From the sequence record MN850590.1: a stretch of 64,000 nucleotides of DNA, one strand, 5' to 3'. Both the position numbers and the translations under genes were made by a program. The notes under the pieces are model-generated. The model had not been told where the DNA came from and ran no database searches. It worked only from the letters and a program-made list of their open reading frames with translations. Origin of the DNA: Escherichia phage moha. Each line of letters starts with the position of its first letter. The first letter of the stretch is position 1. This document shows, piece by piece, positions 1 to 64,000 of this stretch.

Positions 1-1755
1 AATGCTAATAAAGATTCTCGTGTTTTTCCAACTCAACGGGACCTTATGGCTGGTATTGTGTCTAAACACATTGCCAAAAATATGGTCCCGTCTTTTATTA
101 TGAAAGCGCATGAAAGCGGAATTATCCATTTCCACGATATTGATTATTCCCCTGCTCTTCCGTTTACTAATTGCTGTTTAGTCGATTTAAAGGGGATGCT
201 TGAGAACGGATTTAAATTAGGCAATGCTCAAATTGAAACGCCTAAATCGATTGGTGTTGCTACTGCAATTATGGCACAAATTACTGCACAAGTTGCTTCC
301 CATCAATACGGCGGAACGACTTTTGCTAATGTAGATAAAGTACTTTCTCCTTATGTTAAACGCACCTATGCAAAACATATTGAGGATGCAGAAAAATGGC
401 AAATCGCTGATGCGTTGAATTATGCTCAATCTAAAACAGAAAAAGATGTATACGATGCATTCCAAGCTTATGAATATGAAGTAAATACTCTTTTTAGTTC
501 AAACGGGCAAACGCCTTTTGTAACAATTACATTTGGTACGGGAACTGACTGGACTGAACGAATGATTCAGAAAGCAATTCTGAAAAATCGTATTAAAGGT
601 CTTGGTCGTGATGGGATAACTCCTATTTTTCCTAAACTTGTTATGTTTGTTGAAGAAGGTGTTAATCTTTATAAAGATGATCCAAACTATGATATTAAAC
701 AACTTGCGTTAGAATGTGCAAGCAAAAGAATGTATCCTGACATTATTTCGGTTAAGAATAATAAAGCTATTACCGGCTCATCTATTCCTGTTTCTCCAAT
801 GGGTTGTCGTAGTTTCTTGAGCGTATGGAAAGATTCGACTGGTAATGAAATTCTTGATGGACGTAATAATCTTGGTGTTGTAACACTGAATCTTCCTCGT
901 ATCGCATTAGATTCTTATATTGGAACCCAGTTCAATGAACAGAAATTTGTTGAATTATTCAATGAACGAATGGATTTATGTTTTGAAGCATTGATGTGCA
1001 GAATTAGTTCCTTAAAAGGAGTTAAAGCGACTGTTGCTCCTATTCTTTACCAAGAAGGTGCATTCGGGGTTCGTCTTAAACCTGATGACGACATAATTGA
1101 GTTATTTAAAAACGGTAGAAGTTCAGTGTCTTTAGGGTACATTGGTATTCACGAATTGAATATTCTTGTCGGTCGTGATATTGGGCAAGAAATTTTAACT
1201 AAAATGAATGCTCATCTTAAGCAGTGGACCGAAAGAACTGGATTTGCTTTTAGTTTATATTCTACTCCTGCTGAAAACCTTTGTTATCGCTTCTGTAAAC
1301 TCGATACAGAAAAATATGGAAGCGTAAAAGATGTTACTGATAAAGGCTGGTACACTAATAGTTTCCATGTTTCAGTAGAAGAAAATATTACTCCGTTTGA
1401 AAAGATTTCTCGTGAAGCGCCATATCATTTCATTGCGACAGGTGGTCACATTTCTTACGTTGAACTTCCTGATATGAAAAATAACCTAAAAGGTCTTGAG
1501 GCCGTGTGGGATTATGCTGCACAACATTTAGATTATTTTGGTGTTAATATGCCAGTAGATAAATGTTTTACATGCGGAAGTACCCATGAAATGACTCCTA
1601 CTGAAAACGGATTTGTTTGTTCTATTTGTGGAGAAACTGATCCTAAAAAGATGAACACAATAAGAAGAACATGCGGATATCTTGGAACTCCTAGCGTTGT
1701 TCCATGGAATTTAGGTAAAATGAAAGAAATGGTAAAACGAGTAAAACATGCATAG
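1..1755 (+). CDS. nrdD: Anaerobic ribonucleoside-triphosphate reductase NrdD (5' end outside window)
   Basis: Frame open to window edge; C-terminal glycyl-radical motif RRTCGYLG and Cys cluster CFTCGS...CSICGE; followed by nrdG as in T4. Confidence 0.9.
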   Translation, partial: NANKDSRVFPTQRDLMAGIVSKHIAKNMVPSFIMKAHESGIIHFHDIDYSPALPFTNCCLVDLKGMLENGFKLGNAQIETPKSIGVATAIMAQITAQVASHQYGGTTFANVDKVLSPYVKRTYAKHIEDAEKWQIADALNYAQSKTEKDVYDAFQAYEYEVNTLFSSNGQTPFVTITFGTGTDWTERMIQKAILKNRIKGLGRDGITPIFPKLVMFVEEGVNLYKDDPNYDIKQLALECASKRMYPDIISVKNNKAITGSSIPVSPMGCRSFLSVWKDSTGNEILDGRNNLGVVTLNLPRIALDSYIGTQFNEQKFVELFNERMDLCFEALMCRISSLKGVKATVAPILYQEGAFGVRLKPDDDIIELFKNGRSSVSLGYIGIHELNILVGRDIGQEILTKMNAHLKQWTERTGFAFSLYSTPAENLCYRFCKLDTEKYGSVKDVTDKGWYTNSFHVSVEENITPFEKISREAPYHFIATGGHISYVELPDMKNNLKGLEAVWDYAAQHLDYFGVNMPVDKCFTCGSTHEMTPTENGFVCSICGETDPKKMNTIRRTCGYLGTPSVVPWNLGKMKEMVKRVKHA

Positions 1756-2578
1756 GTATTATATAATTTATAAAATAACAAATATAATTAATTCAAAGGA
1801 ATATATCGGTGCGCATAGCACCGATAACATAAATGACGGTTATATGGGGTCAGGAACATTGATTCGTGCCGCTTTATTAAAATATGGTAGAAAAAATTTT
1901 AATAAAGAAATTTTACATGTTTTTGATAATGAAAAACAAATGTATGATAAAGAAGCTGAACTTGTAACCGAAGAGTATTGTCTAAAAGAAAATACATATA
2001 ATATTAAACCTGGTGGAAAAGGTGGAACTGCCTATGAACAGACACTTGAACATCGCCGTAAAAATAGTTTAGCAAATAAAGGTAAAAAGAGAACAGAAGA
2101 AACTAAAATAGCTATTTCACGTGCTTTAAAGAAATATAAACGTACGCCAGAGCATCAAGCAAATTTAAATAAAGCCGTAAGCATAGCTATGAAGCGAAAA
2201 GATGTTAGAAGTAAATTAGCTGGAGAGCGGTCTGAGAAAGATAAATTATCTATATCAAACGGTGTTAAAAAATATTACAATTCTTTGAGTGAAGAAGAAC
2301 GCGAACTTCATCGCAAGCGAATTATTGAAGGTAAAAAGAATTCTCCCATGTCATTGGAATCTAGACAAAAGCTTTCAAAAGCTTTAAAAGGGCTTCAAGT
2401 TGGTTCAAAAAATCCAATGTATGGAAAAATTTCTCCAACTAGCAAAACCGTTTCAGTTGACGGTATTAAATATGATTCAATTAAAAAGTGCTCAAATGCC
2501 ATAAAAGTTTCTAGACATCTTATACTAAAACGCTGTAATTCTACTGATGAAGCTTGGAAAAATTGGATATTATTATGA
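1748..2578 (+). CDS. Free-standing GIY-YIG family homing endonuclease
   Basis: N-terminal YIIYKITN...KEYIGAHS motif block, lysine-rich C-terminal half; overlaps nrdD stop (8 nt) and nrdG start (ATGA). Confidence 0.7.
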   Translation: MHRYYIIYKITNIINSKEYIGAHSTDNINDGYMGSGTLIRAALLKYGRKNFNKEILHVFDNEKQMYDKEAELVTEEYCLKENTYNIKPGGKGGTAYEQTLEHRRKNSLANKGKKRTEETKIAISRALKKYKRTPEHQANLNKAVSIAMKRKDVRSKLAGERSEKDKLSISNGVKKYYNSLSEEERELHRKRIIEGKKNSPMSLESRQKLSKALKGLQVGSKNPMYGKISPTSKTVSVDGIKYDSIKKCSNAIKVSRHLILKRCNSTDEAWKNWILL

Positions 2579-3045
2579 ATTATGATAGATTTTATCCTTG
2601 CGATTTTGTGAATGGCCCTGGTTGCAGGGTCGTTCTTTTCGTTACAGGTTGTTTGCATAAATGCGAAGGGTGTTATAATAAATCAACATGGAATGCTAGA
2701 AATGGTATTCCATTCACCGGAGAGACACTAGAACAATTAATTGAATGTTTGAATAATGATTATATAGAAGGATTGACTATAACCGGAGGTGACCCTCTCT
2801 ATCCTGATAACAGAGATGTGATTCACTCTGTGGTTCAAACTATTAAAAATCTTTATCCCAATAAAAGCATTTGGCTGTGGACAGGATATAAGTTTGAAGA
2901 TATTAAACAGCTAGAAATGCTTAAATATGTTGATGTTATTATTGATGGGAAGTATGAGAAAAATCTTCCGACTAAAAAGCTGTGGCGAGGATCAGATAAT
3001 CAGCGACTTTGGTCAAATACCGATGGGGTGTGGAAACATGATTAA
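2575..3045 (+). CDS. nrdG: Anaerobic RNR activating protein NrdG
   Basis: YPCDFVNGPG and CLHKCEGCYN (CxxxCxxC) motifs; ATG at 2575 preferred over TTG at 2554. Confidence 0.9.
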   Translation: MNYDRFYPCDFVNGPGCRVVLFVTGCLHKCEGCYNKSTWNARNGIPFTGETLEQLIECLNNDYIEGLTITGGDPLYPDNRDVIHSVVQTIKNLYPNKSIWLWTGYKFEDIKQLEMLKYVDVIIDGKYEKNLPTKKLWRGSDNQRLWSNTDGVWKHD

Positions 3046-3155
3046 ATTGAATTACATTATGGATACTATAAATGATATGATTTTTCGTTTTGGTCCAGAA
3101 TTTTATTCGCAATATAGTTTAATGATTATCAATGCTTAGTTAATTAAGGGTAAAT

Positions 3156-3371
3156 ATGTACAAATTTCGTAAAGGTTTAGCTGATTTTCTTACAACTGTA
3201 ACGTTCTTTTTGTTTATGGCAGTTGGAGCTATTTTTCTTATTCCTTTTACTGGTGTATTTTTCGTGATTAGTTTAATTTCTCCAGAAAAGGGTTTATCCT
3301 CCAGCGAATTCAATGAACGTTTGGACAAAATTACTAATAAACTGAATTCTGTTCTTGATAAAAAGGCTTAA
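3156..3371 (+). CDS. Hypothetical small membrane protein
   Basis: 71-aa ORF with one hydrophobic helix, AAGGG RBS. Confidence 0.45.
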   Translation: MYKFRKGLADFLTTVTFFLFMAVGAIFLIPFTGVFFVISLISPEKGLSSSEFNERLDKITNKLNSVLDKKA

Positions 3372-3373
3372 TT

Positions 3374-3691
3374 ATGATTAGTTTTGAGCGGTATGTAGTA
3401 GAGAGTTGGAATGGTTTTGATATGTTCGGTAATGACTATTATTTCTATGAATGTAGTCTGAACCCAAGCTTCTGGGCTGGACGTGAACAAGACCTCGAAG
3501 AAATCAACGCCCGTGCCGATTTGTTAGGTGAACTGCCTACGGTTTATTTTACCTTTGATGAATCCGGCTTCGTTATCCAGGTTTATTTTCCTGAAGAAAA
3601 CTCTGGTGAGGATTCTGTTAATCCTCCTTATTGGGCTTACCAAGGAATTATTTCTCGTGGAACAAAACTCGAACTTAAAGAACAAGATTGA
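3374..3691 (+). CDS. Hypothetical acidic protein
   Basis: 105-aa ORF, start overlaps upstream stop. Confidence 0.5.
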   Translation: MISFERYVVESWNGFDMFGNDYYFYECSLNPSFWAGREQDLEEINARADLLGELPTVYFTFDESGFVIQVYFPEENSGEDSVNPPYWAYQGIISRGTKLELKEQD

Positions 3692-3980
3692 AATTTATGG
3701 CATCCCTGAAGAAGTTGGACGTTGTCCAGGATGTTATACTGTTACAAAACTTTTAAAGGAGCTCAATGCTCCTTATACATTTTATAAAGTCCTCACTAAT
3801 AATGGTAAGATTGAATATGACCGTCCTTTAATCGTATCTCTTGCTAAACGTGCAGGATTCACTTCACTTAATATTCGTTATCCTGTCATATTTTTAAATG
3901 ATAAGAAACAAAAGAATATTGCAGAGTTTAAAAAGTCCTTGATTTCATTAGGATATGACTCTGATATCATAGAAGATTGA
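3657..3980 (+). CDS. nrdH: Glutaredoxin/NrdH-like redoxin
   Basis: CPGCY active-site motif after predicted beta-strand IEIYG; no in-frame ATG, probable GTG start at 3657 preceded by AAGGA; terminator follows. Confidence 0.55.
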   Translation: MEQNSNLKNKIEIYGIPEEVGRCPGCYTVTKLLKELNAPYTFYKVLTNNGKIEYDRPLIVSLAKRAGFTSLNIRYPVIFLNDKKQKNIAEFKKSLISLGYDSDIIED

Positions 3981-4003
3981 CCAGGTGCCGCCTGGTCTTC
4001 TTT
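3979..4003 (+). terminator. Intrinsic terminator after nrdH-like gene
   Basis: GACCAGG-tgccg-CCTGGTC stem followed by TTCTTTA. Confidence 0.5.
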
Positions 4004-4148
4004 ATCTCATTTCTAATATAATCCATTGGAATCTTCACTTCACTATCTCCTTGTGCCCCTCTCAAATCAAAAAAATATTTTCATAAAACAGTTTACATCC
4101 TCGATAGATATGTTAAGATTAACACCATCTACCGCAGAGGAAAATAAA

Positions 4149-4331
4149 ATGACAATTGAAGATAAAGAAATTAAGGTTGACCAGTACTATTCTGTCAATG
4201 GTAATGCCATACAGATAACCAGAGTTTCAAGCCTGGATGTTTGGTACCGTTCAATCAAATATCCAGAAATTGGTGAAATGCTTTGTGACCGTGGTATCTT
4301 CTGTTCAATTGCGAAGGAAATTAAGTCATGA
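4149..4331 (+). CDS. Hypothetical protein
   Basis: Internal ATG with AGAGGA RBS in ORF 4026-4331. Confidence 0.35.
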   Translation: MTIEDKEIKVDQYYSVNGNAIQITRVSSLDVWYRSIKYPEIGEMLCDRGIFCSIAKEIKS

Positions 4332-4576
4332 TTAGTTTAGATTCAAAGAAAGTTGTTCTAACCCTTAAAGTTAATGACGAGCGTCCGATATTCATTACCA
4401 TTTCCGATTTGAACGTTGAAATTGCTAATGGCGTTCGTACTTATCAAGCAAATAAAACTCATTGGGATTATATCCCGATGTTGACGCTTACTCAGCGTTT
4501 AGAATCAATCGGTCTTAAAGACCTTTCAGTAAGTGAAGTGAATTTTATCAAACGCGTTGTATCAATCAACCTCTGA
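4328..4576 (+). CDS. Hypothetical protein
   Basis: 82-aa ORF, ATGA overlap with upstream gene. Confidence 0.5.
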   Translation: MISLDSKKVVLTLKVNDERPIFITISDLNVEIANGVRTYQANKTHWDYIPMLTLTQRLESIGLKDLSVSEVNFIKRVVSINL

Positions 4577-4583
4577 GGTACTT

Positions 4584-4877
4584 ATGGGTAAAACATATCG
4601 TCGTAAAGATTTGAAAGTTCGCGATTACGACTATTTTGGTAAGCGTAAAGCTCCTGACGGTGTTAGCCACAAAGACATGGTTGAAAACATCTTCCGCTCA
4701 GATAAATGGAAACGTATGAAAGGCGTTGATTCTGAAGTCAAGAATGAAATGAATCGACAACTCCGCAAAGAAGTTCGTAAGTTGAAAAAAGATGTTTACA
4801 GTAAAGAAGAGTATGATTATAATACTTCTCATACTGAAGCCAAACGTAAAGCTAACGAATGTTATCGTTACAGTTGA
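4584..4877 (+). CDS. Hypothetical basic protein
   Basis: ATG at 4584 after GAGG RBS; Lys/Arg-rich. Confidence 0.5.
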   Translation: MGKTYRRKDLKVRDYDYFGKRKAPDGVSHKDMVENIFRSDKWKRMKGVDSEVKNEMNRQLRKEVRKLKKDVYSKEEYDYNTSHTEAKRKANECYRYS

Positions 4878-4884
4878 GGAAATT

Positions 4885-5019
4885 ATGAATATCAAACGAA
4901 TGCTTTTTAAGCAGGGATTATATACTTTAAATGTTAATCCAAAGGGTGATACAACTAAATGGTCTGTAAATGACTGGATTAAGTTCATCGATGAAAATGG
5001 GGCCTGGAACACAAAATGA
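4885..5019 (+). CDS. Hypothetical small protein
   Basis: ATG after GAGGAAA RBS; short, weak. Confidence 0.25.
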   Translation: MNIKRMLFKQGLYTLNVNPKGDTTKWSVNDWIKFIDENGAWNTK

Positions 5020-5216
5020 ATCCTGAATCTATGTTATCGCAAAAGCTTCGTGAAGAACGTGCCGAATTCTTTGCCAATATGAAACTCAACGGTGTTGAGG
5101 ACGAAGACTTCTTACGCTGGTTCTGGATTTACAAATACAAAGAATGCCAGCACGCTGTACTACTGACTTGTGCAGTTATGTACGAAGGCTGGAAAGGCGC
5201 TAAAAAGTTCGGTTAA
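5016..5216 (+). CDS. Hypothetical protein
   Basis: 66-aa ORF. Confidence 0.45.
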   Translation: MNPESMLSQKLREERAEFFANMKLNGVEDEDFLRWFWIYKYKECQHAVLLTCAVMYEGWKGAKKFG

Positions 5217-5225
5217 TAATGTACA

Positions 5226-5259
5226 ACGATAGGAAGACATGTTATTATCTTCCTATCGT
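5226..5259 (+). promoter_or_regulatory. Perfect 12-bp inverted repeat hairpin
   Basis: ACGATAGGAAGA-10 nt-TCTTCCTATCGT; loop contains TTATTA; no clear U-tract. Confidence 0.4.
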
Positions 5260-5279
5260 CTTAAAATGAGGAAAATATC

Positions 5280-5519
5280 ATGGCCCAAGAATTAGATTTT
5301 ATCAAATTCAAAAAACACCTCGACGTTAAAATTGGGGATTCAATTGTTAGGATTGAGTATGACATTTTAACAGATGCTATTACTGTTAGTTGTGATGGAA
5401 ATAGTTTCAGCTTCGATACAACCGAAAACAAATACCCAATCTATAAAGGCATCTTTGATATGGGTGTTGATATTACTCCACGTGATACAAATTACTTACT
5501 TTTCATGCTTAAAAAATAG
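5280..5519 (+). CDS. Hypothetical protein
   Basis: 79-aa ORF, GAGGAAAA RBS. Confidence 0.55.
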   Translation: MAQELDFIKFKKHLDVKIGDSIVRIEYDILTDAITVSCDGNSFSFDTTENKYPIYKGIFDMGVDITPRDTNYLLFMLKK

Positions 5520-5555
5520 TATACAAACTCTTGAGAGATGAGTATAATTCTCTCG
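5518..5555 (+). promoter_or_regulatory. Early-type promoter with IR around the -10 (copy 1 of a duplicated 30-mer)
   Basis: GTATACAAACTCTTGAGAGATGAGTATAAT; -10 TATAAT at 5543-5548 between GAGAGA/TCTCTC arms. Confidence 0.45.
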
Positions 5556-5585
5556 TTGGATAATAAAATAACCGAGGAAAATAAT

Positions 5586-5918
5586 ATGTCTACTAAAATC
5601 AAAAACGTAGTTAATTCTTTCGCTTTCGATAAAGTTGTTGCTCTTCTGGAATCTGGCAATATTGTTACTCCTCAAGTTCTTGATGCGTGGGAATTCCGTC
5701 TTTATGAAATCATGCAAAAACACGACCAGAAAATTGGACGTAATTCTATTCGTGAAATTCTAGTACAATATATTCTTTCTGAATTTGACGTTGCTGCATT
5801 TGGTGTTGAATCTAAAGCTTATCAGAAACATGAAATCTCTGAAAAGACTATCCGTCGTATGAAAAATCAACGTAAGAAAAAATTCGTTGACCTTAAAATT
5901 GTTAAGGCGGTAAAATGA
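5586..5918 (+). CDS. Hypothetical protein
   Basis: ATG at 5586 with GAGGAAAA RBS downstream of promoter-like element. Confidence 0.5.
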   Translation: MSTKIKNVVNSFAFDKVVALLESGNIVTPQVLDAWEFRLYEIMQKHDQKIGRNSIREILVQYILSEFDVAAFGVESKAYQKHEISEKTIRRMKNQRKKKFVDLKIVKAVK

Positions 5919-6142
5919 GCGTATTAACAGAAACTTTGATTAATGACCTGCATCTAGCTGGTTACGAAGTTGGTACAAATAGTCTAGGTCTTCCTCAGAT
6001 TGAAGGTCCTGGATTTATTCTAGAATACGAATTCAAACAATGGTGGTTATATGCTACGGTTGACGATGCGTTGAATATTGATTTCGTTGACCAATTTGAT
6101 TCGCTGGATGCTGCTCTTGAAGCAGCAAAGGAACTAGAATGA
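5915..6142 (+). CDS. Hypothetical acidic protein
   Basis: 75-aa ORF, overlapping stop/start. Confidence 0.5.
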   Translation: MSVLTETLINDLHLAGYEVGTNSLGLPQIEGPGFILEYEFKQWWLYATVDDALNIDFVDQFDSLDAALEAAKELE

Positions 6143-6408
6143 AATTAACTCGAATCAGTATAACTGAAGAAAAGCTGGGCGAATTTTATGTTGACGAATA
6201 CATGAAAGTCACGTATTTTCCATTCGTTAAAGGTGTTGGTTTTTGGGAAACTCATGTATCTCAATTAAACGAAGGCGACTATAACGAAACACATGAGAAC
6301 TTTTTAGATTTTCTTTATAATGCCGGTCTTACTGAGCTTTATATCGATATCCATGAGTTCAAACGTTTAATGGAAAAAGTGTTTCAGGCTTATTGTTTGC
6401 TCCGATAG
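6139..6408 (+). CDS. Hypothetical protein
   Basis: 89-aa ORF, overlapping stop/start. Confidence 0.5.
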   Translation: MKLTRISITEEKLGEFYVDEYMKVTYFPFVKGVGFWETHVSQLNEGDYNETHENFLDFLYNAGLTELYIDIHEFKRLMEKVFQAYCLLR

Positions 6409-6415
6409 TATCTCG

Positions 6416-6459
6416 TGCTTTAAGATAGGTCTCTAAATATTATGATATAATAGACCTAT
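6416..6459 (+). promoter_or_regulatory. Promoter-like element upstream of gene 55
   Basis: TGCTTTA at 6416-6422, TATAAT at 6446-6451 inside 8-bp IR ATAGGTCT/AGACCTAT. Confidence 0.35.
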
Positions 6460-6480
6460 GAATTGAGCCAAGAGGTACTT

Positions 6481-7038
6481 ATGACTGAACAAAAACCTAA
6501 AAATAACTATGTGAATAATAAAGAGCTTCTCGCCGCTATAATCGAGTGGAAAAAGGAGCTCTTAAATAATAAAGACCCAAACAAAATTATTCGTCAGAAT
6601 GATACCATCGGTTTAGCAATTATGCTTATCGCCGAAGGCCTGTCCAAACGTTTCAACTTTTCAGGATATACCCAGTCTTGGAAGCAGGAGATGATTGCAG
6701 ATGGGATTGAAGCCTCTATTAAGGGACTTCATAATTTCGACGAAACTAAGTACAATAACCCACATGCATACATAACTCGAGCTTGTTTTAATGCTTTTGT
6801 CCAACGTATCAAAAAAGAACGTAAGGAAGTTGCAAAGAAATATAGTTACTTCGTTCATAATGTCTACGACAGTCATGACGATGATATGGTAGCGTTGGTA
6901 GATGAAACGTTTATTCAAGACATCTACGATAAAATGACGCATTATGAAGAATCCGCTTATAAAGCTCCTGGGGCTGAAAAGAAGGAAGTTGTTAGCGATT
7001 CGCCTAGTTTGGATTTTTTATATGAGGATGACAATTGA
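6481..7038 (+). CDS. 55: Late-transcription sigma factor gp55
   Basis: Near-identity to T4 gp55 as I recall it ([58 protein letters not shown]); ATG 6481 with AGAGG RBS. Confidence 0.9.
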
Positions 7039-7237
7039 CATCTCTAACTACTTAGAAGAACCTTTTGACGAAGCAATCCCTTATTTGGTAAAACTGTTGG
7101 GTCGTGAATTTAAAATTAATTTTGACATCGACCCTTTGAACCCACATGACGTGTCATTTTCGATAAACGGGACTCCAGTTGAATATGAGTTCTGTATTGA
7201 AGAGGATGGACGTTTTTATTTTAATTTAATGAGATAA
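7022..7237 (+). CDS. Hypothetical protein
   Basis: Internal ATG overlapping gene 55 stop. Confidence 0.35.
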
Positions 7238-7238
7238 T

Positions 7239-7562
7239 ATGACTACCGAGATTATTGAAAATAAAGAAGCAGAAGATGCAGTAGCTAAAATGCTAAAAGA
7301 AATCCAAAAGAAAAATGAAGCTGAAGCACGTAAAAAATCCGAAAAGATTCTTAAAAAGAATCGTTTTGAACTAAACCGTCTTTATGCTCATGCTCAAGAA
7401 GCAGCAATTCAAAACAACTTCGAAGCTTACGAATATGCTATTAAGAAATCTCGGGATATTCTACGACAACCATACAATGACAAGTTAATTAAAATCCAGT
7501 GGGTTACTACTCGTCAGGCTATTGAGGACATCATTAATGGCGCTAGTTCAAACAAAGTTTAA
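7239..7562 (+). CDS. Hypothetical Lys/Glu-rich protein
   Basis: 107-aa ORF. Confidence 0.5.
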   Translation: MTTEIIENKEAEDAVAKMLKEIQKKNEAEARKKSEKILKKNRFELNRLYAHAQEAAIQNNFEAYEYAIKKSRDILRQPYNDKLIKIQWVTTRQAIEDIINGASSNKV

Positions 7563-7743
7563 ACGTCTGAAGCTGAACGCAGGGTTCACCCTTAAATTGG
7601 GAGGTCCTCTTTGTGTTAAAATTTCTGAAAAGGAATATCACGACGGTTCTATTACAGAAATTTGTCCGCCTATTGTAAAGGCAGACCCAAAACAACTCGT
7701 ATGGGTTGATTCATTTCAAGTTAAGAAATGGTGGAAACGATGA
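7537..7743 (+). CDS. Hypothetical protein
   Basis: Internal ATG in ORF 7522-7743. Confidence 0.3.
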   Translation: MALVQTKFKRLKLNAGFTLKLGGPLCVKISEKEYHDGSITEICPPIVKADPKQLVWVDSFQVKKWWKR

Positions 7744-7782
7744 GAGAAATCGATTTAGGTATTTTCTGAGAGGTGCTTATGC

Positions 7783-7956
7783 ATGACGAACATCCCGACT
7801 TCTGAAAATTTCGATAAAATCCGTAAAGGCAAAGCAGAAAGAATGAGACGTTTTAAAGAGTCTTATGATAAAGCTAAAGCCGAAGGAACTATTACGTACA
7901 AGCCCATTCGATTTAAAAGTTCAAATGAGCCTCTGTACGGTGTACTATGTGGATAG
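7783..7956 (+). CDS. Hypothetical small protein (57 aa, below ORF-track cutoff)
   Basis: ATG 7783 after GAGAGGTG; stop directly followed by strong terminator. Confidence 0.3.
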   Translation: MTNIPTSENFDKIRKGKAERMRRFKESYDKAKAEGTITYKPIRFKSSNEPLYGVLCG

Positions 7957-7981
7957 GAACTCTTCGGAGTTCCTTTTTTGC
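7957..7981 (+). terminator. Intrinsic terminator
   Basis: GGAACTC-TTCG-GAGTTCC followed by TTTTTT. Confidence 0.8.
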
Positions 7982-8025
7982 TTTATAAACGGATGATAGA
8001 ATGAATTAACTAATGAGGAAATAAT

Positions 8026-9045
8026 ATGAAAATTTTGCACTTAGGCGACTTCCATATCGGAGTCAAACAAGACGACCCATGGGTTCAAGATATTCAACGT
8101 GATGGTATTCGACAAGCAATTGAATACTCTAAGAAACACGGGATTAAAACTTGGATTCAGTACGGTGATTGGTTTGACGTCCGTAAAGCAATAACACATC
8201 GTACAATGGAATTCAATCGTGAAATCGTTGATATGATTTCTAAAGCAGGCATTCACGTTCATGTCACGATAGGAAATCATGACATGGCGTTTAAGAATAC
8301 AATAACACCTAACACTGTTTCTGAATTGTTAACTCAATTTGAAAACTTTACTATTTACGAGCATCCAACTACTGTAGATTTTGACGGATGTCTGATTGAT
8401 ATCGTTCCATGGATGTGTGAAGAAAATACAGGTGAAATCTTAGAGCACATCAAGACTTCTTCCGCAGCGTATTGTGTTGGGCACTGGGAACTGAATGGCT
8501 TTTATTTCTATAAAGGAATGAAGTCTCATGGGCTTGAACCTGATTTCTTAAAGACCTATAAACAAGTCTGGTCCGGCCACTTCCACACAATCTCTGAAGC
8601 TGCTAACGTCAAATATATTGGGACACCATGGACACTTACTGCAGGTGATGAGAACGACCCGCGCGGATTCTGGGTATTTGACACTGATGTTGAACGTATG
8701 GAATTTATTCCTAATGAAACAACATGGCATCGACGAATCACTTATCCGTTTAAAGGCAAAATCAATTATTCTGATTATACTAATCTAGCCTTACGTGTTA
8801 TAGTATCAGAAATTGATTCAGAGTTGACTAAGTTTGAATCTGAACTTGAAAAAGTAGTTCACTCTCTTCGCATGGTTTCTAAAGTTGATAACAGTGTTGA
8901 ATCTGATGACGACCAGGAAATCGAGATTAAATCACTTCAAGATATCATTAAAGAATATATTGACGCGATTCCAGATATCTCAGACGAAGACAGAGAAGCG
9001 CTGGTCAAATATTCCAACGAACTTTATATTGAGGCAACACAATGA
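8026..9045 (+). CDS. 47: Recombination nuclease subunit gp47 (Mre11-like)
   Basis: Calcineurin-like phosphoesterase motifs LHLGDFH, GDWFD, GNHD; followed by gp46. Confidence 0.9.
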   Translation: MKILHLGDFHIGVKQDDPWVQDIQRDGIRQAIEYSKKHGIKTWIQYGDWFDVRKAITHRTMEFNREIVDMISKAGIHVHVTIGNHDMAFKNTITPNTVSELLTQFENFTIYEHPTTVDFDGCLIDIVPWMCEENTGEILEHIKTSSAAYCVGHWELNGFYFYKGMKSHGLEPDFLKTYKQVWSGHFHTISEAANVKYIGTPWTLTAGDENDPRGFWVFDTDVERMEFIPNETTWHRRITYPFKGKINYSDYTNLALRVIVSEIDSELTKFESELEKVVHSLRMVSKVDNSVESDDDQEIEIKSLQDIIKEYIDAIPDISDEDREALVKYSNELYIEATQ

Positions 9046-9299
9046 CTTTAGATGAATTTAACAATGCTGGGCTCGGGCTTGAAGTTGAAATAGACGTTAA
9101 AGATGATGATGGATTCGAGAACACCATCAAGTATTGGATTGAGCCAATACGCGTTGAAGGCGATGAAGTTAAAGCAGTTCATGTCTGCACCGACTGGGCT
9201 ATTGAATTTAGCTTTAATATAATGGACAACGATACTCCCGGCTCTATTCTTAAAATGGCTGAAGCATGTATTGAGGATGCGTATAATGACGAAGACTGA
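9042..9299 (+). CDS. Hypothetical acidic protein
   Basis: 85-aa ORF. Confidence 0.5.
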   Translation: MTLDEFNNAGLGLEVEIDVKDDDGFENTIKYWIEPIRVEGDEVKAVHVCTDWAIEFSFNIMDNDTPGSILKMAEACIEDAYNDED

Positions 9300-9525
9300 T
9301 TATGAAATCCATCGTCATGAATTTAGTATTGGTGACGGTTATATTGGTATCGTTGAATGGACTGAGAATTACGAGGAATCAACTCCTCGTTTCTTTGGAA
9401 CAATGTATGTTACTTGCGAGTATGCACCAGGTGTTGTTATGTATGCAGAACTAGATGAATATTTTGCTGATAGAGATGACATGTTAAAATATGTAGAGGA
9501 CTTCATTCGAAGAGAATACATATGA
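9286..9525 (+). CDS. Hypothetical protein
   Basis: ATG 9286 in ORF 9271-9525. Confidence 0.45.
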   Translation: MTKTDYEIHRHEFSIGDGYIGIVEWTENYEESTPRFFGTMYVTCEYAPGVVMYAELDEYFADRDDMLKYVEDFIRREYI

Positions 9526-11210
9526 AATCATTTAAATTAAATCGTGTTCGTTATCAAAACATCATGTCGGTAGGTGGGAATCCTATCGATATCCAATTAG
9601 ATAAAGTCCAAAAGACCTTAATCACCGGTAAAAATGGCGGTGGTAAATCTACGATGTTAGAAGCCATTACTTTCGGACTTTTCGGTAAACCATTTCGTGA
9701 TGTTAAGAAAGGACAAATCATTAATAGCACGAACAAGAAAGAGCTCTTAGTTGAGCTTTGGATGGAATTCGATGATAAAAAATACTTCATTAGACGCGGC
9801 CAAAAGCCCAATATTTTCGAAATCTCCGTTGACGGTGTTCGTCTCGATGAATCTGCCAGCAGTCGTGACTTCCAAGAAGAATTTGAACGTAGCATCGGAA
9901 TGTCATACGCGTCTTTTAAACAAATCGTTGTGCTTGGGACGGCAGGGTATACCCCTTTCATGGCTCTTAGCACCCCTGCTCGTAGAAAACTTGTCGAAGA
10001 CCTTTTAGAAGTCGGCACACTCGCTGAAATGGATAAAATCAATAAGTCTCAAGTTCGAGAACTTAATTCCCAGGGACAAGTTCTCGATGCTAAGAAAGAT
10101 GGTGTTATCCAACAAATTAAGATTTATAACGAGAATATCGAACGTCAAAAGAAATTATCTGGTGATAATGTAGCGCGTCTACAGAATATGTATGACGACC
10201 TAGCCAAAGAAGCTCGTTCATTAAAAGCAGAAATCGAAGAAGCTAATGAGCGACTACTTAATATCGTTCTTGATGAAGACCCTACTGAGGCATTCAACAA
10301 GATAGGACAAGAAGCATTCTTGATTAAATCTAAAATCGACTCATATAACAAAGTTATTAAGATGTATCATGACGGTGGCACATGTCCTACTTGTGCATCA
10401 CAGTTGCACCAGGGTGATCCTATTGTCTCTAAGATTACCGATAAGCTTCACGAATGTAATCACTCATTCGAACAACTTACATGTCACAGAGATAATCTGA
10501 GTGTCCTAGTGGACGAATACAGAGCCAATGTTAAGACTAAACAGGACCTTGCATCTGATATTCGTACCAAGAAACAAGCAATGATTGCCACTATTGATAA
10601 AGCTAAGAAAGTTAAAGCTGCAATAGAGCAAGCCTCAGCAGAATTTATCGACCATGCCGATGAGATAGCTTTGCTTCAAAAAGAACTTGATAAAATCATT
10701 AAAACAAAATCAGATATCGTTCTTGAAAAATACCATCGTGGTATTATCACAGATATGTTAAAAGATTCTGGTATTAAAGGTGCTATCATTAAAAAATATG
10801 TGCCTCTGTTCAACAAGCAGATTAACCATTATCTTAAAATCATGGAAGCTGATTACGTGTTTTCTATTGATGAAGAATTCAATGAATCTATAAAATCACG
10901 TGGTCGTGAAGATTTTAGTTATGCTTCATTTAGTCAAGGTGAAAAAGCACGCATTGATATCGCGTTGTTGTTTACATGGCGAGATATTGCTGAAAAGGTC
11001 TCTGGTGTTAAAATCAACACTCTGATTCTTGATGAGGTTTTTGATGGGGCAGTTGATTCTGAAGCTGTTAAGGCTATAGATACCATTCTTGGAAGTTTAC
11101 AAAATACTAACGTGTTCATTATTTCTCATAGGGACCATGACCCTCAACGTTATGGACAACATTTGCAAATGAGCAAAGTTGGACGATTTACTGTAATGAC
11201 TGTTTCATAA
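9522..11210 (+). CDS. 46: Recombination ATPase subunit gp46 (Rad50/SbcC-like)
   Basis: Walker A GKNGGGKST, coiled-coil middle with CPTC zinc hook, signature/Walker B region LILDEVFD. Confidence 0.9.
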   Translation: MKSFKLNRVRYQNIMSVGGNPIDIQLDKVQKTLITGKNGGGKSTMLEAITFGLFGKPFRDVKKGQIINSTNKKELLVELWMEFDDKKYFIRRGQKPNIFEISVDGVRLDESASSRDFQEEFERSIGMSYASFKQIVVLGTAGYTPFMALSTPARRKLVEDLLEVGTLAEMDKINKSQVRELNSQGQVLDAKKDGVIQQIKIYNENIERQKKLSGDNVARLQNMYDDLAKEARSLKAEIEEANERLLNIVLDEDPTEAFNKIGQEAFLIKSKIDSYNKVIKMYHDGGTCPTCASQLHQGDPIVSKITDKLHECNHSFEQLTCHRDNLSVLVDEYRANVKTKQDLASDIRTKKQAMIATIDKAKKVKAAIEQASAEFIDHADEIALLQKELDKIIKTKSDIVLEKYHRGIITDMLKDSGIKGAIIKKYVPLFNKQINHYLKIMEADYVFSIDEEFNESIKSRGREDFSYASFSQGEKARIDIALLFTWRDIAEKVSGVKINTLILDEVFDGAVDSEAVKAIDTILGSLQNTNVFIISHRDHDPQRYGQHLQMSKVGRFTVMTVS

Positions 11211-11252
11211 ACGCTTTAACACGATGTGGTTATAATGACCACATCAAATTAA

Positions 11253-11453
11253 ATGGAGAACAACATGGAGTATTCAACTGGACAACATCTTCTCGTTGTC
11301 CCTGAAATTAAAAAATATGTTTTGACCAATACGTTTTCAGGTGAAGAACATATTGTCACTGAACAAATGCTCAAATCTGCTTTTAAAGATGAGTATAATA
11401 AAATAATGTCTAATCGCAATTCCGCATGGACAGTTACCGACTTCTACGAATAA
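11253..11453 (+). CDS. Hypothetical protein
   Basis: 66-aa ORF. Confidence 0.4.
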   Translation: MENNMEYSTGQHLLVVPEIKKYVLTNTFSGEEHIVTEQMLKSAFKDEYNKIMSNRNSAWTVTDFYE

Positions 11454-11465
11454 GAGAGAAATAAT

Positions 11466-11882
11466 ATGTTTACTACTGCTAAAGGTTTTACCGCTGCTGA
11501 TCTGAAAGTTACTTCTATCCGTACTGACGCTAACCCACATAACCATAATCGTGTTCGTAAAGCATGGGTCCTGCATTGTGATGACGCAAGTGCTAAAAAA
11601 CTCCAATCTTTGCCACAAGAAACTCGTTTTATGATTTATGGTTTTATTGATAACGATGTATCTGATATGTGGATTCATCTGATGCGTAAGCACTATAAAG
11701 ATTCTATTGAAGCTGGCGGAAAAATCGTTCTTGATAAAGACGGTTCTGAGCGTCTGGAAGATTTCTACTGTGTTGATGCCGACGAACAACTAATTGCCGC
11801 TGGTGAAATTGTTGCTTCTAAAATTCCAGAATATATTGAATCACTGCCTGAAGCTATTAAAAAGCAGATGGTTGCTGCATAA
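11466..11882 (+). CDS. Hypothetical protein (position of T4 rpbA/45.x)
   Basis: 138-aa ORF; identity not recognised. Confidence 0.5.
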   Translation: MFTTAKGFTAADLKVTSIRTDANPHNHNRVRKAWVLHCDDASAKKLQSLPQETRFMIYGFIDNDVSDMWIHLMRKHYKDSIEAGGKIVLDKDGSERLEDFYCVDADEQLIAAGEIVASKIPEYIESLPEAIKKQMVAA

Positions 11883-11924
11883 TAAATTTGTTATAAACTT
11901 TGAATTGTCTTGAAAGGAAATAAA

Positions 11925-12611
11925 ATGAAACTGTCTAAAGATACTATCGCTATTCTGAAAAACTTTGCCTCTATTAACTCCGGCATTCTGCTGAGTCAAG
12001 GTAAATTTATTATGACTCGTGCAGTTAATGGCACCACTTATGCGGAAGCAAATATCTCTGATGAAATTGATTTTGACGTAGCACTTTATGATTTGAATAG
12101 CTTCTTAAGCATTTTGAGTCTAGTGTCCGATGATGCTGAAATTTCAATGCACACCGATGGCAATATTAAAATTGCAGATACACGTTCCACAGTTTATTGG
12201 CCTGCCGCTGACAAGAGCACCATTGTTTTTCCTAATAAGCCAATTCAATTCCCAGTGGCTTCTGTGATTACTGAAATTAAAGCTGAAGACCTTCAACAAT
12301 TGCTTCGAGTTTCACGTGGTCTTCAGATTGATACAATTGCTATTACAAATAAAGATGGTAAAATTGTTATCAATGGCTATAATAAAGTTGAAGATTCTGG
12401 GCTAACTCGTCCTAAGTATTCTTTGACTCTTACCGATTATGATGGTTCTAACAATTTTAACTTCGTAATCAATATGGCTAATATGAAAATCCAGCCAGGT
12501 AACTATAAAGTAATGTTGTGGGGAGCTGGTGATAAAGTTGCAGCCAAGTTTGAAAGCTCTCAAGTAAGTTATGTTATTGCGATGGAAGCCGATTCTACTC
12601 ACGACTTCTAA
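11925..12611 (+). CDS. 45: Sliding clamp gp45
   Basis: 228 aa, same length as T4 gp45 and T4-like sequence as recalled; ATG 11925 preferred over TTG 11910. Confidence 0.85.
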   Translation: MKLSKDTIAILKNFASINSGILLSQGKFIMTRAVNGTTYAEANISDEIDFDVALYDLNSFLSILSLVSDDAEISMHTDGNIKIADTRSTVYWPAADKSTIVFPNKPIQFPVASVITEIKAEDLQQLLRVSRGLQIDTIAITNKDGKIVINGYNKVEDSGLTRPKYSLTLTDYDGSNNFNFVINMANMKIQPGNYKVMLWGAGDKVAAKFESSQVSYVIAMEADSTHDF

Positions 12612-12643
12612 GTCAAAGCTTTACGTTTATTGTGATACGATTA

Positions 12644-12661
12644 TGGAGGAGAAATCCTCCA
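12644..12661 (+). promoter_or_regulatory. Hairpin upstream of gene 44 RBS
   Basis: TGGAGGA-GAAA-TCCTCCA stem-loop 25 nt before ATG. Confidence 0.35.
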
Positions 12662-12686
12662 GTTTAATGATAATGAGGAAAATTAC

Positions 12687-13649
12687 ATGATTACTATCAA
12701 TTCCAAAGAACACATTCTAGAACAGAAATATCGTCCTTCTTCCATTGACGAATGTATTCTGCCTGCGTATGACCATGAAACATTCAAGTCTTTAGTATCT
12801 AAAGGAAAACTTCCTCATATTATTTTGCACTCTCCTTCTCCTGGTACCGGTAAAACAACCGTAGCAAAAGCATTATGTAATGATATCAATGCCGAAATGA
12901 TGTTCGTCAACGGTTCTGATTGTAAGATTGATTTTGTGCGGGGTCCGTTAACCGCATTCGCTCGTTCAGTCTCAATGGAAGGCAAGCCTAAAGTTATTGT
13001 TATTGATGAATTTGACCGTAGTGGCCTCGCCGAATCACAACGTCACCTTCGTACGTTTATGGAAGAATTCTCTAGTAACTGCTCTATTGTTATTACTGCT
13101 AACAACATCGATGGAATTATTGAACCATTACGTAGTCGTTGTCGAGTTATCGAATTCGGACGTCCAACCGAAGAAGATAAAATCTCGATGATGAAGAAAA
13201 TGATTCATCGTATGGTTGAAATCTGTAAGAATGAAAATATCGAAATCGCTGATATGAAAGTTGTTGCAGCTCTGGTTAAAAAGAACTTCCCAGACTTTCG
13301 TCGCACAATTGGTCAATTAGACCAGTACTCGTCTAAAGGTGTTCTTGATGCGGGTATTTTGTCTATCGTAACTAATGACCGTGGCACAGTCTCTGATGTT
13401 ATCGAAGCAATGAAGAACAAAGATATCAAACAGCTTCGTGCATTAGCTCCAAAATATGCTGCAGATTATTCATGGTTCATCGATAAATTAGTTTCAGAAT
13501 GTTATGACCAAGTTGCACCTGGTAAAAGTATTATTTCGCTTTACGAAATTGCAGGCGAAAATAATAAGTTTCATGGACTAGCAAGTAATATTGAATTACA
13601 TGTTATGTATATGCTTCTTCAACTGACCTGCGAACTGACTTGGAAATAA
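12687..13649 (+). CDS. 44: Clamp loader large subunit gp44 (AAA+)
   Basis: Walker [11 protein letters not shown], Walker [12 protein letters not shown]-like motif. Confidence 0.9.
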
Positions 13650-13650
13650 T

Positions 13651-14214
13651 ATGAACTTATTCGATGATGACGTCCAGCTTAACGAGCACCAAATTGCATG
13701 GAAGTCTAATGACGCTGATGCGATTCAAAAATGTGCTGATATGTTTAAAGAAAAACCTGAGAATGAATTCTTTAAAATCATTAATGCTATTAATGAAAAG
13801 AAATCTATGTCAATTGCTCAGGTCGACTACTCAAAATTTATGGTTGAGAACTCGTTATCCCAGTTCCCAGAATGTATGCCAGCTGTTTACATGATGAACT
13901 TAGTCGGTTCTGAATTAAGCGATGAAGCGCACTTCAACTATATGATGGCGGCAATTCCGCGTGGTCGTCGATTCTCTAAATGGGCTAAACTAGTCGAAGA
14001 CACTTCAGAGTTACTAGTTATCAAACTGTTGATGAAACATTACACAATCAACATGAATGATGCTACTGAGTATAAGCGGCTCCTTGAAAAAAATAACAAG
14101 TTGCCAATAGTCCTTAAAGAACTGAAGGCCATGGTCACTGATGAGTTTCTCAAAGAAGTTACAAAAAATGTGAAAGAACAAAAACAATTTAAAAAATTAG
14201 CATTGGAATGGTAA
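13651..14214 (+). CDS. 62: Clamp loader small subunit gp62
   Basis: Size (187 aa) and position between 44 and regA. Confidence 0.7.
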
Positions 14215-14216
14215 AA

Positions 14217-14585
14217 ATGATTGAAATTAAATTGAAGAACCCTGAAGATTTTCTGAAAGTCAAAGAGACTTTGACCCGTATGGGCATCGCTAATAACAAG
14301 GATAAAGTTCTTTATCAGTCCTGTCATATCCTCCAAAAGCAAGGTAAGTACTATATTGTCCACTTTAAAGAAATGTTGCGTATGGATGGACGTCAGGTTG
14401 ATATTGATGGTGAAGACTATCAGCGTCGTGATTCGATTGCTCAGTTGCTTGAAGACTGGGGCTTGATTGTTATTGAAGACTCTGCTCGTGAAGATCTGTT
14501 TAGCCTGACTAATAACTTCCGTGTTATCTCTTTTAAACAGAAAGATGACTGGACTTTGAAAGCAAAATATACAATTGGTAATTAA
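14217..14585 (+). CDS. regA: Translational repressor RegA
   Basis: 122 aa, T4 RegA-like sequence as recalled (LKVKETLTRMGIANNKDKVLYQSCHIL); position before gene 43. Confidence 0.85.
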   Translation: MIEIKLKNPEDFLKVKETLTRMGIANNKDKVLYQSCHILQKQGKYYIVHFKEMLRMDGRQVDIDGEDYQRRDSIAQLLEDWGLIVIEDSAREDLFSLTNNFRVISFKQKDDWTLKAKYTIGN

Positions 14586-14589
14586 AGCA

Positions 14590-14611
14590 ATGGGACTTCG
14601 GTCCCATTTGG
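14590..14611 (+). terminator. Hairpin after regA (weak terminator or gene 43 leader structure)
   Basis: ATGGGAC-TTCG-GTCCCAT followed by TTGG. Confidence 0.4.
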
Positions 14612-14666
14612 AGTATAATAAGTTCATCAACAAACAAAAGACAATAACTCGTCTAAAGGAAATTAA

Positions 14667-17378
14667 ATGAAAGAATTTTACTTAACGGTTGAACAGATTG
14701 GTGATTCAATTTTTGAACGTTACATCGATTCTAATGGCCGTGAACGTACTCGTGAAGTAGAATATAAACCATCACTGTTTGCTCATTGTCCAGAAAGTCA
14801 GGCTACGAAATATTTCGATATCTACGGTAAGCCGTGTACTCGTAAGTTGTTCGCCAATATGCGTGATGCCTCCCAATGGATTAAACGCATGGAAGATATC
14901 GGTCTTGAAGCATTAGGTATGGACGATTTCAAATTGGCGTATTTGTCTGACACTTATAACTATGAAATCAAATACGACCATACAAAAATTCGTGTGGCTA
15001 ACTTCGACATCGAAGTAACATCTCCAGATGGGTTCCCTGAGCCGTCACAAGCAAAACATCCGATTGATGCTATCACCCATTATGACTCAATTGACGACAG
15101 GTTCTACGTATTTGATCTATTGAATTCTCCATATGGTAATGTAGAAGAATGGTCTATTGAAATCGCTGCTAAGCTTCAAGAACAAGGCGGTGATGAAGTT
15201 CCATCCGAAATTATCGATAAAATCATTTATATGCCGTTCGATAACGAAAAAGAATTGTTGATGGAATATCTCAACTTCTGGCAACAGAAAACTCCTGTCA
15301 TTTTGACTGGATGGAACGTTGAGTCATTTGATATTCCATATGTGTATAACCGAATCAAGAATATTTTTGGCGAATCTACTGCGAAACGTTTATCACCACA
15401 TCGTAAAACTCGTGTTAAAGTTATCGAAAACATGTATGGTTCTCGTGAAATCATTACATTGTTCGGTATCTCTGTTCTTGATTACATTGACCTTTACAAA
15501 AAATTCTCTTTTACCAATCAACCGTCGTATTCTCTGGATTACATTTCAGAATTTGAATTGAACGTTGGTAAACTGAAATATGACGGCCCTATTTCTAAGC
15601 TTCGTGAAAGCAATCACCAACGATATATTTCTTATAACATTATCGACGTGTATCGTGTATTGCAAATTGATGCTAAGCGTCAGTTCATCAACTTGAGTTT
15701 GGACATGGGTTATTATGCTAAGATACAGATTCAATCTGTGTTTAGCCCAATTAAAACATGGGATGCTATTATTTTTAATAGCCTTAAAGAGCAGAACAAG
15801 GTGATTCCACAAGGTCGTTCTCACCCTGTTCAACCTTATCCTGGCGCTTTTGTTAAGGAACCTATTCCAAATCGATACAAATATGTAATGAGTTTCGACC
15901 TTACATCTCTGTATCCAAGTATTATTCGCCAAGTGAATATTAGCCCAGAAACAATAGCAGGAACGTTTAAAGTAGCTCCATTGCATGATTATATTAACGC
16001 AATCGCTGAACGTCCTTCTGATGTGTACAGTTGTTCTCCTAACGGCATGATGTATTATAAAGACCGTGACGGTGTTGTTCCAACTGAAATCACTAAGGTC
16101 TTTAATCAACGTAAAGAACATAAAGGTTATATGCTTGCGGCTCAACGTAATGGTGAAATAATTAAAGAGGCACTGCATAATCCTAATCTTTCTGTTGACG
16201 AACCATTAGATGTTGATTATCGTTTCGACTTCAGTGATGAGATTAAAGAAAAGATTAAAAAGTTGTCTGCTAAATCTCTTAATGAAATGTTGTTTAGAGC
16301 TCAACGTACTGAAGTTGCAGGTATGACTGCACAGATTAACCGTAAATTGCTTATCAACTCACTTTATGGTGCACTTGGCAACGTTTGGTTCCGTTATTAT
16401 GATTTGCGTAATGCTACTGCAATCACAACATTCGGTCAAATGGCTTTACAGTGGATTGAACGTAAAGTTAATGAATATCTGAATGAAGTTTGTGGTACAG
16501 AAGGTGAAGCTTTCGTTCTTTATGGTGATACAGACTCTATTTACGTATCTGCTGATAAAATTATCGATAAGGTTGGTGAATCTAAATTCCGTGATACCAA
16601 CCATTGGGTAGACTTCTTAGATAAGTTCGCACGTGAACGTATGGAACCGGCTATTGATAGAGGTTTCCGTGAAATGTGTGAATACATGAACAATAAACAA
16701 CACTTAATGTTCATGGACCGAGAAGCTATCGCTGGTCCTCCGCTCGGTTCTAAAGGTATTGGTGGATTCTGGACTGGTAAGAAACGTTATGCATTAAACG
16801 TTTGGGATATGGAAGGTACTCGTTACGCTGAGCCTAAACTCAAAATCATGGGTCTAGAGACTCAGAAATCTTCGACTCCTAAAGCAGTACAGAAAGCTCT
16901 TAAAGAATGTATTCGTCGTATGCTTCAAGAAGGTGAAGAATCATTACAAGAATATTTTAAAGAGTTTGAAAAAGAATTCCGTCAATTGAATTATATTAGC
17001 ATCGCGTCGGTATCTTCTGCGAATAACATTGCTAAATATGACGTTGGTGGATTCCCTGGTCCTAAATGTCCGTTCCATATTCGTGGAATTCTGACGTATA
17101 ACCGGGCTATCAAAGGTAATATTGATGCTCCACAAGTTGTAGAAGGTGAAAAAGTATATGTTCTGCCTTTACGTGAAGGAAACCCATTCGGTGATAAATG
17201 TATCGCATGGCCTTCTGGTACTGAAATCACAGATTTAATTAAAGACGACGTACTTCATTGGATGGACTACACTGTTCTCCTTGAGAAGACATTTATTAAA
17301 CCACTTGAAGGATTCACATCAGCAGCGAAACTCGATTACGAGAAGAAAGCATCTCTGTTCGATATGTTCGATTTTTGA
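14667..17378 (+). CDS. 43: DNA polymerase gp43 (family B), RB69-type
   Basis: 903 aa; sequence matches RB69 gp43 as recalled from structural literature; exo motif FDIE, pol motifs DxxSLYPS and YGDTDS. Confidence 0.97.
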   Translation: MKEFYLTVEQIGDSIFERYIDSNGRERTREVEYKPSLFAHCPESQATKYFDIYGKPCTRKLFANMRDASQWIKRMEDIGLEALGMDDFKLAYLSDTYNYEIKYDHTKIRVANFDIEVTSPDGFPEPSQAKHPIDAITHYDSIDDRFYVFDLLNSPYGNVEEWSIEIAAKLQEQGGDEVPSEIIDKIIYMPFDNEKELLMEYLNFWQQKTPVILTGWNVESFDIPYVYNRIKNIFGESTAKRLSPHRKTRVKVIENMYGSREIITLFGISVLDYIDLYKKFSFTNQPSYSLDYISEFELNVGKLKYDGPISKLRESNHQRYISYNIIDVYRVLQIDAKRQFINLSLDMGYYAKIQIQSVFSPIKTWDAIIFNSLKEQNKVIPQGRSHPVQPYPGAFVKEPIPNRYKYVMSFDLTSLYPSIIRQVNISPETIAGTFKVAPLHDYINAIAERPSDVYSCSPNGMMYYKDRDGVVPTEITKVFNQRKEHKGYMLAAQRNGEIIKEALHNPNLSVDEPLDVDYRFDFSDEIKEKIKKLSAKSLNEMLFRAQRTEVAGMTAQINRKLLINSLYGALGNVWFRYYDLRNATAITTFGQMALQWIERKVNEYLNEVCGTEGEAFVLYGDTDSIYVSADKIIDKVGESKFRDTNHWVDFLDKFARERMEPAIDRGFREMCEYMNNKQHLMFMDREAIAGPPLGSKGIGGFWTGKKRYALNVWDMEGTRYAEPKLKIMGLETQKSSTPKAVQKALKECIRRMLQEGEESLQEYFKEFEKEFRQLNYISIASVSSANNIAKYDVGGFPGPKCPFHIRGILTYNRAIKGNIDAPQVVEGEKVYVLPLREGNPFGDKCIAWPSGTEITDLIKDDVLHWMDYTVLLEKTFIKPLEGFTSAAKLDYEKKASLFDMFDF

Positions 17379-17418
17379 TATAATACCATGGACGGTAAAC
17401 TAATTAAATGAGAGAAAT

Positions 17419-18054
17419 ATGAAAACTACTCCTATTACTATCGCTATTGACGCAATCGTAAAACAAGCTTCTTCTTTGGCTACTATGGCCAAAGTAATTA
17501 GTCAAAACCCTGCTCGTTATAATGCTATTCTAGAAACTCTTCGACGCCCAGGACTTAGCAATTATGAAAGCCGAGTAATTATTACAGGTGTTGGTAAGAA
17601 TGCTAATATTGCAACTAAAGCTTCTGAGACATTTGCTTCACTCGGTATCCCAAGTATGTACTTGAACACCGGGCATTATTCTCACGGTGATGCAGGATTC
17701 ATTGCGCCTAATGATGTGTTGATTCATATTAGTCGTTCTGGTAAGACCGAAGAAATGATAGGTGTTGCTAAACATCTTCGTATGATTCGTCCGAACGTCA
17801 AACAGATTCTGTTGCATTGTAACCCAGACATTCCACAAGAAAATGAAGCCCTTTTTGATTACTCTTTCTGTACAGGCATCGCAGTAGAGGTTGACGAGAA
17901 CTCTTTAGCTCCGACTATGTCTACTACATTGTTGTTAGCGCTTATCGATACGTTTGCTATCAACCTTTCGTCTGAGCGTGGATTTACCTCTAATGACTTC
18001 CTTAAGTTCCACCCTGGTGGTGCACTAGGTGCCATGTTACGAGGCGAACAATGA
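17419..18054 (+). CDS. SIS-domain sugar-phosphate isomerase (KdsD/GutQ-like arabinose-5-phosphate isomerase, no CBS domains)
   Basis: ITGVGKNANIA, HISRSGKTEE, LAPTMSTT, HPGGALG blocks co-linear with KdsD SIS domain. Confidence 0.8.
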   Translation: MKTTPITIAIDAIVKQASSLATMAKVISQNPARYNAILETLRRPGLSNYESRVIITGVGKNANIATKASETFASLGIPSMYLNTGHYSHGDAGFIAPNDVLIHISRSGKTEEMIGVAKHLRMIRPNVKQILLHCNPDIPQENEALFDYSFCTGIAVEVDENSLAPTMSTTLLLALIDTFAINLSSERGFTSNDFLKFHPGGALGAMLRGEQ

Positions 18055-18194
18055 AAGCAATAACAATAGGACTTTTACTATTGATGCTTGTCATGACTAT
18101 CTACTGGAGCTTAACAGCTCCAGTAATGATTCCAACACTTGTAATTGGATGGATTATGATTGGACTACAAGCAAAGTATGAATGCTTTAACTAG
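18051..18194 (+). CDS. Hypothetical 47-aa hydrophobic peptide
   Basis: ATGA overlap with SIS gene stop; hydrophobic throughout; below ORF-track cutoff. Confidence 0.25.
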   Translation: MKAITIGLLLLMLVMTIYWSLTAPVMIPTLVIGWIMIGLQAKYECFN

Positions 18195-18207
18195 AATAGT
18201 GTACAAT
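18183..18207 (+). promoter_or_regulatory. MotA-dependent middle promoter upstream of nucleotidyltransferase-kinase gene
   Basis: MotA box TGCTTTA (18183-18189), 12-nt spacer, -10 TACAAT (18202-18207). Confidence 0.55.
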
Positions 18208-18235
18208 ACTCCTACTTACCAATGAGGACTTCAAC

Positions 18236-19921
18236 ATGAAAAAAGCTGTTATTCTTGGTGCTGGATTGGCAACTCGTTTATATCCAATAACGCATCATAT
18301 TCCTAAGGTGCTTGTTAACTATAAACAAGACACTATTCTGAGCAATTTGTATACAATTTATTCTGACCTTGGCGCAGATGAAATTATTGTAGTAGTTCAT
18401 TCAAAATTTGCTGAAACTGTTCGAGCTTATTGTGAGCAAGAAGGGTTCAATGTGACTATTCGTACAGTTGATGAAGCGTATGGATCTGCTTATGCTCTTG
18501 CTAAATTACACAAAGATTTAGACGGCCATAATGTAATTGTTAACTGGTGTGATATTATTCCTGATTTTGGTTCATGGTCTTGGAATGTTAACGCAATCTA
18601 TGTTAAAGGTGACGAATGTCGATATAATTTCGACGGTGAAAATATCACTAACGTAGGTTCAACAGGTGGTAATGTTGTAGGAATTTATCAGTTCAAAGAC
18701 TGGGAATTCTATATGGGTTCTACTGATGAAGAAATTCATGAATACTGCAAAGGACGTGATTTCGTAGAATTCCTTTACGCCAGCGCATTCAATAAATCAG
18801 AGCTTATGAATCTAATTGATTTAGGTGATATGCCTAAACTTGAAAAGGCTCATGAAGTTCGTGAACTTAATCGTAGTTTTAATGCAGTTGAAATTGGTGA
18901 AGAAACTGTAACTAAATTCGCATTGACCGAACAGGGTCGAGCTCTTCAGAAAGATGAGATTTCATGGTATCTTAAAGTGAAATCGGATTCAGTTCCTCAG
19001 TTAGTTTCTGTTAATGAAAATAACTTTGAAATGGAACGCATTAAAGGTAAGCCGGCATTTGAATATATTAAATCCAAATCAAGTCTTGCTCGTCCACAAA
19101 TTGTTGATGCAATTTTAGATGCACTGAAATTCAGCACAGACACTTATTTTGTAAGTCCTGAAACTGTTCGTCGTGATTTCACTAAAGAATTCTATACGAA
19201 AGTTATTGATCGTTGTGAAAGCATTCAACCATTGATTGATTCATTTGGTAAAATCACGCATGTGAACTACACTAAGATTGGACGTCTGAAGCCAATGCTG
19301 AAACAAGCTTTAGAACACCTTATTCGTTATCATAACCGTTCTCAGGGGCAGTACTCTGTTATTCACGGTGACCCGAACTTCAGTAATACTATGATTACTG
19401 ATAACGGCGAAGTCAAGTTTATCGACCCTCGTGGATATTTTGGCGAAACCAAGATTTACGGGCCAAAATTGTATGATGAAGCTAAAGTGCTTTATGCTGT
19501 TTCAGGTTATGATGAATTCAATGCTAATCCGACCTGGGGACAGTTTACTATTGATGAAACAACTTGTAATGTGACTATTAACATCAATCCATTAGTTTAC
19601 AAATATGGAAAGATGAGTTCGTTTAACGAGTATCATCATTTGGCAGTGGCAATTATCTGGATTGCATTAGGTGGTTATTTCAAGAATAATCCACTTAAAG
19701 CGGTAGCCGCATATTATAAAGGTATGGAACTTCTGACTAAGCAATTACGTAACATGGGCCGTGTACTTCAGGACGGCTCTATTAGTTATGACGTAGCAGA
19801 ACCTGTAACGGCTACTCTGATTACAAAAAATCCTGGTAAATGGGTACTAACTGATAAAGAAACTGGTGTTTCCTATCGTCCAATCGGTGGCGATATCACT
19901 CATCAATGGGAACGAATCTAA
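18236..19921 (+). CDS. Bifunctional sugar-1-phosphate nucleotidyltransferase / APH-fold sugar kinase
   Basis: N-terminal AVILGAGLATRL nucleotidyltransferase motif; C-terminal HGDPNFSN (HxDxxxxN) and IDPRG kinase motifs. Confidence 0.7.
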   Translation: MKKAVILGAGLATRLYPITHHIPKVLVNYKQDTILSNLYTIYSDLGADEIIVVVHSKFAETVRAYCEQEGFNVTIRTVDEAYGSAYALAKLHKDLDGHNVIVNWCDIIPDFGSWSWNVNAIYVKGDECRYNFDGENITNVGSTGGNVVGIYQFKDWEFYMGSTDEEIHEYCKGRDFVEFLYASAFNKSELMNLIDLGDMPKLEKAHEVRELNRSFNAVEIGEETVTKFALTEQGRALQKDEISWYLKVKSDSVPQLVSVNENNFEMERIKGKPAFEYIKSKSSLARPQIVDAILDALKFSTDTYFVSPETVRRDFTKEFYTKVIDRCESIQPLIDSFGKITHVNYTKIGRLKPMLKQALEHLIRYHNRSQGQYSVIHGDPNFSNTMITDNGEVKFIDPRGYFGETKIYGPKLYDEAKVLYAVSGYDEFNANPTWGQFTIDETTCNVTININPLVYKYGKMSSFNEYHHLAVAIIWIALGGYFKNNPLKAVAAYYKGMELLTKQLRNMGRVLQDGSISYDVAEPVTATLITKNPGKWVLTDKETGVSYRPIGGDITHQWERI

Positions 19922-20307
19922 TGCCCCGTGTAGAAAACATGCTTAATCTTTGTTTTGATGTCGATGATTGCATCACGGAATGGAATAACAATCGTGATTA
20001 CGTGAACTTCAAACCAGACGTCGAAATGGTGTCTGCCATTAATGCCCTGTATGATGCAGGGCATACCATAACGCTTTACACTGCTCGTGGTATGAAGTCA
20101 GTAGGTCCTGGTCGTATAGCAATTGACATTCTCCCAAGTCTGATTCAGAACTTGGAAAACATTGGTTTGAAGTACCATAATTTGCTAACACATAAACCAG
20201 TATATGATTGGATTATCGACGACAAAGCTATGCGTCCTGATGAATTCAAAGCTCTTATGAATAAAGGCGAATTCGAAACATTTAAATCATATAAACCAAA
20301 TCTATAA
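19921..20307 (+). CDS. HAD-superfamily phosphatase (small, KdsC/GmhB-like)
   Basis: Motif I FDVDDCIT, motif IV IIDDK; ATG 19921 overlaps upstream stop (alternative ATG 19906). Confidence 0.6.
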   Translation: MPRVENMLNLCFDVDDCITEWNNNRDYVNFKPDVEMVSAINALYDAGHTITLYTARGMKSVGPGRIAIDILPSLIQNLENIGLKYHNLLTHKPVYDWIIDDKAMRPDEFKALMNKGEFETFKSYKPNL

Positions 20308-20364
20308 TAATTTAAGTAAGACCTGCAAAAACCATCGCATCAATTAACGTGAGATGCAAAAAAA

Positions 20365-21525
20365 ATGAATACTTTTAAAATCGGAACGAATTTTGATTTA
20401 GCTCTTCTTGATAAAATCGTAGAGCTCAATAAAACCTATCCTAATAGCTTGATAAACGAAGTATATGGCTCTACAAGAGAAATGGCTTTTGTAGCAGCCA
20501 GACCTGATTTTAGGCTTCCTGACGTTGACAAAAAGATGTTAGAAGACTACGTTAAACGTTGTAACGAATTAGGTATTTGCTTTAACTATACACTCAACAC
20601 GATAAATCCTGGTTCAAAAAGAGAACTAGTTGAGTGGAAGAAGAAAGCTATTCAGGATTATGTTCAGTATCTTTGGTCAATAGGCGTATGGCGTATTACT
20701 ATCGCTAACCCTGTTGTTATGGAAATTGTTCGTGAAGTCAATAAAGATATTGAGATTGAAGTTTCAACAATTCTACATGTCGATGCTGTAACTCAAATAA
20801 AATACTTGCATGACCAATATAACATCAAAAAGGTCTGTTGCGGAATTCATAAGAACCGTTCAGTTTCTTTCCTGAAGCGTGCAGCAGAGTTTTGCAATAA
20901 GAACAATATAATATTTGAAGTTCTTGTAAATGAGTTCTGTTCTAATGCTGGTAAAGGGTATACAACACATTGTAGCTATCGTGACTCTTGCTATATTTTC
21001 CATAGTACTGATGTTACCGCTGATGATGCTAAATCCTTAAATGGATATCCAATGCAACACTGCATTAAAGCTCGTGATACAGACCCATTTAACTGGCTGA
21101 GAACTCGTTTTGTTCGTCCTCAAGATTTGAAACTTTATAATGATATTGGTATCACTCAATTCAAAGTTTCAGGACGTACAGGTAGCACAGACTACATTTT
21201 GAAAGTTCTTGAAGCATACGCTTCTGAAAAGTTTGAAGGTAATTTGTTAGAACTGTGGAAGCCTTTAGAGACTATTTTCACTCTTGAAAACGAAACTGAG
21301 TTTTCACATACAGTAAATATTGAAACCTCTTTGTTAGATGGCTTTTTAGAAAAAAGGTGGTTCAGACATCCAGATTTCGATTGTGCTAATGAAATCTGCG
21401 GGACGACGTGTACATATTGTGAAAGATATTATAAACGTCAATTATCTAAAAACGGGTTAGCAGAAAACTCTATATCTATTATTGATATAACTAACTCTGA
21501 TGACGCTTTGAGGTACCCGGAATGA
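20365..21525 (+). CDS. Cys-rich putative Fe-S enzyme (family unassigned; U32-like or radical-SAM-like)
   Basis: 386 aa; CX3CX2C (CGTTCTYC) near C-terminus plus internal Cys cluster EFCSNAGKGYTTHCSYRDSC. Confidence 0.55.
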   Translation: MNTFKIGTNFDLALLDKIVELNKTYPNSLINEVYGSTREMAFVAARPDFRLPDVDKKMLEDYVKRCNELGICFNYTLNTINPGSKRELVEWKKKAIQDYVQYLWSIGVWRITIANPVVMEIVREVNKDIEIEVSTILHVDAVTQIKYLHDQYNIKKVCCGIHKNRSVSFLKRAAEFCNKNNIIFEVLVNEFCSNAGKGYTTHCSYRDSCYIFHSTDVTADDAKSLNGYPMQHCIKARDTDPFNWLRTRFVRPQDLKLYNDIGITQFKVSGRTGSTDYILKVLEAYASEKFEGNLLELWKPLETIFTLENETEFSHTVNIETSLLDGFLEKRWFRHPDFDCANEICGTTCTYCERYYKRQLSKNGLAENSISIIDITNSDDALRYPE

Positions 21526-21761
21526 TTTCTAGAAAAACTTTTAACCACCAACTTAATGAAGAGATTTTGACTATGAAACTGAACACTAATGAACAAATTC
21601 TTAAAAAGGCCCTGATGGGCCTTTTTGAAACTAAAGCGGCTAAAGTGATTAAAGAACCTGTTCAATTAGAATACTACGCTGATGCATTTCTTCATAGTGT
21701 TCTTGGAAGTATCGATGCCGAAGCTTTACGTTATATCAATATTGCCAAGAAATTCAAATAA
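21522..21761 (+). CDS. Hypothetical protein
   Basis: 79-aa ORF overlapping upstream stop. Confidence 0.4.
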   Translation: MISRKTFNHQLNEEILTMKLNTNEQILKKALMGLFETKAAKVIKEPVQLEYYADAFLHSVLGSIDAEALRYINIAKKFK

Positions 21762-21802
21762 GCTTTACGAATTGAGTATATAATAATTGTATTGAGGTAA
21801 AC

Positions 21803-22519
21803 ATGGGAAAACATAACACAATGAAATATATCAAAGCCGCAGATTTTCAAACCGCATTTAAAGCAGTCAATCGTGAAATTTTAGAAAACCCGGAATTCGT
21901 AACTGATTCTCGTATTGGACGTTGTAATGAAATTGGGTCTATGACAGTAGTTGTTGACACTCCATCATCATTCAAAATGACCGACCCACGTATTAACCGC
22001 ATCTCTTATGAATATGCCGAAGACTTCTGGAAGTTTATGATTTCTGGTGGTACCAACGCAGAAGAAGCGTTTAAGGCATATCCTAATGTCGCTAAATTTA
22101 TTTCTAAACCAAAATCAGATGTTTTGCCGGCGAACTTCAACACTTTCTATGGTCCTCGCATTGCGGCTCAATTACCAGCTCTTCTAAAAGAACTTAAAGA
22201 GAAGCCTAACTCTCGAAGAGTTGTGTTCCAAATTCTAGAAAGTTCTGATCAGGCTTTGCTTGATTCGGACGAAACGCTTGAATATCCATGTACTGACTCA
22301 GTGACTTATTATATTCGTGATGGTAAGCTTTATACCCACTGTCATATGCGTTCTCAGAACTGTGCTGTTGTTATGCAGTTGGATTTTTATCTCCAAGGAA
22401 AATTACTTCATTATATCGCTAACGAATGTGGTGTAGAAGTTGGTGATTATACTCATACCATGGTAAGTGCCCATGTGTTTGAACGTGATTTTGATTATGT
22501 TAAAGGATTCCTTGACTAA
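21803..22519 (+). CDS. 42: ThyA-fold pyrimidine hydroxymethylase (dCMP hydroxymethylase-like)
   Basis: Candidate nucleophile Cys in EYPCTDSV and HMRSQN block typical of thymidylate synthase/dCMP hydroxymethylase family; position of T4 gene 42. Confidence 0.7.
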   Translation: MGKHNTMKYIKAADFQTAFKAVNREILENPEFVTDSRIGRCNEIGSMTVVVDTPSSFKMTDPRINRISYEYAEDFWKFMISGGTNAEEAFKAYPNVAKFISKPKSDVLPANFNTFYGPRIAAQLPALLKELKEKPNSRRVVFQILESSDQALLDSDETLEYPCTDSVTYYIRDGKLYTHCHMRSQNCAVVMQLDFYLQGKLLHYIANECGVEVGDYTHTMVSAHVFERDFDYVKGFLD

Positions 22520-23418
22520 TGGCTATTTTCCGCGTACCTATCTTGAGTATGCGGTCTTATGAAACTGGACAGTATGCTATCCTTAAGGATGGCAACTTCC
22601 AACTTCATTTGCACCGTGCTAATCCAGGTGATGTGATTACATATCCACGTAATGCATCTGATATTAAAGAATGTGAACGTCTTTTCCCAGAATTTAAGTT
22701 TGTTCCATTATGGTATAAAGATAACGCGTATAACACTCGTAAATATTTCTGGTCTGAAAATGAATTTGTGGTTGATTCATTAATTGCTTATTATGATTGT
22801 GATTTTCTAATCACAGATATCACTGGATATGATGGTGCTTTTGATGTAGAATTCAATTTCAATATCACTGCAGACCCTAATAAACCACGTTTTTATATTG
22901 ACGAATTCTTAAAAACTGATATGTTGTCGGTTAATCGTTCACTTCAAACTACTGTGTTGAATGAACGTCAAAAAGAAGTGCTGGTTAACGCAGGTGCAAA
23001 TGGTAATAAGATTATCGTAACGCAGAAAGTTATACGTCCTTCCATCATGCAGCGTCTTGTAGGTGATTTGGCTCCTATTCATCTAGATGGTATTTTTCAT
23101 CCATTTCGAATTAGTGACCCATGCTATCGTTTTGAACAAGTGGTTGAATGTGCAATTCAATTAGGTCAACCGCTTTATATAACCGATCCAAATAATAGCT
23201 TCGACAGAAATAAGTATCCTGAAGAAGCGTTGATTCGAATTTTTAAACCAACTAAAACTGAGTACTATCAAATTCTTAAAGGACGTCCGAAGATTCAATA
23301 TTTCGAAAATCCTGAAGAAGTATTCCATCCAGGTCTTGGTGAGTTCATCTACTTTAATGCTTTAATTTCTTCGCCGTATAATATACCTAAATACGAAGAT
23401 GTCGTAATCGAGGAATAA
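22519..23418 (+). CDS. Hypothetical protein in the beta-gt slot (candidate DNA-modification enzyme)
   Basis: 299-aa ORF, no recognised motifs; lies where T4 has beta-glucosyltransferase. Confidence 0.55.
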   Translation: MAIFRVPILSMRSYETGQYAILKDGNFQLHLHRANPGDVITYPRNASDIKECERLFPEFKFVPLWYKDNAYNTRKYFWSENEFVVDSLIAYYDCDFLITDITGYDGAFDVEFNFNITADPNKPRFYIDEFLKTDMLSVNRSLQTTVLNERQKEVLVNAGANGNKIIVTQKVIRPSIMQRLVGDLAPIHLDGIFHPFRISDPCYRFEQVVECAIQLGQPLYITDPNNSFDRNKYPEEALIRIFKPTKTEYYQILKGRPKIQYFENPEEVFHPGLGEFIYFNALISSPYNIPKYEDVVIEE

Positions 23419-23419
23419 A

Positions 23420-23968
23420 ATGGCTAAAATTATTTTAGTAGACGGCCCAGATAATGCTGGTAAAACAACTTTCATTAATGACATAATGGAAATTAGTGAA
23501 AGATATGTAAAGATTGATTTCCCTAAACGAACAGTTGATGGACGTTTCGATGTTAAGTCTCGAAATGAAGTTGGCTGTTTCGAAACGATGTTGAATTATT
23601 TAGACCCTACTAAGATTTATCTGTTAGACCGTGGATATATTAGTAACTGGGTTTATGGACGTATTCGACAAGATGCGGACTCGGTTCTTGATGTTTATGA
23701 ACAGGATTATGTTCGTCTTTGCCAAAACCATGATGTGTTCACAATTATTTTAACACGTAACGAAATGACTGAAAGTTTTGAAGACGACCTTATTACTTTG
23801 TCTTCATTCGGTTTTAATACAGTCATTTCACATTTTGAAGAGTTTGCAATTCATAACAAAATCCAAACGTATCAATTACTTAATCATGATGGTGCTAACA
23901 AAGTTATAGGATTTAATGCAAGCGAACGTAATGATTTGATTACAGAAATCATCAAATGGGCTCGTTAA
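23420..23968 (+). CDS. P-loop nucleoside-monophosphate kinase-like protein (Tmk-like)
   Basis: Walker A DGPDNAGKTT; LDRGY...YG resembles thymidylate kinase DRY/lid region. Confidence 0.6.
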   Translation: MAKIILVDGPDNAGKTTFINDIMEISERYVKIDFPKRTVDGRFDVKSRNEVGCFETMLNYLDPTKIYLLDRGYISNWVYGRIRQDADSVLDVYEQDYVRLCQNHDVFTIILTRNEMTESFEDDLITLSSFGFNTVISHFEEFAIHNKIQTYQLLNHDGANKVIGFNASERNDLITEIIKWAR

Positions 23969-24066
23969 GAGCCATTTAAAGTTTTAAATGCTGTATAACC
24001 CTTAGTATATAATCATTTTATCTTTTAAACATGAGTAAAATATAATGATGCCTATGGAAAAATACA

Positions 24067-25239
24067 ATGTCTGATTTAAAATCTCGTCTGATTAAAGCTT
24101 CTACTTCTAAAATGACTGCAGACTTGACTAAGTCTAAGCTGTTTAATAATCGCGATGAAGTCCCTACTCGTATTCCGATGTTGAATATTGCATTAGGTGG
24201 TGCACTGAATGCAGGGTTGCAATCAGGCTTAACTATTTTTGCTGCACCTTCTAAACATTTTAAAACATTGTTTGGACTAACTATGGTTGCAGCGTATATG
24301 AAGAAATATAAAGATGCAATCTGTTTGTTTTATGACTCAGAATTCGGTGCTTCAGAATCTTATTTTCGTTCAATGGGTGTTGATTTAGACCGTGTAGTTC
24401 ATACTCCGATTCAATCTGTCGAACAACTTAAAGTTGATATGACTAATCAGCTTGACGCTATTGAACGCGGTGATAAAGTTATTATCTTTATTGACTCGAT
24501 TGGTAATACTGCATCTAAGAAAGAAACCGAAGATGCATTGAACGAGAAAGTTGTAGGTGATATGTCTCGTGCTAAGGCACTTAAATCTCTGTTCCGCATT
24601 GTGACCCCGTATCTGACTATTAAAGATATTCCGTGTGTTGCAATTAACCATACAGCAATGGAAATCGGCGGATTGTATCCTAAAGAGATTATGGGTGGTG
24701 GTACAGGTATTCTTTATTCTGCCAACACAGTGTTTTTTATCTCTAAACGTCAGGTTAAAGAAGGTACAGAATTGACCGGTTATGACTTCACGTTGAAAGC
24801 AGAAAAATCTCGCACAGTTAAAGAGAAATCTACTTTCCCGATCACGGTTAATTTTGATGGCGGTATTGACCCATTCAGTGGCTTGTTAGAAATGGCAACT
24901 GAAATTGGTTTTGTGGTTAAGCCTAAAGCCGGTTGGTATGCTCGCGAATTCCTTGACGAAGAAACAGGTGAAATGATTCGTGAAGAAAAATCATGGCGTG
25001 CTAAAGCTACTGATTGTGTAGAATTCTGGGGACCTTTGTTTAAACACAAACCTTTCCGAGATGCAATTGAAACTAAATATAAACTAGGTGCTATCTCTTC
25101 TATTAAAGAAGTTGATGACGCTGTTAATGACCTTATTAATTGCAAAGCAACAACTAAAGTTCCGGTTAAAACTTCTGATGCTCCGTCTGCAGCAGATATA
25201 GAAAACGACCTTGACGAAATGGAAGATTTCGATGAATAA
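24067..25239 (+). CDS. uvsX: Recombinase UvsX (RecA-like)
   Basis: T4 UvsX-like N-terminus MSDLKSRLIKASTSK as recalled; Walker A GPSKHFKT. Confidence 0.95.
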   Translation: MSDLKSRLIKASTSKMTADLTKSKLFNNRDEVPTRIPMLNIALGGALNAGLQSGLTIFAAPSKHFKTLFGLTMVAAYMKKYKDAICLFYDSEFGASESYFRSMGVDLDRVVHTPIQSVEQLKVDMTNQLDAIERGDKVIIFIDSIGNTASKKETEDALNEKVVGDMSRAKALKSLFRIVTPYLTIKDIPCVAINHTAMEIGGLYPKEIMGGGTGILYSANTVFFISKRQVKEGTELTGYDFTLKAEKSRTVKEKSTFPITVNFDGGIDPFSGLLEMATEIGFVVKPKAGWYAREFLDEETGEMIREEKSWRAKATDCVEFWGPLFKHKPFRDAIETKYKLGAISSIKEVDDAVNDLINCKATTKVPVKTSDAPSAADIENDLDEMEDFDE

Positions 25240-25573
25240 TCTCGATGATTTAAATCTAGAAATCGTTGATGAATCCCCTTCTTCGGAAGGGGAGGACATT
25301 CGCAAAGAACGAGTGTTTAATGAATCTCTTAAAATTATCCGTTCAGCAATGGAAAATGTCATTCAAGAGATTCTGATTACACTTGAAGACGGTTCCCATC
25401 ATATAGTCTATATTACAAAACTAGATTGGGTTGATGGTAAAATCGTAATGGACTTTGCAGTTCTTGACCAGGACAGAAAAGCAGAACTTGCACCACATGT
25501 TGAAAAATGTGTTACAATGCAAGTACAACAAGCTTTTAATGAACGAACCAAGAAAAAATTTAAATTCTTTTAA
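25232..25573 (+). CDS. 40: Hypothetical protein at gene 40 position
   Basis: 113 aa, ATGA-type overlap with uvsX stop; identity by position only. Confidence 0.45.
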   Translation: MNNLDDLNLEIVDESPSSEGEDIRKERVFNESLKIIRSAMENVIQEILITLEDGSHHIVYITKLDWVDGKIVMDFAVLDQDRKAELAPHVEKCVTMQVQQAFNERTKKKFKFF

Positions 25574-25582
25574 GGAGTTATC

Positions 25583-27025
25583 GTGGTAGAAATTATTTTG
25601 TCTCATCTAGTATACGACCAGGCTTATTTTTCTAAGGTCTGGCCTTATATGGATTCTGAGTATTTTGAGCGTGGACCGGCAAAAAACGTCTTTAAAATTA
25701 TAAAGAGCCACGTTAACGAATATAATGCAATGCCATCTATCAATGCATTAAAGGTGGCTTTAGATAACAGTTCTTTAACTGAAGCCGAATATAAAGGAAC
25801 TTCAGACCTAATTGAAAAATTGGCTGATACTCCTGAAGACCACGAATGGTTGGTTAAAGAAACTGAGAAATATGTCCAGCAAAAAGCGATGTATAATGCT
25901 ACATCCAAAATCATTGAGATTCAGTCTAATGCTGAACTACCTCCAGAACAACGTAACAAGAAAATGCCTGATGTAGGAGCTATTCCTGATATTATGCGTC
26001 AAGCACTTTCAATTTCGTTTGATAGTTATGTTGGACATGACTGGATGGAAGACTACGAAGCACGCTGGCTTTCTTATCTAAATAAAGCACGTAAGGTCCC
26101 GTTCAAATTAAACATTCTGAATAAAATCACTAAAGGTGGTGCTGAAACCGGTACACTGAATGTTTTAATGGCCGGTGTTAACGTTGGTAAATCTTTAGGC
26201 CTTTGTTCACTTGCTGCAGATTATCTTCAAACAGGTCATAATGTTCTTTATATTTCTATGGAAATGGCTGAAGAAGTTTGTGCTAAGCGTATAGATGCAA
26301 ACATGCTTGACGTATCACTCGATGATATCGATGATGGTAACGTATCTTATGCTGAATATAAAGCCAAGATGGAAAAATGGCGTTCAAAATCCACATTAGG
26401 ACGTTTAGTAGTTAAACAGTATCCTACTGGTGGAGCTAACGCTAATACATTTCGTGCATTGCTTAATGAGTTAAAACTTAAGAAGAACTTTGTGCCATCT
26501 GTAATCATGGTTGATTACTTAGGTATTTGTGGGTCTTGTCGTATCAGAGTTTACACTGAAAATAGCTACACATTAGTTAAAGCTATTGCAGAAGAACTTC
26601 GTGCATTAGCAGTAGAATCTGAAACAGTTCTATGGACTGCAGCTCAAGTAGGACGTGCAGCATGGGATGCTTCAGACATGAACATGAGTGATATCGCAGA
26701 ATCAGCAGGTTTACCAGCAACGGCAGATTTCATGTTGGCCGTAATTGAAACCGAAGAACTTGCACAAGCTGAACAACAACTTATCAAACAAATAAAATCA
26801 CGATATGGTGATAAGAATAAGTGGAATAAATTCCTGATGGGTGTACGTAAAGGCAATCAGAAATGGGTTGAGATTGAGCAAGAAGGCATGAACACACCTA
26901 ACACAGTAAATGAAAACGCAGGTGCTCAGATGCGTCAGGCAGAGGTGAATCGTACGGAACGCGTAGGTAAAGCCAAAGCAACACGTGCTGACCTAGATAG
27001 CTTAGCCAACGAGTTAAAATTTTAA
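25583..27025 (+). CDS. 41: Replicative DNA helicase gp41 (DnaB-like)
   Basis: Walker A GVNVGKSLG, RecA-fold C-terminal domain; GTG start after TAAGGAG. Confidence 0.9.
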   Translation: MVEIILSHLVYDQAYFSKVWPYMDSEYFERGPAKNVFKIIKSHVNEYNAMPSINALKVALDNSSLTEAEYKGTSDLIEKLADTPEDHEWLVKETEKYVQQKAMYNATSKIIEIQSNAELPPEQRNKKMPDVGAIPDIMRQALSISFDSYVGHDWMEDYEARWLSYLNKARKVPFKLNILNKITKGGAETGTLNVLMAGVNVGKSLGLCSLAADYLQTGHNVLYISMEMAEEVCAKRIDANMLDVSLDDIDDGNVSYAEYKAKMEKWRSKSTLGRLVVKQYPTGGANANTFRALLNELKLKKNFVPSVIMVDYLGICGSCRIRVYTENSYTLVKAIAEELRALAVESETVLWTAAQVGRAAWDASDMNMSDIAESAGLPATADFMLAVIETEELAQAEQQLIKQIKSRYGDKNKWNKFLMGVRKGNQKWVEIEQEGMNTPNTVNENAGAQMRQAEVNRTERVGKAKATRADLDSLANELKF

Positions 27026-27030
27026 TAAAA

Positions 27031-27052
27031 AGGAGACTTCGGTCTCCTTTCG
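27031..27052 (+). terminator. Intrinsic terminator after gene 41
   Basis: GGAGAC-TTCG-GTCTCC followed by TTTCGTGGTTT. Confidence 0.65.
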
Positions 27053-27054
27053 TG

Positions 27055-27084
27055 GTTTACATCTTCCTCTAGGCATGATATGAT
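27055..27084 (+). promoter_or_regulatory. Early-type promoter
   Basis: -35 GTTTAC (27055-27060), -10 TATGAT. Confidence 0.45.
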
Positions 27085-27113
27085 GTACTTACACAAACCA
27101 AGAGGAAAACATT

Positions 27114-27488
27114 ATGAATATGTCTCAAGCAATTTTTACTGCAATCACCGAAAACACAACTGTTGAAGTAGTTTCTCCACTGGCAACCTACGTTATTCTT
27201 GCTCCTAAAACTATTGTATCTCGTATGGAAAACACAGGCAAACGTATCGTACAAATAGTTGGAGCTGGAAATCAAAAACTTGATTATCTACGAACCATCA
27301 AAGCTTACGAACATTTCCAACTCGAAAAAGGTTCTCCTATCCAGGTAGAACTCGTAAATGGTGATATCGTTCGAGCAATGTTCCATCATTTCTATGCATT
27401 GAATGACCCATCTAAAGCGGTTCGTTTAATTGCATACGACGCAAACCAAAACGAAATCAACGCAGATGTATCTAAATTACGTTTTTAA
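27114..27488 (+). CDS. Hypothetical protein
   Basis: 124-aa ORF. Confidence 0.5.
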   Translation: MNMSQAIFTAITENTTVEVVSPLATYVILAPKTIVSRMENTGKRIVQIVGAGNQKLDYLRTIKAYEHFQLEKGSPIQVELVNGDIVRAMFHHFYALNDPSKAVRLIAYDANQNEINADVSKLRF

Positions 27489-27536
27489 GTTTACTTCTCC
27501 AGTAGTTGTGTTATTATAGATCTATCAACTACTGGA
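27488..27536 (+). promoter_or_regulatory. Early-type promoter embedded in 12-bp inverted repeat that includes the downstream SD
   Basis: -35 GTTTAC 27488-27493, -10 TATTAT 27511-27516; arms CTCCAGTAGTTG (27496-27507) and CAACTACTGGAG (27525-27536). Confidence 0.55.
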
Positions 27537-27543
27537 GAACAAA

Positions 27544-27861
27544 ATGAAAACCATCGATTGTAAAGCAGAATTTAAGATTTTTTATCAAGGTTCAAGTAGT
27601 TCAGCTAACATCGAAAACATGCTTTGTCCTCCTGAAGAAACAGGAGTTCTGTCTGAAACTGGACGTAAGAAAAACTTGGATCGTGTATTCTTTACTGAAG
27701 ATATCGGTTTAGCAAAGATTTATGCAGGACGAGCAGCACGCTCTTATGGAGGTGAACCACGTCTCTATCGAGTAATTTCTCCGGTAGATGTAGTTCAAAT
27801 GAATGATACTAAAGGCGCTACAGTTTATCACGCTGAATGGGCCTTTTGCGAGGAAATATGA
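27544..27861 (+). CDS. Hypothetical protein
   Basis: 105-aa ORF with GGAG RBS. Confidence 0.5.
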   Translation: MKTIDCKAEFKIFYQGSSSSANIENMLCPPEETGVLSETGRKKNLDRVFFTEDIGLAKIYAGRAARSYGGEPRLYRVISPVDVVQMNDTKGATVYHAEWAFCEEI

Positions 27862-28049
27862 GCAAATTAACTAAAGTTACTTTTATCGGTTGGTTTAAAA
27901 GCGGTGAGATGTTCACTAAAGATATGATGTTATCAGGTGATCGCGAAGAAATCGAGTGGGTTACGGTACAACTTGCTGAAGTAAACAAAACATTAGTTAA
28001 AGCATTTATTAATGACGAGAAAGTTTTTGAAGCTGATTTCAGAGGATAA
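27858..28049 (+). CDS. Hypothetical protein
   Basis: ATG 27858 after GAGG, overlapping upstream stop. Confidence 0.4.
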   Translation: MSKLTKVTFIGWFKSGEMFTKDMMLSGDREEIEWVTVQLAEVNKTLVKAFINDEKVFEADFRG

Positions 28050-28050
28050 T

Positions 28051-28263
28051 ATGTATTCAACTGTGTTTAAACCATCAACATATGAATTTGCATCAACTAC
28101 ACAATGGAAAGCTCTTATTCTGGAAGGATGGGAACTAATGATGGACTGTGAAGCATCTGAAAAGTTTCCACACGGCAAAGTGGACTTCGTTAAATTTGCT
28201 GTACGTCCGACTAAACGACAGATTCGTCAAGAAAAACGCAAATTTCGAAAAAGTTTAAAATAG
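28051..28263 (+). CDS. Hypothetical protein
   Basis: ATG 28051 after AGAGGA. Confidence 0.4.
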   Translation: MYSTVFKPSTYEFASTTQWKALILEGWELMMDCEASEKFPHGKVDFVKFAVRPTKRQIRQEKRKFRKSLK

Positions 28264-28265
28264 CC

Positions 28266-28295
28266 GTTTACAAGCACCACATACTGTGTTACTAT
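28266..28295 (+). promoter_or_regulatory. Early-type promoter
   Basis: -35 GTTTAC, -10 TACTAT. Confidence 0.45.
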
Positions 28296-28323
28296 CTTTC
28301 TATCAACTACAGAGGAAATTGAA

Positions 28324-28692
28324 ATGAAAAAATTAATCGCTTTAGCAATGGTATTTGGATTAACCGGATGTGGTGCCCATGGCTTTATCCCTAATAATGT
28401 CGGCCAATTGATTTACAATCCTAATGTTAAACAATATGAACAACCTAAAGTTGAAGTGGAAGACCCGGTTACTGTAGGTAATCGAATGATTCAAGCTGAT
28501 GCCCATGCTCAACGTTATCGTGACTCTGATACTGTAGCATTGTCAAAAGAACAACGCGTTAAAGAACATTGCTTACAGGCTACTGAAATCGCATTCATTC
28601 GCTATGTTGAAACAACTGGCAAAGAGCCTACCCAGAAACAAATCGCGAATAACTACGTCCAGTGTATTGAACGTTTAAACAAATTTAATTAA
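28324..28692 (+). CDS. Predicted lipoprotein
   Basis: Signal peptide with lipobox LTGC. Confidence 0.55.
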   Translation: MKKLIALAMVFGLTGCGAHGFIPNNVGQLIYNPNVKQYEQPKVEVEDPVTVGNRMIQADAHAQRYRDSDTVALSKEQRVKEHCLQATEIAFIRYVETTGKEPTQKQIANNYVQCIERLNKFN

Positions 28693-28695
28693 TTG

Positions 28696-28725
28696 GTTTA
28701 CACCAAAGTTAAAACAAGATACTAT
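28696..28725 (+). promoter_or_regulatory. Early-type promoter
   Basis: -35 GTTTAC, -10 TACTAT. Confidence 0.45.
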
Positions 28726-28753
28726 AAACATAACAAATCAAGAGGAAATTAAC

Positions 28754-29002
28754 ATGGAATTATTCGTAGCTAGTTCAGTAGCAGTTTTAATCGCAGGTAT
28801 TGGTTCAATCATCATTTACATGTTGCCTTGGGTAATCGCACTTATTCGTGGCACAAAAAGCACAACAGCAATCTTCTTTGTATCTTTACTCTTTAACTGG
28901 ACGATGATTGGTTGGATTGGAACTTTAATTTGGTCTATCGTTGCCGAAAAGAAATCTGCTCAGCAGCCTCAACAAGTAATTATTATTCGCGAAAAAGAAT
29001 AA
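28754..29002 (+). CDS. Small two-helix membrane protein (superinfection-immunity Imm-like candidate)
   Basis: 82 aa, two hydrophobic helices (LPWVIALIRG...NWTMIGWIGTLIW). Confidence 0.4.
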   Translation: MELFVASSVAVLIAGIGSIIIYMLPWVIALIRGTKSTTAIFFVSLLFNWTMIGWIGTLIWSIVAEKKSAQQPQQVIIIREKE

Positions 29003-29006
29003 ACTT

Positions 29007-29041
29007 GTTTACATTATAGATGGACTATAGTATAGTAGTCC
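29007..29041 (+). promoter_or_regulatory. Early-type promoter with short IR
   Basis: -35 GTTTAC 29007-29012, -10 TATAGT; GGACTA/TAGTCC arms. Confidence 0.45.
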
Positions 29042-29065
29042 TATCAAATCAACTAAGGAGTTAAA

Positions 29066-29359
29066 ATGAAAAAGTTATCATTGGCAGCAATCTTACTTGC
29101 AGTATCATGTGCACCGGCTCCAGTTACGGCAGGTTATGATAAAGACCTCTGTGAGTGGTCAATGACTGCAAATCAAGAAGATGTTGAACAACAAATCTTC
29201 TCTGATATCATGAACATCACTAAACGAGACCGTCCTAATATGGTTAATAAAGTTGTTGAACAACTTAAGTCTGGCGGTGTCATGCAGTACAACTATGTTT
29301 TGTATTGTGACCCTAATTTCGATAACAAAGATATCGTAACCGAAATCACAGGTGAATAA
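29066..29359 (+). CDS. sp: Periplasmic Spackle-like protein
   Basis: 97 aa with signal peptide; GYDKDLCEWSMTA and GGVMQYNYVLYCD blocks match T4 Spackle as recalled; located between 41 and 61. Confidence 0.6.
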   Translation: MKKLSLAAILLAVSCAPAPVTAGYDKDLCEWSMTANQEDVEQQIFSDIMNITKRDRPNMVNKVVEQLKSGGVMQYNYVLYCDPNFDNKDIVTEITGE

Positions 29360-29360
29360 T

Positions 29361-30011
29361 ATGATTTATTATATGCACAAAAATGCGCCATTTAAATATG
29401 GTAAATTTCCTAATGCACAATGTTATAATATAACGCCGAATGAAAATAATAACGGATACCATCTCGGTGTAATTTTTGTAATTGTTAAAGATAACGAAAT
29501 CGTTGCCTGGGCAGATTTTAAAGGTACAACATATGATGTTAATCCTGTGCCTTTCACATATTACAATATAATGGATTTGGCATATGATTATAATTGGTTT
29601 AATCATGACACGTTGGCTCATATTGAAGGTGTAGGATTTGACATCTCTTATTCTAGCTATTCATTATGTCCTATGAGCCGAGCTCACGGTAAAGATGTAT
29701 CATATCTTTCAATTCGGAAACGTGTAAACTTCAAACGTAGTACAGAGTATGTTGGTGGACTCTTTGTTAAAGATAATAAAATAACCCGTATTAGTTATCC
29801 TCTAAGTGTAGGCCAAAAAGATGTTGATGTTGATTTGGACTTAACTGAAAATAACATTAATCGTATTGCTTCTGTATATTTTGATATCGATGAAAAAATT
29901 GTAGTGTGTGGATATGAATTACCACCTGAAGAAAAGGCTGAAGCAATTGAAGTCGAATTAGAAATTTCTGTTGATGACCAAATATTTAATGCATTTATGA
30001 ATCGAGGTTAA
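29361..30011 (+). CDS. Hypothetical protein
   Basis: ATG 29361 after upstream stop. Confidence 0.5.
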   Translation: MIYYMHKNAPFKYGKFPNAQCYNITPNENNNGYHLGVIFVIVKDNEIVAWADFKGTTYDVNPVPFTYYNIMDLAYDYNWFNHDTLAHIEGVGFDISYSSYSLCPMSRAHGKDVSYLSIRKRVNFKRSTEYVGGLFVKDNKITRISYPLSVGQKDVDVDLDLTENNINRIASVYFDIDEKIVVCGYELPPEEKAEAIEVELEISVDDQIFNAFMNRG

Positions 30012-30012
30012 A

Positions 30013-30210
30013 ATGACTACTGCAATTTGCACTGGTTCTAAAATTAGTGTTTTTACAAGTTTTGAAGATTATGAAGTTGTTTCAAAACACCAATGCCATA
30101 TTAGCGTAAAAGCTAATGACGGTGTAATTTGGAATATTCCACAGTATGAAGGCACTACATATGAAGTCACAGATATAAATGGTGACAAAGCAATCTTTGT
30201 AATTGATTAA
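30013..30210 (+). CDS. Hypothetical protein
   Basis: 65-aa ORF. Confidence 0.45.
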   Translation: MTTAICTGSKISVFTSFEDYEVVSKHQCHISVKANDGVIWNIPQYEGTTYEVTDINGDKAIFVID

Positions 30211-30229
30211 ATATACTCAGGAGGTACCT

Positions 30230-30697
30230 ATGGGTATTATTAACACTGCGATAGATTCTGTTTACGCATATAAGTTTATTCGACTAATGCAAAAACCTTT
30301 TACCGAATGGAAAGCATACGAAGCCAAAATCATCGATGAACGTGGAAGTGTTCTTAAACGTCCTTCCACTCCTGAAGAGAAAGCGGCTTATACACCTTTT
30401 CATGCTTCAGTTCGTTCAATGAAGCGAATGATGAACACTGTTCCAGGTCTTAATGGAATGGCATCAATGATGTCTGCTTGGAGTGCTGTAGCTTCACGCT
30501 ATAACATTACGGAAGAACAACAGAAAGAAATATTTAAAGAGCTCCCTTTATTTGAGGATATGGTTGCTGGTGATTCAGGCGACAGTCCTCAAGCTATTGC
30601 ATCAGGAACAACTACAGGTGCAGTCGTAAATAAAGGTCCAGAACAAATTCCTTCCAAGAAAAGAAAGCGAATTAAAGTAAATATTAATAAGTTGTGA
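30230..30697 (+). CDS. Hypothetical protein
   Basis: ATG 30230 after AGGAGG. Confidence 0.5.
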   Translation: MGIINTAIDSVYAYKFIRLMQKPFTEWKAYEAKIIDERGSVLKRPSTPEEKAAYTPFHASVRSMKRMMNTVPGLNGMASMMSAWSAVASRYNITEEQQKEIFKELPLFEDMVAGDSGDSPQAIASGTTTGAVVNKGPEQIPSKKRKRIKVNINKL

Positions 30698-30736
30698 TAT
30701 GATGGCCTTATTAATTTAAGGCCTCTGGAGAATACT

Positions 30737-31759
30737 ATGGCTGAATGGATAGATAATGAATTTGCTTATCGTGCGTTTTCTCACCTACCTCGTTTTAGAC
30801 AAATTAATAATTCAAGCACATTTAAATTAACATTTCGTTGTCCAGTTTGTGGCGACTCTCAGACAGATGCAATGAAAGCTCGCGGATGGTATTACGGTGG
30901 TACTCCTGGTAATGTACATTGCTATAACTGTCAATACCACAATACAATTTCCGGATACTTAAAAGAGTATGATGAAGAGCTTTATCGCGAATATCTAATG
31001 GAAGTTCGTAAAGAAAAAGCTAGAATGGAACCAAAGATTGAAAAGGTTCCTGAACATAAACCAGAACCGGAGAAAAAGACTATAAATTCTTTGCCGTCTT
31101 GTTCTCGTCTGGACAAGTTGCCTGAAGAGCATCCTATTGTGAAATATGTTAAGTCTCGGTGTATTCCTAAAGAATCATGGAACAGATTATGGTTCACATT
31201 AGAATGGCCCAAATTGGTCAACAAGATTCAACCTGGTACGTATAAGAAAGAGATTCCCGAACCACGTTTAGTTATTCCTATTTTTAATAAAGATGGGAAG
31301 GCCGAGTCATTCCAAGGACGTGCACTTCGTAAAGATGCTCCTCAGAAATATATCACTATTAAAGCGTTTGAGTCTGCAACAAAAATTTATGGTGTTGAAC
31401 GTGTTAAGGAAGGGGACGTCTGGGTAATGGAAGGCCCTATTGATAGTTTATTCATACCCAATGCAATCGCTATTACAGGCGGCTCAATAGATTTAGATGT
31501 GGTACCATTTAAAGAACGTCGGGTATGGGTAATGGATAATGAACCTAGGCATCCAGATACTATAGCTCGCATGAAGCGATTAGTTGATGCAGGCGAACGT
31601 GTCATGTTCTGGGACCGAGCTCCATGGAGATCAAAGGATGTGAATGATATGGTAATGAAAGAAAATGCAACACCACAAGAAATTTTAGAATATATGAAAC
31701 AGAATATTTCAAGTGGGTTGCATGCTAAAATGAGATTATCTCGTTATTCGAAGATTTAA
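30737..31759 (+). CDS. 61: DNA primase gp61
   Basis: N-terminal zinc ribbon CPVCGDS...CYNC; Toprim-like C-terminal part; 340 aa. Confidence 0.85.
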   Translation: MAEWIDNEFAYRAFSHLPRFRQINNSSTFKLTFRCPVCGDSQTDAMKARGWYYGGTPGNVHCYNCQYHNTISGYLKEYDEELYREYLMEVRKEKARMEPKIEKVPEHKPEPEKKTINSLPSCSRLDKLPEEHPIVKYVKSRCIPKESWNRLWFTLEWPKLVNKIQPGTYKKEIPEPRLVIPIFNKDGKAESFQGRALRKDAPQKYITIKAFESATKIYGVERVKEGDVWVMEGPIDSLFIPNAIAITGGSIDLDVVPFKERRVWVMDNEPRHPDTIARMKRLVDAGERVMFWDRAPWRSKDVNDMVMKENATPQEILEYMKQNISSGLHAKMRLSRYSKI

Positions 31760-31953
31760 ACAAGTCCTATAATAGCAAAGGCCAAATCAACTACAGTATC
31801 CAATGGAACAGAAGGAACTATAATACCATGGGCAACTAACAATGGTGCAATCCCGAAGTTCCATGAAATAATGCCACCTACAACTATTGCAGCGATAGCA
31901 GTTTTCTTTTTATTGCCTTTAATAGCGTTGATTAACGATGGAAGTTTAAACAT
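31756..31953 (-). CDS. Hypothetical small membrane protein (antisense orientation to surrounding early genes)
   Basis: 65 aa, two hydrophobic segments; GGAG RBS 7 nt upstream on - strand. Confidence 0.4.
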   Translation of the reverse strand: MFKLPSLINAIKGNKKKTAIAAIVVGGIISWNFGIAPLLVAHGIIVPSVPLDTVVDLAFAIIGLV

Positions 31954-32041
31954 AATATCTCCTTAGTTACCTATTATTTATTACGCTTTATAAAATTAAT
32001 GTTAGAATTAACTCTCTTATACTGAATTGAAAGGAAAAATA

Positions 32042-32563
32042 ATGGCACACTTTAACGAATGTTCACAACTTATTTCTGGTGTTGATAAAGCAGAAGAAGC
32101 TTATTTTAATGCTCTGATTCACGAAGATAAAGACCCACTGCAGGTAATGCTTGATATGCAGAAATCTTTACAGGTTCGTCTGGCAAATGACAAGCCTGAA
32201 CATAACAAACATCCTGATGAATTGGTCACTGCTGGCGATGTTGTTGATTGGCTGCGTAATCAGAAAGATTATATTGATGATGAATTCCGTGAACTGCTGA
32301 CTTCACTTGGTGGTATGAGCAATGGTGAAAAAGCCGCTAGCTCTGTATGGAAGCCATGGAAAGCACAACATGCTGAATATCGAAATCGTCGTATCGATGA
32401 ACTGTCTCCTGAAGACCAGCTTGAAATTAAATTTGAAATGATTGATATTCTGCACTTCGTTCTGAACATGTTCCAAGGTCTGGGTCTTTCTGCTGAAGAA
32501 ATCTTTAAACTGTATTATCTGAAGAATGCTGAAAACTTTGCTCGTCAAGACCGAGGTTATTAA
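32042..32563 (+). CDS. 56: dCTP pyrophosphatase gp56 (MazG-like)
   Basis: All-alpha MazG-like sequence with acidic block EDQLEIKFEMIDILHF; position after gene 61. Confidence 0.7.
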   Translation: MAHFNECSQLISGVDKAEEAYFNALIHEDKDPLQVMLDMQKSLQVRLANDKPEHNKHPDELVTAGDVVDWLRNQKDYIDDEFRELLTSLGGMSNGEKAASSVWKPWKAQHAEYRNRRIDELSPEDQLEIKFEMIDILHFVLNMFQGLGLSAEEIFKLYYLKNAENFARQDRGY

Positions 32564-32736
32564 TGGCTCGTTTAAATAAACGTCAGCTTAAGAAAGCTCA
32601 TAAGAAACGTATTGACCAACTATTTAAAAATGATAACAGTGAGCTTATTTGTAAGCTCCTGTCTAATCAGCTTCAGCATGTTAGTCAATTATCAGACCAT
32701 CTACATATGGTTGATTGGGTTGCAAATGAAACTTGA
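32563..32736 (+). CDS. Hypothetical small basic protein (57 aa)
   Basis: taATG overlap with gp56 stop; below ORF-track cutoff. Confidence 0.3.
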   Translation: MARLNKRQLKKAHKKRIDQLFKNDNSELICKLLSNQLQHVSQLSDHLHMVDWVANET

Positions 32737-32950
32737 TTTTTATGCATGGCAAAAAGCCGGGAGACCGGCTAATAAAGCATTCGGCTCTGATGGATATAAT
32801 ACTAGACTCCACTGGAAATTTAATACTCCAGATGATTATTCTCCGGTAATAATTAACGGTGATGTTGTTATATTAGCTAAATTCGGATATTTTATTGTCC
32901 CGAAGAAATTCATTATAAATACACCTGTAATTAAACAACAAAGGAGTTAA
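32726..32950 (+). CDS. Hypothetical protein
   Basis: Internal ATG in ORF 32612-32950. Confidence 0.35.
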   Translation: MKLDFYAWQKAGRPANKAFGSDGYNTRLHWKFNTPDDYSPVIINGDVVILAKFGYFIVPKKFIINTPVIKQQRS

Positions 32951-32952
32951 TT

Positions 32953-33189
32953 ATGGGTGGTTATGTAAACATCAAAACCTTTACGCATCCTGCTGGTGAA
33001 GGTAAAGAAGTTAAAGGTATGGAAGTTTCTGTGCCGTTTGAGATTTATTCAAACGAACATCGGATTGCAGATTCTCATTATCAGACCTTTCCTTCTGAAA
33101 AGGCGGCATATTCTACTGTAGTTTCTGATGCAGCTGACTGGAAAACTAAGAATGCTGCAATGTTTACCCCTACACCAGTAAGTGGTTAA
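32953..33189 (+). CDS. Hypothetical protein
   Basis: 78-aa ORF with AGGAG RBS; terminator follows. Confidence 0.5.
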   Translation: MGGYVNIKTFTHPAGEGKEVKGMEVSVPFEIYSNEHRIADSHYQTFPSEKAAYSTVVSDAADWKTKNAAMFTPTPVSG

Positions 33190-33198
33190 ATAATTTAA

Positions 33199-33224
33199 GG
33201 AATCCTTCGGGATTCCTTTTTTTT
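33199..33224 (+). terminator. Intrinsic terminator
   Basis: GGAATCC-TTCG-GGATTCC followed by TTTTTTTT. Confidence 0.8.
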
Positions 33225-33233
33225 GTTTCTACA

Positions 33234-33263
33234 GTTTACAACCGCTAAAAACTGTGTTAAGAT
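33234..33263 (+). promoter_or_regulatory. Early-type promoter
   Basis: -35 GTTTAC, -10 TAAGAT. Confidence 0.4.
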
Positions 33264-33291
33264 ATTCTTACTTACTCAAGAGGAGAACAAT

Positions 33292-33519
33292 ATGTTAAAT
33301 CGTTGGATTAAACCTAATAACACATTAGGTGCTTTGATTGCTCAAGAAGTTTCGTTGAAATACGGTCTTGGATATTACGATGATGTAGTCGTACACTCAT
33401 TCATGATGGATGGCGAAGACGTCAAATTTAATGCCGAAATCCGTTGGGATGATGGTGGTGTTCGTTTTGTTCGAGGAACAATTAATGCTTACGATACTGA
33501 AGAAGTTGTTTGCTGTTAA
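33292..33519 (+). CDS. Hypothetical protein
   Basis: ATG 33292 after AGAGGAG. Confidence 0.45.
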   Translation: MLNRWIKPNNTLGALIAQEVSLKYGLGYYDDVVVHSFMMDGEDVKFNAEIRWDDGGVRFVRGTINAYDTEEVVCC

Positions 33520-33532
33520 GCCAGGCGAAGGT

Positions 33533-33733
33533 ATGATGCCTATTCCTGATACACACGAAAAAAGTTGGGAATATATCGGTGACGGAATGATGGAAGAAGT
33601 TGTTCGTCCAAAAACAAAACAGGTTAATGCTTCAAGCTCTTCCGATTATAATCATTCATACGTATCGTCTTGGCCTGGTGATTCCGGGTCAAGTTATTCT
33701 GATTGTGGTTCAAGCTCAGGGAGCTGCGAATGA
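33533..33733 (+). CDS. Hypothetical Ser-rich protein
   Basis: Internal ATG in ORF 33410-33733. Confidence 0.35.
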   Translation: MMPIPDTHEKSWEYIGDGMMEEVVRPKTKQVNASSSSDYNHSYVSSWPGDSGSSYSDCGSSSGSCE

Positions 33734-33909
33734 ACAAGATAGTTAAATGGTTTAAAAGCTGGGACGATGGTGTCGGTCCAGAAGATTGGCTGGATGTTCT
33801 TGAAGAGAATATGGCTAAAGAATTCCAGAAACATGAAGAAAAGCTCGTCGAAGATGAAGGCGAACGTATTGTAAAACTTTATATGGGTGAACCATCGAGG
33901 AAATTATAA
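33730..33909 (+). CDS. Hypothetical protein
   Basis: ATGA overlap. Confidence 0.35.
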   Translation: MNKIVKWFKSWDDGVGPEDWLDVLEENMAKEFQKHEEKLVEDEGERIVKLYMGEPSRKL

Positions 33910-34373
33910 TGGATGCTATGTTATTTAAAATGTATTTGCTTGAAGCCAAGTCGTTTAAACATATACCAGTAGAAGATAAGACTCCACTAGAAATAGCTAT
34001 TCTCATTAACAAAAGTCTAAATAATCCGCAATATATCGTAGAAGAATTCTGCAAATTGCAGATTCCTAAAGGTTACAAAATTCGTGTAGAGCGAGTTGGA
34101 GCTATTACTCGTTCTAAAAATTCTCCGTTTAGTCTTGAAGAAGGCATAAAGGACTTAGGTTATGAATCTACGGAAAATGCCGTTTATGCGAATCCTGAAA
34201 AGCGTTTAGACTTGTTTGAAAAGCGAGACCACAAGTATTTTGCCAAAAAATACTTTATTACATCATTAGCAGATTTAATCCATTTGCAACGAGCTATTTG
34301 GAAATTTTTTAAGACAAAAGGTGTAGCACTAGAAACATTCTCTGAACCTGCTAGTTTTTATTTAGGTGAATAA
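33909..34373 (+). CDS. Hypothetical protein
   Basis: 154-aa ORF. Confidence 0.5.
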   Translation: MDAMLFKMYLLEAKSFKHIPVEDKTPLEIAILINKSLNNPQYIVEEFCKLQIPKGYKIRVERVGAITRSKNSPFSLEEGIKDLGYESTENAVYANPEKRLDLFEKRDHKYFAKKYFITSLADLIHLQRAIWKFFKTKGVALETFSEPASFYLGE

Positions 34374-34374
34374 T

Positions 34375-34554
34375 ATGGACCTTATGAGTATGTTTGACGA
34401 GCCTGAAGTTGAGGCTCCTAAAGTGCATCGTAGTGAACTTGTTGATGAACTAGATAGTATTATACAGCGTCATGGATTTAGTTTACCATTAGATGTCCTG
34501 AAAGACCTCGCCTCTTATTATGATGACCCTCCACCATGGAGTCCTTGGAAATGA
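34375..34554 (+). CDS. Hypothetical acidic protein
   Basis: ATG 34375. Confidence 0.4.
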   Translation: MDLMSMFDEPEVEAPKVHRSELVDELDSIIQRHGFSLPLDVLKDLASYYDDPPPWSPWK

Positions 34555-34715
34555 AAGAGAAATTGAAAGAGAAATTCTTACTAGAAATCAAGGAAAAAGA
34601 CTTTGAGACATGGTATCGAATGGTGAAAGGGTTGACATTGCTTTTTAAAGCATCCTTATTCATGTTAGAACAACCTGGTCCTGATGGTCCTTTAGTAGGA
34701 AAGCTTAAAAAGTAG
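34551..34715 (+). CDS. Hypothetical small protein (54 aa)
   Basis: ATGA overlap; below ORF-track cutoff. Confidence 0.25.
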   Translation: MKEKLKEKFLLEIKEKDFETWYRMVKGLTLLFKASLFMLEQPGPDGPLVGKLKK

Positions 34716-34743
34716 TTTACATTCCCTCCTCTCGTGTTATGAT
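34715..34743 (+). promoter_or_regulatory. Early-type promoter upstream of ModB-like gene
   Basis: -35 GTTTAC 34715-34720, 17-bp spacer, -10 TATGAT. Confidence 0.45.
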
Positions 34744-34770
34744 AGGCTTATCTTTAAATGGAGGTCTATC

Positions 34771-35352
34771 ATGACATGTCAATCTGAACTTCAAGAACGT
34801 GAATACCTAACAAATCTGATTGATAGCAAATTCACCCGCCAAGAACAAAACATTCTCTGGGCTTGCACCGATTCTAAGGAAGACCCGGATTTCCACTATG
34901 AATTAGACCATCTTGTTCGTAAGCATATGACTTCTACAGTACCAGTAGAACTCTACCGTGGTGTAACTCCAGAAGAAGTAGAACGTCTTTCACTTCTTTC
35001 TGTTGGATGCCATTGGTCTCCTGGACGAGTAACATCGTTCACAACTGATTTCAGTACAGCTCGTCAATTCTCTGGGAGATGGGAATATCAGACGTACACT
35101 ATTCTTAGTCTCAGGAATGCTCCATTCATTTTTGATTACTACCAAAACATGATTAACATTGTACTCGCCGGAAAGAACCCTAAGCATGTTATGGAAGAAA
35201 AGCGTGTTGACGTCTTAGATATGATTGAATCCGAACAAGAGTACATGGTCTCAGGTATCTCTAGATTTGAGATTGTGGAAATTGAAGACTTAGAATATGA
35301 CCCTTTATCTCGATTATACAAAATCATTCATTTGAAAATGTTGAATTTTTAG
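34771..35352 (+). CDS. ADP-ribosyltransferase-like protein (ModB-like, paralog 1)
   Basis: R-S-E pattern: LYRG, S/T-rich block FTTDFSTA, acidic EQEYMV; paralogous to next gene. Confidence 0.55.
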   Translation: MTCQSELQEREYLTNLIDSKFTRQEQNILWACTDSKEDPDFHYELDHLVRKHMTSTVPVELYRGVTPEEVERLSLLSVGCHWSPGRVTSFTTDFSTARQFSGRWEYQTYTILSLRNAPFIFDYYQNMINIVLAGKNPKHVMEEKRVDVLDMIESEQEYMVSGISRFEIVEIEDLEYDPLSRLYKIIHLKMLNF

Positions 35353-35410
35353 TGTACAAACTCTTCCAATGATGATACTATTACCTTTATCAACCACAGG
35401 AGAAACCTAA

Positions 35411-36019
35411 ATGTTTATGCCGTATAACGAGTGTGAAATTGAAGAAATGGTTCGTCGTGCTCAAAACCCCGAATATCAAGATGTATTGCAGTACGAAATT
35501 GATAGTCAATTCAGCGACATTGAACAAAGTGTACTGTGGCAGTGTATGGAAAACAAGCCAGACTGTATTCAACAGGAGTTAAGTTCAATCGTTCGTAGAA
35601 ATTGGACGTCTTCTGTTCCTGAGACAATGTATCGTGGAATCTCTAAGAAAACTATGGCCACACTTGATGATAAAGGCATTGGTAGTATTATTAAATTTGA
35701 CAGAGTAATGAGCTTCAGCCCAGTGTTCGGTGTAGCACGTAACTTTGCTTCGTATAATTTTTACGGAACATTTAATATGTTCTGCATCAAAGATGCACCA
35801 TTTGCTTTCAACTTCCGTGAACATATGCTTAACATGATTCTGGCTGCGCCATCTTGTGAGTTCAATGGAGCTTTCCCTGAAGCGACAAGACGGTCTAATG
35901 CTAGACTTATATCCGACGAATGTGAATTTATGCTCCCTATAGGGACTACACTGCGTGTAGATTCTATTATTCAGGATGGACGTTATACAATCTGGAATCT
36001 GTCTATTGTCAGTTACTGA
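35411..36019 (+). CDS. ADP-ribosyltransferase-like protein (ModA-like, paralog 2)
   Basis: MYRG, MSFSPVF, DECEFML pattern; paralogous to previous gene. Confidence 0.55.
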   Translation: MFMPYNECEIEEMVRRAQNPEYQDVLQYEIDSQFSDIEQSVLWQCMENKPDCIQQELSSIVRRNWTSSVPETMYRGISKKTMATLDDKGIGSIIKFDRVMSFSPVFGVARNFASYNFYGTFNMFCIKDAPFAFNFREHMLNMILAAPSCEFNGAFPEATRRSNARLISDECEFMLPIGTTLRVDSIIQDGRYTIWNLSIVSY

Positions 36020-36172
36020 CTGAATTGGAATAACCGAATGGAACTCAGAACCATTATAACACATAAAAAATTAAAGCATTTTACGAAAAAAGAGTGTACA
36101 CTACCTGAGGGCATGATATTATAAGCTTATCAGCTAAATGACCTTAACGTCCGTAAGACAGAGGAAAATATT

Positions 36173-36919
36173 ATGTTATCAAATAATAAAATTAACAAAA
36201 TCAATCGTCGTCTTGACCACACCAGAGCTTCTGCGAAGAGACGCTCTAAGGATTTTAACTTAGACTTTAATTACCTTAAAAACATTCTTGATCAAAAGGT
36301 CTGCGCTTACTCAGGTGAATCTTTTAATAACTCTGTTGAAGGTGAGAAATTATCCTTAGAACGTTTTAATAATGATATAGGCTACATTAAAGGTAATGTT
36401 ATCCCAGTTAAGAAAAAATATAACACGGCTCGTTCTGATTTAACACTAGAAGAACTTATTGAGAAACGTGACGCTGTTGCAAGACGTATTGCTAATCCTT
36501 CTGCCCGTAAAGTAGAGAAACTTAATCTCGACGAGAAGAAATGGGCCCAAATTAAAAAGGTTTACGGTACTATTTTAAAAATCCGAGCAAAACGTGAAAA
36601 TCGTGTTAAGCATATGGCGAACATGATGAAAAATCAACCTTTATCTAACGAATCTAAACTTAGAATTGTTGCTTTGAAAGCACGCATTAATGGCTCACAT
36701 CAAGCAGAAGGCCATGAACTTACTAAACTCAACGTTCTTCTTAAAGGCTCTGACTGGAAAACTAAAACTAAATTAACTGACGCTGAATCGCTTTTCGATA
36801 CATATGATAAAGTTATCCAAGGTCTGCAACGTTTTGAAAAGATTGGTTTCATTGGTAAATTAAAATTGAAACGTGGCTTACCACTTAGCGCATCATTATT
36901 CCAACTGATTAAAGGTTAA
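36173..36919 (+). CDS. Hypothetical basic protein (position of T4 srd)
   Basis: 248-aa ORF; identity by position only. Confidence 0.5.
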   Translation: MLSNNKINKINRRLDHTRASAKRRSKDFNLDFNYLKNILDQKVCAYSGESFNNSVEGEKLSLERFNNDIGYIKGNVIPVKKKYNTARSDLTLEELIEKRDAVARRIANPSARKVEKLNLDEKKWAQIKKVYGTILKIRAKRENRVKHMANMMKNQPLSNESKLRIVALKARINGSHQAEGHELTKLNVLLKGSDWKTKTKLTDAESLFDTYDKVIQGLQRFEKIGFIGKLKLKRGLPLSASLFQLIKG

Positions 36920-36921
36920 TT

Positions 36922-37233
36922 ATGGTTTATGTATATGCAATAGTTTATCGAGATATGGAAGGATTTACTGTCCCGGTTCCACTTGATGAGCATCGTCCTG
37001 CAGTATTTTTTAGAAAGGATATTGCAGATAAAGTTTTCGATACTTTGAAAACACAGTATAAAACAGATTTAAAAATGGGAGTTCTAAGAATGGTCGAAAC
37101 TCCGCGTAAGTTCTGGTTTAATAAGCTTGAAATGAAACACGTTAAACTAGATGCGGAGACGCAAAGATTGTATCAACGAATCCTAGACACAGGCCGTATT
37201 GTTAGTATTCCAATTGCAGGGACTTTACGATGA
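36922..37233 (+). CDS. Hypothetical protein (dda.1 position)
   Basis: 103-aa ORF. Confidence 0.5.
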   Translation: MVYVYAIVYRDMEGFTVPVPLDEHRPAVFFRKDIADKVFDTLKTQYKTDLKMGVLRMVETPRKFWFNKLEMKHVKLDAETQRLYQRILDTGRIVSIPIAGTLR

Positions 37234-38543
37234 CATTTGATGATTTGACTGAAGGCCAGAAAAACGCCTTCAACGTTGTTATGGAAGCTATTAAAGAAAA
37301 GAAACATCATGTAACTATTAATGGACCGGCTGGTACAGGTAAAACAACACTTACTAGATTTATTGTTGAAGCTCTTATTTCTTCAGGAGAATCAGGTATT
37401 ATTTTAGCAGCCCCTACACATGCTGCTAAAAAGGTTCTAAGCAAACTTGCTGGTCAAGAAGCATCGACTATTCATAGCATTCTTAAAATCAACCCAACTA
37501 CATACGAAGAAAACGTATTGTTTGAACAGAAAAAGGTTCCCGACTTAGCCTTGTGTCGTGTACTGTTATTTGATGAAGCGTCAATGTGCGACCGTTCTCT
37601 GTTTAAAATAATGTTAGCTAGTATCCCTAAATGGTGTACAGTAATTGGAATCGGCGACAGATGCCAGATTCGTCCGGTAGACCCAGGCGAATCAACTGCG
37701 TATCTAAGTCCTTTCTTCACTCACAAAGACTTCGTGCAATGCAACCTTACAGAAGTTAAACGTAGCAATGCACCAATTATTGATGTTGCGACTGATATTC
37801 GTAATGGCAAATGGATTTATGATAAAGTAGTTGATGGGCACGGTGTTCATGGATATACAGACCTTAAATCGTATATGATGAACTATTTTAACGTCGTTAA
37901 AACTCCTGAAGACCTTTTCGAAAATCGAATGATGGCATTCACAAATAAGTCGGTGGATAAGTTAAATTCAATTATTCGCCGAAAACTTCTTGAAACAGAA
38001 AAACCATTTATTAAAGACGAAGTCATTGTTCTACAAGAGCCGTTTACTAAGACGTACAAGCTAGATGGTAAAAATATGACCGAAATGCTTTTCAATAACG
38101 GGCAATTCGTTCGTATTCGAGATGCTGTAGAAACGTCTACATTCGTTAAAGCACGTGGTGTTTCAGGCGAATATATGATACGATACTGGAATCTTACAGT
38201 AGAAACATATGGTGATGATGAAGAATACATCCGCGAGGATATAAAGGTTATTTCTTCTGAAGAAGAGCTTTATAAATTCAATTTGTTTTTGGCTAAGACC
38301 GCAGAAACATACAAATTCTGGAATAAAGGTGGTAAAGCCCCATGGAGCGAATTCTGGGATGCTAAACGCATGTTCACTAAGGTGAAGGCACTACCTGTAT
38401 CAACCTTCCATAAGGCCCAGGGTATATCTGTTGACACGGCCTTTGTTTATACACCGTGTATCCATTATGCCGATTCAGAATTAGCCAAACAATTACTATA
38501 TGTCGGCACTACTCGTGGTCGTTTTGACGTCCATTTTATTTGA
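37230..38543 (+). CDS. dda: SF1 DNA helicase Dda
   Basis: Walker A INGPAGTGKTT, Walker B LLFDEASM; 437 aa. Confidence 0.85.
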   Translation: MTFDDLTEGQKNAFNVVMEAIKEKKHHVTINGPAGTGKTTLTRFIVEALISSGESGIILAAPTHAAKKVLSKLAGQEASTIHSILKINPTTYEENVLFEQKKVPDLALCRVLLFDEASMCDRSLFKIMLASIPKWCTVIGIGDRCQIRPVDPGESTAYLSPFFTHKDFVQCNLTEVKRSNAPIIDVATDIRNGKWIYDKVVDGHGVHGYTDLKSYMMNYFNVVKTPEDLFENRMMAFTNKSVDKLNSIIRRKLLETEKPFIKDEVIVLQEPFTKTYKLDGKNMTEMLFNNGQFVRIRDAVETSTFVKARGVSGEYMIRYWNLTVETYGDDEEYIREDIKVISSEEELYKFNLFLAKTAETYKFWNKGGKAPWSEFWDAKRMFTKVKALPVSTFHKAQGISVDTAFVYTPCIHYADSELAKQLLYVGTTRGRFDVHFI

Positions 38544-38552
38544 GAGAAAATT

Positions 38553-39230
38553 ATGAGCACTGATGTTATTATAGATTTTGAAACATTCGGCAATACATCA
38601 AAAGCGGCTGTTATTGACCTTGCGGTTATTGCATATAATTCGGACCCTGAAGTTGTTGAAACATTTGAAGAACTTGTTCAACGAGGTAAGCGAATTAAAT
38701 TTAATTTAGCTTCTCAAAAAGGGAAGCGAGTTTTCGCTAAATCAACTATGAAATGGTGGAAAGAACAATCGGCTGAAGCGCGTAAAAACTTGGCCCCGTC
38801 TGAAGACGATGTCACTACGCTTGAAGGCATTAAAATCTTTTTAGATTATTGTCGAGCTAATAAAGTTGACCAATGGAAATCACAGATGTGGTGCCGTGGT
38901 ATGAGCTTTGACTTCCCGATCTTGGTCGATTTGATTCGTGACCTCTATCGTGATGAAGGTGTTCTTGAACCAGATATTGATACTGATAAATTAGAACCTG
39001 TTAAATTCTGGGCTCAACGTGATATTCGTACGGCAATCGAAGCTTACTCGTTGACACGAGGATTAAGTATGTGTCCATTACCGATGGGTACGCTAAAAGG
39101 ATTCGTTGCTCATGATAGTATTCATGATTGTGCTAAAGATATTTTGATGTTAAAATATGCTCAGCGTTATGCGCTTGGCCTTGAAGATGTCCCTGAGAAT
39201 CCTGACCCGTTAAGTGTAAAACAGCGATAA
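38553..39230 (+). CDS. dexA: Exonuclease A (DEDD-type)
   Basis: N-terminal IIDFETFG exo motif; 225 aa; position after dda. Confidence 0.7.
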   Translation: MSTDVIIDFETFGNTSKAAVIDLAVIAYNSDPEVVETFEELVQRGKRIKFNLASQKGKRVFAKSTMKWWKEQSAEARKNLAPSEDDVTTLEGIKIFLDYCRANKVDQWKSQMWCRGMSFDFPILVDLIRDLYRDEGVLEPDIDTDKLEPVKFWAQRDIRTAIEAYSLTRGLSMCPLPMGTLKGFVAHDSIHDCAKDILMLKYAQRYALGLEDVPENPDPLSVKQR

Positions 39231-39235
39231 AATCA

Positions 39236-39265
39236 GTTTACAACCAAGGATGGTTGGAGTATAAT
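39236..39265 (+). promoter_or_regulatory. Early-type promoter (copy 1 of duplicated unit)
   Basis: -35 GTTTAC, -10 TATAAT; CCAAGGATGGTTGGAGTATAATG. Confidence 0.5.
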
Positions 39266-39296
39266 GAATCTATCTTAACCAAACAGGAAAAACATT

Positions 39297-39791
39297 ATGA
39301 ATATCAATACTACGGCTACTTACATCCTGAAAGACGAAAAACAAATCAACTGGTACGGTGCTTCAGTGCGAGCTTATGAAAAGTTTTGTGAAATTTTAGG
39401 TGCCACTCAAGGTAATAGTTTCACTATTGTTAACTTCATCAAACAAGCTGAAGGCCCTTGGTTATTCTTAGAAATTAAAAATTCACACGGTACAATTTCT
39501 ACTACCGCCATTCCAAGCACCGACTTTGAACTGTTGATTGAAGAAGTAGAACCTGTTAAAGACATCTGTATTGATACGGATATCGCTTGTATGTACGGTA
39601 CTCTGATTAAGCCTATTGAGCCTACTGATTTGCTGTGTAAATATGTTTCAATTCGACGCCCATTCGCTGGTCCAGTAAATGGATGGGTAACTGATCAGTG
39701 GATTGAAGACGGTGTTGAACTTCTGAACGTTGTTCATGCAGGTGATTTTAGTGTAGTTCCACGTAGTGCTGTGGTTAATATTCTAAATTAA
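39297..39791 (+). CDS. Hypothetical protein, tandem paralog family member A
   Basis: C-terminal block WVTDQWIEDGVELLNVVHAGDFSVVP shared with next two genes. Confidence 0.5.
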   Translation: MNINTTATYILKDEKQINWYGASVRAYEKFCEILGATQGNSFTIVNFIKQAEGPWLFLEIKNSHGTISTTAIPSTDFELLIEEVEPVKDICIDTDIACMYGTLIKPIEPTDLLCKYVSIRRPFAGPVNGWVTDQWIEDGVELLNVVHAGDFSVVPRSAVVNILN

Positions 39792-39793
39792 TG

Positions 39794-39823
39794 TTGTACA
39801 TCCAAGGATGGATGGAGTATAGT
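39794..39823 (+). promoter_or_regulatory. Early-type promoter (copy 2 of duplicated unit)
   Basis: CCAAGGATGGATGGAGTATAGTG nearly identical to 39242-39264. Confidence 0.45.
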
Positions 39824-39851
39824 GAATTCAATTTAAACAAAGAGAGAAATT

Positions 39852-40316
39852 ATGATTACTATTGGTGAAATTAAGCGTGTATCGACAGCGTCTCGTTCTA
39901 AAGCTGCAGGAAAGCTGGTTGAAGTAGTAGGACTTCGTACTAATGGCATGGGCCGTATTAAAGAAGTTAAAGTTCGAATCATTCCTAGTTCTGGAAAAAC
40001 TGAAACTCAGTTCGCCTATGTAAGTCCTAAATTCTTGGAAACTCGTGTAAGTGCCCACTTTGCTTCAAGCGATATCGTTGAGCCTACTACACAGTTCAAA
40101 TGGGCCTTATGTAAAGGTGTTGAATTCCAGACTGATAAAGAATTTGACTTCATCGATGAATACGGTTATCCAAGCAAAACTGATACTATGTGTGGCTTCA
40201 TTAGCGACCAATGGGTTGAAGATGGTAAAAAGCTATACAATATTGTATTCTTAGGTGACTTCCGAGTTGTTGAAGAATCTGAAATCACTCGCTATGTGTC
40301 TCCTCGTAAAGCTTAA
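39852..40316 (+). CDS. Hypothetical protein, tandem paralog family member B
   Basis: ASRSKAAGKLVEV and FISDQWVEDGKKLYNIVFLGDFRVV blocks. Confidence 0.5.
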   Translation: MITIGEIKRVSTASRSKAAGKLVEVVGLRTNGMGRIKEVKVRIIPSSGKTETQFAYVSPKFLETRVSAHFASSDIVEPTTQFKWALCKGVEFQTDKEFDFIDEYGYPSKTDTMCGFISDQWVEDGKKLYNIVFLGDFRVVEESEITRYVSPRKA

Positions 40317-40325
40317 GGAATTATT

Positions 40326-40745
40326 ATGAATATTGTAAATCTCTCTACAGGTGATTACGTACACGTATCGGATGCTTCTCGCTCTAAAGTTGCCGGGAAG
40401 TTGGTTGAAGTTCTTTCTGTGAGTGATCCGGTTTTTGGACGTAACGAAGTTAAAGTTCGTGACGCCGATGGTAACATTGGTTACGTCTCAAGCCAGTTCA
40501 TTGAACCAGAAGAAAAAGCGTTCAAATGGAAACTGTGCAGGTCAGTTTTAGTTGTAAAAGATCATGAATTTACTATTGCTGCCGCAACTGATGGGTCTCC
40601 ATGGACAACGAATCAAGTCGCTGGTTTTATTTCAGACCAATGGGTTGAAGATGGTGTTAAGCTTTATAACATCGTTTTCGCCGGACAGTTCATGGTAGTT
40701 CCTGAATTCCAAATCAAAGGATATAGCCAAGCATCTTTTGCATAA
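40326..40745 (+). CDS. Hypothetical protein, tandem paralog family member C
   Basis: ASRSKVAGKLVEV and FISDQWVEDGVKLYNIVFAGQFMVVP blocks. Confidence 0.5.
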   Translation: MNIVNLSTGDYVHVSDASRSKVAGKLVEVLSVSDPVFGRNEVKVRDADGNIGYVSSQFIEPEEKAFKWKLCRSVLVVKDHEFTIAAATDGSPWTTNQVAGFISDQWVEDGVKLYNIVFAGQFMVVPEFQIKGYSQASFA

Positions 40746-40749
40746 AGTA

Positions 40750-40798
40750 GTTTACTTCTCCTCTGGTTTTGATATTATAACCATATCAACCAGAGGAG
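40750..40798 (+). promoter_or_regulatory. Early-type promoter embedded in 11-bp inverted repeat that includes the downstream SD
   Basis: -35 GTTTAC 40750-40755, -10 TATTAT 40773-40778; arms CTCCTCTGGTT (40758-40768) and AACCAGAGGAG (40788-40798). Confidence 0.55.
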
Positions 40799-40804
40799 AA
40801 TAAT

Positions 40805-41329
40805 ATGTTAGTTTACCGCGTAGAACGTAGTTTTTGTACTCAACGTGAATCATTACCCGGAATTGCTATCGAAGACGGTAAAGCCGTCAGAATTTGGGAA
40901 ACCTCTTGGAATAAAGAACCTCGCTCGCCGTACGGTTGGTCGGGTACCGACAACTCTGAAGAAACATGGGAGTTCCTTGATAAACACGGAATACTCTCAG
41001 GTAACTTCTACCATCACGGCGACAACTATAATGTCCCTAATCGTCCTACAGTAAATGAAGACAAACTCCTTGAACAAAATATCTTAAGATACTATAGAAT
41101 TGAGCACACATTTGAATTGAGTGAAGATTGGGCTCAAGGGTTCTATTTTGGATTTGAAAGTGTTGACGCGGTTTATACATGGTTTGATGACCAGGTGGAT
41201 GTTGAACTCTTGAAAGCTAAAGGATACTACATCGCGGTCTATGAAGCACCTGATTTCATACTCGGAAGTTGTCAATTAATGTTCAGACGTTCATTAGCAG
41301 AACAAGTTGATTTTATTTTGCTAAAATGA
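40805..41329 (+). CDS. Hypothetical protein
   Basis: 174-aa ORF with GAGGAG RBS. Confidence 0.5.
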   Translation: MLVYRVERSFCTQRESLPGIAIEDGKAVRIWETSWNKEPRSPYGWSGTDNSEETWEFLDKHGILSGNFYHHGDNYNVPNRPTVNEDKLLEQNILRYYRIEHTFELSEDWAQGFYFGFESVDAVYTWFDDQVDVELLKAKGYYIAVYEAPDFILGSCQLMFRRSLAEQVDFILLK

Positions 41330-41386
41330 TGTACAACAACTATGGTCTATGATACTATAGACCTATCAAAACAAGAGGAGAATATT

Positions 41387-41614
41387 ATGAAACGTCAAAT
41401 CATTAAAAACGTAACTACTGATTCAAACATCGATGAGTTTGAAGATGTTCTGTTTAATCCTGATTTAGTTGTTGTACAGAAAAACTGGACTGAATTTTTA
41501 TGCTACACTGAAGTGGTTTACGTTTACGAAAAACTCGGCGATGAAATGCCTATCTATGGTATCTTCCGTGAAATCACTGAAAATGGTACAACTTATTGGA
41601 AGGAAACTTACTAA
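41387..41614 (+). CDS. Hypothetical protein
   Basis: ATG 41387 after AGAGGAG. Confidence 0.45.
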
Positions 41615-42027
41615 TGGCTAATAAATTCCGCGTTAACTCACGGTACCAATTTAAAGATAAACGTGCCCAAGAAGAGTTTATTAAAGACCACACTGATAAT
41701 GGGATTTATGCACGACGTCTTGGCATGGAACCATTTAAAGTATTAGATGTTGACCATCTTGGTCGTCCTACTAAAATTGTGACATCTACCGGCATGGTTG
41801 GATACGCAACAGGCGGTGATATCCTTGATGAAAACTTTATCTGGCTCTCCACGAATGAAGCAGAATTCTTTGACGAAGTTGGAAATCCATATCAAGCGTC
41901 CGAAGAGCAAGATTCTGGTGAACTTGATGAATTGTCTGAATTTCCGGTGATGACGATTACTATCGAAAATAACGACCAGGCATGGTCTTTGTATCAAATG
42001 TTGAAAGCTCACTTTAAGGAACAATAA
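41614..42027 (+). CDS. Hypothetical acidic protein
   Basis: taATG overlap. Confidence 0.45.
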
Positions 42028-42206
42028 TGCCGTTATACGACTATAAATGTCAATCTGAAGATTGTGGTCATGAATATGAAAAAATTAAAAGAATTTCTGA
42101 ACGAGAAAACGATGTTTGCCCTGAATGTCATCGTCTGTCTACTCGTCGGGTTTCTGCTCCTAAACATGTGAACGGTGGTTTTTACGACTTACTTAAGAAG
42201 GGTTAA
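42027..42206 (+). CDS. Small zinc-ribbon protein (FmdB-like, 59 aa)
   Basis: CQSEDCGH...CPECH four-Cys ribbon; below ORF-track cutoff. Confidence 0.4.
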   Translation: MPLYDYKCQSEDCGHEYEKIKRISERENDVCPECHRLSTRRVSAPKHVNGGFYDLLKKG

Positions 42207-42208
42207 TT

Positions 42209-42631
42209 ATGGCTTTTAAAGGTTTTGAAGTTGGTAAGAAATATCGTATTATTAAAGGACAGGAAGATAATTTCTTGAGAATTCTTAATACGACTGGTAA
42301 ACGTCTTAACACTACTCTGCATACAGTTTTATTATCAAGAGATTTTATTGTAGAAGAGATGATTGGTTATGGTGTTTCAATGATTGCCGCTGAAACCGAT
42401 GGACCTGGACGTACAATCATTAGTATGCAAGGTGATATTCTAATTTACGGTGCAGAATTTAAATTCTTTGAAGAAGTTCCTGAATCAGATACAGCCGTAG
42501 ATTTCAAAAAAGGCTCTATAGAATTTGTTGATGGTTCGGTGATCGTATCAGGTGATGTGGTCATTACAGTTAAAAGTGAACAAGGGCGTTTGGCTGCAAT
42601 TGATGCACTTCAGAAAATTAAATTTAAATAA
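42209..42631 (+). CDS. Hypothetical protein
   Basis: 140-aa ORF; terminator follows. Confidence 0.5.
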   Translation: MAFKGFEVGKKYRIIKGQEDNFLRILNTTGKRLNTTLHTVLLSRDFIVEEMIGYGVSMIAAETDGPGRTIISMQGDILIYGAEFKFFEEVPESDTAVDFKKGSIEFVDGSVIVSGDVVITVKSEQGRLAAIDALQKIKFK

Positions 42632-42648
42632 GGGCTTCGGCCCTTTTT
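42632..42648 (+). terminator. Intrinsic terminator
   Basis: GGGC-TTCG-GCCC followed by TTTTT. Confidence 0.7.
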
Positions 42649-42672
42649 GCTTTAGATTTCGGATGATAGAAT
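42648..42672 (+). promoter_or_regulatory. MotA-dependent middle promoter upstream of gene 39
   Basis: TGCTTTA (42648-42654), 12-nt spacer, -10 TAGAAT (42667-42672). Confidence 0.5.
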
Positions 42673-42694
42673 ACCTTCATAACGAGGAGACAAC

Positions 42695-44512
42695 ATGATT
42701 AAAAATGAAATTAAGGTATTGTCAGATGTAGAACATATTAAGAAACGTAGTGGTATGTATATTGGTTCTTCTGCTAAAGAAGCACATGAGCGTTTTTTGT
42801 TTGGTAAATATCAACAAGTTGAATATGTTCCTGGTCTGGTTAAATTAATCGATGAGATTATTGACAACTCGGTTGATGAATCTATTCGTACATCATTTAA
42901 GTTTGCAAATAAAATTGATGTGCAAATTAAAAATAATCAAGTTTCGGTGGAAGATAACGGACGTGGTATTCCTCAAGGTTTAGTTACCGACCAAACAGGT
43001 GAACAAATTCCTGGGCCTGTAGCAGCCTGGACTATTCCAAAGGCTGGTGGTAACTTTGGTGATGATTCTGAACGCAAGACTGGTGGTATGAACGGCGTCG
43101 GGAGTAGTTTAACTAATATCTTCTCTACGTTGTTTACAGGCATCACGTCAGATGGCGAAAATGAAATCACTGTTAATTGTTCAAACGGAATGGAAAACAA
43201 ATCATGGTCTTCTAAGAAATCTAAATGTAAAGGCACTAAAGTAATCTTCACTCCTGATTTCTCTTCATTTGAAGAGCATAATTTATCTCAAATTTATTTA
43301 GATATTACTTTAGACAGACTTCAAACATTGGCAGTCGTTTATCCTGATATCAAGTTCACATTTAATGGTAAAAAGGTTGATGGTAATTTTAAACGATTTG
43401 CTAAACAATTTGGTGAAGATAACATCATTCAAGAAAATGATAAAGTCTCTATAGCATTCACAACATCACCAGATGGCTTCCGTCATTTAACTTATGTGAA
43501 TAACATCCATACTAAAAATGGTGGTCATCATGTTGAATGTGTAATGGATGATATCTGCGAACATCTTTTGCCCGGTATTAAAAAGAAATATAAGGGTATT
43601 GAAGTCACTAAAGCTCGTGTTAAAGAATGTCTCACAATGTTGATGTTTATTAGAGACATGAGCAACATGCGTTTTGATTCTCAGACTAAAGAACGTTTAA
43701 CGTCAACGTATGGTGATATTCGTAATCATATCCAATTAGATGCTAAGAAAATTGCTCAGGCACTTCTTAAAAACGAAGCCTTGATTATGCCTATTGTTGA
43801 AGCAGCATTAGCTCGTAAATTGGCAGCAGAAAAGGCTGCAGAAACTAAAGCAGCTAAAAAGGCAACTAAAGCTAAGGTTCATAAGCATATTAAAGCTAAC
43901 CAATGTGGTAAAGATGCAGATACGACATTGTTTTTAACAGAAGGTGATTCGGCAATTGGTTATCTCATTGATGTTCGTGACCGTGAACTACACGGCGGAT
44001 TCCCATTACGTGGTAAGGTGATGAATAGCTGGGGTATGTCATATGCTGATATGATGAAGAACAAAGAGCTCTTTGATATCTGTGCTATCACGGGTCTTAT
44101 TCTTGGTGAAAAGGCAGAGAATACGAACTATCGTAATATTGCAATTATGACCGATGCCGATCATGACGGTCTTGGAAGTATCTATCCGGCTTTGCTTGCT
44201 TTCTTTAGTAATTGGCCTGAATTGTTTGAACAAGGACGTATTCGCTTTGTTAAAACACCTGTAATTATTGCACAAATTGGCAAAGCTCAAAAATGGTTTT
44301 ATACTGTAGCTGAGTATGAAGAAGTTAAAGATACACTGCCTAAGCATAGTATTCGATACATCAAGGGATTAGGCTCCCTTGAAAAGTCAGAATATCGTGA
44401 AATGATTCAGAACCCTGTGTACGACGTAGTTAAACTTCCTGAAAATTGGAAAGAACTCTTTGAAATGTTGATGGGTGATGATTCAGAACTTCGTAAAGAA
44501 TGGATGTCCTAA
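42695..44512 (+). CDS. 39: DNA topoisomerase II large (ATPase, GyrB-like) subunit gp39, unsplit form
   Basis: GHKL ATPase motifs (IDNSVDE, EDNGRGIP), Toprim block; 605 aa single ORF. Confidence 0.9.
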   Translation: MIKNEIKVLSDVEHIKKRSGMYIGSSAKEAHERFLFGKYQQVEYVPGLVKLIDEIIDNSVDESIRTSFKFANKIDVQIKNNQVSVEDNGRGIPQGLVTDQTGEQIPGPVAAWTIPKAGGNFGDDSERKTGGMNGVGSSLTNIFSTLFTGITSDGENEITVNCSNGMENKSWSSKKSKCKGTKVIFTPDFSSFEEHNLSQIYLDITLDRLQTLAVVYPDIKFTFNGKKVDGNFKRFAKQFGEDNIIQENDKVSIAFTTSPDGFRHLTYVNNIHTKNGGHHVECVMDDICEHLLPGIKKKYKGIEVTKARVKECLTMLMFIRDMSNMRFDSQTKERLTSTYGDIRNHIQLDAKKIAQALLKNEALIMPIVEAALARKLAAEKAAETKAAKKATKAKVHKHIKANQCGKDADTTLFLTEGDSAIGYLIDVRDRELHGGFPLRGKVMNSWGMSYADMMKNKELFDICAITGLILGEKAENTNYRNIAIMTDADHDGLGSIYPALLAFFSNWPELFEQGRIRFVKTPVIIAQIGKAQKWFYTVAEYEEVKDTLPKHSIRYIKGLGSLEKSEYREMIQNPVYDVVKLPENWKELFEMLMGDDSELRKEWMS

Positions 44513-44536
44513 GCTCCTTCGGGAGCTTCATTTTAA
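44511..44536 (+). terminator. Intrinsic terminator after gene 39
   Basis: AAGCTCC-TTCG-GGAGCTT followed by CATTTTAATTTT. Confidence 0.65.
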
Positions 44537-44554
44537 TTTTAATAAGGCTTAATT

Positions 44555-45655
44555 ATGAAAGTTATGTTTATCCCATCTCGTGCAGTCCCATTTAACCCAG
44601 AACGTGTACAAGGTGGTCTTGAAGCAGTACATTTAAATGTGTTGAAATATCTTGTGTCCATCGGTGCCGATATTGATTATATTGGTTTTGATAATGACAC
44701 ATTTGGTGATTGGAAGGTTAATCATCATCCTGTTGGTCATCTGACTAAATTCAGTCTAGGTATGAGTTATACTATGGCTCGTAAGATTGTTGAACTAGCC
44801 GGCATCCATGAATACGATTTTGTTGTTACTATGGAACCGACTAAACTAACCGTTCAGGCAATTAAAGACGCAGGTCTCTCTAAAGTTCATAAGAATTTTA
44901 TGGCAACACCATTTGAACCGGTATCTCGTGGCATTGTTCAAATTTGGGACCAGACTATTCAAATTCATAAGAATGGTGGTAAGAGTTATGCTCCTACTAA
45001 AGCCTTCCGTGAATTTGAACGTAAATATTGTTATATGACTTCAGGTCTGACTGACAAAATTGATTATGATTATTGGCGAGCAAATCCTTTGTTTGAAGCC
45101 GAAGATTATCCGGTTATTTGTTTGACTGAAAAGCCAGAAGTTCTTCCGGCGACGGATCTGATTATTAGTGCACAACGTTATGACACTAAAATGCGTCGTA
45201 CTGATGTTGCTCTTGAAGCGATTAAAGCACTAGGCGAAAATGGTGCAGGATACTGTCCAAGCAAATGGGCGCCACCGGCTAAATATCCTGTTATTATTGA
45301 TGCTCCACACAGTGAAATTATGGAACGTCTTAAAACAGCTAAAGCACTTATTAATACGTGTCCTGACACAGGTACGGTAGAGAATAGTTCTATTGAAGCC
45401 ATCTCTAAAGGTGTCCCTGTAATCCAGTTAGTTTTTAAGGATTATCCTCATGCGACATTTGAATACGACCCAGATACTGTGCGTGTAGAAATTGATTCCT
45501 CTACTCCTAAGAAAGAAGTAGTTGCGCTTTACACAAAAGCTGTATTAGAATTCACTGACACATACGAAGCTCGAGTTAAACGTGCTGAAGCAGTATGGAA
45601 GAAGTATAACCGAGATGCAGTTGTTGCGATGTGGGATAAAATCTTCACAGCGTAA
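44555..45655 (+). CDS. GT-B fold glycosyltransferase (candidate DNA sugar transferase)
   Basis: N-terminal MKVMFIPS...GG.E.V and C-terminal ENSSIEAISKGVPVIQ resembling GT-B donor-binding E-x7-E region. Confidence 0.6.
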   Translation: MKVMFIPSRAVPFNPERVQGGLEAVHLNVLKYLVSIGADIDYIGFDNDTFGDWKVNHHPVGHLTKFSLGMSYTMARKIVELAGIHEYDFVVTMEPTKLTVQAIKDAGLSKVHKNFMATPFEPVSRGIVQIWDQTIQIHKNGGKSYAPTKAFREFERKYCYMTSGLTDKIDYDYWRANPLFEAEDYPVICLTEKPEVLPATDLIISAQRYDTKMRRTDVALEAIKALGENGAGYCPSKWAPPAKYPVIIDAPHSEIMERLKTAKALINTCPDTGTVENSSIEAISKGVPVIQLVFKDYPHATFEYDPDTVRVEIDSSTPKKEVVALYTKAVLEFTDTYEARVKRAEAVWKKYNRDAVVAMWDKIFTA

Positions 45656-45747
45656 ATCCTGAATAGCCTGAGGCACTATTACACATAAGATGATAGATTA
45701 TACGGTCTTTAGTAATAGTGCCCTAGGAATCTACTGAAGAGAATATT

Positions 45748-45948
45748 ATGAGAACATATAACGTGGACTTGGAACTTTTTGATAAAGCAGTGCTCCGGGA
45801 ATTCCGGCTTATCCAAAGATTTTTTGATATCGAATCAGCAGAGTCCTTTAAAGAACGCTTTAAAGAAATTCGATATAAAATACAAACCGATACAGCTACT
45901 AAAGAAGAACTTCTTGAAGTAGCAGAAATTTTTAAACGTAACTTGTGA
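45748..45948 (+). CDS. Hypothetical protein (rIIA.1 position)
   Basis: 66-aa ORF. Confidence 0.45.
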   Translation: MRTYNVDLELFDKAVLREFRLIQRFFDIESAESFKERFKEIRYKIQTDTATKEELLEVAEIFKRNL

Positions 45949-45960
45949 TGAGAGAAAAAT

Positions 45961-48174
45961 ATGATTATTGAAACGGCTAAAGAAACGATTATTGGTTCAG
46001 GCGGTAAGAGCACAGCATTCACTATTCAAGGCAATAGCAAAGTTTATAAGATTTTGTCTAATGACCTTTATACAAACAAAGAATTGGCTTGTGTACGTGA
46101 ATTAATCACAAACTGTATCGATGGACAAATTCTTAATGGTTGCACTGATAAGTTTATTGTTCAGGCTCCAGGTCGTTTAGACCCACGTTTTGTAGTTCGA
46201 GACTTTGGTCCTGGTATGAGTGATTTCACCATTCGAGGTAATGACGAAGAGCCAGGAATCTATAACTCATATTTTGCTTCAACTAAAACATCGAGTAACG
46301 ATTTCATTGGTGGATTCGGACTCGGCTCTAAAGCTCCATTAGCATATACCGATACGTTTAACCTTACGTCTTATCACAACGGTGAAGTTCGTGGTTACGT
46401 AATCTACCAAGATGACACTGGTCCACAGATTAAGCCAACCTTCGTAGATAAGATGGGTCCTGATGACCGGACCGGCGTTGAAGTAGTTGTACCGGTTAAC
46501 CCAGAAGATTTTGAAAAGTTCGCATCCGAAATTGCATATGTTATGCGTCCTCTAGGTGATATTGCAGAAGTTCGCGGTGTTAAAGATATCAAATACTTTC
46601 CTGAATTCGATGATGTTTATTTAGCCAAGGAAGCTCCATGGGGTGAACGTGGTAATATCATGGCTGTTTATGGTGGTATTGTATATCCAATCGGAAGTGT
46701 TATTAAAGAACAAACATGGATGATGACGCGATGCACTACAGCTTATATTAAATTCCCTATGGGTGAACTAGATGTAGCCCCGTCTCGTGAAGCATTGTCA
46801 TTTGATAAACGTACAGTAGCAAATATCCATAAACGCGTTGCAGAAATCGATGCTAAATTGTTCGCTGAAGATTCTAAGAAATGGATTGATTGTAAATACC
46901 CACGTCATGTGTTCCGTGAAATTGATTCTCTTGGCTATACCGCTCGTAAATACATGGAAAAGGCTGGGTCTAATATTGAATCACTGAAATACTCTAAAGA
47001 ACAACTAACTTATTCCGAGTTGTACAAACGTTTTAAAATGGGACCCGAATGGTGCAACCTTGGCGTTGTATATGATATCGTTTCAGACCCACGACTTCGT
47101 CGTATTCGTGAAAGCGGAAGCTCGTCTGCAACTATTTCAATTAATAGCCTGCTAGGTATTAGTCGTAAGCATATTGATATCGTTATTGACGATGTGAAAG
47201 GCCGCGTACCAATGATGCGTGCTCTGAACGATGCTTTGACTTCCACCGATGCATCAACACTCGTTGATAAGGTTCCTTCCGGATGGGGTAGTAGCGTATT
47301 ATTCATTAACCCGGAAGATGAAGTTGCAATGAAACTTCTGGAACGATTAAAGGTTATTTTCGCTGGTGATAGCCTTAAATTTTATAAGACCTCTGAAATT
47401 CTTGCATTAGTTAAACCATGGATTGAAGTTAAAGAACGTTCATCGCAGCCTCGTCCTAAATCCCCAAGTGCTCATCGGTTCTTTAAGAATGAAAACGATG
47501 TTTGGGTATCGGAAGATCTCTTTATTCCAGCGAGTGAAGCTGGTGAAATCCAAGGTTATGCTATAGTTCGTAATCGTTCTAATGCTGAATGTCTTGACGC
47601 AGATAAAGGTTGGTTGAACTATGACTCTAATTTCTTGACCCGTATTGCTGATTTGTCAGATATTAAAGAGTTCACTGTAGTCCGTCCACAGATTGCTAAG
47701 AAAGTTCGTAAACTTGGTGAAGTAGAATGCTTGTTCGAAAAATCAATTAATGACTATATTACGCTAATCGATAAAGTAGATTATGATGAGTATGTATCAC
47801 CAAGTCGTAGAGCACAGCCCTATCTAAACCATATTACTCGTAATGAAGAGCTTAACTTCCTTAGTAAGTATTTTAGCTCTAAGAACAAAGAAATCAGTAA
47901 AGATTTTGCAAAACTCTCCACAGTAAATAATCGCTGGGGATGGAATCGATTCGCAGGTGCTACTAATACAGACCTGAATAAGAAGTTAGAATTGTGTGCT
48001 AAAATTTTCGATAAGCTTAAAGATAATGCTTACGATAATGATGATAAAATGATTATTGAATTCGAAACCAATTATCATATTGTGTCAGAATACATGGGAC
48101 GACGTGGTACTCTTTCAAAAGAACAGGTCGCTCAAATCGTTAAATTCATGAAGGCCGTGGAAGCGGCCAAATAA
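45961..48174 (+). CDS. rIIA: rIIA protein
   Basis: 737 aa, N-terminal HATPase-like region; followed by rIIB; T4 synteny. Confidence 0.85.
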   Translation: MIIETAKETIIGSGGKSTAFTIQGNSKVYKILSNDLYTNKELACVRELITNCIDGQILNGCTDKFIVQAPGRLDPRFVVRDFGPGMSDFTIRGNDEEPGIYNSYFASTKTSSNDFIGGFGLGSKAPLAYTDTFNLTSYHNGEVRGYVIYQDDTGPQIKPTFVDKMGPDDRTGVEVVVPVNPEDFEKFASEIAYVMRPLGDIAEVRGVKDIKYFPEFDDVYLAKEAPWGERGNIMAVYGGIVYPIGSVIKEQTWMMTRCTTAYIKFPMGELDVAPSREALSFDKRTVANIHKRVAEIDAKLFAEDSKKWIDCKYPRHVFREIDSLGYTARKYMEKAGSNIESLKYSKEQLTYSELYKRFKMGPEWCNLGVVYDIVSDPRLRRIRESGSSSATISINSLLGISRKHIDIVIDDVKGRVPMMRALNDALTSTDASTLVDKVPSGWGSSVLFINPEDEVAMKLLERLKVIFAGDSLKFYKTSEILALVKPWIEVKERSSQPRPKSPSAHRFFKNENDVWVSEDLFIPASEAGEIQGYAIVRNRSNAECLDADKGWLNYDSNFLTRIADLSDIKEFTVVRPQIAKKVRKLGEVECLFEKSINDYITLIDKVDYDEYVSPSRRAQPYLNHITRNEELNFLSKYFSSKNKEISKDFAKLSTVNNRWGWNRFAGATNTDLNKKLELCAKIFDKLKDNAYDNDDKMIIEFETNYHIVSEYMGRRGTLSKEQVAQIVKFMKAVEAAK

Positions 48175-48183
48175 GGAAACATT

Positions 48184-49131
48184 ATGTACAATATCAAATG
48201 CTTGTCCCAAGAAGAACAGTTAGAAGCTTACGGCCTGGTTGAATCAGGCAAATGGACTCGTAAAGAAATTGCCGATTACTTCGACATTTCAACAGATACT
48301 CTTCGTAAGATTGTTAAGAATTTTAAAGCAGAAGGCGTTGTCCCTGAAGCAAACGATGCCTCTTATGTAATCGAAGAAGTTCCAGAAAATGATGAACCTA
48401 TTATCGGCGGCCATCGTCCTGAAATCGTATGGAACGCGTCATCTAAATTTATTTCAATTATTGAAGGACGCGTAGCATACAATGCGACTCCATCAAGTCA
48501 TGCAAATTTTGAAGAAATTAAAGCTAATCTGGTCGCAGGAAACCTTAGTAAAGCTGTCGAACTTATTAACATCAAGAAAGCTATTAGTAAGTTTGTTGAC
48601 GGTAATGTTGTTATTGAAGGTGGTAGTTTATTTTATCAAGGTATAGAAATTCGTTCAGGACTGGTTAATCGTATTATTGATTCCATGGAAAAAGGCGAAG
48701 ACTTTAAATTCTATCTGCCGTTCCTTGAAAACCTGTTAGAAAACCCAAGCGAAAAAGCTGTACAACGTTTATTCGACTTCTTGGTTGCAAACGATATTGA
48801 AATCACTGAAGATGGTCATTTCTATGCGTGGAAAGTAGTTCGTAAGGACTATTTAGACTGCTATAGTGGTACATTTGATAACTCCCCAGGTAAAGTTGTT
48901 TCAATGCCTCGTACTCGAGTTAACGACGATGATACTCAAACCTGTTCTCGCGGTCTCCACGTTTGTGCTAAATCTTATATTCGCCACTTTGGTTCAAGCT
49001 CAGATAAAGTTGTGAAAGTTAAAGTTCATCCACGTGATGTTGTATCCATCCCGGTTGACTATGGTGATGCTAAGATGCGTACATGTCGTTATGAAGTAAT
49101 TTCAGACGTTACTGAATTATTTGCAGAATAA
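48184..49131 (+). CDS. rIIB: rIIB protein
   Basis: 315 aa, N-terminus MYNIKCL as in T4 rIIB as recalled; strong terminator follows. Confidence 0.8.
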   Translation: MYNIKCLSQEEQLEAYGLVESGKWTRKEIADYFDISTDTLRKIVKNFKAEGVVPEANDASYVIEEVPENDEPIIGGHRPEIVWNASSKFISIIEGRVAYNATPSSHANFEEIKANLVAGNLSKAVELINIKKAISKFVDGNVVIEGGSLFYQGIEIRSGLVNRIIDSMEKGEDFKFYLPFLENLLENPSEKAVQRLFDFLVANDIEITEDGHFYAWKVVRKDYLDCYSGTFDNSPGKVVSMPRTRVNDDDTQTCSRGLHVCAKSYIRHFGSSSDKVVKVKVHPRDVVSIPVDYGDAKMRTCRYEVISDVTELFAE

Positions 49132-49136
49132 TAATT

Positions 49137-49159
49137 GGGGACTTCGGTCCCCTTTTTTC
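49137..49159 (+). terminator. Intrinsic terminator after rIIB
   Basis: GGGGAC-TTCG-GTCCCC followed by TTTTTTC. Confidence 0.8.
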
Positions 49160-49172
49160 TTTAGGGGTAATT

Positions 49173-49460
49173 ATGATTCATCCATTTGACGTATCAGAAT
49201 CCAAAATCGCTAATCTTCGTGGCCATCATAAATGTAAATCAGTGTATTGCGCTAAATTGGTAAAACACCCAGGTGATGCACACTATGGCTGGTTAGAATG
49301 TGACGAAGTTGTTATTGAAATCCCACCGGTAGATGCAGAATATCTTGAAGAAGGTGACCGCATTTATTTTGGCGAACTACACATTAGAGGTATCTATGGT
49401 AAAGACGAACTTGGGACTGTTGAGGCTGAAGAGTCTTCCGACATTTATCCTGTCGAATGA
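49173..49460 (+). CDS. Hypothetical protein
   Basis: 95-aa ORF. Confidence 0.5.
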   Translation: MIHPFDVSESKIANLRGHHKCKSVYCAKLVKHPGDAHYGWLECDEVVIEIPPVDAEYLEEGDRIYFGELHIRGIYGKDELGTVEAEESSDIYPVE

Positions 49461-49476
49461 GTTTTTGACTAGCGAA

Positions 49477-49953
49477 ATGAAGGTTAAGATCGCTGATACT
49501 GCTCGGTACTCGTTGAAACAAGATCCAGGTCAAATAAAAGAAGACGTTGTTCGACGTTGTAAGGTTGCAGTCTTTGCAGAGTATGTAGTAGCAAATTGGC
49601 TAGACGGATATGTTAATAAAGGTAATGAAGACGTAGAAGACCCGTACACGTATGCATGGGACGTTTTAGCTCATCCTAAGTACTGTGGTCTACGCGTAGA
49701 AGTAAAGACCCATCAGATGGATTCGAAATGGATTTCGGTTACCACAGGATACGGTGGTGATTATCCGGGTGGCAACGGAATAAACATAGGGCCCTTCCTT
49801 AATCATCGAGTCGCTGACTGTATTATTATATTGAATGTCAAAGAAACCTCACCTGACGTCTTCTCTTATTCTATAAAGTTTGTGGGAGACCATGAAGACC
49901 TAAAGAAAATCGTCCGCAAGAGCAACTACAACGGGTGGTATCTTCATCTTTAA
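49477..49953 (+). CDS. Hypothetical protein
   Basis: Internal ATG in ORF 49333-49953. Confidence 0.45.
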   Translation: MKVKIADTARYSLKQDPGQIKEDVVRRCKVAVFAEYVVANWLDGYVNKGNEDVEDPYTYAWDVLAHPKYCGLRVEVKTHQMDSKWISVTTGYGGDYPGGNGINIGPFLNHRVADCIIILNVKETSPDVFSYSIKFVGDHEDLKKIVRKSNYNGWYLHL

Positions 49954-49965
49954 TTTCATAAAAGT

Positions 49966-50001
49966 GTTTACAACTAAGTAGGACTATGATATATTAGTCC
50001 T
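49966..50001 (+). promoter_or_regulatory. Early-type promoter with IR
   Basis: -35 GTTTAC 49966-49971; AGGACTA/TAGTCCT arms flank the -10 region. Confidence 0.45.
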
Positions 50002-50021
50002 ATCTAAAAGAGGATAACATC

Positions 50022-50285
50022 ATGAAATTTAAATTTTTCTACGCAAAACATAAAGTAACAGGCGAATTTGTTTCAATGTACAACACTGCAGATGACGAAG
50101 GGATGATTTATACCCATTTGGGTCTATCTCATTGGGACTCAGACGTGCCTTATATGTCATCTGAAGCCGAAATAACTCGTTTAGTTAACGGACATATGAA
50201 CGACCATTTTAGTGTTATTCTTTCTAAAGACCTTAAAGAGGTTATCAACAAAGGATATATGGAACTTGCGGAAGTTGAGATATGA
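50022..50285 (+). CDS. Hypothetical protein
   Basis: 87-aa ORF with AGAGGA RBS. Confidence 0.5.
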   Translation: MKFKFFYAKHKVTGEFVSMYNTADDEGMIYTHLGLSHWDSDVPYMSSEAEITRLVNGHMNDHFSVILSKDLKEVINKGYMELAEVEI

Positions 50286-50474
50286 GCTCTAAAATGTGGA
50301 TCGGAATATGGTTGCTTAGTATCCCTATGATTTGTATAATATTTTCAATTGCATTGAGGTACTTATGAAAAATGCACTTATTGTATTAAGAACAATTTGT
50401 GATACGGGTTTTTACATTGCATGTTCGTTCACTGGAACATGGATGGCTTTAACATATTTTAATGTAATTTAATT

Positions 50475-50512
50475 GTTTACATCACGGTAGGATTATGGTA
50501 TAGTAGTCCTAC
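50475..50512 (+). promoter_or_regulatory. Early-type promoter with IR
   Basis: -35 GTTTAC 50475-50480, -10 TATAGT; GTAGGA/TCCTAC arms. Confidence 0.45.
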
Positions 50513-50532
50513 TGAAACATGAGGAACACAAA

Positions 50533-50733
50533 ATGGCTAAGCTTTTTAAAGATGTTGAAATTGGTGAAAAATTTGTTCTGAATAATGGTCAGCAGCTTAT
50601 TCGTGTAGCTTCTATCGCCGGACAAACTCATAACTGTATCGCCCCAACGTGTTGGACTCGATTCTTTATTGAAGATGACACTGAATGTTTAACTGTTGAA
50701 GAGCTTTTTGAACGTTCTGATATGACCGAATAA
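50533..50733 (+). CDS. Hypothetical protein
   Basis: 66-aa ORF with GAGGAA RBS. Confidence 0.45.
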   Translation: MAKLFKDVEIGEKFVLNNGQQLIRVASIAGQTHNCIAPTCWTRFFIEDDTECLTVEELFERSDMTE

Positions 50734-50737
50734 AATT

Positions 50738-50771
50738 GTACAAACTCTTGAGAGCAGAGTATAATGCTCTC
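50738..50771 (+). promoter_or_regulatory. Early-type promoter with IR (copy 2 of duplicated 30-mer)
   Basis: TGTACAAACTCTTGAGAGCAGAGTATAAT; -10 TATAAT 50760-50765 between GAGAGCA/TGCTCTC arms. Confidence 0.45.
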
Positions 50772-50809
50772 ATGGATTACAAAAACATTAATCAATTGAG
50801 GAAATTAGC

Positions 50810-51256
50810 ATGTCCAAATATTTAACTCGTAAAGACCTTCTGGCAGTTGGCGGTGAAGTTGTTGCAGTAGTTCGTAATGGCGAATACGGTTCTGAAGTTT
50901 CTAAAGAGTTTCGTTCTCGTGAAGGTTTTTACTTCTTCGTTAAAGGTTCATCTGATTGGCGACAAGTAGCAGCACGATTCTTTGTAGGACGTCAACGTTC
51001 TAAACAAGGGTTGGATGCAATTCTTTCTCACATTCGTCAAGGCCGTTCGCAACTAGCCCGTACCATGGGCACTAACAATATTGAATATGATGTAATCTTT
51101 GTTGCAGCTAAGAACATGAAACCACTGACCACTGGTTATGGTAAAGGTCAATTGGCTCTGGCATTCACTCGCAATCATACATCAGAATATCAAACACTCA
51201 CCGAAATGAACCGTCTTCTGGCCGATAATTTCAAATTCATTCTGCAGAGTTACTAA
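50810..51256 (+). CDS. Hypothetical protein, possibly Ndd-like
   Basis: 148 aa; position between rIIB and 52; Ndd assignment from weak recollection only. Confidence 0.4.
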
Positions 51257-51308
51257 TTTATACGGACCTATTAAGTTGGGCCTTTAATTTATTTTTGAGG
51301 TAATTAAA

Positions 51309-51455
51309 ATGGTAGCATGGATTATTGCATTGCTGTGTTGGTCGTTTTTATTCGTTAACACTTTAGTTACGGGCGAAACAACAGTATTTCAACAGGCCGT
51401 ATCACAAGGTACCTTAGCGGTCTTAGCTCTTATTAACGTGTTAAAAGGCGAGTAA
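51309..51455 (+). CDS. Hypothetical 48-aa hydrophobic peptide
   Basis: Single TM-like segment; below ORF-track cutoff. Confidence 0.3.
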   Translation: MVAWIIALLCWSFLFVNTLVTGETTVFQQAVSQGTLAVLALINVLKGE

Positions 51456-51595
51456 TGATTAAGAAAATCTTAGCAGGAGCCTTCGGGCTCTTGTTGTTGC
51501 TTACGGTTCTGTACTACGGTGTGATGTTTGGACTAATCCAAGTAGTGCTTTTCATTTCAGATGTTATAATGGTTATTCGTTCATTAATATGGTGA
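51455..51595 (+). CDS. Hypothetical 46-aa hydrophobic peptide
   Basis: taATG overlap with previous; hydrophobic. Confidence 0.3.
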   Translation: MIKKILAGAFGLLLLLTVLYYGVMFGLIQVVLFISDVIMVIRSLIW

Positions 51596-51599
51596 AAAT

Positions 51600-52925
51600 A
51601 TGCAATTGAATTCTCGTAATCTAAAAAGTATTATTGATAACGAAGCCTTAGCATATGCGATGTACACCGTTGAAAACCGTGCAATCCCAAACATGATTGA
51701 TGGATTTAAGCCGGTTCAACGTTTTGTGGTCCATCGTGCGTTAGATTTGGCTCGTGGTAATAAAGAAAAATTTCATAAACTTGCGTCAATTGCAGGCGGT
51801 GTTGCAGATTTAGGTTATCACCATGGTGAATCTTCTGCACAAGATGCAGGTGCATTGATGGCTAACACATGGAACAACAACTATCCACTGTTAGATGGCC
51901 AAGGCAACTTTGGTTCTAGAACAGTCCAAAAAGCTGCAGCATCTCGTTATATTTTTGCTCGTGTAAGTAAAAATTTCTATAACGTATATAAAGATACTGA
52001 ATATGCTCCAGCTCATGAAGATAAAGAACACATTCCACCAAAATTTTATCTTCCTATTATTCCGACAGTTCTTTTGAATGGCGTCTCTGGTATTGCAACC
52101 GGTTACGCAACAAATATTCTGCCTCATAGTTTTAAATCAGTCAAAAAGGCTGTATTACAAGCTCTTCAAGGTAAAAATGTCACTAAGCCAAAAGTTGAAT
52201 TCCCGGAATTCCATGGCGAAGTACATGAAGTTGATGGGCGTTATGAGATTCACGGAACATATAAGTTCACATCTCGCACTCAAATGCAGATAACTGAAAT
52301 CCCATATAAATTCGACCGTGAAACGTATGTGAGTAAGGTTCTTGACCCATTAGAAGATAAAGGTCTAATCTCATGGGAAGATGATTGTGGTGAACACGGC
52401 TTTGGGTTTAAGGTGAAGTTCCGTAAAGAGTACTCGCTTCCAGATGACGAAGAGCTACGTCATGAAAAAATCATGAAAGATTTTAGTCTCATCGAACGTC
52501 GTTCACAAAACATCACAGTGATTAATGAAAAGGGTAAATTAGCGGTCTACGATAATGTAGTAGACTTAATCAAAGATTTTGTTGAAGTCCGTAAGACTTA
52601 CGTTCAGAAACGTATTGACAACAAAATCCTTGAATCTGAAAAAGCATTTAAACTGGCTTTTGCTAAGGCGCACTTCATCAAAAAAGTTATCAACGGTGAA
52701 ATTGTGATTCAGGGCAAGACTCGTAAAGCTTTGACTGAAGAGCTAGCACAAATCGAAATGTATAAAGAACATGTCGATAAACTGGTAGGTCTTAACATCT
52801 TCCATATCACTTCCGACGAAGCACGTAAACTAGCAGAAGAAGCTAAAGCTAAGAAAGAAGAAAATGAGTATTGGAAGTCTACTGATGTTGTGACAGAGTA
52901 CACTAAAGACTTGGAGGCACTTTGA
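51600..52925 (+). CDS. 52: DNA topoisomerase II medium (GyrA-like) subunit gp52
   Basis: 441 aa; GyrA-like N-terminal block RAIPNMIDGFKPVQR; T4 synteny. Confidence 0.9.
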   Translation: MQLNSRNLKSIIDNEALAYAMYTVENRAIPNMIDGFKPVQRFVVHRALDLARGNKEKFHKLASIAGGVADLGYHHGESSAQDAGALMANTWNNNYPLLDGQGNFGSRTVQKAAASRYIFARVSKNFYNVYKDTEYAPAHEDKEHIPPKFYLPIIPTVLLNGVSGIATGYATNILPHSFKSVKKAVLQALQGKNVTKPKVEFPEFHGEVHEVDGRYEIHGTYKFTSRTQMQITEIPYKFDRETYVSKVLDPLEDKGLISWEDDCGEHGFGFKVKFRKEYSLPDDEELRHEKIMKDFSLIERRSQNITVINEKGKLAVYDNVVDLIKDFVEVRKTYVQKRIDNKILESEKAFKLAFAKAHFIKKVINGEIVIQGKTRKALTEELAQIEMYKEHVDKLVGLNIFHITSDEARKLAEEAKAKKEENEYWKSTDVVTEYTKDLEAL

Positions 52926-53002
52926 GTGCCCTAGCCTTAGGATTTCTCGGTGCAATAGCTGTACTAGTGATTTGGCTGTATTGGTTGGACAAACATGATT
53001 AG

Positions 53003-53022
53003 GGAGCTTCGGCTCCTTTTTT
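53003..53022 (+). terminator. Intrinsic terminator after gene 52
   Basis: GGAGC-TTCG-GCTCC followed by TTTTTT. Confidence 0.75.
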
Positions 53023-53043
53023 GTGCATTTTTCTCACAAAACA

Positions 53044-53072
53044 GTTTACATGTGCTTCAAACATGATATTAT
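53044..53072 (+). promoter_or_regulatory. Early-type promoter upstream of motA
   Basis: -35 GTTTAC 53044-53049, 17-bp spacer, -10 TATTAT. Confidence 0.5.
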
Positions 53073-53111
53073 AGACCTATCAAAACAAAACAACCAAATT
53101 GGAGAAATAAA

Positions 53112-53744
53112 ATGTCTAAAGTTACTTACATCATCAAAGCTTCTGAAAACGCTCTGAATGAAAAAACTGCTGCAATAATGGTTTATATCATTAAGAACAA
53201 CTTCACCACTGCTGCCAATGTCCGTGAAGCTCTGGAAGCGGAATACAATGCATCAGTTGTTAACTCTAACATTGGTGTATTGATTAAGAAAGGTTTAGTC
53301 GAAAAATCCGGTGATGGACTTATAGCAACAGGCGAAGCAATGGATATTATCCAAAAAGCTGCAGACCTATTTGCTCAAGAAAATGCTCCAGAACTTCTTC
53401 AGAAACGTAACACCAGAAAAGCACGTGGAGTTACTCCTGAAATGCATGAACTAGCAAACTTTGTTTTTGAAAATATTAAAGATAAAGTTGAAGTTAAAGA
53501 AATTGGTGAAAACCGTAGTAACTTAGAAGTTCGATTTGCAAAACGAGTTCTAGGTATTCGTCAGATCGAAATTCGTCGAGATGGCGCTCTTAGAATCTTT
53601 GCATACAACATGTCAGAAACTGAATCAAAACTGTTTACTTCTCTTGAAAATGATGTTAAGATTAAGATCGGTGGTAAATATACTTACATTGACTTCCCTA
53701 ATGTGTCCAAAGAAATCATTACCCTTGTAACTAACGTACTGTGA
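53112..53744 (+). CDS. motA: Middle-transcription activator MotA
   Basis: 210 aa; N-terminus MSKVTYIIKAS and NIGVLIKKGLVEKSGDGLI block as in T4 MotA as recalled. Confidence 0.8.
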   Translation: MSKVTYIIKASENALNEKTAAIMVYIIKNNFTTAANVREALEAEYNASVVNSNIGVLIKKGLVEKSGDGLIATGEAMDIIQKAADLFAQENAPELLQKRNTRKARGVTPEMHELANFVFENIKDKVEVKEIGENRSNLEVRFAKRVLGIRQIEIRRDGALRIFAYNMSETESKLFTSLENDVKIKIGGKYTYIDFPNVSKEIITLVTNVL

Positions 53745-53754
53745 GGAATACATA

Positions 53755-54084
53755 ATGAATAAGCTGAATATTATTAACGAACTTCGTAAATGTGCAGAAC
53801 CTACTCAGGAAGGATGGGATATTTGGTACCACGGGGCTTATTTAGGGACAATTGTAAAGATTAAAGCAGGCCAATATACGGTTATTCGTGAAAATAATGA
53901 CGCGCCATTTGGCCTTCGTAAAAACTACATGGCCGCGATCAGTTCATTTGTTGATGCAGCTTATGAAATCTATAAAGAAGATTATAAAGAATATCAGCAG
54001 TCACAACCGGTTATTCGTTCAATTGGTGTTAACAAAGCTCAGCAGAAAACTTTGTGGCAACGTATTAAAGGATGGTTTAAATGA
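53755..54084 (+). CDS. Hypothetical protein
   Basis: 109-aa ORF. Confidence 0.5.
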
Positions 54085-54542
54085 AAACTTTTAAAGAACG
54101 TTTAGCTCTGTTAGATAAAGCTTTGTCGCGTGAGACTCCGGAAAGTCTGGCTGCTAAATTAGCTTCTTACGGTGGTGAATATACAGAACAAAATGTTTTA
54201 GATGAAGTTCCTGAAATCTGTTGGCAGACTCTGTATTGGGATGAAAACCAAAAGTATCAACGACGAATTGTCTGCGCAGCCAACCGTTTTAAATTAAAAG
54301 ATGGACGAACTCTTATTATTCCAGGTGCTCGTCATTATTCTAAAGATATGGCAGAAGTTTTAGATGTAGTTAAACCTCAATTAGTTACTCAACAAGTTTG
54401 TGATGATGACCAAGGGTTTATTGACCAGTATAGTAATTATTGGACACGTGAAGAAGCAATGATTATTGCAACTTACGCTGGACAAGTACGTATTGAACGT
54501 GGTGGTAATGAAAAAGAACTTTACTCTGAGGACCTTTACTAA
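54081..54542 (+). CDS. Hypothetical protein
   Basis: 153-aa ORF. Confidence 0.5.
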
Positions 54543-54823
54543 TGAATCTTAAACAACTCCAGATTGATGCTATTGAAGCCCACATTAATCATATCAAACG
54601 CCTGAATGCTATGATGGAAGAAAATTATGGTATGTATGCTAATCAGCCTGGTTGGGATGCTTTAGACCATCCTTATTTGGTTAATTTATGTAAAGGTGAT
54701 ACGTTAGCAATTATTCGTGATGGGTTAAAACCTTTCTTGCGCGACATGTATATTAAAATGAACGAAGAAATTATTAGCTCGTTTCAATATCAATTAAGGA
54801 AATTAGACGATGAGAATAATTGA
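54542..54823 (+). CDS. Hypothetical protein
   Basis: 93-aa ORF. Confidence 0.5.
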   Translation: MNLKQLQIDAIEAHINHIKRLNAMMEENYGMYANQPGWDALDHPYLVNLCKGDTLAIIRDGLKPFLRDMYIKMNEEIISSFQYQLRKLDDENN

Positions 54824-55034
54824 TTCTAAAGCAGATTATTTTAATTCTGTTAATGATAAGAATAAAGCTTTAATTCGTCACTTTATTACTGAGATGGGAT
54901 ATACTGACTCTAAAGATTTGAAAGAGCACATTATCGAATGTTCTGTGGCTAAAAAGTTTTCTTTCACAGACAAATGTTTAAATGAGGTTATAAATCATTA
55001 TGAACAATCTTGTAGCAAAACACGATTTCAATAA
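54810..55034 (+). CDS. Hypothetical protein
   Basis: 74-aa ORF. Confidence 0.4.
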   Translation: MRIIDSKADYFNSVNDKNKALIRHFITEMGYTDSKDLKEHIIECSVAKKFSFTDKCLNEVINHYEQSCSKTRFQ

Positions 55035-55108
55035 GGCTTCTGTCCATAAGGACAAAAAGAAATCAGAACTTCAATCTAAACGTAAACAAAAACATAAGGG
55101 TAAAGACT

Positions 55109-55408
55109 ATGCTTACTAAAATCAAAGAAAATCCTGCCACTGAACTTGTTATTCGATGTGAAGAACTTGCAGAGCTTTATCAGGTTAACCGAGAAGTGTG
55201 TCGTAGTGTTATCGTAGATATGGAAGATGAAGTCTGTTCTCGTATTCCTTTTAGTGTCGATTTCAATCACATGAAGCCCGGTGAAATCACTATCGTCTTT
55301 GGTTCTGACTATACTGAAGAACGGGCTCTTAACGTCCTAGAATATGAAATGTCGTTTTTCGACATACAGGACTATATTGATAGTTATAAGGAACGATATG
55401 AGTCATAA
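55109..55408 (+). CDS. Hypothetical acidic protein
   Basis: 99-aa ORF. Confidence 0.45.
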   Translation: MLTKIKENPATELVIRCEELAELYQVNREVCRSVIVDMEDEVCSRIPFSVDFNHMKPGEITIVFGSDYTEERALNVLEYEMSFFDIQDYIDSYKERYES

Positions 55409-55559
55409 TCTTCAGAACGTAGTAGAGGCCGAACGTGAGCGTGAGGCTTTAGTCTATAATGAACTATTAGTTCAATTCTTGGTCTTACACTCGTATGAAC
55501 AGGAAGACTATACCAATTACGTTAAAAGCGTAGAAAAAGCCGTTTACAATCAACACTGA
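55398..55559 (+). CDS. Hypothetical small protein
   Basis: Internal ATG in ORF 55344-55559. Confidence 0.3.
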   Translation: MSHNLQNVVEAEREREALVYNELLVQFLVLHSYEQEDYTNYVKSVEKAVYNQH

Positions 55560-55605
55560 TAATGGTACTATATCCATATCAACTAAGTGGAATGAATAAA
55601 ACGTT

Positions 55606-55878
55606 ATGAATAAAGATATTGAAATCGTACGTGAAATTATTACTATTGCTTCTATTTTGATTAAATTCTCTAGGGAAGATATTGTTGAAGACCGAGCAAG
55701 TTTCATCGGATTCTTGAATGAGATTGGAATTAAAAAAGATGGTCGGCAGCTAAATCAGAATTCGTTCAGAAAACTAATTACAAATTTAACTGCCGAAGAA
55801 AAGAAAACACTGATTAGTGAATTCAATGAAGGTTTTGAAAATATTTATCGTCATTTAGCGATGTATTCTAACAACTAA
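55606..55878 (+). CDS. asiA: Anti-sigma-70 factor AsiA
   Basis: 90 aa; near-identity to T4 AsiA as recalled (VREIITIASILIKFSREDIVE...FNEGFE). Confidence 0.9.
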   Translation: MNKDIEIVREIITIASILIKFSREDIVEDRASFIGFLNEIGIKKDGRQLNQNSFRKLITNLTAEEKKTLISEFNEGFENIYRHLAMYSNN

Positions 55879-56538
55879 TTATTTAGCCCTTCCTAGTATT
55901 CGGACCGCTTGGTTGCATATAGCCGCTAAGCGATCTTCCTCAAGTATATTATTCCCCTTATACCAATACATCGTCACAGTTCCAGCATAGATGTTATCCA
56001 AATTAAAGTATGGACAACTATACATATAAGAAAGTTCGGCAGTCTTAGATTTTGTAGGCAAAAATGCAAATTCTGATTTAGATGAGAAATGACGGCCACT
56101 TAAATGAATTATATATTCATTGGCCGTTTTATCCACCGGGAATCCGCCAAGGGACTTTTCAGAAATTGTGCTAGGTAGTTTGCCTTCATAAGCTATAAGG
56201 TCGACAAAATAATTTAAGTTTTTAGGTCTGAAAGAATACACAGCACTAAAATCTGCACCAGATGAGATATGAACTATTTGCAGTTGTTCTAGAGCCGCAG
56301 ATTCAAAACGTAAAGCTCGTTCTTTTTGGATTATTTCAGTATAAGTATCATACTTAGCTCTTACATAATAATCCAGCAAAATACTTCCTTTGTACCATAT
56401 TAGTGCCATTAGGAACAAAAGAATAATTACCGCTACTCGGGACATTAAAACCTTTCCAGTAGCGTTATCTTTGAAAATACGATCTAGCAACCCAAATAGA
56501 ATATCACTAGGCGAAAATGACACTTTTGGTGTTGCCAT
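55879..56538 (-). CDS. t: Holin T
   Basis: 219 aa; T4 holin-like (SFSPSDILFG..LDRIFKDNATGKV; single TM; YMYSCPYFNLDNIYAG). Confidence 0.9.
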   Translation of the reverse strand: MATPKVSFSPSDILFGLLDRIFKDNATGKVLMSRVAVIILLFLMALIWYKGSILLDYYVRAKYDTYTEIIQKERALRFESAALEQLQIVHISSGADFSAVYSFRPKNLNYFVDLIAYEGKLPSTISEKSLGGFPVDKTANEYIIHLSGRHFSSKSEFAFLPTKSKTAELSYMYSCPYFNLDNIYAGTVTMYWYKGNNILEEDRLAAICNQAVRILGRAK

Positions 56539-56547
56539 AATACCTCC

Positions 56548-57099
56548 TTACTTAAAGATATTTATAATCGCTTTGATAATAGATTTGTTTTCAAGGTCAG
56601 GGAATTTAGGGAATTCACCGCCAAGATGTTCATGTTTTTCTAAAAGGGCAAAGAATTTTTTGAGCTCTTTAAATTTTCGTTTTTCTTCTCTATTAGCAAC
56701 CTCTGCGTCAATAAGAGAACTTAAAACACTGAATAATTTATAGAGTTCATGAATTTTCTTATCACGTTGAACTACGCGTTTATATGCTTCATCTTCCTTC
56801 CACCCGTCACCGGTCCAAATGTCAAATTCACCAGGTTCTTCTGTAGTAACATTTTGAAGAGCACCTGGAGTGTCAATAACAATTTTTTGCTTATCATAAG
56901 TCCATACTGTTTTTCCACGATGGTCTTCAACATACACCCATTCTTGTTCGCGTTCATCAAATAAAACAGCATAGCCTTCTTTAGGGTCTAAAGGTTTTTT
57001 AGATGTCGAGTGAGCTGGAAGACCCATACCTTTAATCGGTTTGTAATTTTCTTCTTTGTAAAATTCTTTAGTGTCAAAATAATAATGATATATTTTCAT
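56548..57099 (-). CDS. 38: Tail-fibre assembly protein gp38 (T4-type, 183 aa)
   Basis: N-terminus MKIYHYYFDTKEFYKEENYKP as in T4 gp38 as recalled. Confidence 0.85.
   Translation of the reverse strand: MKIYHYYFDTKEFYKEENYKPIKGMGLPAHSTSKKPLDPKEGYAVLFDEREQEWVYVEDHRGKTVWTYDKQKIVIDTPGALQNVTTEEPGEFDIWTGDGWKEDEAYKRVVQRDKKIHELYKLFSVLSSLIDAEVANREEKRKFKELKKFFALLEKHEHLGGEFPKFPDLENKSIIKAIINIFK
56559..56566 (-). promoter_or_regulatory. T4-type late promoter for gene t
   Basis: TATAAATA on - strand inside the 3' end of gene 38, followed by AAGGAGG RBS and ATG of t. Confidence 0.6.
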
Positions 57100-57126
57100 A
57101 TTTAGAAGGGGCCGAAGCCCCTCTCC
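57100..57126 (-). promoter_or_regulatory. Split Shine-Dalgarno hairpin in gene 38 translation initiation region
   Basis: On - strand RNA: GGAGAG, then GGGGC-UUCG-GCCCC hairpin, then UUCUAAAUAUG; hairpin would bring SD near AUG. Confidence 0.5.
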
Positions 57127-60100
57127 TTATGCTAAACGAACGATATAGTTAAAAGCAACGTTTTTAACTGTGTTTTCTGTATTTCCTGTGGCATTTACAG
57201 TTATTGTATGTCCATGGGAACCAATCGCTACCGAATGAGAGTGGGCACCAATACCTACAGTATGTGTATGGGCACCGATACCCACAGTATGAGCATGGTT
57301 ACCTGTGGTACTTGTAGTTCCTGACCAACTATGGGTGTGGGCACCATCTGAAGAAGTTTTGGCCATATTCGACGATGCAGTAGCACCGCTCACGGTTGCA
57401 GTGAATTTAGCGTTGCCGTTTGGACCCGCACTATTGTATCCATCATAGAATATGCTAGTGGGTATGCCGCCTTGTACCTGAGGACCTGAACGCGCGTGTT
57501 GGTGCGCACCAGCGGAACTAGTATTACCACTCACTGTATGGCTATGGTTGCCAGTGGTATTACTGGTCTTAGTACCATAATCAAAGCTTGAAGTCGTTTT
57601 GCTACCGTAATCAAAACTAGAAGTGGTCTTAGTACCCAAATCTGTGCTTGATGCACTTGCACTATGGCTATGTGACTTAACACCGTCTGCTTCTGTACTC
57701 AATACATCACGCCCAGATGGTTTACCCTTAATAGTTTGCCCACGCATATCAGGAATAGTACCTGTTGGATACGCTGCCGCTAGTTTAGGATATGCAGACT
57801 TATCAAAGGTTTGACCTTCCATTAAAGCGAACCCGGCTGGAACTGAATCACTTGGCCATGGAATCGGAGCACCGACTGGATAAGGTATTTGAGCATCAGA
57901 ATACATCATATACACTTGACCAACGAGATGACCAGCGGGTAATTCTGTTACTGGTGTTTGATATCCACCATTAAGTCCAATTACCGAAATATAACGGGTA
58001 TTTTCTGTGGCGTCATATTCAACTATAAGTTTGTCTGCATAAGTCCCAGCATACAGATAAACGTCATAATCATCACCGGAGGTATTAATTGTTGCTATAT
58101 TAGTAAATCCATTACCCGTGCGCCCCCATAAAGTGGCGTTAATACCTTTAGGATTGTTATTACTGGTACGAAGAACTACTTCAGTAATTGTAGCCTGTTC
58201 TGGTGAATTGGCATTATATCCATTACCACCTATAATCTTAAATTGGACGGTAGAAACTGATTGTGGCATAGTTACAGTAGCAAATTTATACCATCCTGCA
58301 GTTGAACTACCGGACCAAGTTCCGACCTTAACTCTACGTTCTAAAGTTGTGTTCAGGTTAGCAAAATTACCAGAACCACCTGTGATGTTACCATCGGTTC
58401 CAATCTGGGTTGAACCTATTCTAAGAGGTTTAGCTATATCAACCGTATCAGAGTTTAATGCAATACCATGGGAGTAGGTGTAACTATGCATACGAACGAC
58501 GTTTCCGCCATCGCCAATACCCAAATACCATTTTGTGACATCTGCTTTACGTCCTTGGATGAAGTTAGAAGACTCTTGTGTTGGAGCATTTATTCTAATA
58601 GCATCTGATGCTGTATTTATTGTTATACGCTGACCTGCTGTAGTACCGGATGCTTCTACTTTAAATCTACCGCCACCGATATCTACATCATGATCCATGG
58701 AAACTTTACCATTACTTAATGCAATATAGAACGGACGTAAATTAGAAATACCACCTGTTTCACCAGCGTTCTGCGGAGTTGGAATAATATAAAGCTTATC
58801 TTCAGAACGACGGAAAATAGCACCATATTCGGCATTCCAAATTCTTAATGCATCTGCTGTTCCACCAAATTTAGCTTGTCCGTTTACAGATAATCCATTA
58901 TTTGCAACTAAACTTGATTCACTAACAATAGAACCGGCCGATATAATACCACCACCCACACGTAAAGCGCCGGAAATTCTAAATTGGAGAGAACCGACAG
59001 TTTCAGAACCTGTTGGAGCTAAACGTTGAGAATAAAAATGATAGCCCTGGCCGTCATACAATTCAAATACGGTTTCACGATTACCGGCAGTGGAGTCGAA
59101 TGCATTACCCCAAGCTTTCATAGTTAAATAACTTTTATTTTGTCCTGCACGGGACCCGGCATTCCACTGGATAGTTCTCGAGCCATCAACTTTGCTAGGG
59201 GCGCCAAATTTAAGTCCTGCAGTATTATTAGAACTATTTAAAAATAATTCGTTGTCCAATTTAACAGGTTGGATAGAAGAAATAGTGCCATCAGCATAAA
59301 ACTGTACATTATTAGAGCCAGTTACCAATTTCAAAATACCCGGGTTAATTTCCATACCTTCCTGTGTATTAATGTTGGTTTGGCCTTTACCACGGAAATA
59401 ATGGGAAAATTTACCGCCAGAATTATATCCAATGTGGGTTTGACCATCACCTGCATTGTTTGTATCAGCCTGGGTTTGAACCGATAAAAGCGCGGCGTTG
59501 ATTCCAGGCATGGTCCAGGTTCCGCCTTGGTCTTCTGAGCGTCCAAATAACGCTTTACGAGTACTACGGAAACTGTCAGGTGTAATAGAAGCAACAGAAT
59601 TCCAATTACCTACTAAATCATAAACGCCTTGCTTAATATATTTTAAACCAGTTGCAGCATCGCCCAAAGCAATATATCTTTCTCCCATTGGAGTAGGAGA
59701 GCCGTAGTTGTTAGTATTTTCGTCAGCAGTAATTGTGCCAATAGCAAGTGAACGACGTAATACCATTGCTCCATCATTACGAAGACCCATTAATTTAGTA
59801 GTAAGTGTATTTCCGGTCCACCAAGAAATTTCATCATTCTTACCAGTTTGAGCTGAAGCGATTTCATGGTAAATGGTTCCACCTGATTTAGCTCGAACTT
59901 TACGAAGATAGTTTATACCATTTTCTTCACCTGTTCCAGGATAAACATATTGAACTAATGACTGCGAATCGTATTGTCCAAATGCTTTTGTGTCTAAAAC
60001 AATGGTTTTCGTATTAACTTGTGGAGCAGAAACTATACCATTAGCGGAGTTAATATTGCCTGACGCAGAAATATTACCTTTGCTGACAAATAAATCACCA

Positions 60101-60618
60101 GTGTCAACTTGGAAATTACCATTACGATTAAAAGTCCAATATTTCGAATCCCCAGTTTCATCAATATAATGGAACTTAAAACTGCCTTCAGCAACCAATG
60201 TACCCGCTGAAAACGTACCATCTTTATAACGTTGCTTAATGAGTGGATGATATTCTGAAATAGAAGTAGTTGAACTTAAATCTGTAAAGATAGGAGCTTT
60301 ATTTAGGTGTTGATTTGCCCACGCGCCATTACCAGCTGTTTTAGGTAAAAATTCAATATATTTTCCTGCATAAACAAACTGATTTCCATTGAGATTATAT
60401 GTGCCGTTTTGTAAATAATCACCATTTTGAGTTACATTACCGTTAATATCCCCGCCCTTAGCAAAGCCTAGGCTAATAATATTACCGAGGTCATCTTTAG
60501 TAAAAAGAGTTCGATCTTTTAAGTTTATCGCTAATTCGCCTTCGGCTAATTGTGCTGCAGTAGGATTAACTCCTGCCACTTTGCTTCTTTTAAATTGTAT
60601 CTGTTTTAATGTAGCCAT
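57127..60618 (-). CDS. 37: Long tail fibre distal subunit gp37
   Basis: 1163 aa; C-terminal His-x-His repeat region ([24 protein letters not shown]); T4 synteny. Confidence 0.9.
57180..57330 (-). repeat. His-x-His repeat-encoding segment of gene 37
   Basis: Repeated GGCACC(A/G)ATACC...ATG(G/A)GTATG units encoding GxHxHxV repeats. Confidence 0.6.
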
Positions 60619-60626
60619 AAGTCCTC

Positions 60627-61289
60627 TTAATAATAGCCGAAATCTTGAACAGAATCTTTAATTACAATCTGGTCGAAACGAGGAACATGATTAGCCTCAG
60701 ACGCCGGATTCTGTGAGAAAAAGTTTGGTGCTGTTAAAGTACCAGTCATGGTATCGCCTTTACGCAATACACGAGAATTTGCGTTATCCGTAACAATATT
60801 TATTCGTCCATCAACATAATCTTTTCTTGTGAGATCATTTGCTGCAACCGGAGCAGTAGCGTTAGAACGGACAGGACCAATTGCATAAAAACCGCCCTTA
60901 GTGCTGATATCACCGGTACGAGCGTTAATTACAACAGTTCGGTCTGCTGAACCTTGTGATGACTTAAAACCAATACCATTCCACGAAACGATGTCAATAT
61001 TTGCCATATCAAAAGTAGCTGCATCACCGTTACCTGGATAAACACCACACTGTTGACTACTACCTACAGTAGGAACATGTACTCCTCCATTAAATCGAAC
61101 AGTTGCAGCGTAAGTACCACCATTAGCTTTAGAAACGAAATCGTTATCAGCCGCTTGTGGTTTATTATATTCTGAATAGAGTTTAAACGTTTTATACAGG
61201 ACGTCATCACCTGCTGGCATTAAAGGGAAATTACCTTGATGCCATATGACAGCACCGCCAGTTGTACTACCAGCTTTTAAATCGGCCAT
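60627..61289 (-). CDS. 36: Long tail fibre hinge protein gp36
   Basis: 220 aa, position between 35 and 37; TATAAATA late promoter upstream. Confidence 0.8.
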
Positions 61290-61313
61290 AGTTGTCTCCT
61301 TATATGTATACCA

Positions 61314-61321
61314 TATTTATA
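61314..61321 (-). promoter_or_regulatory. T4-type late promoter for gene 36
   Basis: TATAAATA on - strand about 25 nt upstream of gene 36 ATG with AAGGAGA RBS. Confidence 0.6.
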
Positions 61322-61346
61322 CAAAAATGGGAGACCGAAGTCTCCC
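61319..61346 (-). terminator. Intrinsic terminator after gene 35
   Basis: GGGAGAC-UUCG-GUCUCCC followed by AUUUUUGU on - strand RNA. Confidence 0.6.
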
Positions 61347-61351
61347 TAAAT

Positions 61352-62479
61352 TTATTCTGATGCTTCTTTAAATTCTTGTCCAAATACCTTACCAGTATCA
61401 GTTGAAGATTGAGTAGGTAGTGTCATTATGTCTGGGGCACTTAAAGATTCTGAAACATAATTTACACGAATACCATTTATACCAAACTCCGCAGGTTTTG
61501 AAACGCTTCCATTGCATGATACTTCAGTTAATATAACGTTTCTTAATCCACCTTGCCCGACTGGAGCTGTACGATAACAATAAATCGTGAACCCGTCAGC
61601 ACCAGCAGGAATTTCTATGTAGTCTTCATATATCTTCCATTCACCTGCGGCCCCATCAAAGTTTGTATCCTTAAATGAAATAGGTGAAGTAGAAGGAGAT
61701 TTAAAGAAACGAATAGAAAGTCGTGTCGTCCCTTGTGCTAACAAATCGGCATCTGCCATTAGTTGGAATTTCATATAAAGGAAATCTCCAGGCTTCAATT
61801 TATACCCAGCGAGAGGTGTAATAATGGACGGTGTAGGCATCCTTTTAATTTCATTATTAGTACCTCCAACGGCAGATAAAAATGTGTCTGACGATTCATA
61901 CGTACGACTAGGGAAGCCGGTAGCACCAATATCATCTATAGTGTCGTACACAACATCAAGTGGTGTACTATAGTCGGTTGAAGTTTTCTTATTACTATAC
62001 TTAATATGTTCTAGTGCTATAGCATTCTTACCAGAAATATAAAATGCAGAATAAGAAATGTCCACTATATTTAAAACTTGTTGAGCTAATGGAATAACAG
62101 AACTCCCAGCTTTAGTAAACCATGTGAGAACTTCTGGTGGAAAGTTTGTTTTAGAGTTAGTAACAAGAGCAAATATAAAATTTGAAGCATATGTGTCCAT
62201 GTAAGTAACAAATGCACTTGACGTGGCGTCGTTTTCAGTAGAGAAATTATATGTCTTAGATTCAACTACTGCACCCGTTGTAGGATTTATTACACGAACG
62301 TTTAATCCAACGGAAAAAACCTGGGACCCAAGTGGATTATCCTGGAACTTAATATAAGCAGGAGATGTTGATAGCGGACAAGAGCCCGCTATGCTTAATT
62401 TAAATCGTACTGAATTGCTTTCCGATAAAAATGGCGTTTGGACGTATCCTTGTCCAAACTTAGCCATAAATTTTTCCAT
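61352..62479 (-). CDS. 35: Long tail fibre hinge protein gp35
   Basis: 375 aa, position between 34 and 36. Confidence 0.8.
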   Translation of the reverse strand: MEKFMAKFGQGYVQTPFLSESNSVRFKLSIAGSCPLSTSPAYIKFQDNPLGSQVFSVGLNVRVINPTTGAVVESKTYNFSTENDATSSAFVTYMDTYASNFIFALVTNSKTNFPPEVLTWFTKAGSSVIPLAQQVLNIVDISYSAFYISGKNAIALEHIKYSNKKTSTDYSTPLDVVYDTIDDIGATGFPSRTYESSDTFLSAVGGTNNEIKRMPTPSIITPLAGYKLKPGDFLYMKFQLMADADLLAQGTTRLSIRFFKSPSTSPISFKDTNFDGAAGEWKIYEDYIEIPAGADGFTIYCYRTAPVGQGGLRNVILTEVSCNGSVSKPAEFGINGIRVNYVSESLSAPDIMTLPTQSSTDTGKVFGQEFKEASE

Positions 62480-62487
62480 AATACCTC

Positions 62488-64000
62488 TTATTCAATCCAC
62501 TCGAATTTAACAGATTTATTCACAGGGTCCGGAATAATGCGGACGTTACCAATCCTTAAGAAATCCCTTATTGTCAAGTTTCCGATTGTTGCATTATCAG
62601 AAGGTAAAGCACCAATATCAGATGGCTGAGGAGGGTTACCCCCATCAAATACTTGAACAAAACTTGACCAAGAATTTTTAGTTTTCTGCCATGTACGAGT
62701 CCAACGGGTTGTACGTGCTTCTGGGGTTGTTGGATAAGTAATCCAATCTTGGTAAAGTGAATCAAGTGTGTTACCAAACTGAGTCAGTGTACCAGGAGAT
62801 TTAACTTCTTCGCCACGTTCTAAGTATGGAAGCCCAGTCACTTCATTAGTTTTTTCAACCATTTTAAAATAACCTGGGAACTGGTTATAAGTGGCTGAAT
62901 CGTTAATATCAATTGACCAGAATCCTACATTATCAGATGTTGGCGCACGGGTATATAAATCGGATGTTTTAGTACCCTGAGAACGAATTCTTGAGTTAAC
63001 AGTCAAACCGCCAGAATTTATAGTAGCACCTTTGGCAATGATTAAGCTTTCACCAATCGTAACTTGACCGGATTGATTATTAATTGATAATGGACGTAAT
63101 CCATTAAATCCACCGGTCTGATCACCAGATGCAGTAAGCATAAAATATGTGCTGCCGCCATCATTGCGAATAAAGAATCCGTAATCACCACTAATTGCTC
63201 TGAAAGCATTTGCAGACTTGCTAATGAATTCGCCATTGGCTGTAACTGAACGTCCAAATGTTGCAATGCCATTCGCATTTAACGTGCCTGAAGCGTTAAC
63301 ATTTATTGGCATCAAAGTACCATTAATGCTAAACGTTATATTCCCAGCTTTATTACGTTGAGAATAAAAGTGATTAGATGTTTCATCACCAACTTCAAAT
63401 ACAGTAGAACGTGTTGTATCTGAACCACCACCACCAAATTCATTTCCCCAAACTCTGATAGTCATCGTCTGTGCTGGGTTAGTTCCAGTTTGAGGTCCTT
63501 TCTCAAAAATCAGACGAGTTGCCGTTCCAGTATTAGAAATAGTTAATGTACTATTTGCCGAAACTGAACCACCAAACGTAGCAGTACTAGTTGATACAAG
63601 AGGGGCACTCAGATTCGTTTGTTGGGTTAAGGTTAGTGAACCATTAACCGTCTGTGCAATGTCCCTACGAATGAACTGAGATGAATCTAGGCCATCTAAT
63701 AAATTACTATCTACGGCTTTAGCTTTCAATGGCAAATAGTTAGCAAGTACACGGTTTAATTCATATGGTGATACTGCATAGCTATTTTTCTCATATGATT
63801 CTAAAGGTTGTGTTGAACCAACTGTATCATTACCAACAAATGTAATAGAACCGGATGAAGTTTTAACGAATCCACGAATCGCCGTAGTAGCAGCCCATGT
63901 TGGTTCAGACTGGACAATCCATTTTAAATTCTTAGGAGATACAGCAGTATTAGCAGAAGTTCCTGTTACAGTTTCAGCCTGAGTAGCAACCTTAATTACG
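62488..64000 (-). CDS. 34: Long tail fibre proximal subunit gp34 (C-terminal part; N-terminus outside window)
   Basis: Frame open to window edge with no stop; Gly/Ser/Thr/Asn-rich fibre composition; T4 synteny. Confidence 0.8.
   Translation of the reverse strand, partial: VIKVATQAETVTGTSANTAVSPKNLKWIVQSEPTWAATTAIRGFVKTSSGSITFVGNDTVGSTQPLESYEKNSYAVSPYELNRVLANYLPLKAKAVDSNLLDGLDSSQFIRRDIAQTVNGSLTLTQQTNLSAPLVSTSTATFGGSVSANSTLTISNTGTATRLIFEKGPQTGTNPAQTMTIRVWGNEFGGGGSDTTRSTVFEVGDETSNHFYSQRNKAGNITFSINGTLMPINVNASGTLNANGIATFGRSVTANGEFISKSANAFRAISGDYGFFIRNDGGSTYFMLTASGDQTGGFNGLRPLSINNQSGQVTIGESLIIAKGATINSGGLTVNSRIRSQGTKTSDLYTRAPTSDNVGFWSIDINDSATYNQFPGYFKMVEKTNEVTGLPYLERGEEVKSPGTLTQFGNTLDSLYQDWITYPTTPEARTTRWTRTWQKTKNSWSSFVQVFDGGNPPQPSDIGALPSDNATIGNLTIRDFLRIGNVRIIPDPVNKSVKFEWIE

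Follow-up and report, generated by a model that had tools for sequence, protein, structure and literature searches.

The interval between gene 55 and gene 47 in the analysed stretch of Escherichia phage moha DNA (MN850590.1; hereafter the window, 64,000 nucleotides) very probably represents the ordinary, previously annotated arrangement of Mosigvirus, the RB69-like T-even phages, in which the small genes a-gt.5 to a-gt.2 stand without an alpha-glucosyltransferase gene (a-gt) and the base is arabinosylated instead. The alpha-glucosyltransferase would be missing in RB69-like phages because their cytosines carry arabinose, not glucose. The gene order, the absence of a-gt and the replacement chemistry are already published (Thomas 2018; Lee 2026). 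The four small ORFs of the interval should be named a-gt.5 to a-gt.2, and the 64-kb window should be classed as Mosigvirus.

Gene content of the interval between genes 55 and 47

Four small ORFs on the plus strand, encoding 71, 107, 68 and 57 aa and followed by a strong terminator, lie between the two genes (7022-8025). From the ORF listing, no ORF longer than 107 aa was found on either strand of the interval, and the minus-strand ORFs, of 31-50 aa, were without support. The initial annotation, which had described this region as holding small ORFs and no gene of glycosyltransferase size, was thus confirmed, as was its placing of a-gt (1203 bp) between 55 and 47 in T4. A search against Rfam detected no RNA family in positions 6000-9200. 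The genes are as follows.

6481..7038, plus strand: gene 55, late-transcription sigma factor, 185 aa; bounds the interval on the left
7022..7237, plus strand: a-gt.5 ortholog, 71 aa, read from its ATG at 7022 (as called mechanically, the ORF runs from 6944)
7239..7562, plus strand: a-gt.4 ortholog by T4 orthology, 107 aa, predicted to be all-helical
7537..7743, plus strand: a-gt.3 ortholog, basic, 68 aa from the ATG (73 aa if begun at the TTG, 7522)
7783..7956, plus strand: a-gt.2 ortholog, 57 aa; last gene of the small-ORF block
8026..9045, plus strand: gene 47, SbcD/Mre11-like recombination nuclease subunit, 339 aa; bounds the interval on the right

The borders were assigned from the similarity to T4 gp55 (90.7% identity over 182 aa, E = 3e-114) and T4 gp47 (75.5% over 339 aa; Pfam Metallophos), and the gene at 6481..7038 is also named 55 in the annotations of near-identical Mosigvirus records.

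The four small ORFs are real genes and not chance ORFs, as indicated by their similarity to T4, their Pfam and PHROG families and purifying selection. By tblastn, the identities to the T4 counterparts were 46.6% for a-gt.5 (E = 1e-14), 57.7% for a-gt.4 (E = 3e-32), 70.8% for a-gt.3 (E = 2e-29) and 75.9% for a-gt.2 (E = 3e-24). Three of the products exceeded the Pfam gathering cutoffs, namely a-gt.5 (DUF5491, 49 bits; cutoff 27), a-gt.4 (DUF2654, 96.6 bits) and a-gt.2 (DUF5486, 97 bits), and no Pfam family was found for a-gt.3. All four matched PHROG families at E = 1e-24 to 1e-36 (1169 for a-gt.5, 951 for a-gt.4, 1648 for a-gt.3 with E = 2e-34, and 2140 for a-gt.2). The dN/dS values against T4 ranged from 0.12 to 0.22 for a-gt.4, a-gt.3 and a-gt.2 (0.19 for a-gt.4 and 0.12 for a-gt.3), and dS was saturated for a-gt.5. 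The most widely kept ORF of the interval is a-gt.4, a homolog of which was present in all of the 55-to-47 intervals examined, including those of Krischvirus and the Acinetobacter phage.

With respect to function, Pfam returned only DUFs for the small ORFs, the PHROG matches are labelled "unknown function", NCBIfam gave no match, and the PDB sequence search gave none below E = 0.7. A secondary PHROG match of a-gt.2, labelled head maturation protease, was taken as a mislabelled or fused family and set aside. A single-sequence AF2 model of a-gt.4 (pLDDT 75, four helices) found no Foldseek match in the PDB (E >= 3), and that of a-gt.5 (pLDDT 59) was too poor for a fold search. A full-text literature search for a-gt.2, a-gt.3, a-gt.4 and a-gt.5 matched only PMC1524935, in which a-gt.4 is among the conserved ORFs without known function. 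We infer that the four products are not structural but serve as accessory proteins of the early or middle phase, with no part in DNA glycosylation.

The arrangement was compared with those of related phages. Positions 6400-8100 of the window are 99.8% identical to Mosigvirus vB_EcoM_G53, and 152 records matched at 95% identity or more. RB69 (NC_004928) has the same order and spacing, 55, a-gt.5, a-gt.4, a-gt.3, a-gt.2 and 47 (RB69p071 to p066); its small proteins are 95-100% identical to those of the window (a-gt.5 100%, a-gt.2 94.7%) and its gp47 is 99.7% identical, so that the differences are at the strain level only. The same order is annotated in mar005P1. The RefSeq annotation of RB69 has carried this gene order for two decades. 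The order and strand of the four genes 3' of gene 55 are also shared with RB14 and JS98, and the length of a-gt.2, 57 aa, is common to the window, RB14, RB69 and JS98.

In T4 (NC_000866), the order is 55, a-gt.5, a-gt.4, a-gt.3, a-gt.2, mobB, a-gt, 47.1 and 47. The small ORFs, the overlapping pairs, the flanks, and the hairpin and MotA box 3' of a-gt.2 are the same as in the window; the overlap of a-gt.5 with gene 55 is 17 nt in both, and that of a-gt.4 with a-gt.3 is 26 nt here versus 32 nt in T4. The difference is an extra 2.25 kb in T4 between a-gt.2 and 47, which contains mobB (an HNH homing endonuclease gene), a-gt, 47.1 and a second hairpin/promoter module. RB14 has the T4 order without mobB. 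The small ORFs had been proposed to fill the alpha-gt slot; they are present, but they do not occupy it, as a-gt.5 to a-gt.2 coexist with a-gt in T4.

The spacer between a-gt.2 and gene 47

The true a-gt slot is located between a-gt.2 and gene 47, and is represented here by a noncoding 69-bp spacer (7957-8025) that holds a terminator, a MotA-type middle promoter motif and a ribosome-binding site (GAGGA at 8015-8019, for gene 47). The elements are as follows.

7955..7980, plus strand: intrinsic terminator, with an 8-bp stem and UUCG loop (7955-7974) and then a TTTTT T-run
7979..8002, plus strand: predicted MotA/AsiA-dependent middle promoter of genes 47 and 46 (TGCTTTA, 11-nt spacer, TAGAAT)
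7990..8023, plus strand: the a-gt slot proper, 34 bp without a BLAST counterpart in T4, where the equivalent is 2252 bp (mobB, a-gt, 47.1)

In the blastn alignment with T4, positions 6416-7989 of the window align until just beyond a-gt.2, and the alignment resumes at 8024-9066 from the start of gene 47. Megablast matches to Tequatrovirus likewise end at 7989. In the alignment with T4, of the kind that had been suggested as a check, the small ORFs are orthologous and 34 bp here stand in place of 2252 bp.

The terminator begins within the stop codon of a-gt.2. Its folding energy of -13.9 kcal/mol (z = -4.5) was not reached by any of 200 shuffled sequences, in agreement with the strong terminator noted earlier after the 57-aa ORF. 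It is also annotated in G53 and NBG1, and a homologous hairpin is found 3' of a-gt.2 in T4, RB14 and JS98. The segment TTTTGCTTTA, followed by an 11-nt spacer and TAGAAT (7976-8002), fits the consensus of T4 middle promoters, in which the MotA box (a/t)(a/t)(a/t)TGCTTtA precedes a sigma-70 -10 element TAnnnT by 12 +/- 1 bp (PMC2988021). This pattern of MotA box and -10 element was found 12 times in the window versus 1.8 expected, and none of 100 shuffles reached 12. A sigma-70 promoter scan of the interval gave 7 candidates versus 5.6 expected in shuffles, and this showed no enrichment; only the MotA-type pattern is informative. In T4, the counterparts of the predicted promoter have been mapped as middle promoters, namely PmobB (start 38682) and P47 (start 36576), and motA is encoded in the window at 53112-53744. 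Judging from motif and homology, the promoter in the spacer is probably active, with a predicted start of transcription near 8009-8010.

The spacer most like this one is that of JS98 (Dhakavirus), which also has no a-gt at this position. Its spacer after a-gt.2 (hairpin, TTTTTTGCTTTATA, CGGATGATAAAATGAA, GAGGA) is collinear with that of the window. The JS98 spacer leads to 47.1, which is translationally coupled to 47, whereas that of the window leads to 47 directly.

Arabinosylation genes and the replacement of glucosylation

Several ORFs of the window are 98-100% identical to RB69 p048, p046:47, p003, p045, p050, p052:53 and p055. The RB69 record splits p046:47 and p052:53, whereas each is read as a single ORF in the window. 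The genes are listed below.

17419..21525, plus strand: sugar-nucleotide (UDP-arabinose) cluster, flanked by gene 43 and the gene 42 homolog
17419-18054, plus strand: SIS isomerase (Pfam SIS)
18236-19921, plus strand: nucleotidyltransferase-kinase fusion (Pfam NTP_transferase)
19921-20307, plus strand: small phosphatase-like ORF in the cluster
20365-21525, plus strand: U32-like protein (Pfam Peptidase_U32)
21803..22519, plus strand: thymidylate-synthase-family enzyme at the gene 42 position, ortholog of the RB69 gp48 5-hydroxy-dCMP synthase
22519..23418, plus strand: candidate first arabinosyltransferase, 299 aa, directly 3' of the gene 42 homolog
44555..45655, plus strand: candidate second arabinosyltransferase, 366 aa, GT-B/GT4-like, between rIIA.1 and gene 39, ortholog of RB69 ORF003c/gp3

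The sugar-nucleotide cluster is 98.6-99.7% identical to RB69 p055, p052:53 and p050, and the roles of its genes follow the proposal in PMC13326640. The product of 21803..22519 (Pfam Thymidylat_synt) has 24.8% identity to T4 gp42 versus 99.2% to RB69 p048, and 5-hydroxy-dCMP synthase activity was demonstrated for RB69 gp48 (PMC13326640). The next gene, 22519..23418, occupies the position of b-gt in T4 and ba-gt in RB14 and is 98-100% identical to RB69 p046 plus p047. No Pfam, NCBIfam or PDB sequence match was obtained for its product, and the glycosyltransferase fold and the role of first arabinosyltransferase are as proposed in PMC13326640. The second candidate is 99.2% identical to RB69 p003 and essentially identical to PDB 9IQZ/9IR0, deposited as 'Glycosyltransferase subfamily 4-like N-terminal domain-containing protein' (E = 2e-248). 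A remote similarity of RB69 ORF003c/gp3 to T4 a-gt was found by HHpred (Thomas 2018, PMC6024577).

The chemistry of these phages is known from the literature. The DNA of RB69 and of Mosigvirus NP contains arabinosyl and diarabinosyl 5-hydroxycytosine, not glucosyl-hydroxymethylcytosine (hmC), as determined by LC-MS and NMR (PMC13326640, PMC13390438), and the DNA of NicPhage was chemically typed as 5-ara-dC (PMC13390438). Phage NP shares the a-gt.2-to-47 junction of the window at 99.0% identity. It was stated in 2018 that RB69 is without a-gt, b-gt and ba-gt (Thomas 2018, PMC6024577), and the chemistry and genes of arabosylated 5-hydroxycytosine were published in 2026 with synteny figures that cover the same stretch from nrdD to rIIA. 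The sugar-nucleotide cluster, the gene 42 homolog and the two transferases of the window are to be interpreted through this RB69 literature.

In the explanation that we propose, the prereplicative block a-gt.5 to a-gt.2, conserved and carried by all close T4 relatives, is kept 3' of gene 55 and closes with the intrinsic terminator, followed by the predicted MotA-type middle promoter and the ribosome-binding site of gene 47. Hydroxymethylcytosine would not be made; the diverged thymidylate-synthase homolog would produce 5-hydroxy-dCMP instead, if the chemistry described for RB69 and NP applies here. The arabinose donor would be supplied by the dedicated gene cluster, and the base would be arabinosylated by two GT-B transferases, one at the beta-gt position of T4 and the other beside rIIA. 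Because such a base differs from hmC, a-gt would find no hydroxymethyl acceptor, and a 5-hydroxy-dCMP synthase, arabinose donor genes and two transferases together would mean that the glucosylation pathway was replaced from the base upward. The positional replacement is located at the beta-gt slot (22519-23418), not at the 55-to-47 interval.

The conclusion that glucosylation was replaced and not supplemented is supported. The initial annotation had drawn the same conclusion from the empty slot; the conclusion stands, with negative glycosyltransferase searches and the RB69 genes present, but the empty slot does not serve as its proof. By itself it is weak evidence, because glucosylating phages also have an empty slot: a-gt is missing at this position in Dhakavirus, Karamvirus, Moonvirus, Krischvirus and one Acinetobacter phage as well, and Karamvirus CC31 has homologs of b-gt and ba-gt (PMC6024577).

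Origin of the empty a-gt slot

The a-gt cassette is missing here and has left no remnant. By tblastn, T4 a-gt found nothing in the window, including every frame of the 55-to-47 interval (best E = 2.7), and the best values for T4 and RB14 a-gt against the window were 1.3-2.7. None of seven queries (T4 a-gt, b-gt, mobB and 47.1; RB14 a-gt, the T2-type ba-gt and 47.1) had a significant match, either in the window or in the complete sequence (167,834 bp) of G53, its nearest relative. Absence beyond the 64-kb window was judged on G53 as a proxy, to which most of the window is 95-98% identical. An alpha-gt homolog elsewhere, which had been named as the finding that would overturn the replacement reading, was not detected at the BLAST level in the window or G53. 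A remote GT-B relative is the gene at 44555-45655, the candidate second arabinosyltransferase; it is a different enzyme without BLAST-level similarity to a-gt, so the replacement reading is not refuted by it.

That a-gt was moved to another place, with glucosylation added to arabinosylation, is very improbable. The genome has about 168 kb, of which the window covers 64 kb, so that there is room for such a gene, and the N-terminus of a-gt gave a marginal tblastn match to G53_00137 (E = 0.042). This candidate was rejected, as the match covers 69 aa at 27.5% identity, which amounts to chance when seven queries are run, and the 200-aa product of G53_00137 belongs to no Pfam family. Nothing else was found in complete G53, no RB69 homolog was found by Thomas (2018), and only arabinosylated cytosines were detected in the DNA of RB69 and NP. 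A spread sample of the 657 phage records bearing a-gt contained only Tequatrovirus-type phages (coliphages and those of Shigella, Yersinia, Serratia and Citrobacter), phages of Klebsiella and Raoultella, and Erwinia phage Cronus; the Mosigvirus records that match positions 6400-8100 of the window at 95% identity or more were all missing from this sample. Even less credence can be given to the small ORFs being decayed remains of a glycosyltransferase, a search for which had been proposed. The only points in its favour are their position and the historical 'a-gt.N' names. In T4, RB14, the Klebsiella phage and Cronus, the same ORFs stand intact next to a working a-gt; they have Pfam or PHROG families of their own and are under purifying selection; no similarity to a-gt was detected by tblastn in any frame of the interval. 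An artefact, be it a laboratory deletion mutant or a mis-assembly, is just as hard to accept, since the contiguous a-gt.2-to-47 junction is shared by 142 independent phage records from many countries and hosts, including NicPhage, at 84-99.8% identity.

Whether a-gt was lost or never gained is a more even question, and we lean slightly towards its loss in the Mosigvirus lineage after the split from Tequatrovirus. In a gp55+47+46 tree, Mosigvirus and Tequatrovirus, which carries a-gt, are sisters with 100% bootstrap. The position of a-gt at the a-gt.2-to-47(.1) slot is exactly shared by three lineages, Tequatrovirus and two outgroups, the Klebsiella T4-like group (Roth78) and Roskildevirus (Erwinia phage Cronus). 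The divergence of a-gt between T4 and the Klebsiella phage also follows that of its flanks (66% versus 70% for gp47), as predicted by vertical descent. These points stand against an ancestral empty junction, in which Mosigvirus never had a-gt and the gene entered Tequatrovirus, the Klebsiella group and Roskildevirus independently or through homologous recombination in the conserved flanks. Such a history is nevertheless a plausible, if less probable, account: the empty slot is the commoner state among the sampled lineages (Mosigvirus, Dhakavirus, Karamvirus, Moonvirus, Krischvirus and the Acinetobacter phage), 55 adjoins 47 in cyanophages, one Pelagibacter phage and Vi1-like phages, the collinear spacers of JS98 and the window point to an old empty configuration, and the deeper nodes of the tree are poorly resolved (25-61%). 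Parsimony hardly separates three gains from three to four losses on this tree.

If a-gt was lost, the spacer may retain a trace of the event. In T4 and RB14, a hairpin and a MotA box stand on both sides of the a-gt cassette. In its 5' half (the a-gt.2 hairpin and TTGCTTTATAAA), the promoter module of the window matches the upstream one of these two modules, and in its 3' half (CGGATGATAGAATGA) it matches the downstream one. The single gene 47 promoter of the window could then be a recombination scar, left when a-gt was precisely excised in Mosigvirus after the switch to arabinosyl-5-hydroxycytosine. We regard this as rather unlikely, and the same junction evidence may also fit the convergent reuse of a functional promoter consensus. 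If excision was mediated by the modules, a consistent crossover point would lie inside GCTTTATA.

Arbiol, Comeau and Krisch reportedly described in 2010 the promoter-early stem-loop ('PeSL') elements that act in modular exchange in T4-type genomes. The a-gt flanks resemble these systems in that repeated modules of a stem-loop and a promoter stand at the borders of cassettes and are possible short homologies. PeSLs, however, contain early promoters and lie in hyperplastic regions, whereas the a-gt flanks contain middle promoters. The value of the present analysis is mainly one of annotation; beyond this, the junction offers a small idea on the swapping of modification cassettes between T-even phages. 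If the recombination scar is real, modules of a terminator and a MotA box would provide short homologies for the gain and loss of DNA-modification genes in these phages.

Gene content between 55 and 47

The interval between genes 55 and 47 of phage moha contains the following features.

6481-7038, plus strand, gene 55 (ATG at 6481, stop at 7038)
7022-7237, plus strand, a-gt.5 ortholog, 71 aa, overlapping gene 55 by 17 nt
7239-7562, plus strand, a-gt.4 ortholog, 107 aa
7537-7743, plus strand, a-gt.3 ortholog, 68 aa from ATG (73 aa from an upstream TTG)
7783-7956, plus strand, a-gt.2 ortholog, 57 aa
7955-7974, plus strand, hairpin with 8-bp stem and UUCG loop, plus T-run
8026-9045, plus strand, gene 47

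When both strands were scanned, no ORF longer than 107 aa was found in this interval, and the minus-strand ORFs were 31-50 aa and without support. The folding energy of the hairpin was -13.9 kcal/mol (z = -4.5). The corresponding order in T4 is 55, a-gt.5, a-gt.4, a-gt.3, a-gt.2, mobB (an HNH homing endonuclease gene), a-gt (the alpha-glucosyltransferase gene), 47.1 and 47, and RB14 differs only by the absence of mobB. By tblastn, T4 a-gt.5, a-gt.4, a-gt.3 and a-gt.2 matched the four ORFs with 46.6% (E = 1e-14), 57.7% (E = 3e-32), 70.8% (E = 2e-29) and 75.9% (E = 3e-24) identity, respectively. Their proteins are 95-100% identical to the RB69 counterparts, and the RefSeq annotation of RB69 and the mar005P1 record both give 55, a-gt.5, a-gt.4, a-gt.3, a-gt.2, 47 for the same stretch. 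Three of the four passed Pfam gathering scores (DUF5491, DUF2654, DUF5486), all four matched PHROG families of unknown function, and dN/dS against T4 was 0.12-0.22 where dS was measurable. The four ORFs are real genes under selection, which coexist with a-gt in T4. A homolog of a-gt.4, already included in a 2006 list of conserved ORFs of unknown function (PMC1524935), was present in every 55-47 interval examined, those of Krischvirus and an Acinetobacter phage included.

The initial annotation had described small ORFs and a strong terminator with no transferase-sized gene, which the ORF scan and the hairpin score bear out, and its conclusion also holds. Its identification of the slot does not: the four ORFs are orthologs of the T4 genes a-gt.5 to a-gt.2 rather than occupants of the a-gt slot, and they do not derive from a transferase. 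The actual slot is the 69-bp terminator and promoter spacer between a-gt.2 and 47.

The a-gt.2-to-47 junction

In a blastn comparison with T4, window 6416-7989 aligns as far as the hairpin downstream of a-gt.2, and 8024-9066 aligns from the gene 47 start; between these blocks T4 has 2252 bp and the window 34 bp. The spacer reads a-gt.2 stop, hairpin, T-run, TGCTTTA, 11 nt, TAGAAT, GAGGA and the gene 47 ATG. In the T4 middle-promoter consensus, the MotA box lies 12 ± 1 bp from the -10 element (PMC2988021), and TGCTTTA-11 nt-TAGAAT fits it. The MotA-type pattern is found 12 times across the window, where chance predicts 1.8, and motA itself is present (53112-53744). In T4, the homologous sequences that follow a-gt.2 and a-gt have been mapped by experiment as the middle promoters PmobB (start 38682) and P47 (start 36576). 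For these reasons, 7979-8002 is predicted to be the Mosigvirus gene 47 middle promoter.

In T4 and RB14 a copy of this module stands on each side of the a-gt cassette. The window module agrees with the upstream copy in its 5' half (hairpin and TTGCTTTATAAA) and with the downstream copy in its 3' half (CGGATGATAGAATGA). A precise excision between two repeated modules, or an insertion in the opposite direction, would produce such a hybrid; functional convergence of promoter sequences explains it equally simply. The JS98 a-gt.2-to-47.1 spacer is collinear with the whole window spacer. This hypothetical hybrid-promoter reading is the only mildly new element of the analysis, and the essentials (gene order, absence of a-gt, arabinosylation) are already annotated and published. 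Gene 39 is preceded by a MotA-type promoter (42648-42672) that has the 13-nt spacer and -10 string CGGATGATAGAAT in common with that of gene 47 (7979-8002). Spacers of a similar form, 'CGGA...TGATAnAAT', are repeated at the borders of cassettes in T4, JS98 and a Klebsiella phage, and such strings hint that a regulatory module is reused or mobile.

Megablast with 6400-8100 gave 152 phage records with at least 95% identity, the top match being Mosigvirus vB_EcoM_G53 (G53; 99.8%), which is 95-98% identical to the window across nearly all of 3352-64000. The junction-spanning query 7783-8300 was contiguous in 142 records, including the chemically typed NicPhage, and therefore the empty junction is fixed in the genus and no artefact. 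Tequatrovirus matches to this query end at window 7989.

Window 1-3351, without a counterpart in G53, carries nrdD (46-1755) and nrdG (2554-3045) together with a free-standing ORF (1748-2578) that resembles homing endonucleases and has NUMOD3 and I-TevI DNA-binding motifs. In JK45, too, a homing endonuclease accompanies nrdD and nrdG, and thus the anaerobic reductase region is variable within these phages. Relative to G53, the window is least conserved in the distal long tail fibre gene (minus-strand 1163-aa ORF, 57127-60618), in which 57883-58999 is unaligned and 58999-59988 has 79% identity; 57883-59988 is the usual host-range hypervariable region.

Distribution and origin of the empty slot

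The a-gt.2-to-47 slot was compared among related phages.

Tequatrovirus (T4, RB14): a-gt present
Klebsiella phage Roth78: a-gt present
Roskildevirus (Cronus): a-gt present
Dhakavirus JS98: no a-gt; 47.1 kept
Karamvirus: no a-gt
Moonvirus: no a-gt
Krischvirus: no a-gt
Acinetobacter phage Konradin: no a-gt

Genes 55 and 47 adjoin in cyanophages, a Pelagibacter phage and Vi1-like phages. T4 a-gt matches 657 phage records; those sampled are Tequatrovirus-type coliphages, Shigella, Yersinia, Serratia and Citrobacter phages, a Klebsiella and Raoultella group at ~66% identity and Erwinia phage Cronus at 56%, and five more bear 'Cyanophage' names. No Mosigvirus record from the 6400-8100 megablast appeared in a spread sample of the 657.

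The small membrane-protein gene 47.1 occurs without a-gt in JS98 (L014 6754-6897), and none is annotated in the a-gt-bearing Roth78 and Cronus, so that 47.1 and a-gt behave as independent cassettes of the same slot. A 47-aa ORF stands at the 47.1 position in the Moonvirus phage NM4.3 of Citrobacter (L017 2861-3004).

In a neighbour-joining tree of gp55+gp47+gp46, Mosigvirus pairs with Tequatrovirus as its sister group (100% bootstrap); the clade around them includes the two other a-gt-bearing lineages, and the deeper nodes are weak (25-61%). The divergence of a-gt tracks that of its flanking genes: T4 and the Klebsiella phage share 66% identity in a-gt, 70% in gp47 and 78% in gp55. We somewhat favour loss of a-gt in the Mosigvirus lineage, and independent gains in the other lineages are a serious rival.

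Arabinosylation genes in place of glucosylation

Karamvirus CC31, whose slot is empty, has b-gt (beta-glucosyltransferase) and ba-gt (T2-type transferase) homologs (PMC6024577), and hence an empty alpha slot alone does not show that a phage lacks glucosylation. This lack is shown by whole-genome absence together with RB69-type genes. An a-gt homolog elsewhere, named by the initial annotation as evidence against its reading, was looked for: T4 a-gt, T4 b-gt, RB14 ba-gt, mobB and 47.1 gave no significant tblastn match in the window or the complete 167,834-bp G53 genome. The best a-gt match (E = 0.042), over 69 aa in a 200-aa protein without a Pfam family, was taken as chance.

In RB69, which contains arabinose, homologs of a-gt, b-gt and ba-gt are all missing, and ORF003c was proposed as a remote GT-B arabinosyltransferase (Thomas et al. 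2018, PMC6024577). The cytosines of RB69 are mono- and di-arabinosylated 5-hydroxycytosine; as candidates, gp46:47 and gp3 are named for the transfer and gp50, 51, 52:53 and 55 for arabinose-donor synthesis (Lee et al. 2026, PMC13326640). Mosigvirus NP has the same chemistry, and the nrdD-to-rIIA region, which the window covers, was aligned for T4, T6, RB49 and RB69 (2026 AEM paper, PMC13390438). The window orthologs of the RB69 modification genes are 98-100% identical.

17419-18054, p055 ortholog
18236-19921, p052:53 ortholog
20365-21525, p050 ortholog
21803-22519, p048 ortholog at the gene 42 position, 99% identity to RB69 gp48
22519-23418, p046:47 ortholog, candidate transferase
23420-23968, p045 ortholog, nucleotide-kinase-like, 182 aa, 99.5% identity
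44555-45655, p003 ortholog, 366 aa

PDB 9IQZ/9IR0 are essentially the same protein as the p003 ortholog (E = 2e-248) and were deposited as 'Glycosyltransferase subfamily 4-like N-terminal domain-containing protein'; a literature search found no paper describing these entries. The p045 ortholog, between the candidate transferase and uvsX, had no Pfam match, and phosphorylation of 5-hydroxy-dCMP is only a proposed role for it in the literature. The p046:47 (299 aa) and p052:53 (561 aa) orthologs are single intact ORFs, whereas the RB69 RefSeq record splits each in two (p046/p047, p052/p053); this agrees with PMC13326640, which attributes the separation of 46 from 47 in that record to a sequencing error and treats p052:53 as one protein. 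Several public records label the gene at the gene 42 position dCMP hydroxymethylase or thymidylate synthase.

The p046:47 ortholog directly follows the gene 42 homolog, the place of b-gt in T4 and ba-gt in RB14. Therefore, the positional replacement is at the beta-gt slot, and the alpha-gt slot is simply empty. The p048 ortholog has only 24.8% identity to T4 gp42 (dCMP hydroxymethylase), and the reported product of gp48, the RB69 gene 42 homolog, is 5-hydroxy-dCMP, not hydroxymethyl-dCMP (Lee et al. 2026, PMC13326640). Without a hydroxymethyl group on the modified base, a-gt would lack an acceptor. The absence of a-gt, b-gt and ba-gt from the window and G53 and the near-identical RB69-type genes support the proposal that glucosylation was replaced, not supplemented, and the replacement of the pathway begins with the base itself.

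Follow-up and report, generated by a model that had tools for sequence, protein, structure and literature searches.

Probable arabinosyl-5-hydroxycytosine hypermodification genes of Escherichia phage moha include a U32-family candidate for oxygen-independent hydroxylation

The interval between the DNA polymerase gene and uvsX of Escherichia phage moha (MN850590.1), a Mosigvirus (RB69-like), is very probably an RB69-type cluster for arabinosyl-5-hydroxycytosine (ara-5hoC) DNA hypermodification. The cluster itself is already known as RB69 gp45-gp55 (Thomas et al. 2018, PMC6024577; Lee et al. NAR 2026, PMC13326640) and as the Afh pathway of phage HY126 (He et al. 2026). One of its members codes for a U32-family protein, and there is, in our opinion, an even chance that this protein acts as an Fe-S, prephenate-dependent, O2-independent hydroxylase.

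In RB69, gp45-gp55 were assigned to the synthesis of ara-5hoC, which replaces cytosine, with experimental proof for gp48 (PMC13326640). According to NMR/MS, the modified base carries arabinose ether-linked to 5-hydroxycytosine (PMC13326640; also PMC13390438), and mono- and di-arabinosyl dC were independently demonstrated in Mosigvirus phage NP (PMC13390438). Others have demonstrated the base chemistry, the activity of the hydroxylase and the steps of AfhE and AfhF, in RB69 or HY126 proteins 98-100% identical to those considered here. The following features of the window (the whole analysed stretch of 64,000 nucleotides) are relevant:

14667-17378, gp43 DNA polymerase, left flank of the cluster
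17419-18054, + strand, SIS-domain arabinose-5-phosphate isomerase, 211 aa, RB69 gp55 homologue, predicted from profile matches
18051-18194, + strand, small ORF, 47 aa, RB69 ORF054c homologue, its start overlapping the SIS stop codon
18236-19921, + strand, predicted bifunctional AfhE-like enzyme (nucleotidyltransferase and APH-fold kinase), 561 aa, RB69 gp52:53
19921-20307, + strand, HAD-family phosphatase, AfhF-like, 128 aa, RB69 gp51, predicted from profile and PDB matches
20365-21525, + strand, U32-family Cys-rich protein, 386 aa, RB69 gp50 homologue, Pfam Peptidase_U32
21522-21761, + strand, 79-aa ORF, RB69 gp49 (ORF049c) homologue, translationally coupled to the U32 gene
21803-22519, + strand, predicted ThyA-fold 5-hydroxy-dCMP synthase, 238 aa, RB69 gp48 homologue, from profile, signature residues and PDB
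22519-23418, + strand, GT-B fold glycosyltransferase, 299 aa, RB69 gp46:47 homologue, putative first (base-proximal) arabinosyltransferase
23420-23968, + strand, Tmk-like P-loop nucleotide kinase, 182 aa, RB69 gp45 homologue, from profile and Walker A
24067-25239, UvsX, right flank of the cluster
32042-32563, + strand, gp56 dCTPase, RB69p028 homologue, 98.8% identical to RB69 gp56
44555-45655, + strand, putative second DNA arabinosyltransferase, RB69 ORF003c homologue, between topoisomerase gene 39 and rIIA

An earlier note on this DNA had described seven ORFs between the polymerase gene and uvsX and read them as one arabinose hypermodification pathway. Our ORF check found all seven at exactly those positions on the + strand. 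The overlapping stop and start codons it mentioned are real (ATGA at 18051-18054 and 21522-21525, TAATG at 19921 and 22519), and the 299-aa and Tmk-like ORFs are separated by a 1-nt gap (23418/23420). The single-pathway reading is borne out by 97.7% DNA identity of the 6.5-kb interval to the published RB69 gp45-gp55 cluster, and profile searches return the families that had been named (SIS, NTP_transferase, kinase fold, HAD, Thymidylat_synt). The interval is 95-99% identical to the corresponding DNA of 154 Mosigvirus genomes and resembles its flanks in base composition (GC 0.34-0.40), while the cluster proteins, compared one by one, share 96-100% identity with those of RB69. Gene content and order between gp43 and uvsX are the same in both phages, which also share a second glycosyltransferase gene between gene 39 and rIIA. 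The RB69 reference splits the 561-aa and 299-aa ORFs by one extra base each (a C at window position 18890 and one base at 23063). Both ORFs are intact in the window, in agreement with the published view that the RB69 splits are sequencing errors (PMC13326640; PMC6024577).

Two small conserved ORFs inside the interval had been overlooked. The 47-aa product is 100% identical to its counterpart in RB69, 64% in Entb_45 and 57% in T4; it had no match in a Pfam search, is annotated in NRG-P0074 and appears in RB69 as "similar to T4 42-imm intercistronic region". The 79-aa product matches PHROG 8601 (5e-52), but nothing in searches of Pfam, NCBIfam and PDB; it is 46-50% identical to small ORFs located between the U32 and chorismate mutase genes of PM2 and phiR1-RT. 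It is not itself a chorismate mutase.

The T4 gene order in this region is 43-imm.1-imm-42-beta-gt-segA-uvsX, and the cluster had been proposed to replace imm and beta-gt. This holds for beta-gt, a homologue of which was not found in the whole window, but imm and imm.1 homologues are located at 28754-28999 and 28330-28677, respectively: imm is relocated in this genome, not replaced. While T4 uses glucose (alpha-gt, beta-gt), the cluster described here would use arabinofuranose and therefore needs a dedicated NDP-sugar pathway.

The entry into this pathway, from ribulose-5-P to arabinose-5-P, would be catalysed by the SIS isomerase, as had been correctly suggested. The protein consists of the SIS domain alone (Pfam SIS, 1.9e-10) and is missing the CBS pair of KdsD, whose model (1.9e-30) is matched over profile positions 47-202 only. 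It also matches NCBIfam KpsF/GutQ (5e-32, under the curated cut-off, 111.5 vs 203.7 bits) and PHROG 5670 "arabinose 5-phosphate isomerase" (2e-116), and is 99% identical to the RB69 protein. Next, the C-terminal APH-fold kinase domain of the 561-aa enzyme would convert arabinose-5-P to arabinose-1,5-bisphosphate. This domain contains an HGDPNFSN...FIDPRG catalytic-loop motif and gives weak Fructosamin_kin, EcKL and RIO1 matches at residues 344-409. The HAD phosphatase would then remove the 5-phosphate to yield Ara1P, no free arabinose being formed. It contains a DVDD motif I, has an alternative upstream ATG start at 19906, is about 98% identical to PDB 9IQW (1.8e-85), related to 1XPJ, and matches the TIGR01689 capsule phosphatase model (1.6e-13) under its curated cut-off (50.7 vs 162 bits). 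Finally, the N-terminal nucleotidyltransferase domain of the 561-aa enzyme (NTP_transferase, 8e-10, residues 3-99; sugar-1-P nucleotidyltransferase models; PDB 1JYK, 2e-05) would produce UDP-arabinofuranose from Ara1P and UTP.

The same route is attributed to HY126 in PMC13326640, which cites He et al. for it: AfhE phosphorylates Ara5P to Ara-1,5-P2, AfhF strips the 5-phosphate to give Ara1P, and AfhE turns Ara1P and UTP into UDP-Araf. The bifunctional kinase/uridylyltransferase architecture described there for AfhE is also that of the 561-aa enzyme. The NDP-arabinose donor postulated by the earlier note is therefore right, the published donor being UDP-Araf, while its order of steps, from HAD phosphatase through free arabinose to kinase, is not the HY126 route as cited there.

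The base branch would begin with gp56 dCTPase, which is entered as a pathway member in Table 1 of PMC13326640. By removing dCTP it would supply dCMP and allow the modified nucleotide to take the place of dC. dCMP would then be hydroxylated at C5 with O2 by the ThyA-fold flavoenzyme. The 238-aa protein matches Thymidylat_synt (2e-15) and shares about 98% identity with PDB 9IQC, 9IR2 and 9IQU. Its residues at ThyA positions 143, 146, 169 and 177 are E, C, N and D (L143E, C146, D169N, N177D), which match the published signature, with D169N as the diagnostic change, and point to a 5hodCMP synthase, not a hydroxymethylase. PDB 9IQC, 9IQU, 9IR2, 9IQW, 9IQZ and 9IR0 belong to the Afh pathway of HY126 (He et al., Nat Chem Biol 2026); for the hydroxylase, the HAD phosphatase and the second glycosyltransferase, identity between the window protein and the crystallised HY126 protein is about 98-99%. 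RB69 gp48 was shown by 18O2 labelling and its flavin cofactor to be a flavin/O2-dependent 5-hydroxy-dCMP synthase (PMC13326640). The earlier assignment of a ThyA fold thus stands and that of a hydroxymethylase does not, and the acceptor is not a 5-hydroxymethyl pyrimidine but, in the published system, 5-hydroxycytosine (PMC13326640, PMC13390438).

A glycosylated 5-hydroxymethylcytosine (hmC) system, with a ThyA-fold dCMP hydroxymethylase, free arabinose re-phosphorylated at C1 and transfer onto hmC, is highly improbable: the base was first named ara-hmC (Thomas et al. 2018, PMC6024577), the 238-aa protein is homologous to T4 gp42 and Table 1 of PMC13326640 still has the entries "dephosphorylates Araf5P to Ara" and "phosphorylates Ara to Araf1P", keeping the Ara5P to Ara to Ara1P order, but the ether link is directly at C5, the labelling means hydroxylation by gp48, PMC13390438 calls the hmC assignment erroneous, HY126 enzymes work, as cited, via arabinose-1,5-bisphosphate, and identity to gp42, which adds hydroxymethyl via methylene-folate rather than hydroxyl via flavin/O2 and has Asp at position 169, is only 25%.

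The ara-5hoC pathway would continue with conversion of 5hodCMP to 5hodCTP by a gp1-type dNMP kinase, which is published and encoded outside the window, and possibly also by the Tmk-like kinase. The call of a Tmk-like kinase is confirmed by PHROG 761 "thymidylate kinase" (1.6e-45) and the GPDNAGKT Walker A motif (P-loop); the match to the dTMP-kinase model is confined to the P-loop (E 0.005), a PDB sequence search gave nothing significant, and the published AF2 model resembles thymidylate kinases (PMC13326640). The polymerase would then put 5hodCTP into DNA instead of dC.

The 299-aa protein had been left unassigned, and structure comparison now gives a GT-B transferase, with the same top matches as the published ones. 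It would transfer the first arabinose onto the 5-hydroxyl. The second would be added by the ORF003c-type GT-B enzyme encoded outside the gp43-uvsX interval, which is 99% identical to RB69 ORF003c and matches PDB 9IQZ/9IR0, "phage HY126 glycosyltransferase (with UDP)", at 2e-248. Which of the two acts first is putative, order and donor specificity being inferred in the literature as well; in vitro, single glycosyltransferases of DLP3 showed no activity on 5hoC-DNA (PMC13326640).

The U32 protein (Pfam Peptidase_U32, 7e-11, 42.2 bits vs the 22.4 cut-off) had been called a Cys-rich Fe-S candidate, correctly but incompletely, as its family was missed. By sequence comparison it is the most conserved protein of the locus, with 79-87% identity across genera while its neighbours drop to 40-72%. 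Thirteen Cys are invariant across 8 phage genera and 10 down to 46% identity. The Cys spacing is C192-x10-C203-x5-C209-x23-C233 and C340-x4-C345-x3-C349-x2-C352. The U32 members RlhA, TrhP and UbiU/V are Fe-S, prephenate-requiring factors of O2-independent hydroxylation. The phage protein resembles them in its PF01136 domain and many invariant Cys, consistent with Fe-S binding, and RlhA makes the same base chemistry, 5-hydroxycytosine (as 5-hydroxycytidine), in rRNA. It differs from them in belonging to a subfamily of its own, whose members have about 360-390 aa, and in an additional CX4CX3CX2C cluster at the C-terminus.

The prephenate link is mirrored in other phage genera. A gene for AroQ chorismate mutase, above the Pfam cut-off, adjoins the U32 gene in 7/7 other genera sampled. 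Chorismate mutase occurs in at least 51 phage records of other genera, beside U32 and/or ThyA-like genes in every one of the matches listed; none was found in our window. Acinetobacter phages DLP3 and Maestro have the same core (API, NTase/kinase, HAD, ThyA-like, GT-B, Tmk-like; PMC13326640) at 43-70% identity to the window, with extra glycosyltransferases (tri-arabinosylation) and without the U32 protein or a gp49-like ORF. U32 is missing from 57/57 Acinetobacter phage records carrying the NTase/kinase; the host, Acinetobacter, is strictly aerobic. Taken together, the conservation of U32, its absence from Acinetobacter phages and the neighbouring chorismate mutase suggest a prephenate-dependent, O2-independent route to 5-hydroxycytosine. 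No such route for this cluster was found in the literature open to searching.

Several observations speak against a hydroxylase. Other U32 families have a CX6CX15CX3/4C motif, from which the Cys spacing found here departs. Scores against the UbiU and TrhP models stay far under the cut-offs, and the window is devoid of chorismate mutase. JS98, a Dhakavirus of E. coli, encodes the core pathway and no U32, so phages of facultative anaerobes do not all need the protein.

It appears unlikely that the target of U32, and of chorismate mutase elsewhere, is RNA or host metabolism and not the DNA base, whether through hydroxylation of tRNA or rRNA (of phage or host) in the manner of TrhP/RlhA or through manipulation of prephenate/cx-SAM supply, with the gene merely parked in a plastic region. 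Every characterised nucleic-acid U32 factor works on RNA, T4-like phages encode tRNAs, and JS98 and the Acinetobacter phages manage without U32. The gp43-uvsX interval is also a recognised gene-insertion hot spot (Thomas 2018, PMC6024577). However, the U32 gene lies inside the cluster, with translational coupling to its neighbours, and among the phage records searched it is confined to genera carrying the ara-5hoC cluster. In Shewanella phage Thanatos-2 the U32 and chorismate mutase pair has moved as a unit and is still within the modification cluster. Relatives at 48-58% identity adjoin genes of deoxynucleotide enzymes (dCMP-deaminase-family, thymidylate kinase, NT5C, dNK), not RNA enzymes.

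It seems improbable, too, that U32 is a redox enzyme, such as a reductase, with the sugar or the heterocycle as its substrate, or that it is a genuine peptidase. Table 1 of PMC13326640 labels gp50 "sugar or heterocycle reductase", the U32 family has long been annotated as collagenase/peptidase, and the Cys spacing is atypical of U32 hydroxylases. However, that label comes with no rationale, the term being absent from the rest of the text, and the pathway from Ru5P to UDP-Araf, as cited there, has no reduction step. Prephenate use accounts for the tight linkage to chorismate mutase; a role as reductase or peptidase does not.

Overall, we favour the candidate hydroxylase, which in a host growing anaerobically would produce the same 5-hydroxycytosine. 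If this is true, the U32 protein would provide an oxygen-free way to the hydroxylated base, in addition to the O2-dependent ThyA-fold enzyme.

The seven genes that the earlier note had joined into one arabinose-modification pathway all appear, with the same ends and on the + strand, in a mechanical list of ORFs. A 903-aa family-B DNA polymerase (14667-17378) precedes them and UvsX (24067-25239) follows. Two small ORFs in the interval, both conserved in relatives, had been overlooked, and two further genes of interest are located elsewhere in the window:

17419-18054, + strand, SIS-only relative of KdsD/GutQ (SIS 1.9e-10; KpsF/GutQ 5e-32, under the curated threshold of that model; PHROG 'arabinose 5-phosphate isomerase' 2e-116)
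18051-18194, + strand, 47-aa homologue of RB69 ORF054c, its start overlapping the SIS stop codon
18236-19921, + strand, 561-aa protein with an N-terminal sugar-1-phosphate nucleotidyltransferase domain and a C-terminal APH/choline-kinase-like domain (NTP_transferase 8e-10)
19921-20307, + strand, AfhF-like HAD phosphatase with a DVDD motif (TIGR01689 1.6e-13, short of the curated threshold; about 98% identical to PDB 9IQW)
20365-21525, + strand, U32-family protein (Pfam Peptidase_U32, PF01136, 7e-11)
21522-21761, + strand, 79-aa homologue of RB69 ORF049c, translationally coupled to the U32 gene by an ATGA overlap
21803-22519, + strand, thymidylate-synthase fold (Thymidylat_synt 2e-15; about 98% identical to PDB 9IQC, 9IR2 and 9IQU)
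22519-23418, + strand, 299-aa GT-B glycosyltransferase by predicted structure
23420-23968, + strand, P-loop protein of the PHROG 'thymidylate kinase' family (1.6e-45)
32042-32563, gp56 dCTPase, a further component of the published pathway
44555-45655, second transferase, between the gene 39 topoisomerase and rIIA (99% identical to RB69 ORF003c)

Judged by sequence, this is an arabinosyl-5-hydroxycytosine DNA modification cluster of the RB69/HY126 type, which is already published. Arabinose on RB69 DNA was found by Thomas et al. (2018, PMC6024577), who noted an eight-gene module between polymerase and UvsX and proposed ORF003c as the transferase and ORF055c and ORF53_52c as UDP-arabinose enzymes. 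Mono- and di-arabinofuranosyl groups were later shown to be ether-linked to C5 via the oxygen of 5-hydroxycytosine, and gp45-gp55, gp3, gp28 and gp159 were listed as pathway members (Lee et al., NAR 2026, PMC13326640). The same nucleosides were reported for Mosigvirus NP in a 2026 study which called an earlier hmC assignment erroneous (PMC13390438); for both RB69 and NP, virion DNA has been shown to carry mono- or di-arabinosyl-5-hydroxy-2'-deoxycytidine instead of dC. The interval in the window shares 95-99% identity with 154 phage records, every one an RB69-like Mosigvirus (best match Shigella phage JK42, 98.4%; RB69 itself, 97.7%). The single pathway proposed for the seven genes matches the published system, and profile searches bear out the SIS, nucleotidyltransferase/APH-fold, HAD, ThyA-fold and Tmk-like family calls. 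As a finding, the cluster is real and already known, and its description adds nothing new.

The first sugar-branch protein aligns with the 328-position KdsD model over positions 47-202 only, at 106 bits against an equivalog cut-off of 505. KdsD and GutQ carry SIS followed by a tandem CBS pair in about 320-330 aa, whereas the window protein has 211 aa and lacks the CBS pair, so it falls outside the KdsD/GutQ group. It is an SIS-only relative, probably with arabinose-5-phosphate isomerase activity. In the 561-aa enzyme, NTP_transferase covers residues 3-99 (PDB 1JYK is matched at 2e-05), while the C-terminal part has weak Fructosamin_kin, EcKL and RIO1 matches at 344-409 and an HGDPNFSN...FIDPRG motif. 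It is 100% identical to RB69 over the alignable parts and has the organisation of an AfhE-like bifunctional kinase/NDP-sugar pyrophosphorylase of about 560 aa in one ORF. Together with it, the AfhF-like phosphatase and the SIS isomerase make up the sugar branch of an RB69/HY126-type cluster. The free-arabinose route of the earlier note does not agree with the work on phage HY126. As cited in Lee et al. (PMC13326640), He et al. (2026) describe AfhE as converting arabinose-5-phosphate into the 1,5-bisphosphate, AfhF as removing the 5-phosphate from it, and AfhE as forming UDP-arabinofuranose in the last step. The order of steps proposed earlier was a reasonable guess, as Table 1 of Lee et al. 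still gives it; the main text of the same paper, unlike its table, adopts the bisphosphate route shown for HY126 (PMC13326640).

The acceptor has to be revised as well, from a 5-hydroxymethyl pyrimidine to the published 5-hydroxycytosine (PMC13326640). RB69 gp48, a flavin-binding ThyA homologue, converts dCMP to 5-hydroxy-dCMP and takes 18O from 18O2. Such 5hodCMP synthases are recognised by Asn at position 169 (E. coli ThyA numbering), accompanied by N177D and L143E (PMC13326640). In an HMMER alignment with S. aureus ThyA (4DQ1), E, C, N and D of the window protein align with Leu, the catalytic Cys146, the Asp of 'RSAD' and the Asn of 'PFN', respectively. A BLASTP alignment with T4 gp42 sets 'MRSND' of T4 against 'MRSQN' of the window. 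With E, C, N and D at the diagnostic sites, the protein carries the 5hodCMP-synthase signature and not that of a T4-type hydroxymethylase, so the enzyme taken for a hydroxymethylase is a hydroxylase with the Asn169 signature. It is the sole relative of T4 gp42 in the window (25% identity), and the T4-type glucosyl-hydroxymethylcytosine combination of an Asp169-type gp42 with alpha/beta-glucosyltransferase is absent there. Matches of the P-loop protein encoded downstream to curated dTMP-kinase models are confined to its Walker A region.

By sequence, the 299-aa protein matches nothing in Pfam, NCBIfam or PDB. A single-sequence AlphaFold model was unusable (pLDDT 36.8), but modelling from a 51-sequence alignment gave pLDDT 94.9 and pTM 0.89, and the top Foldseek match of this model was MshA (3C4Q). 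On the strength of the model, the protein is a GT-B glycosyltransferase. The second transferase (366 aa) matches the HY126 structures 9IQZ/9IR0 at 2e-248. Besides the putative GT-B DNA arabinosyltransferase in the cluster, the window has this further one, flanked by gene 39 and rIIA.

The linked stop and start codons described earlier are present as ATGA at 18051-18054 and 21522-21525 and as TAATG at 19921 and 22519; the junction at 23418/23420 is a gap of 1 nt. Base composition of the interval is uniform with its flanks. T4 does carry 43-imm.1-imm-42-beta-gt-segA-uvsX at this place, and no beta-gt homologue was found in the window. The cluster was also said to replace imm; since homologues of imm (28754-28999, 65% identity) and imm.1 (28330-28677, 33%) are located downstream of gene 41, imm was relocated rather than replaced. 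The reference sequence of RB69 (NC_004928) has one extra base relative to the window at each of 18890 and 23063, which splits RB69 ORFs 052/053 and 046/047. Single intact 561-aa and 299-aa genes in the window agree with the published view that these splits are sequencing errors.

The 47-aa ORF is kept in RB69 (ORF054c), Entb_45, PM2 and JS98. Part of the T4 42-imm intergenic region is 57% identical to it, which suggests that T4 shares this small gene in unannotated form. Homing endonuclease genes are inserted at differing points of the cluster among relatives: between the NTase/kinase and HAD genes in NRG-P0074 (locus L001:5488-6249), and, as a segB-like gene, between HAD and U32 in phiR1-RT (L008:1852-2490) and X20 (L010:1852-2490). 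The window cluster has no internal gene of this kind, and a segA-like match (49% identity) is found at 1754-2092. A promoter and terminator scan of the cluster gave 22 sigma-70-like sites, fewer than in shuffled sequences (26.8), and was uninformative; TATAAT boxes are visible in three intergenic gaps.

The Cys-rich protein encoded at 20365-21525 is the homologue of RB69 gp50, which Lee et al. mention only in one table row, as a 'sugar or heterocycle reductase'; their text contains none of the words U32, peptidase, chorismate and prephenate (PMC13326640). No literature linking U32, chorismate mutase or prephenate to arabinosylating phages was found in searchable papers. The protein belongs to PF01136, scoring 42.2 bits over residues 94-286 against a gathering cut-off of 22.4. 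Members of the U32 family include RlhA, needed for 5-hydroxycytidine in 23S rRNA, TrhP, which is responsible for 5-hydroxyuridine in tRNA, and UbiU/UbiV. All of these are Fe-S dependent, O2-independent and prephenate-requiring. Chorismate mutase forms prephenate, which serves UbiU/V as oxygen donor.

An AroQ chorismate mutase gene (Pfam CM_2, 33-47 bits against a cut-off of 27) adjoins the U32 gene in all seven other genera sampled (Entb_45, PhiKpNIH-6, PM2, phiR1-RT, Pm5461, X20 and Thanatos-2). Its coordinates in the compared loci are:

L005:6158-6397
L006:3658-3903
L007:3825-4067
L008:3875-4168
L009:3899-4285
L010:3658-4002
L011:5134-5391

In Thanatos-2 the two genes are shifted together to another position of the cluster. 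A tblastn search with one query found chorismate mutase in 51 phage records, none of them Mosigvirus, and among the matches listed it stands beside U32 and/or ThyA-like genes in every case. The window has no chorismate mutase anywhere: tblastn with seven phage chorismate mutases returned noise, and the HMM run against all 589 stop-to-stop segments reached at best 13.4 bits over three fragments.

As an ORF of the same size in the same place is a chorismate mutase in Entb_45, the 79-aa ORF was tested for this role. The role was rejected (BLASTP E 6.8; no Pfam, NCBIfam or PDB match); the ORF has its homologue in another small ORF of PM2 and phiR1-RT. Its product, which has no cysteines, is conserved at 45-50% identity among Mosigvirus, PM2 and phiR1-RT.

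No other protein of the locus is as conserved as U32, which has 79-87% identity to the seven other genera, compared with 40-71% for the NTase/kinase, 41-72% for the Tmk-like kinase and 48-68% for the GT-B protein; UvsX and gp41, in Thanatos-2 only, show 68%. All 13 of its cysteines are invariant in eight genera, and ten, arranged in two clusters, stay unchanged across 36 sequences with identities as low as 46%. Their spacing (C192-x10-C203-x5-C209-x23-C233 plus C340-x4-C345-x3-C349-x2-C352) differs from the pattern published for the four conserved cysteines by which U32 hydroxylases bind a [4Fe-4S] cluster (CX6CX15CX3/4C, or the UbiU/UbiV variants). No characterised member could be assigned as an orthologue (the best, UbiU, scores 18.5 bits against a cut-off of 440), and 5 of the 36 U32 relatives match the TrhP model at about 4e-4. 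Sequence and profile searches of PDB gave one spurious match, BIM1.

Phage U32 was found by tblastn in 221 records, all at 80-100% identity; among the matches listed, the hosts are Enterobacterales or Shewanella. Of the 373 records with the NTase/kinase gene, 57 are Acinetobacter phages, and these all lack U32. A strict rule linking U32 to the oxygen lifestyle of the host was rejected, as U32 is absent from the E. coli phage JS98 even though the core genes are present. More distant relatives (48-58% identity; L014:6001-7086, L016:6001-7083, L015:6001-7098) occur in phage-like contigs of low GC content (25-35%), one of them 466 kb long. They adjoin dCMP-deaminase-family, thymidylate kinase, NT5C, dNK, PolIII-alpha/UDG and SSB genes, with no ThyA-like or chorismate mutase gene nearby. 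Two of these contigs encode, directly after U32, a conserved protein of roughly 250 aa which belongs to no Pfam family and is 44% identical between them.

In the simplest reading, to which we give an even chance, U32 opens a route to 5-hydroxycytosine that depends on prephenate and needs no O2. Since the published hydroxylase needs O2 and the hosts often grow without it, U32 may serve as the anaerobic route. Phages of facultative anaerobes would then have two ways to 5-hydroxycytosine: an aerobic one via the flavin/O2 ThyA-fold enzyme and an anaerobic one via U32 acting as an Fe-S, prephenate-dependent cytosine C5-hydroxylase. In most genera the phage's own chorismate mutase would supply the prephenate; in Mosigvirus this would fall to host PheA/TyrA. 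Such a pair would mirror TrhO/TrhP and UbiIHF/UbiUV. Against a U32 hydroxylase speak the cysteine spacing, which is unlike the published motif, the similarity to UbiU and TrhP, which is sub-threshold only, and JS98, which manages with the core genes and no U32. That a U32 enzyme of this kind both exists and is new to the literature we consider, as a joint claim, somewhat improbable. The U32/chorismate-mutase observation is a by-product of this analysis and can be tested directly by a specialist.

As is established, the cluster makes RB69-like phages resistant to many restriction enzymes and to other defences aimed at nucleic acids, and it accounts for the lack of gene exchange between these phages and T4. 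RB69-like phages prey on gut Enterobacterales, and a U32/prephenate route, if true, would account for synthesis of the modification in anoxic habitats. The U32 hydroxylase family would also gain its first DNA-precursor substrate. We know of no in vitro reconstitution of RlhA or TrhP chemistry yet, and the phage enzyme, with its soluble nucleotide substrate, would offer a tractable system for studying U32 hydroxylases. The distant U32 relatives encoded beside deoxynucleotide genes would then extend this chemistry to other, uncharacterised DNA modifications.

What the first reader, a model, noticed from the sequence alone, without database searches (positions are those of the whole stretch)
17419..20307. 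Stand-alone KdsD-like SIS isomerase (no CBS domains) plus mini-HAD phosphatase flanking the kinase gene
The SIS protein aligns block by block with the catalytic domain of arabinose-5-phosphate isomerases (ITGVGKNANIA, HISRSGKTEE, LAPTMSTT, HPGGALG) but is only 211 aa and lacks the CBS pair. The 129-aa HAD protein has motif I FDVDDCIT and motif IV IIDDK. In bacteria an isomerase-phosphatase pair feeds Kdo or heptose synthesis; here there is no KdsA/KdsB, which suggests the phage diverts a host pentose-phosphate intermediate into DNA modification.
Basis: partly seen in the sequence, partly recalled or inferred. Interest (0 to 1): 0.7.

Follow-up and report, generated by a model that had tools for sequence, protein, structure and literature searches.

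The report
Phage arabinose pathway for DNA modification

Summary
Window 17419-20307 encodes three enzymes. One is a 211-aa SIS isomerase with no CBS pair. One is a 561-aa sugar-1-phosphate nucleotidyltransferase fused to a kinase. One is a 128-aa (maximal ORF 133-aa) mini-HAD phosphatase.

The window is a Mosigvirus, with proteins 96-100% identical to phage RB69. These genes are RB69 gp55, gp52:53 and gp51. They were proposed as UDP-arabinose genes in 2018. A 2026 paper assigns them to this pathway: ribulose-5-P to arabinose-5-P, to arabinofuranose-1,5-bisphosphate, to arabinofuranose-1-P, to UDP-arabinofuranose. Glycosyltransferases then put the sugar on 5-hydroxycytosine in phage DNA. A crystal structure of a ~98% identical HAD protein is in the PDB.

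The middle gene is bifunctional, and the published phosphatase substrate is the 1,5-bisphosphate. Novelty: already known. Interest: low.

One lead lies just outside the finding. The neighbouring U32-family gene sits beside a chorismate mutase in 48 related phages. It is not among the ten commonest host names for Acinetobacter (strict aerobe) phages. It may be an oxygen-independent, prephenate-dependent cytosine hydroxylase.

The parts
17419..18054 (+). Stand-alone SIS-domain D-arabinose-5-phosphate isomerase (211 aa), orthologue of RB69 gp55. Predicted reaction: ribulose-5-P to arabinose-5-P.
   Evidence: Pfam SIS only. NCBIfam KdsD model matched over positions 47-202 of 328. PDB 3etn 1.8e-25. 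KdsD K59/H88/E111/E152/H193 align with K60/H89/E112/E157/H198. 98.6% identical to RB69 gp55.
18051..18194 (+). 47-aa hydrophobic ORF (RB69 ORF054c homologue). Its start overlaps the SIS stop codon (ATGA). Role unknown.
   Evidence: Sequence read. PHROG 3610 at 6.8e-27. 100% identical to RB69. The same 144-nt ORF follows the isomerase gene in Klebsiella phage KLB31 and Erwinia phage Virsaitis27.
18236..19921 (+). Bifunctional enzyme (561 aa), orthologue of RB69 gp52:53 and counterpart of HY126 AfhE. N-terminal domain: sugar-1-phosphate nucleotidyltransferase. C-terminal domain: choline-kinase/APH-like sugar kinase.
19921..20307 (+). Mini-HAD phosphatase (128 aa; 133 aa if started at 19906), orthologue of RB69 gp51 and counterpart of HY126 AfhF. 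Reported reaction: arabinofuranose-1,5-bisphosphate to arabinofuranose-1-P.
   Evidence: PDB 9iqw 9e-86 (126 of 128 aligned residues identical) and 1xpj 1.5e-10. NCBIfam TIGR01689 at 1.6e-13. HAD motifs at D13/D15, T54, K92, D100/D101. Function as summarised in PMC13326640.
20365..21525 (+). U32-family protein (386 aa), orthologue of RB69 gp50. Part of the cluster; function unresolved. Candidate O2-independent hydroxylase (see novel case).
21522..21761 (+). 79-aa ORF of unknown function. It occupies the slot held by a chorismate mutase gene in related phages.
   Evidence: PHROG 8601. No Pfam hit. hhalign against the phage chorismate mutases gives probability 0.09.
21803..22519 (+). Thymidylate-synthase homologue, the 5-hydroxy-dCMP synthase (RB69 gp48 orthologue).
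   Evidence: 99.2% identical to RB69 gp48, whose activity is marked as confirmed experimentally in PMC13326640. PDB 9iqc 7.9e-161.
22519..23418 (+). Putative DNA arabinosyltransferase 1 (299 aa), orthologue of RB69 gp46:47. Intact here; split in the RB69 RefSeq record.
   Evidence: Two tblastn pieces, 98.3% and 100% identical to RB69. Assignment from PMC13326640.
23420..23968 (+). Thymidylate-kinase-like nucleotide kinase (182 aa), orthologue of RB69 gp45.
   Evidence: 99.5% identical to RB69. PHROG 761 'thymidylate kinase' at 1.6e-45.
32042..32563 (+). dCTPase (gp56-type). It removes unmodified dCTP from the pool.
   Evidence: ORF listed. Annotated 'dCTPase / dCDPase' at the colinear position in phage Bas47.
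44555..45655 (+). Putative DNA arabinosyltransferase 2 (366 aa), RB69 ORF003c/gp3 homologue.
   Evidence: 99.2% identical to RB69 ORF003c. ORF listed. Assignment from PMC6024577 and PMC13326640.

Best explanation
The three genes are the sugar-activation half of the arabinosyl-5-hydroxycytosine DNA-hypermodification system of RB69-type (Mosigvirus) phages.

Proposed pathway:
1. The CBS-less SIS isomerase converts host ribulose-5-phosphate to D-arabinose-5-phosphate.
2. The C-terminal kinase domain of the 561-aa protein phosphorylates C1, giving arabinofuranose-1,5-bisphosphate.
3. The mini-HAD phosphatase removes the 5-phosphate, giving arabinofuranose-1-phosphate.
4. The N-terminal nucleotidyltransferase domain condenses this with UTP, giving UDP-arabinofuranose.
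5. The arabinosyltransferases encoded at 22519-23418 and 44555-45655 transfer the sugar to 5-hydroxycytosine. That base is made as 5-hydroxy-dCMP by the thymidylate-synthase homologue at 21803-22519.
6. The result is phage DNA that resists many host nucleases.

Shown here: the identity, domain content and catalytic motifs of the three proteins; near-identity to RB69; conserved synteny; and fusion of the four activities in other organisms.

Taken from the literature: arabinofuranose on 5-hydroxycytosine in RB69 DNA; UDP-Araf as a donor; and the kinase-then-phosphatase order. The last comes from He et al. 2026 on phage HY126, known to me only through PMC13326640.

Inferred: that the isomerase uses ribulose-5-P. 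PMC13326640 says 'we propose' this.
For: Identity of the window:
- DNA is 97-98% identical to about 150 Mosigvirus genomes.
- Proteins are 96-100% identical to RB69 gp45-gp55.
- Bas47, 97.6% identical over 24 kb, is already annotated 'putative phosphosugar isomerase involved in UDP-arabinose biosynthesis' and 'putative phosphatase'.

Literature:
- PMC6024577 proposes ORF055c and ORF53_52c for UDP-arabinose synthesis.
- PMC13326640 gives the pathway for gp55, gp52:53 and gp51, the Araf-5-hydroxy-dC structure, and UDP-Araf use by DLP3 glycosyltransferases on RB69 DNA.

Isomerase: KdsD catalytic residues are conserved. The best solved relative is the 220-residue chain 3etn.

Bifunctional enzyme: fold matches to both nucleotidyltransferases and small-molecule kinases. 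Signature residues are invariant.

Phosphatase: all four HAD motifs are present, and a near-identical crystal structure exists, 9iqw.

Functional linkage:
- The gene order SIS, nucleotidyltransferase/kinase, HAD, ThyA homologue, glycosyltransferase, kinase is conserved in Acinetobacter phage DLP3 at only 46-69% identity.
- Single polypeptides of about 900-955 aa carry HAD, SIS, NTP_transferase and kinase together (P0084, P0088, P0089, P0092, and P0091 from a Ceratiomyxa transcriptome).

No KdsA, KdsB or KdsC in the window.
Against: - I could not read the primary biochemical papers (He et al. 2026; Mahler et al. 2025). The order of the kinase and phosphatase steps is therefore second-hand.
- Table 1 of PMC13326640 still lists the older order: phosphatase on Araf5P, then kinase on free arabinose.
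- In what I could read, the isomerase step is proposed and not assayed.
- The isomerase is not universal. Phage records with the bifunctional enzyme number 371 and with the HAD 356, but only 275 have the isomerase. The complete genome of Dhakavirus vB_EcoM_005 has none. The isomerase is therefore an accessory part.
- The SIS and HAD proteins score below NCBIfam's curated cut-offs for KpsF/GutQ and EcbF-BcbF.
Confidence: 0.9

Rival explanations
1. Same pathway and same end product, but with the opposite order. The HAD phosphatase first dephosphorylates arabinose-5-P to free D-arabinose, and the kinase then makes arabinose-1-P.
For: Table 1 of PMC13326640 words the functions this way: 'dephosphorylates Araf5p to Ara' and 'Phosphorylates Ara to Araf1p'. 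The nearest structural relatives of the kinase domain (choline, fructosamine, glucosamine and maltose kinases) act on non-phosphorylated hydroxyls.
Against: The text of the same paper, citing the in vitro work on HY126 AfhE/AfhF, states kinase first and then removal of the 5-phosphate. My inference: free arabinose would equilibrate to the pyranose form, whereas a 5-phosphate locks the furanose ring that is found on the DNA. The ADP-heptose pathway uses the same order of isomerase, kinase, phosphatase and transferase (general knowledge).
Confidence: 0.07
2. The genes are auxiliary metabolic genes that feed the host's surface polysaccharide synthesis (Kdo, heptose or capsule), as the database names 'phosphoheptose isomerase', 'capsule biosynthesis protein', 'kpsF' and 'GlmU' suggest.
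For: GenBank annotations of homologues carry these names. The HAD protein matches the NCBIfam 'capsule biosynthesis phosphatase' model at 1.6e-13. The nucleotidyltransferase domain's best profile match in the PDB is the heptose-pathway enzyme HddC, at 1.4e-12.
Against: The window has no KdsA, KdsB or KdsC. The genes are always embedded between the DNA polymerase gene and the 5-hydroxy-dCMP synthase, glycosyltransferase and kinase genes. RB69 DNA carries arabinofuranose (PMC13326640). The HAD protein shows no similarity to KdsC and is below the curated cut-off of TIGR01689.
Confidence: 0.02
3. The SIS protein isomerises a different sugar phosphate, such as sedoheptulose-7-P or fructose-6-P, and host KdsD/GutQ supplies the arabinose-5-P.
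For: In the papers I could read, the isomerase activity is only proposed. Many phages with the rest of the pathway lack the gene, so host arabinose-5-P evidently suffices for them.
Against: All five KdsD active-site residues are conserved. The strongest family and structure matches are all arabinose-5-P isomerases, with other SIS families at least 20 orders of magnitude weaker. The SIS domain is fused to the rest of the pathway in other organisms.
Confidence: 0.03

Closest known systems
RB69 gp55 / gp52:53 / gp51 (ORF055c, ORF53_52c, ORF051c); Thomas et al. 2018, Lee et al. 2026
   Same: Orthologues at 97.7-99.7% identity, with the same order and the same flanking genes. This is the same system in a sister phage.
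   Different: The 561-aa gene and the 299-aa glycosyltransferase gene are intact here. In the RB69 RefSeq record both are split. For the 561-aa gene a single-base sequencing error was documented in PMC6024577; for the glycosyltransferase PMC13326640 reports a sequencing error.
AfhE / AfhF of coliphage HY126 (He et al. 2026, Nat Chem Biol; known to me through PMC13326640)
   Same: A bifunctional arabinose-5-P kinase and UDP-arabinose pyrophosphorylase, plus a Mg-dependent HAD phosphatase. PDB 9iqw ('capsule biosynthesis protein') is about 98% identical to the window's HAD protein, and 9iqc/9ir2/9iqu are near-identical to its ThyA homologue.
   Different: That the 9iq* PDB entries come from that study is my inference, because the PDB copy carries no citation. 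I found no solved structure of the bifunctional enzyme.
ADP-heptose pathway: GmhA (SIS isomerase), HldE (kinase + nucleotidyltransferase), GmhB (HAD phosphatase)
   Same: The same four-step logic: ketose-phosphate isomerase, anomeric kinase giving a bisphosphate, HAD phosphatase removing the distal phosphate, then nucleotidyltransferase. The kinase and transferase are likewise fused. The nucleotidyltransferase domain's best profile hit in the PDB is the heptose enzyme HddC.
   Different: The substrate is a pentose, not a heptose. The kinase is of the choline-kinase/APH fold, whereas HldE's kinase is of the ribokinase type (general knowledge). The isomerase is of KdsD type and not GmhA type. 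The product decorates DNA, not LPS.
Kdo pathway: KdsD, KdsA, KdsC, KdsB
   Same: The isomerase is a KdsD homologue (36% identity, catalytic residues conserved) and draws on the same host metabolite.
   Different: There is no CBS pair and no KdsA or KdsB. The HAD protein is unrelated to KdsC at sequence level.
Single-domain bacterial arabinose-5-P isomerases (for example the Bacteroides fragilis protein of PDB 3etn)
   Same: A stand-alone SIS-length chain (220 residues in 3etn). It is the best solved relative (1.8e-25, aligned over residues 48-206).
   Different: The phage enzyme is encoded in a DNA-modification cluster, whereas 3etn is named for capsule formation.

Membership tests
KpsF/GutQ/KdsD arabinose-5-phosphate isomerases | SIS domain (Pfam PF01380) | tested here: met
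   PF01380 at 1.9e-10, 41.1 bits against a cut-off of 25, covering residues 51-181.
KpsF/GutQ/KdsD arabinose-5-phosphate isomerases | Active-site residues equivalent to E. coli KdsD K59, H88, E111, E152 and H193 (residue list from my knowledge of the KdsD mutagenesis and structure literature) | tested here: met
   They align with K60, H89, E112, E157 and H198.
KpsF/GutQ/KdsD arabinose-5-phosphate isomerases | C-terminal tandem CBS domains | tested here: not met
   The protein ends at residue 211, just after HPGGALG. KdsD residues 203-328 have no counterpart. CBS-less members exist: chain 3etn has 220 residues. This defines the canonical architecture and not the activity.
KpsF/GutQ/KdsD arabinose-5-phosphate isomerases | Score above the NCBIfam curated cut-off (TIGR00393 / NF008141) | tested here: not met
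   111.5 bits against a cut-off of 203.7, and 106.2 against 505. Only the SIS half of each model is matched.
KpsF/GutQ/KdsD arabinose-5-phosphate isomerases | Interconversion of ribulose-5-P and arabinose-5-P | not testable with these tools
   Needs an enzyme assay or complementation of a kdsD gutQ mutant.
HAD-superfamily phosphatases (capless mini-HAD, 1xpj / EcbF-BcbF type) | Four HAD motifs: I DxDx(T/V), II S/T, III K, IV DD | tested here: met
   D13-V-D15-D-C (Cys in place of T/V), T54, K92, D100-D101. They align with the same motifs of 1xpj.
HAD-superfamily phosphatases (capless mini-HAD, 1xpj / EcbF-BcbF type) | Score above the NCBIfam TIGR01689 cut-off | tested here: not met
   50.7 bits against a cut-off of 162. 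It is related to that subfamily but not a member by the curators' threshold.
HAD-superfamily phosphatases (capless mini-HAD, 1xpj / EcbF-BcbF type) | Solved HAD-like structure of a close relative | tested here: met
   PDB 9iqw at 9e-86, 126 of 128 aligned residues identical.
KdsC (Kdo-8-P phosphatase) | Sequence similarity to E. coli KdsC | tested here: not met
   Best pairwise BLASTP E = 0.13 over 20 residues.
AfhE-type bifunctional arabinose-5-P kinase / UDP-arabinose pyrophosphorylase | N-terminal sugar-1-P nucleotidyltransferase fold with the G-x-G-x-R-L...K signature | tested here: met
AfhE-type bifunctional arabinose-5-P kinase / UDP-arabinose pyrophosphorylase | C-terminal protein-kinase-like small-molecule kinase with an H-x-D-x4-N catalytic loop and a metal-binding Asp | tested here: met
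AfhE-type bifunctional arabinose-5-P kinase / UDP-arabinose pyrophosphorylase | The two catalytic activities and UTP specificity | not testable with these tools
   Reported for HY126 AfhE only, via PMC13326640.
Phage arabinosyl-5-hydroxycytosine modification cluster (RB69 / DLP3 type) | Co-located 5-hydroxy-dCMP synthase (ThyA homologue), nucleotide kinase and DNA arabinosyltransferase(s) | tested here: met
   All are present at 21803-23968 and 44555-45655, at 98-100% identity to RB69. The same order is found in DLP3.
Phage arabinosyl-5-hydroxycytosine modification cluster (RB69 / DLP3 type) | Arabinosylated 5-hydroxycytosine in virion DNA | not testable with these tools
   Shown for RB69, and reported for Bas46/47 and phage NP (PMC13326640, PMC13390438). 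Not measurable for this window's own phage.

The most novel reading that the evidence does not exclude
The most novel reading my evidence leaves open concerns the next gene in the same cluster, the U32-family protein at 20365-21525 (RB69 gp50, labelled only 'sugar or heterocycle reductase' in the 2026 paper).

The hypothesis is that it is an oxygen-independent, prephenate-dependent pyrimidine C5-hydroxylase. It would let these phages make 5-hydroxycytosine in anoxic hosts, where the O2- and flavin-dependent ThyA homologue cannot work.

Basis:
- The only functionally studied U32 proteins (RlhA, TrhP, UbiU/V) are linked to O2-independent, prephenate-dependent hydroxylations. Two of these act at C5 of a pyrimidine (PMC10990095, PMC6599085).
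- A type II chorismate mutase gene, whose product is prephenate, sits directly after the U32 gene in 48 related phage records.
- A DAHP synthase gene sits directly after it in a distant phage-like contig.
- Homologues in jumbo-phage-like contigs sit next to dCMP-deaminase-family and thymidylate-kinase-family genes.
- Two divergent contigs carry SIS, nucleotidyltransferase/kinase, glycosyltransferase and U32 genes with no ThyA homologue in view.
- Of the 221 phage records with the gene, Acinetobacter (an obligate aerobe) is not among the ten most frequent names. Fifty-seven Acinetobacter phage records have the sugar genes.
- The protein is 79-100% conserved where its neighbours fall to 44-71%.

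I could not read He et al. 2026 or Mahler et al. 2025, so the idea may already be published.
Probability: 0.3. Interest if true: 0.7.

Novelty: already known. Interest (0 to 1): 0.15.

Why it matters
The pathway explains how a large group of T4-like phages builds a sugar nucleotide that enterobacteria are not known to make. Phage records carrying the bifunctional enzyme number 371 in the collection searched. The phages use the sugar nucleotide to hide every cytosine from restriction enzymes and CRISPR nucleases. This bears on phage therapy, on phage engineering and on the enzymatic synthesis of glycosylated DNA.

For this scan, the value is that a tool-free reading reached the published answer from sequence alone, so it serves as a calibration point and not a discovery.

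The open piece is the neighbouring U32 gene. If it is an anaerobic cytosine hydroxylase, it would extend prephenate-dependent hydroxylation from RNA and quinones to DNA precursors. It would also explain how gut phages keep their DNA modified without oxygen.

Tried and rejected
- Kdo or heptose feeding of the host envelope: rejected. No KdsA, KdsB or KdsC in the window, and the HAD protein is unrelated to KdsC.
- Promoter and terminator scan of 17300-24200: no more sites than in shuffled sequence, so uninformative.
- Reading the primary biochemical papers (He 2026; Mahler 2025): not held. A search for 'AfhE/AfhF' returned only the 2026 NAR paper.
- Homology between the fused proteins' HAD domain and the phage mini-HAD: none. 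The phosphatase step is filled by different HAD subfamilies.
- A link between isomerase presence and ORF003c-type second glycosyltransferases: holds for RB69, DLP3, the Thanatos-2 locus and vB_EcoM_005. It does not hold generally. Serratia, Enterobacter and Yersinia phages have the isomerase but no ORF003c-type hit.
- The window's 79-aa ORF as a diverged chorismate mutase: no support.
- PDB sequence and profile searches with the U32 protein: nothing meaningful.
- The AFDB fold library was unavailable.


Full report
1. WHAT THE WINDOW IS

The ORF just upstream of the finding (14667-17378) is a T4-type DNA polymerase. The finding region is 97-98% identical in DNA to about 150 Mosigvirus genomes: RB69-like phages of Escherichia and Shigella. 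Against the RB69 RefSeq record, the nine proteins encoded between 17419 and 23968 are 96-100% identical and colinear with RB69p055 to RB69p045.

2. THE OBSERVATION

The SIS protein (17419-18054, 211 aa) contains ITGVGKNANIA, HISRSGKTEE, LAPTMSTT and HPGGALG at residues 55, 103, 163 and 198. Pfam finds a SIS domain and nothing else. NCBIfam's KdsD model is matched only over positions 47-202 of 328. A direct alignment with E. coli KdsD gives 36% identity over KdsD residues 23-202, and the phage protein stops four residues later, so the CBS pair is absent. The residues I know as the KdsD active site (K59, H88, E111, E152, H193) align with K60, H89, E112, E157 and H198. The best solved relative is 3etn, itself a stand-alone SIS-length chain of 220 residues (1.8e-25). 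A CBS-less isomerase of this kind is therefore not unusual in itself.

The HAD protein ends at 20307. The maximal ORF starts at 19906 (133 aa). The ATG at 19921 overlaps the stop codon of the upstream gene (TAATG). It is the RefSeq RB69 start, and the same arrangement occurs in phages DLP3 and vB_EcoM_005, giving 128 aa. It carries the four HAD motifs: D13/D15, T54, K92 and D100/D101. It had no Pfam hit at the threshold used (E up to 0.01) but matches PDB 1xpj (1.5e-10) and NCBIfam TIGR01689 (1.6e-13, below the curated cut-off).

E. coli KdsA, KdsB and KdsC have no counterpart anywhere in the 64-kb window.

3. WHAT IT IS AND HOW IT WORKS

These are RB69 gp55, gp52:53 and gp51.

Thomas et al. 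2018 (PMC6024577) found arabinose on RB69 DNA and proposed ORF055c and the corrected ORF53_52c as UDP-arabinose genes.

Lee et al. 2026 (PMC13326640) showed that RB69 cytosine is replaced by mono- and di-arabinofuranosyl-5-hydroxycytosine. They also showed that the neighbouring thymidylate-synthase homologue makes 5-hydroxy-dCMP with O2 and a flavin. They laid out the route as ribulose-5-P, arabinose-5-P, arabinofuranose-1,5-bisphosphate, arabinofuranose-1-P and UDP-arabinofuranose, assigned to gp55, the gp52:53 C-terminal domain, gp51 and the gp52:53 N-terminal domain. For the kinase and phosphatase steps they cite in vitro work on the HY126 proteins AfhE and AfhF by He et al. 2026. UDP-Araf was used as donor by DLP3 glycosyltransferases acting on RB69 DNA.

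The PDB holds a 134-residue chain, 9iqw, that is 126/128 identical to the window's HAD protein. It also holds 9iqc, 9ir2 and 9iqu, which are near-identical to its ThyA homologue. I infer these come from the He et al. study.

Phage Bas47, 97.6% identical to the window over 24 kb, has carried the annotations 'putative phosphosugar isomerase involved in UDP-arabinose biosynthesis' and 'putative phosphatase' in its GenBank record.

4. INDEPENDENT SUPPORT GATHERED HERE

(a) Synteny. Acinetobacter phage DLP3 belongs to a different subfamily, with proteins only 46-69% identical. It keeps the order SIS, nucleotidyltransferase/kinase, HAD, ThyA homologue, glycosyltransferase, kinase.

(b) Gene fusion. 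Polypeptides of about 900-955 aa from metagenomic contigs and from a Ceratiomyxa transcriptome carry HAD, SIS, NTP_transferase and kinase in one chain. Their SIS domain is 31% identical to the phage protein and also ends at HPGGxLG. Their HAD domain is of another subfamily.

(c) The logic is that of the ADP-heptose pathway (GmhA, HldE, GmhB). The nucleotidyltransferase domain's best profile match in the PDB is the heptose enzyme HddC.

(d) The rest of the system is in the window. It includes the 5-hydroxy-dCMP synthase (21803-22519), arabinosyltransferase 1 (22519-23418, intact here) and a nucleotide kinase (23420-23968). It also includes the dCTPase (32042-32563) and arabinosyltransferase 2, the ORF003c homologue (44555-45655).

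5. LIMITS

I could not read He et al. or Mahler et al.. The kinase-before-phosphatase order is therefore second-hand, and Table 1 of Lee et al. still shows the opposite order.

The isomerase step is 'proposed' in the text I read. The isomerase is also dispensable in evolution. Phage records with the bifunctional enzyme number 371 and with the HAD 356, but only 275 have the isomerase. The complete genome of Dhakavirus vB_EcoM_005 has the other five genes and no isomerase. Such phages presumably rely on host KdsD/GutQ for arabinose-5-P.

6. VERDICT ON THE FINDING

Novelty is 'already known', and interest is low.

7. A LEAD NEXT DOOR

Conservation. It is found in 221 phage records, and all hits there are at least 80% identical. 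It is 79% identical in the Shewanella phage Thanatos-2 locus, where the neighbouring proteins are 44-71% identical.

Host range. The hosts named are enterobacteria and Shewanella. Acinetobacter is not among the ten commonest names, and each remaining name has at most three records. Fifty-seven Acinetobacter phage records carry the sugar genes. DLP3 has no such gene in its cluster.

Links to prephenate. In Klebsiella phage KLB31, Erwinia phage Virsaitis27 and Shewanella phage Thanatos-2, the small ORF directly downstream is a type II chorismate mutase, above Pfam's cut-off in all three. That gene lies between the U32 gene and the ThyA homologue in 48 phage records. In the window the same slot holds an unrelated 79-aa ORF. 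In a distant phage-like contig the gene after the U32 homologue is a DAHP synthase (NF006421, 2.6e-70).

Nucleotide contexts. In two jumbo-phage-like contigs the gene before the U32 homologue is of the dCMP-deaminase family, and one of them also has a thymidylate-kinase-family gene nearby. Two divergent contigs carry SIS, nucleotidyltransferase/kinase, glycosyltransferase and U32 genes with no ThyA homologue in the 13-15 kb seen.

Cysteines. Ten are invariant across 30 homologues. Three align with three of the four conserved cysteines shared by E. coli UbiU, UbiV, RlhA and TrhP. Four form a C-terminal CX4CX3CX2C group that the E. coli proteins lack.

Background. UbiU/V need prephenate as the oxygen donor under anoxia. 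RlhA (5-hydroxycytidine in 23S rRNA) and TrhP (5-hydroxyuridine in tRNA) are linked to O2-independent hydroxylation. Most U32 subfamilies are uncharacterised (PMC10990095; PMC6599085).

Hypothesis. The phage U32 protein may be an anaerobic, prephenate-dependent route to 5-hydroxycytosine that complements the O2-dependent ThyA homologue. Against it, Dhakavirus phages of E. coli lack the gene, and no activity has been shown for any member of this subfamily. No paper in the searchable library links these terms, but the two unreadable papers may.

Noticed in passing
window 20365-21525 (+); also L013 11728-12864, L014 4483-5658, L015 4492-5661, L019-L023: A U32-family protein in the cluster is very highly conserved: at least 80% identical in all 221 phage records that carry it. 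It is followed by a type II chorismate mutase gene in 48 related phage records and by a DAHP synthase gene in one distant contig. It sits next to dCMP-deaminase-family genes in jumbo-phage-like contigs. Acinetobacter is not among the ten commonest host names. It has ten invariant cysteines, including a C-terminal CX4CX3CX2C group. It is a candidate O2-independent, prephenate-dependent cytosine hydroxylase. The 2026 paper calls it only 'sugar or heterocycle reductase'.
   Followed up: partly
window 21522-21761 (+): This 79-aa ORF overlaps the U32 stop codon and occupies the slot where Kanagawavirus, Winklervirus and Thanatos phages encode a chorismate mutase. It has no Pfam hit and no profile similarity to those mutases (hhalign probability 0.09). 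It is either a replacement or diverged beyond recognition.
   Followed up: partly
window 18051-18194 (+): A 47-aa strongly hydrophobic ORF lies between the isomerase and the bifunctional gene, and its start overlaps the isomerase stop codon (ATGA). An ORF of the same length follows the isomerase gene in Klebsiella phage KLB31 and Erwinia phage Virsaitis27. Its role is unknown.
   Followed up: no
L002, L006-L009 (Escherichia phage vB_EcoM_005, whole genome); L013 (Shewanella phage Thanatos-2 locus): The isomerase is optional. The Dhakavirus genome has the bifunctional enzyme (42% identical), HAD (64%), ThyA homologue (79%), glycosyltransferase 1 (61%) and kinase (37%), but no SIS isomerase, no U32 and no ORF003c-type transferase. 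The 18-kb Thanatos-2 locus also lacks the isomerase. Record counts in the phage collection: bifunctional enzyme 371, HAD 356, isomerase 275, U32 221, ORF003c-type transferase 211.
   Followed up: yes
proteins P0084, P0088, P0089, P0092 (metagenomic and NCBI contigs up to 134 kb) and P0091 (Ceratiomyxa fruticulosa transcriptome): Single polypeptides of about 900-955 aa carry HAD_2, SIS, NTP_transferase and kinase domains in that order, i.e. the whole NDP-arabinose route in one chain. One comes from a eukaryotic transcriptome. Their source organisms and products are unknown.
   Followed up: partly
window 18236-19921 and 22519-23418, against RB69 RefSeq L001: Both genes are single intact ORFs here (561 and 299 aa), whereas the RB69 reference record splits each in two. 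This agrees with the sequencing errors reported in the RB69 papers.
   Followed up: yes
GenBank records seen: Public annotations of these genes are often misleading. The HAD phosphatase is called 'phosphoheptose isomerase', 'capsule biosynthesis protein' or 'polynucleotide kinase'. The bifunctional enzyme is called 'GlmU'. Arabinosyltransferase 1 is called 'RNA polymerase binding protein'. The 5-hydroxy-dCMP synthase is called 'dCMP hydroxymethylase'.
   Followed up: no
L023 3996-8891: A divergent phage-like contig (DNA polymerase III alpha, several UDG-family genes) has the contiguous genes glycosyltransferase, SIS, nucleotidyltransferase/kinase, U32, DAHP synthase and epimerase. No ThyA homologue is present in the 15 kb seen. 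This may be a variant of the pathway with a different hydroxylase or a different sugar.
   Followed up: partly
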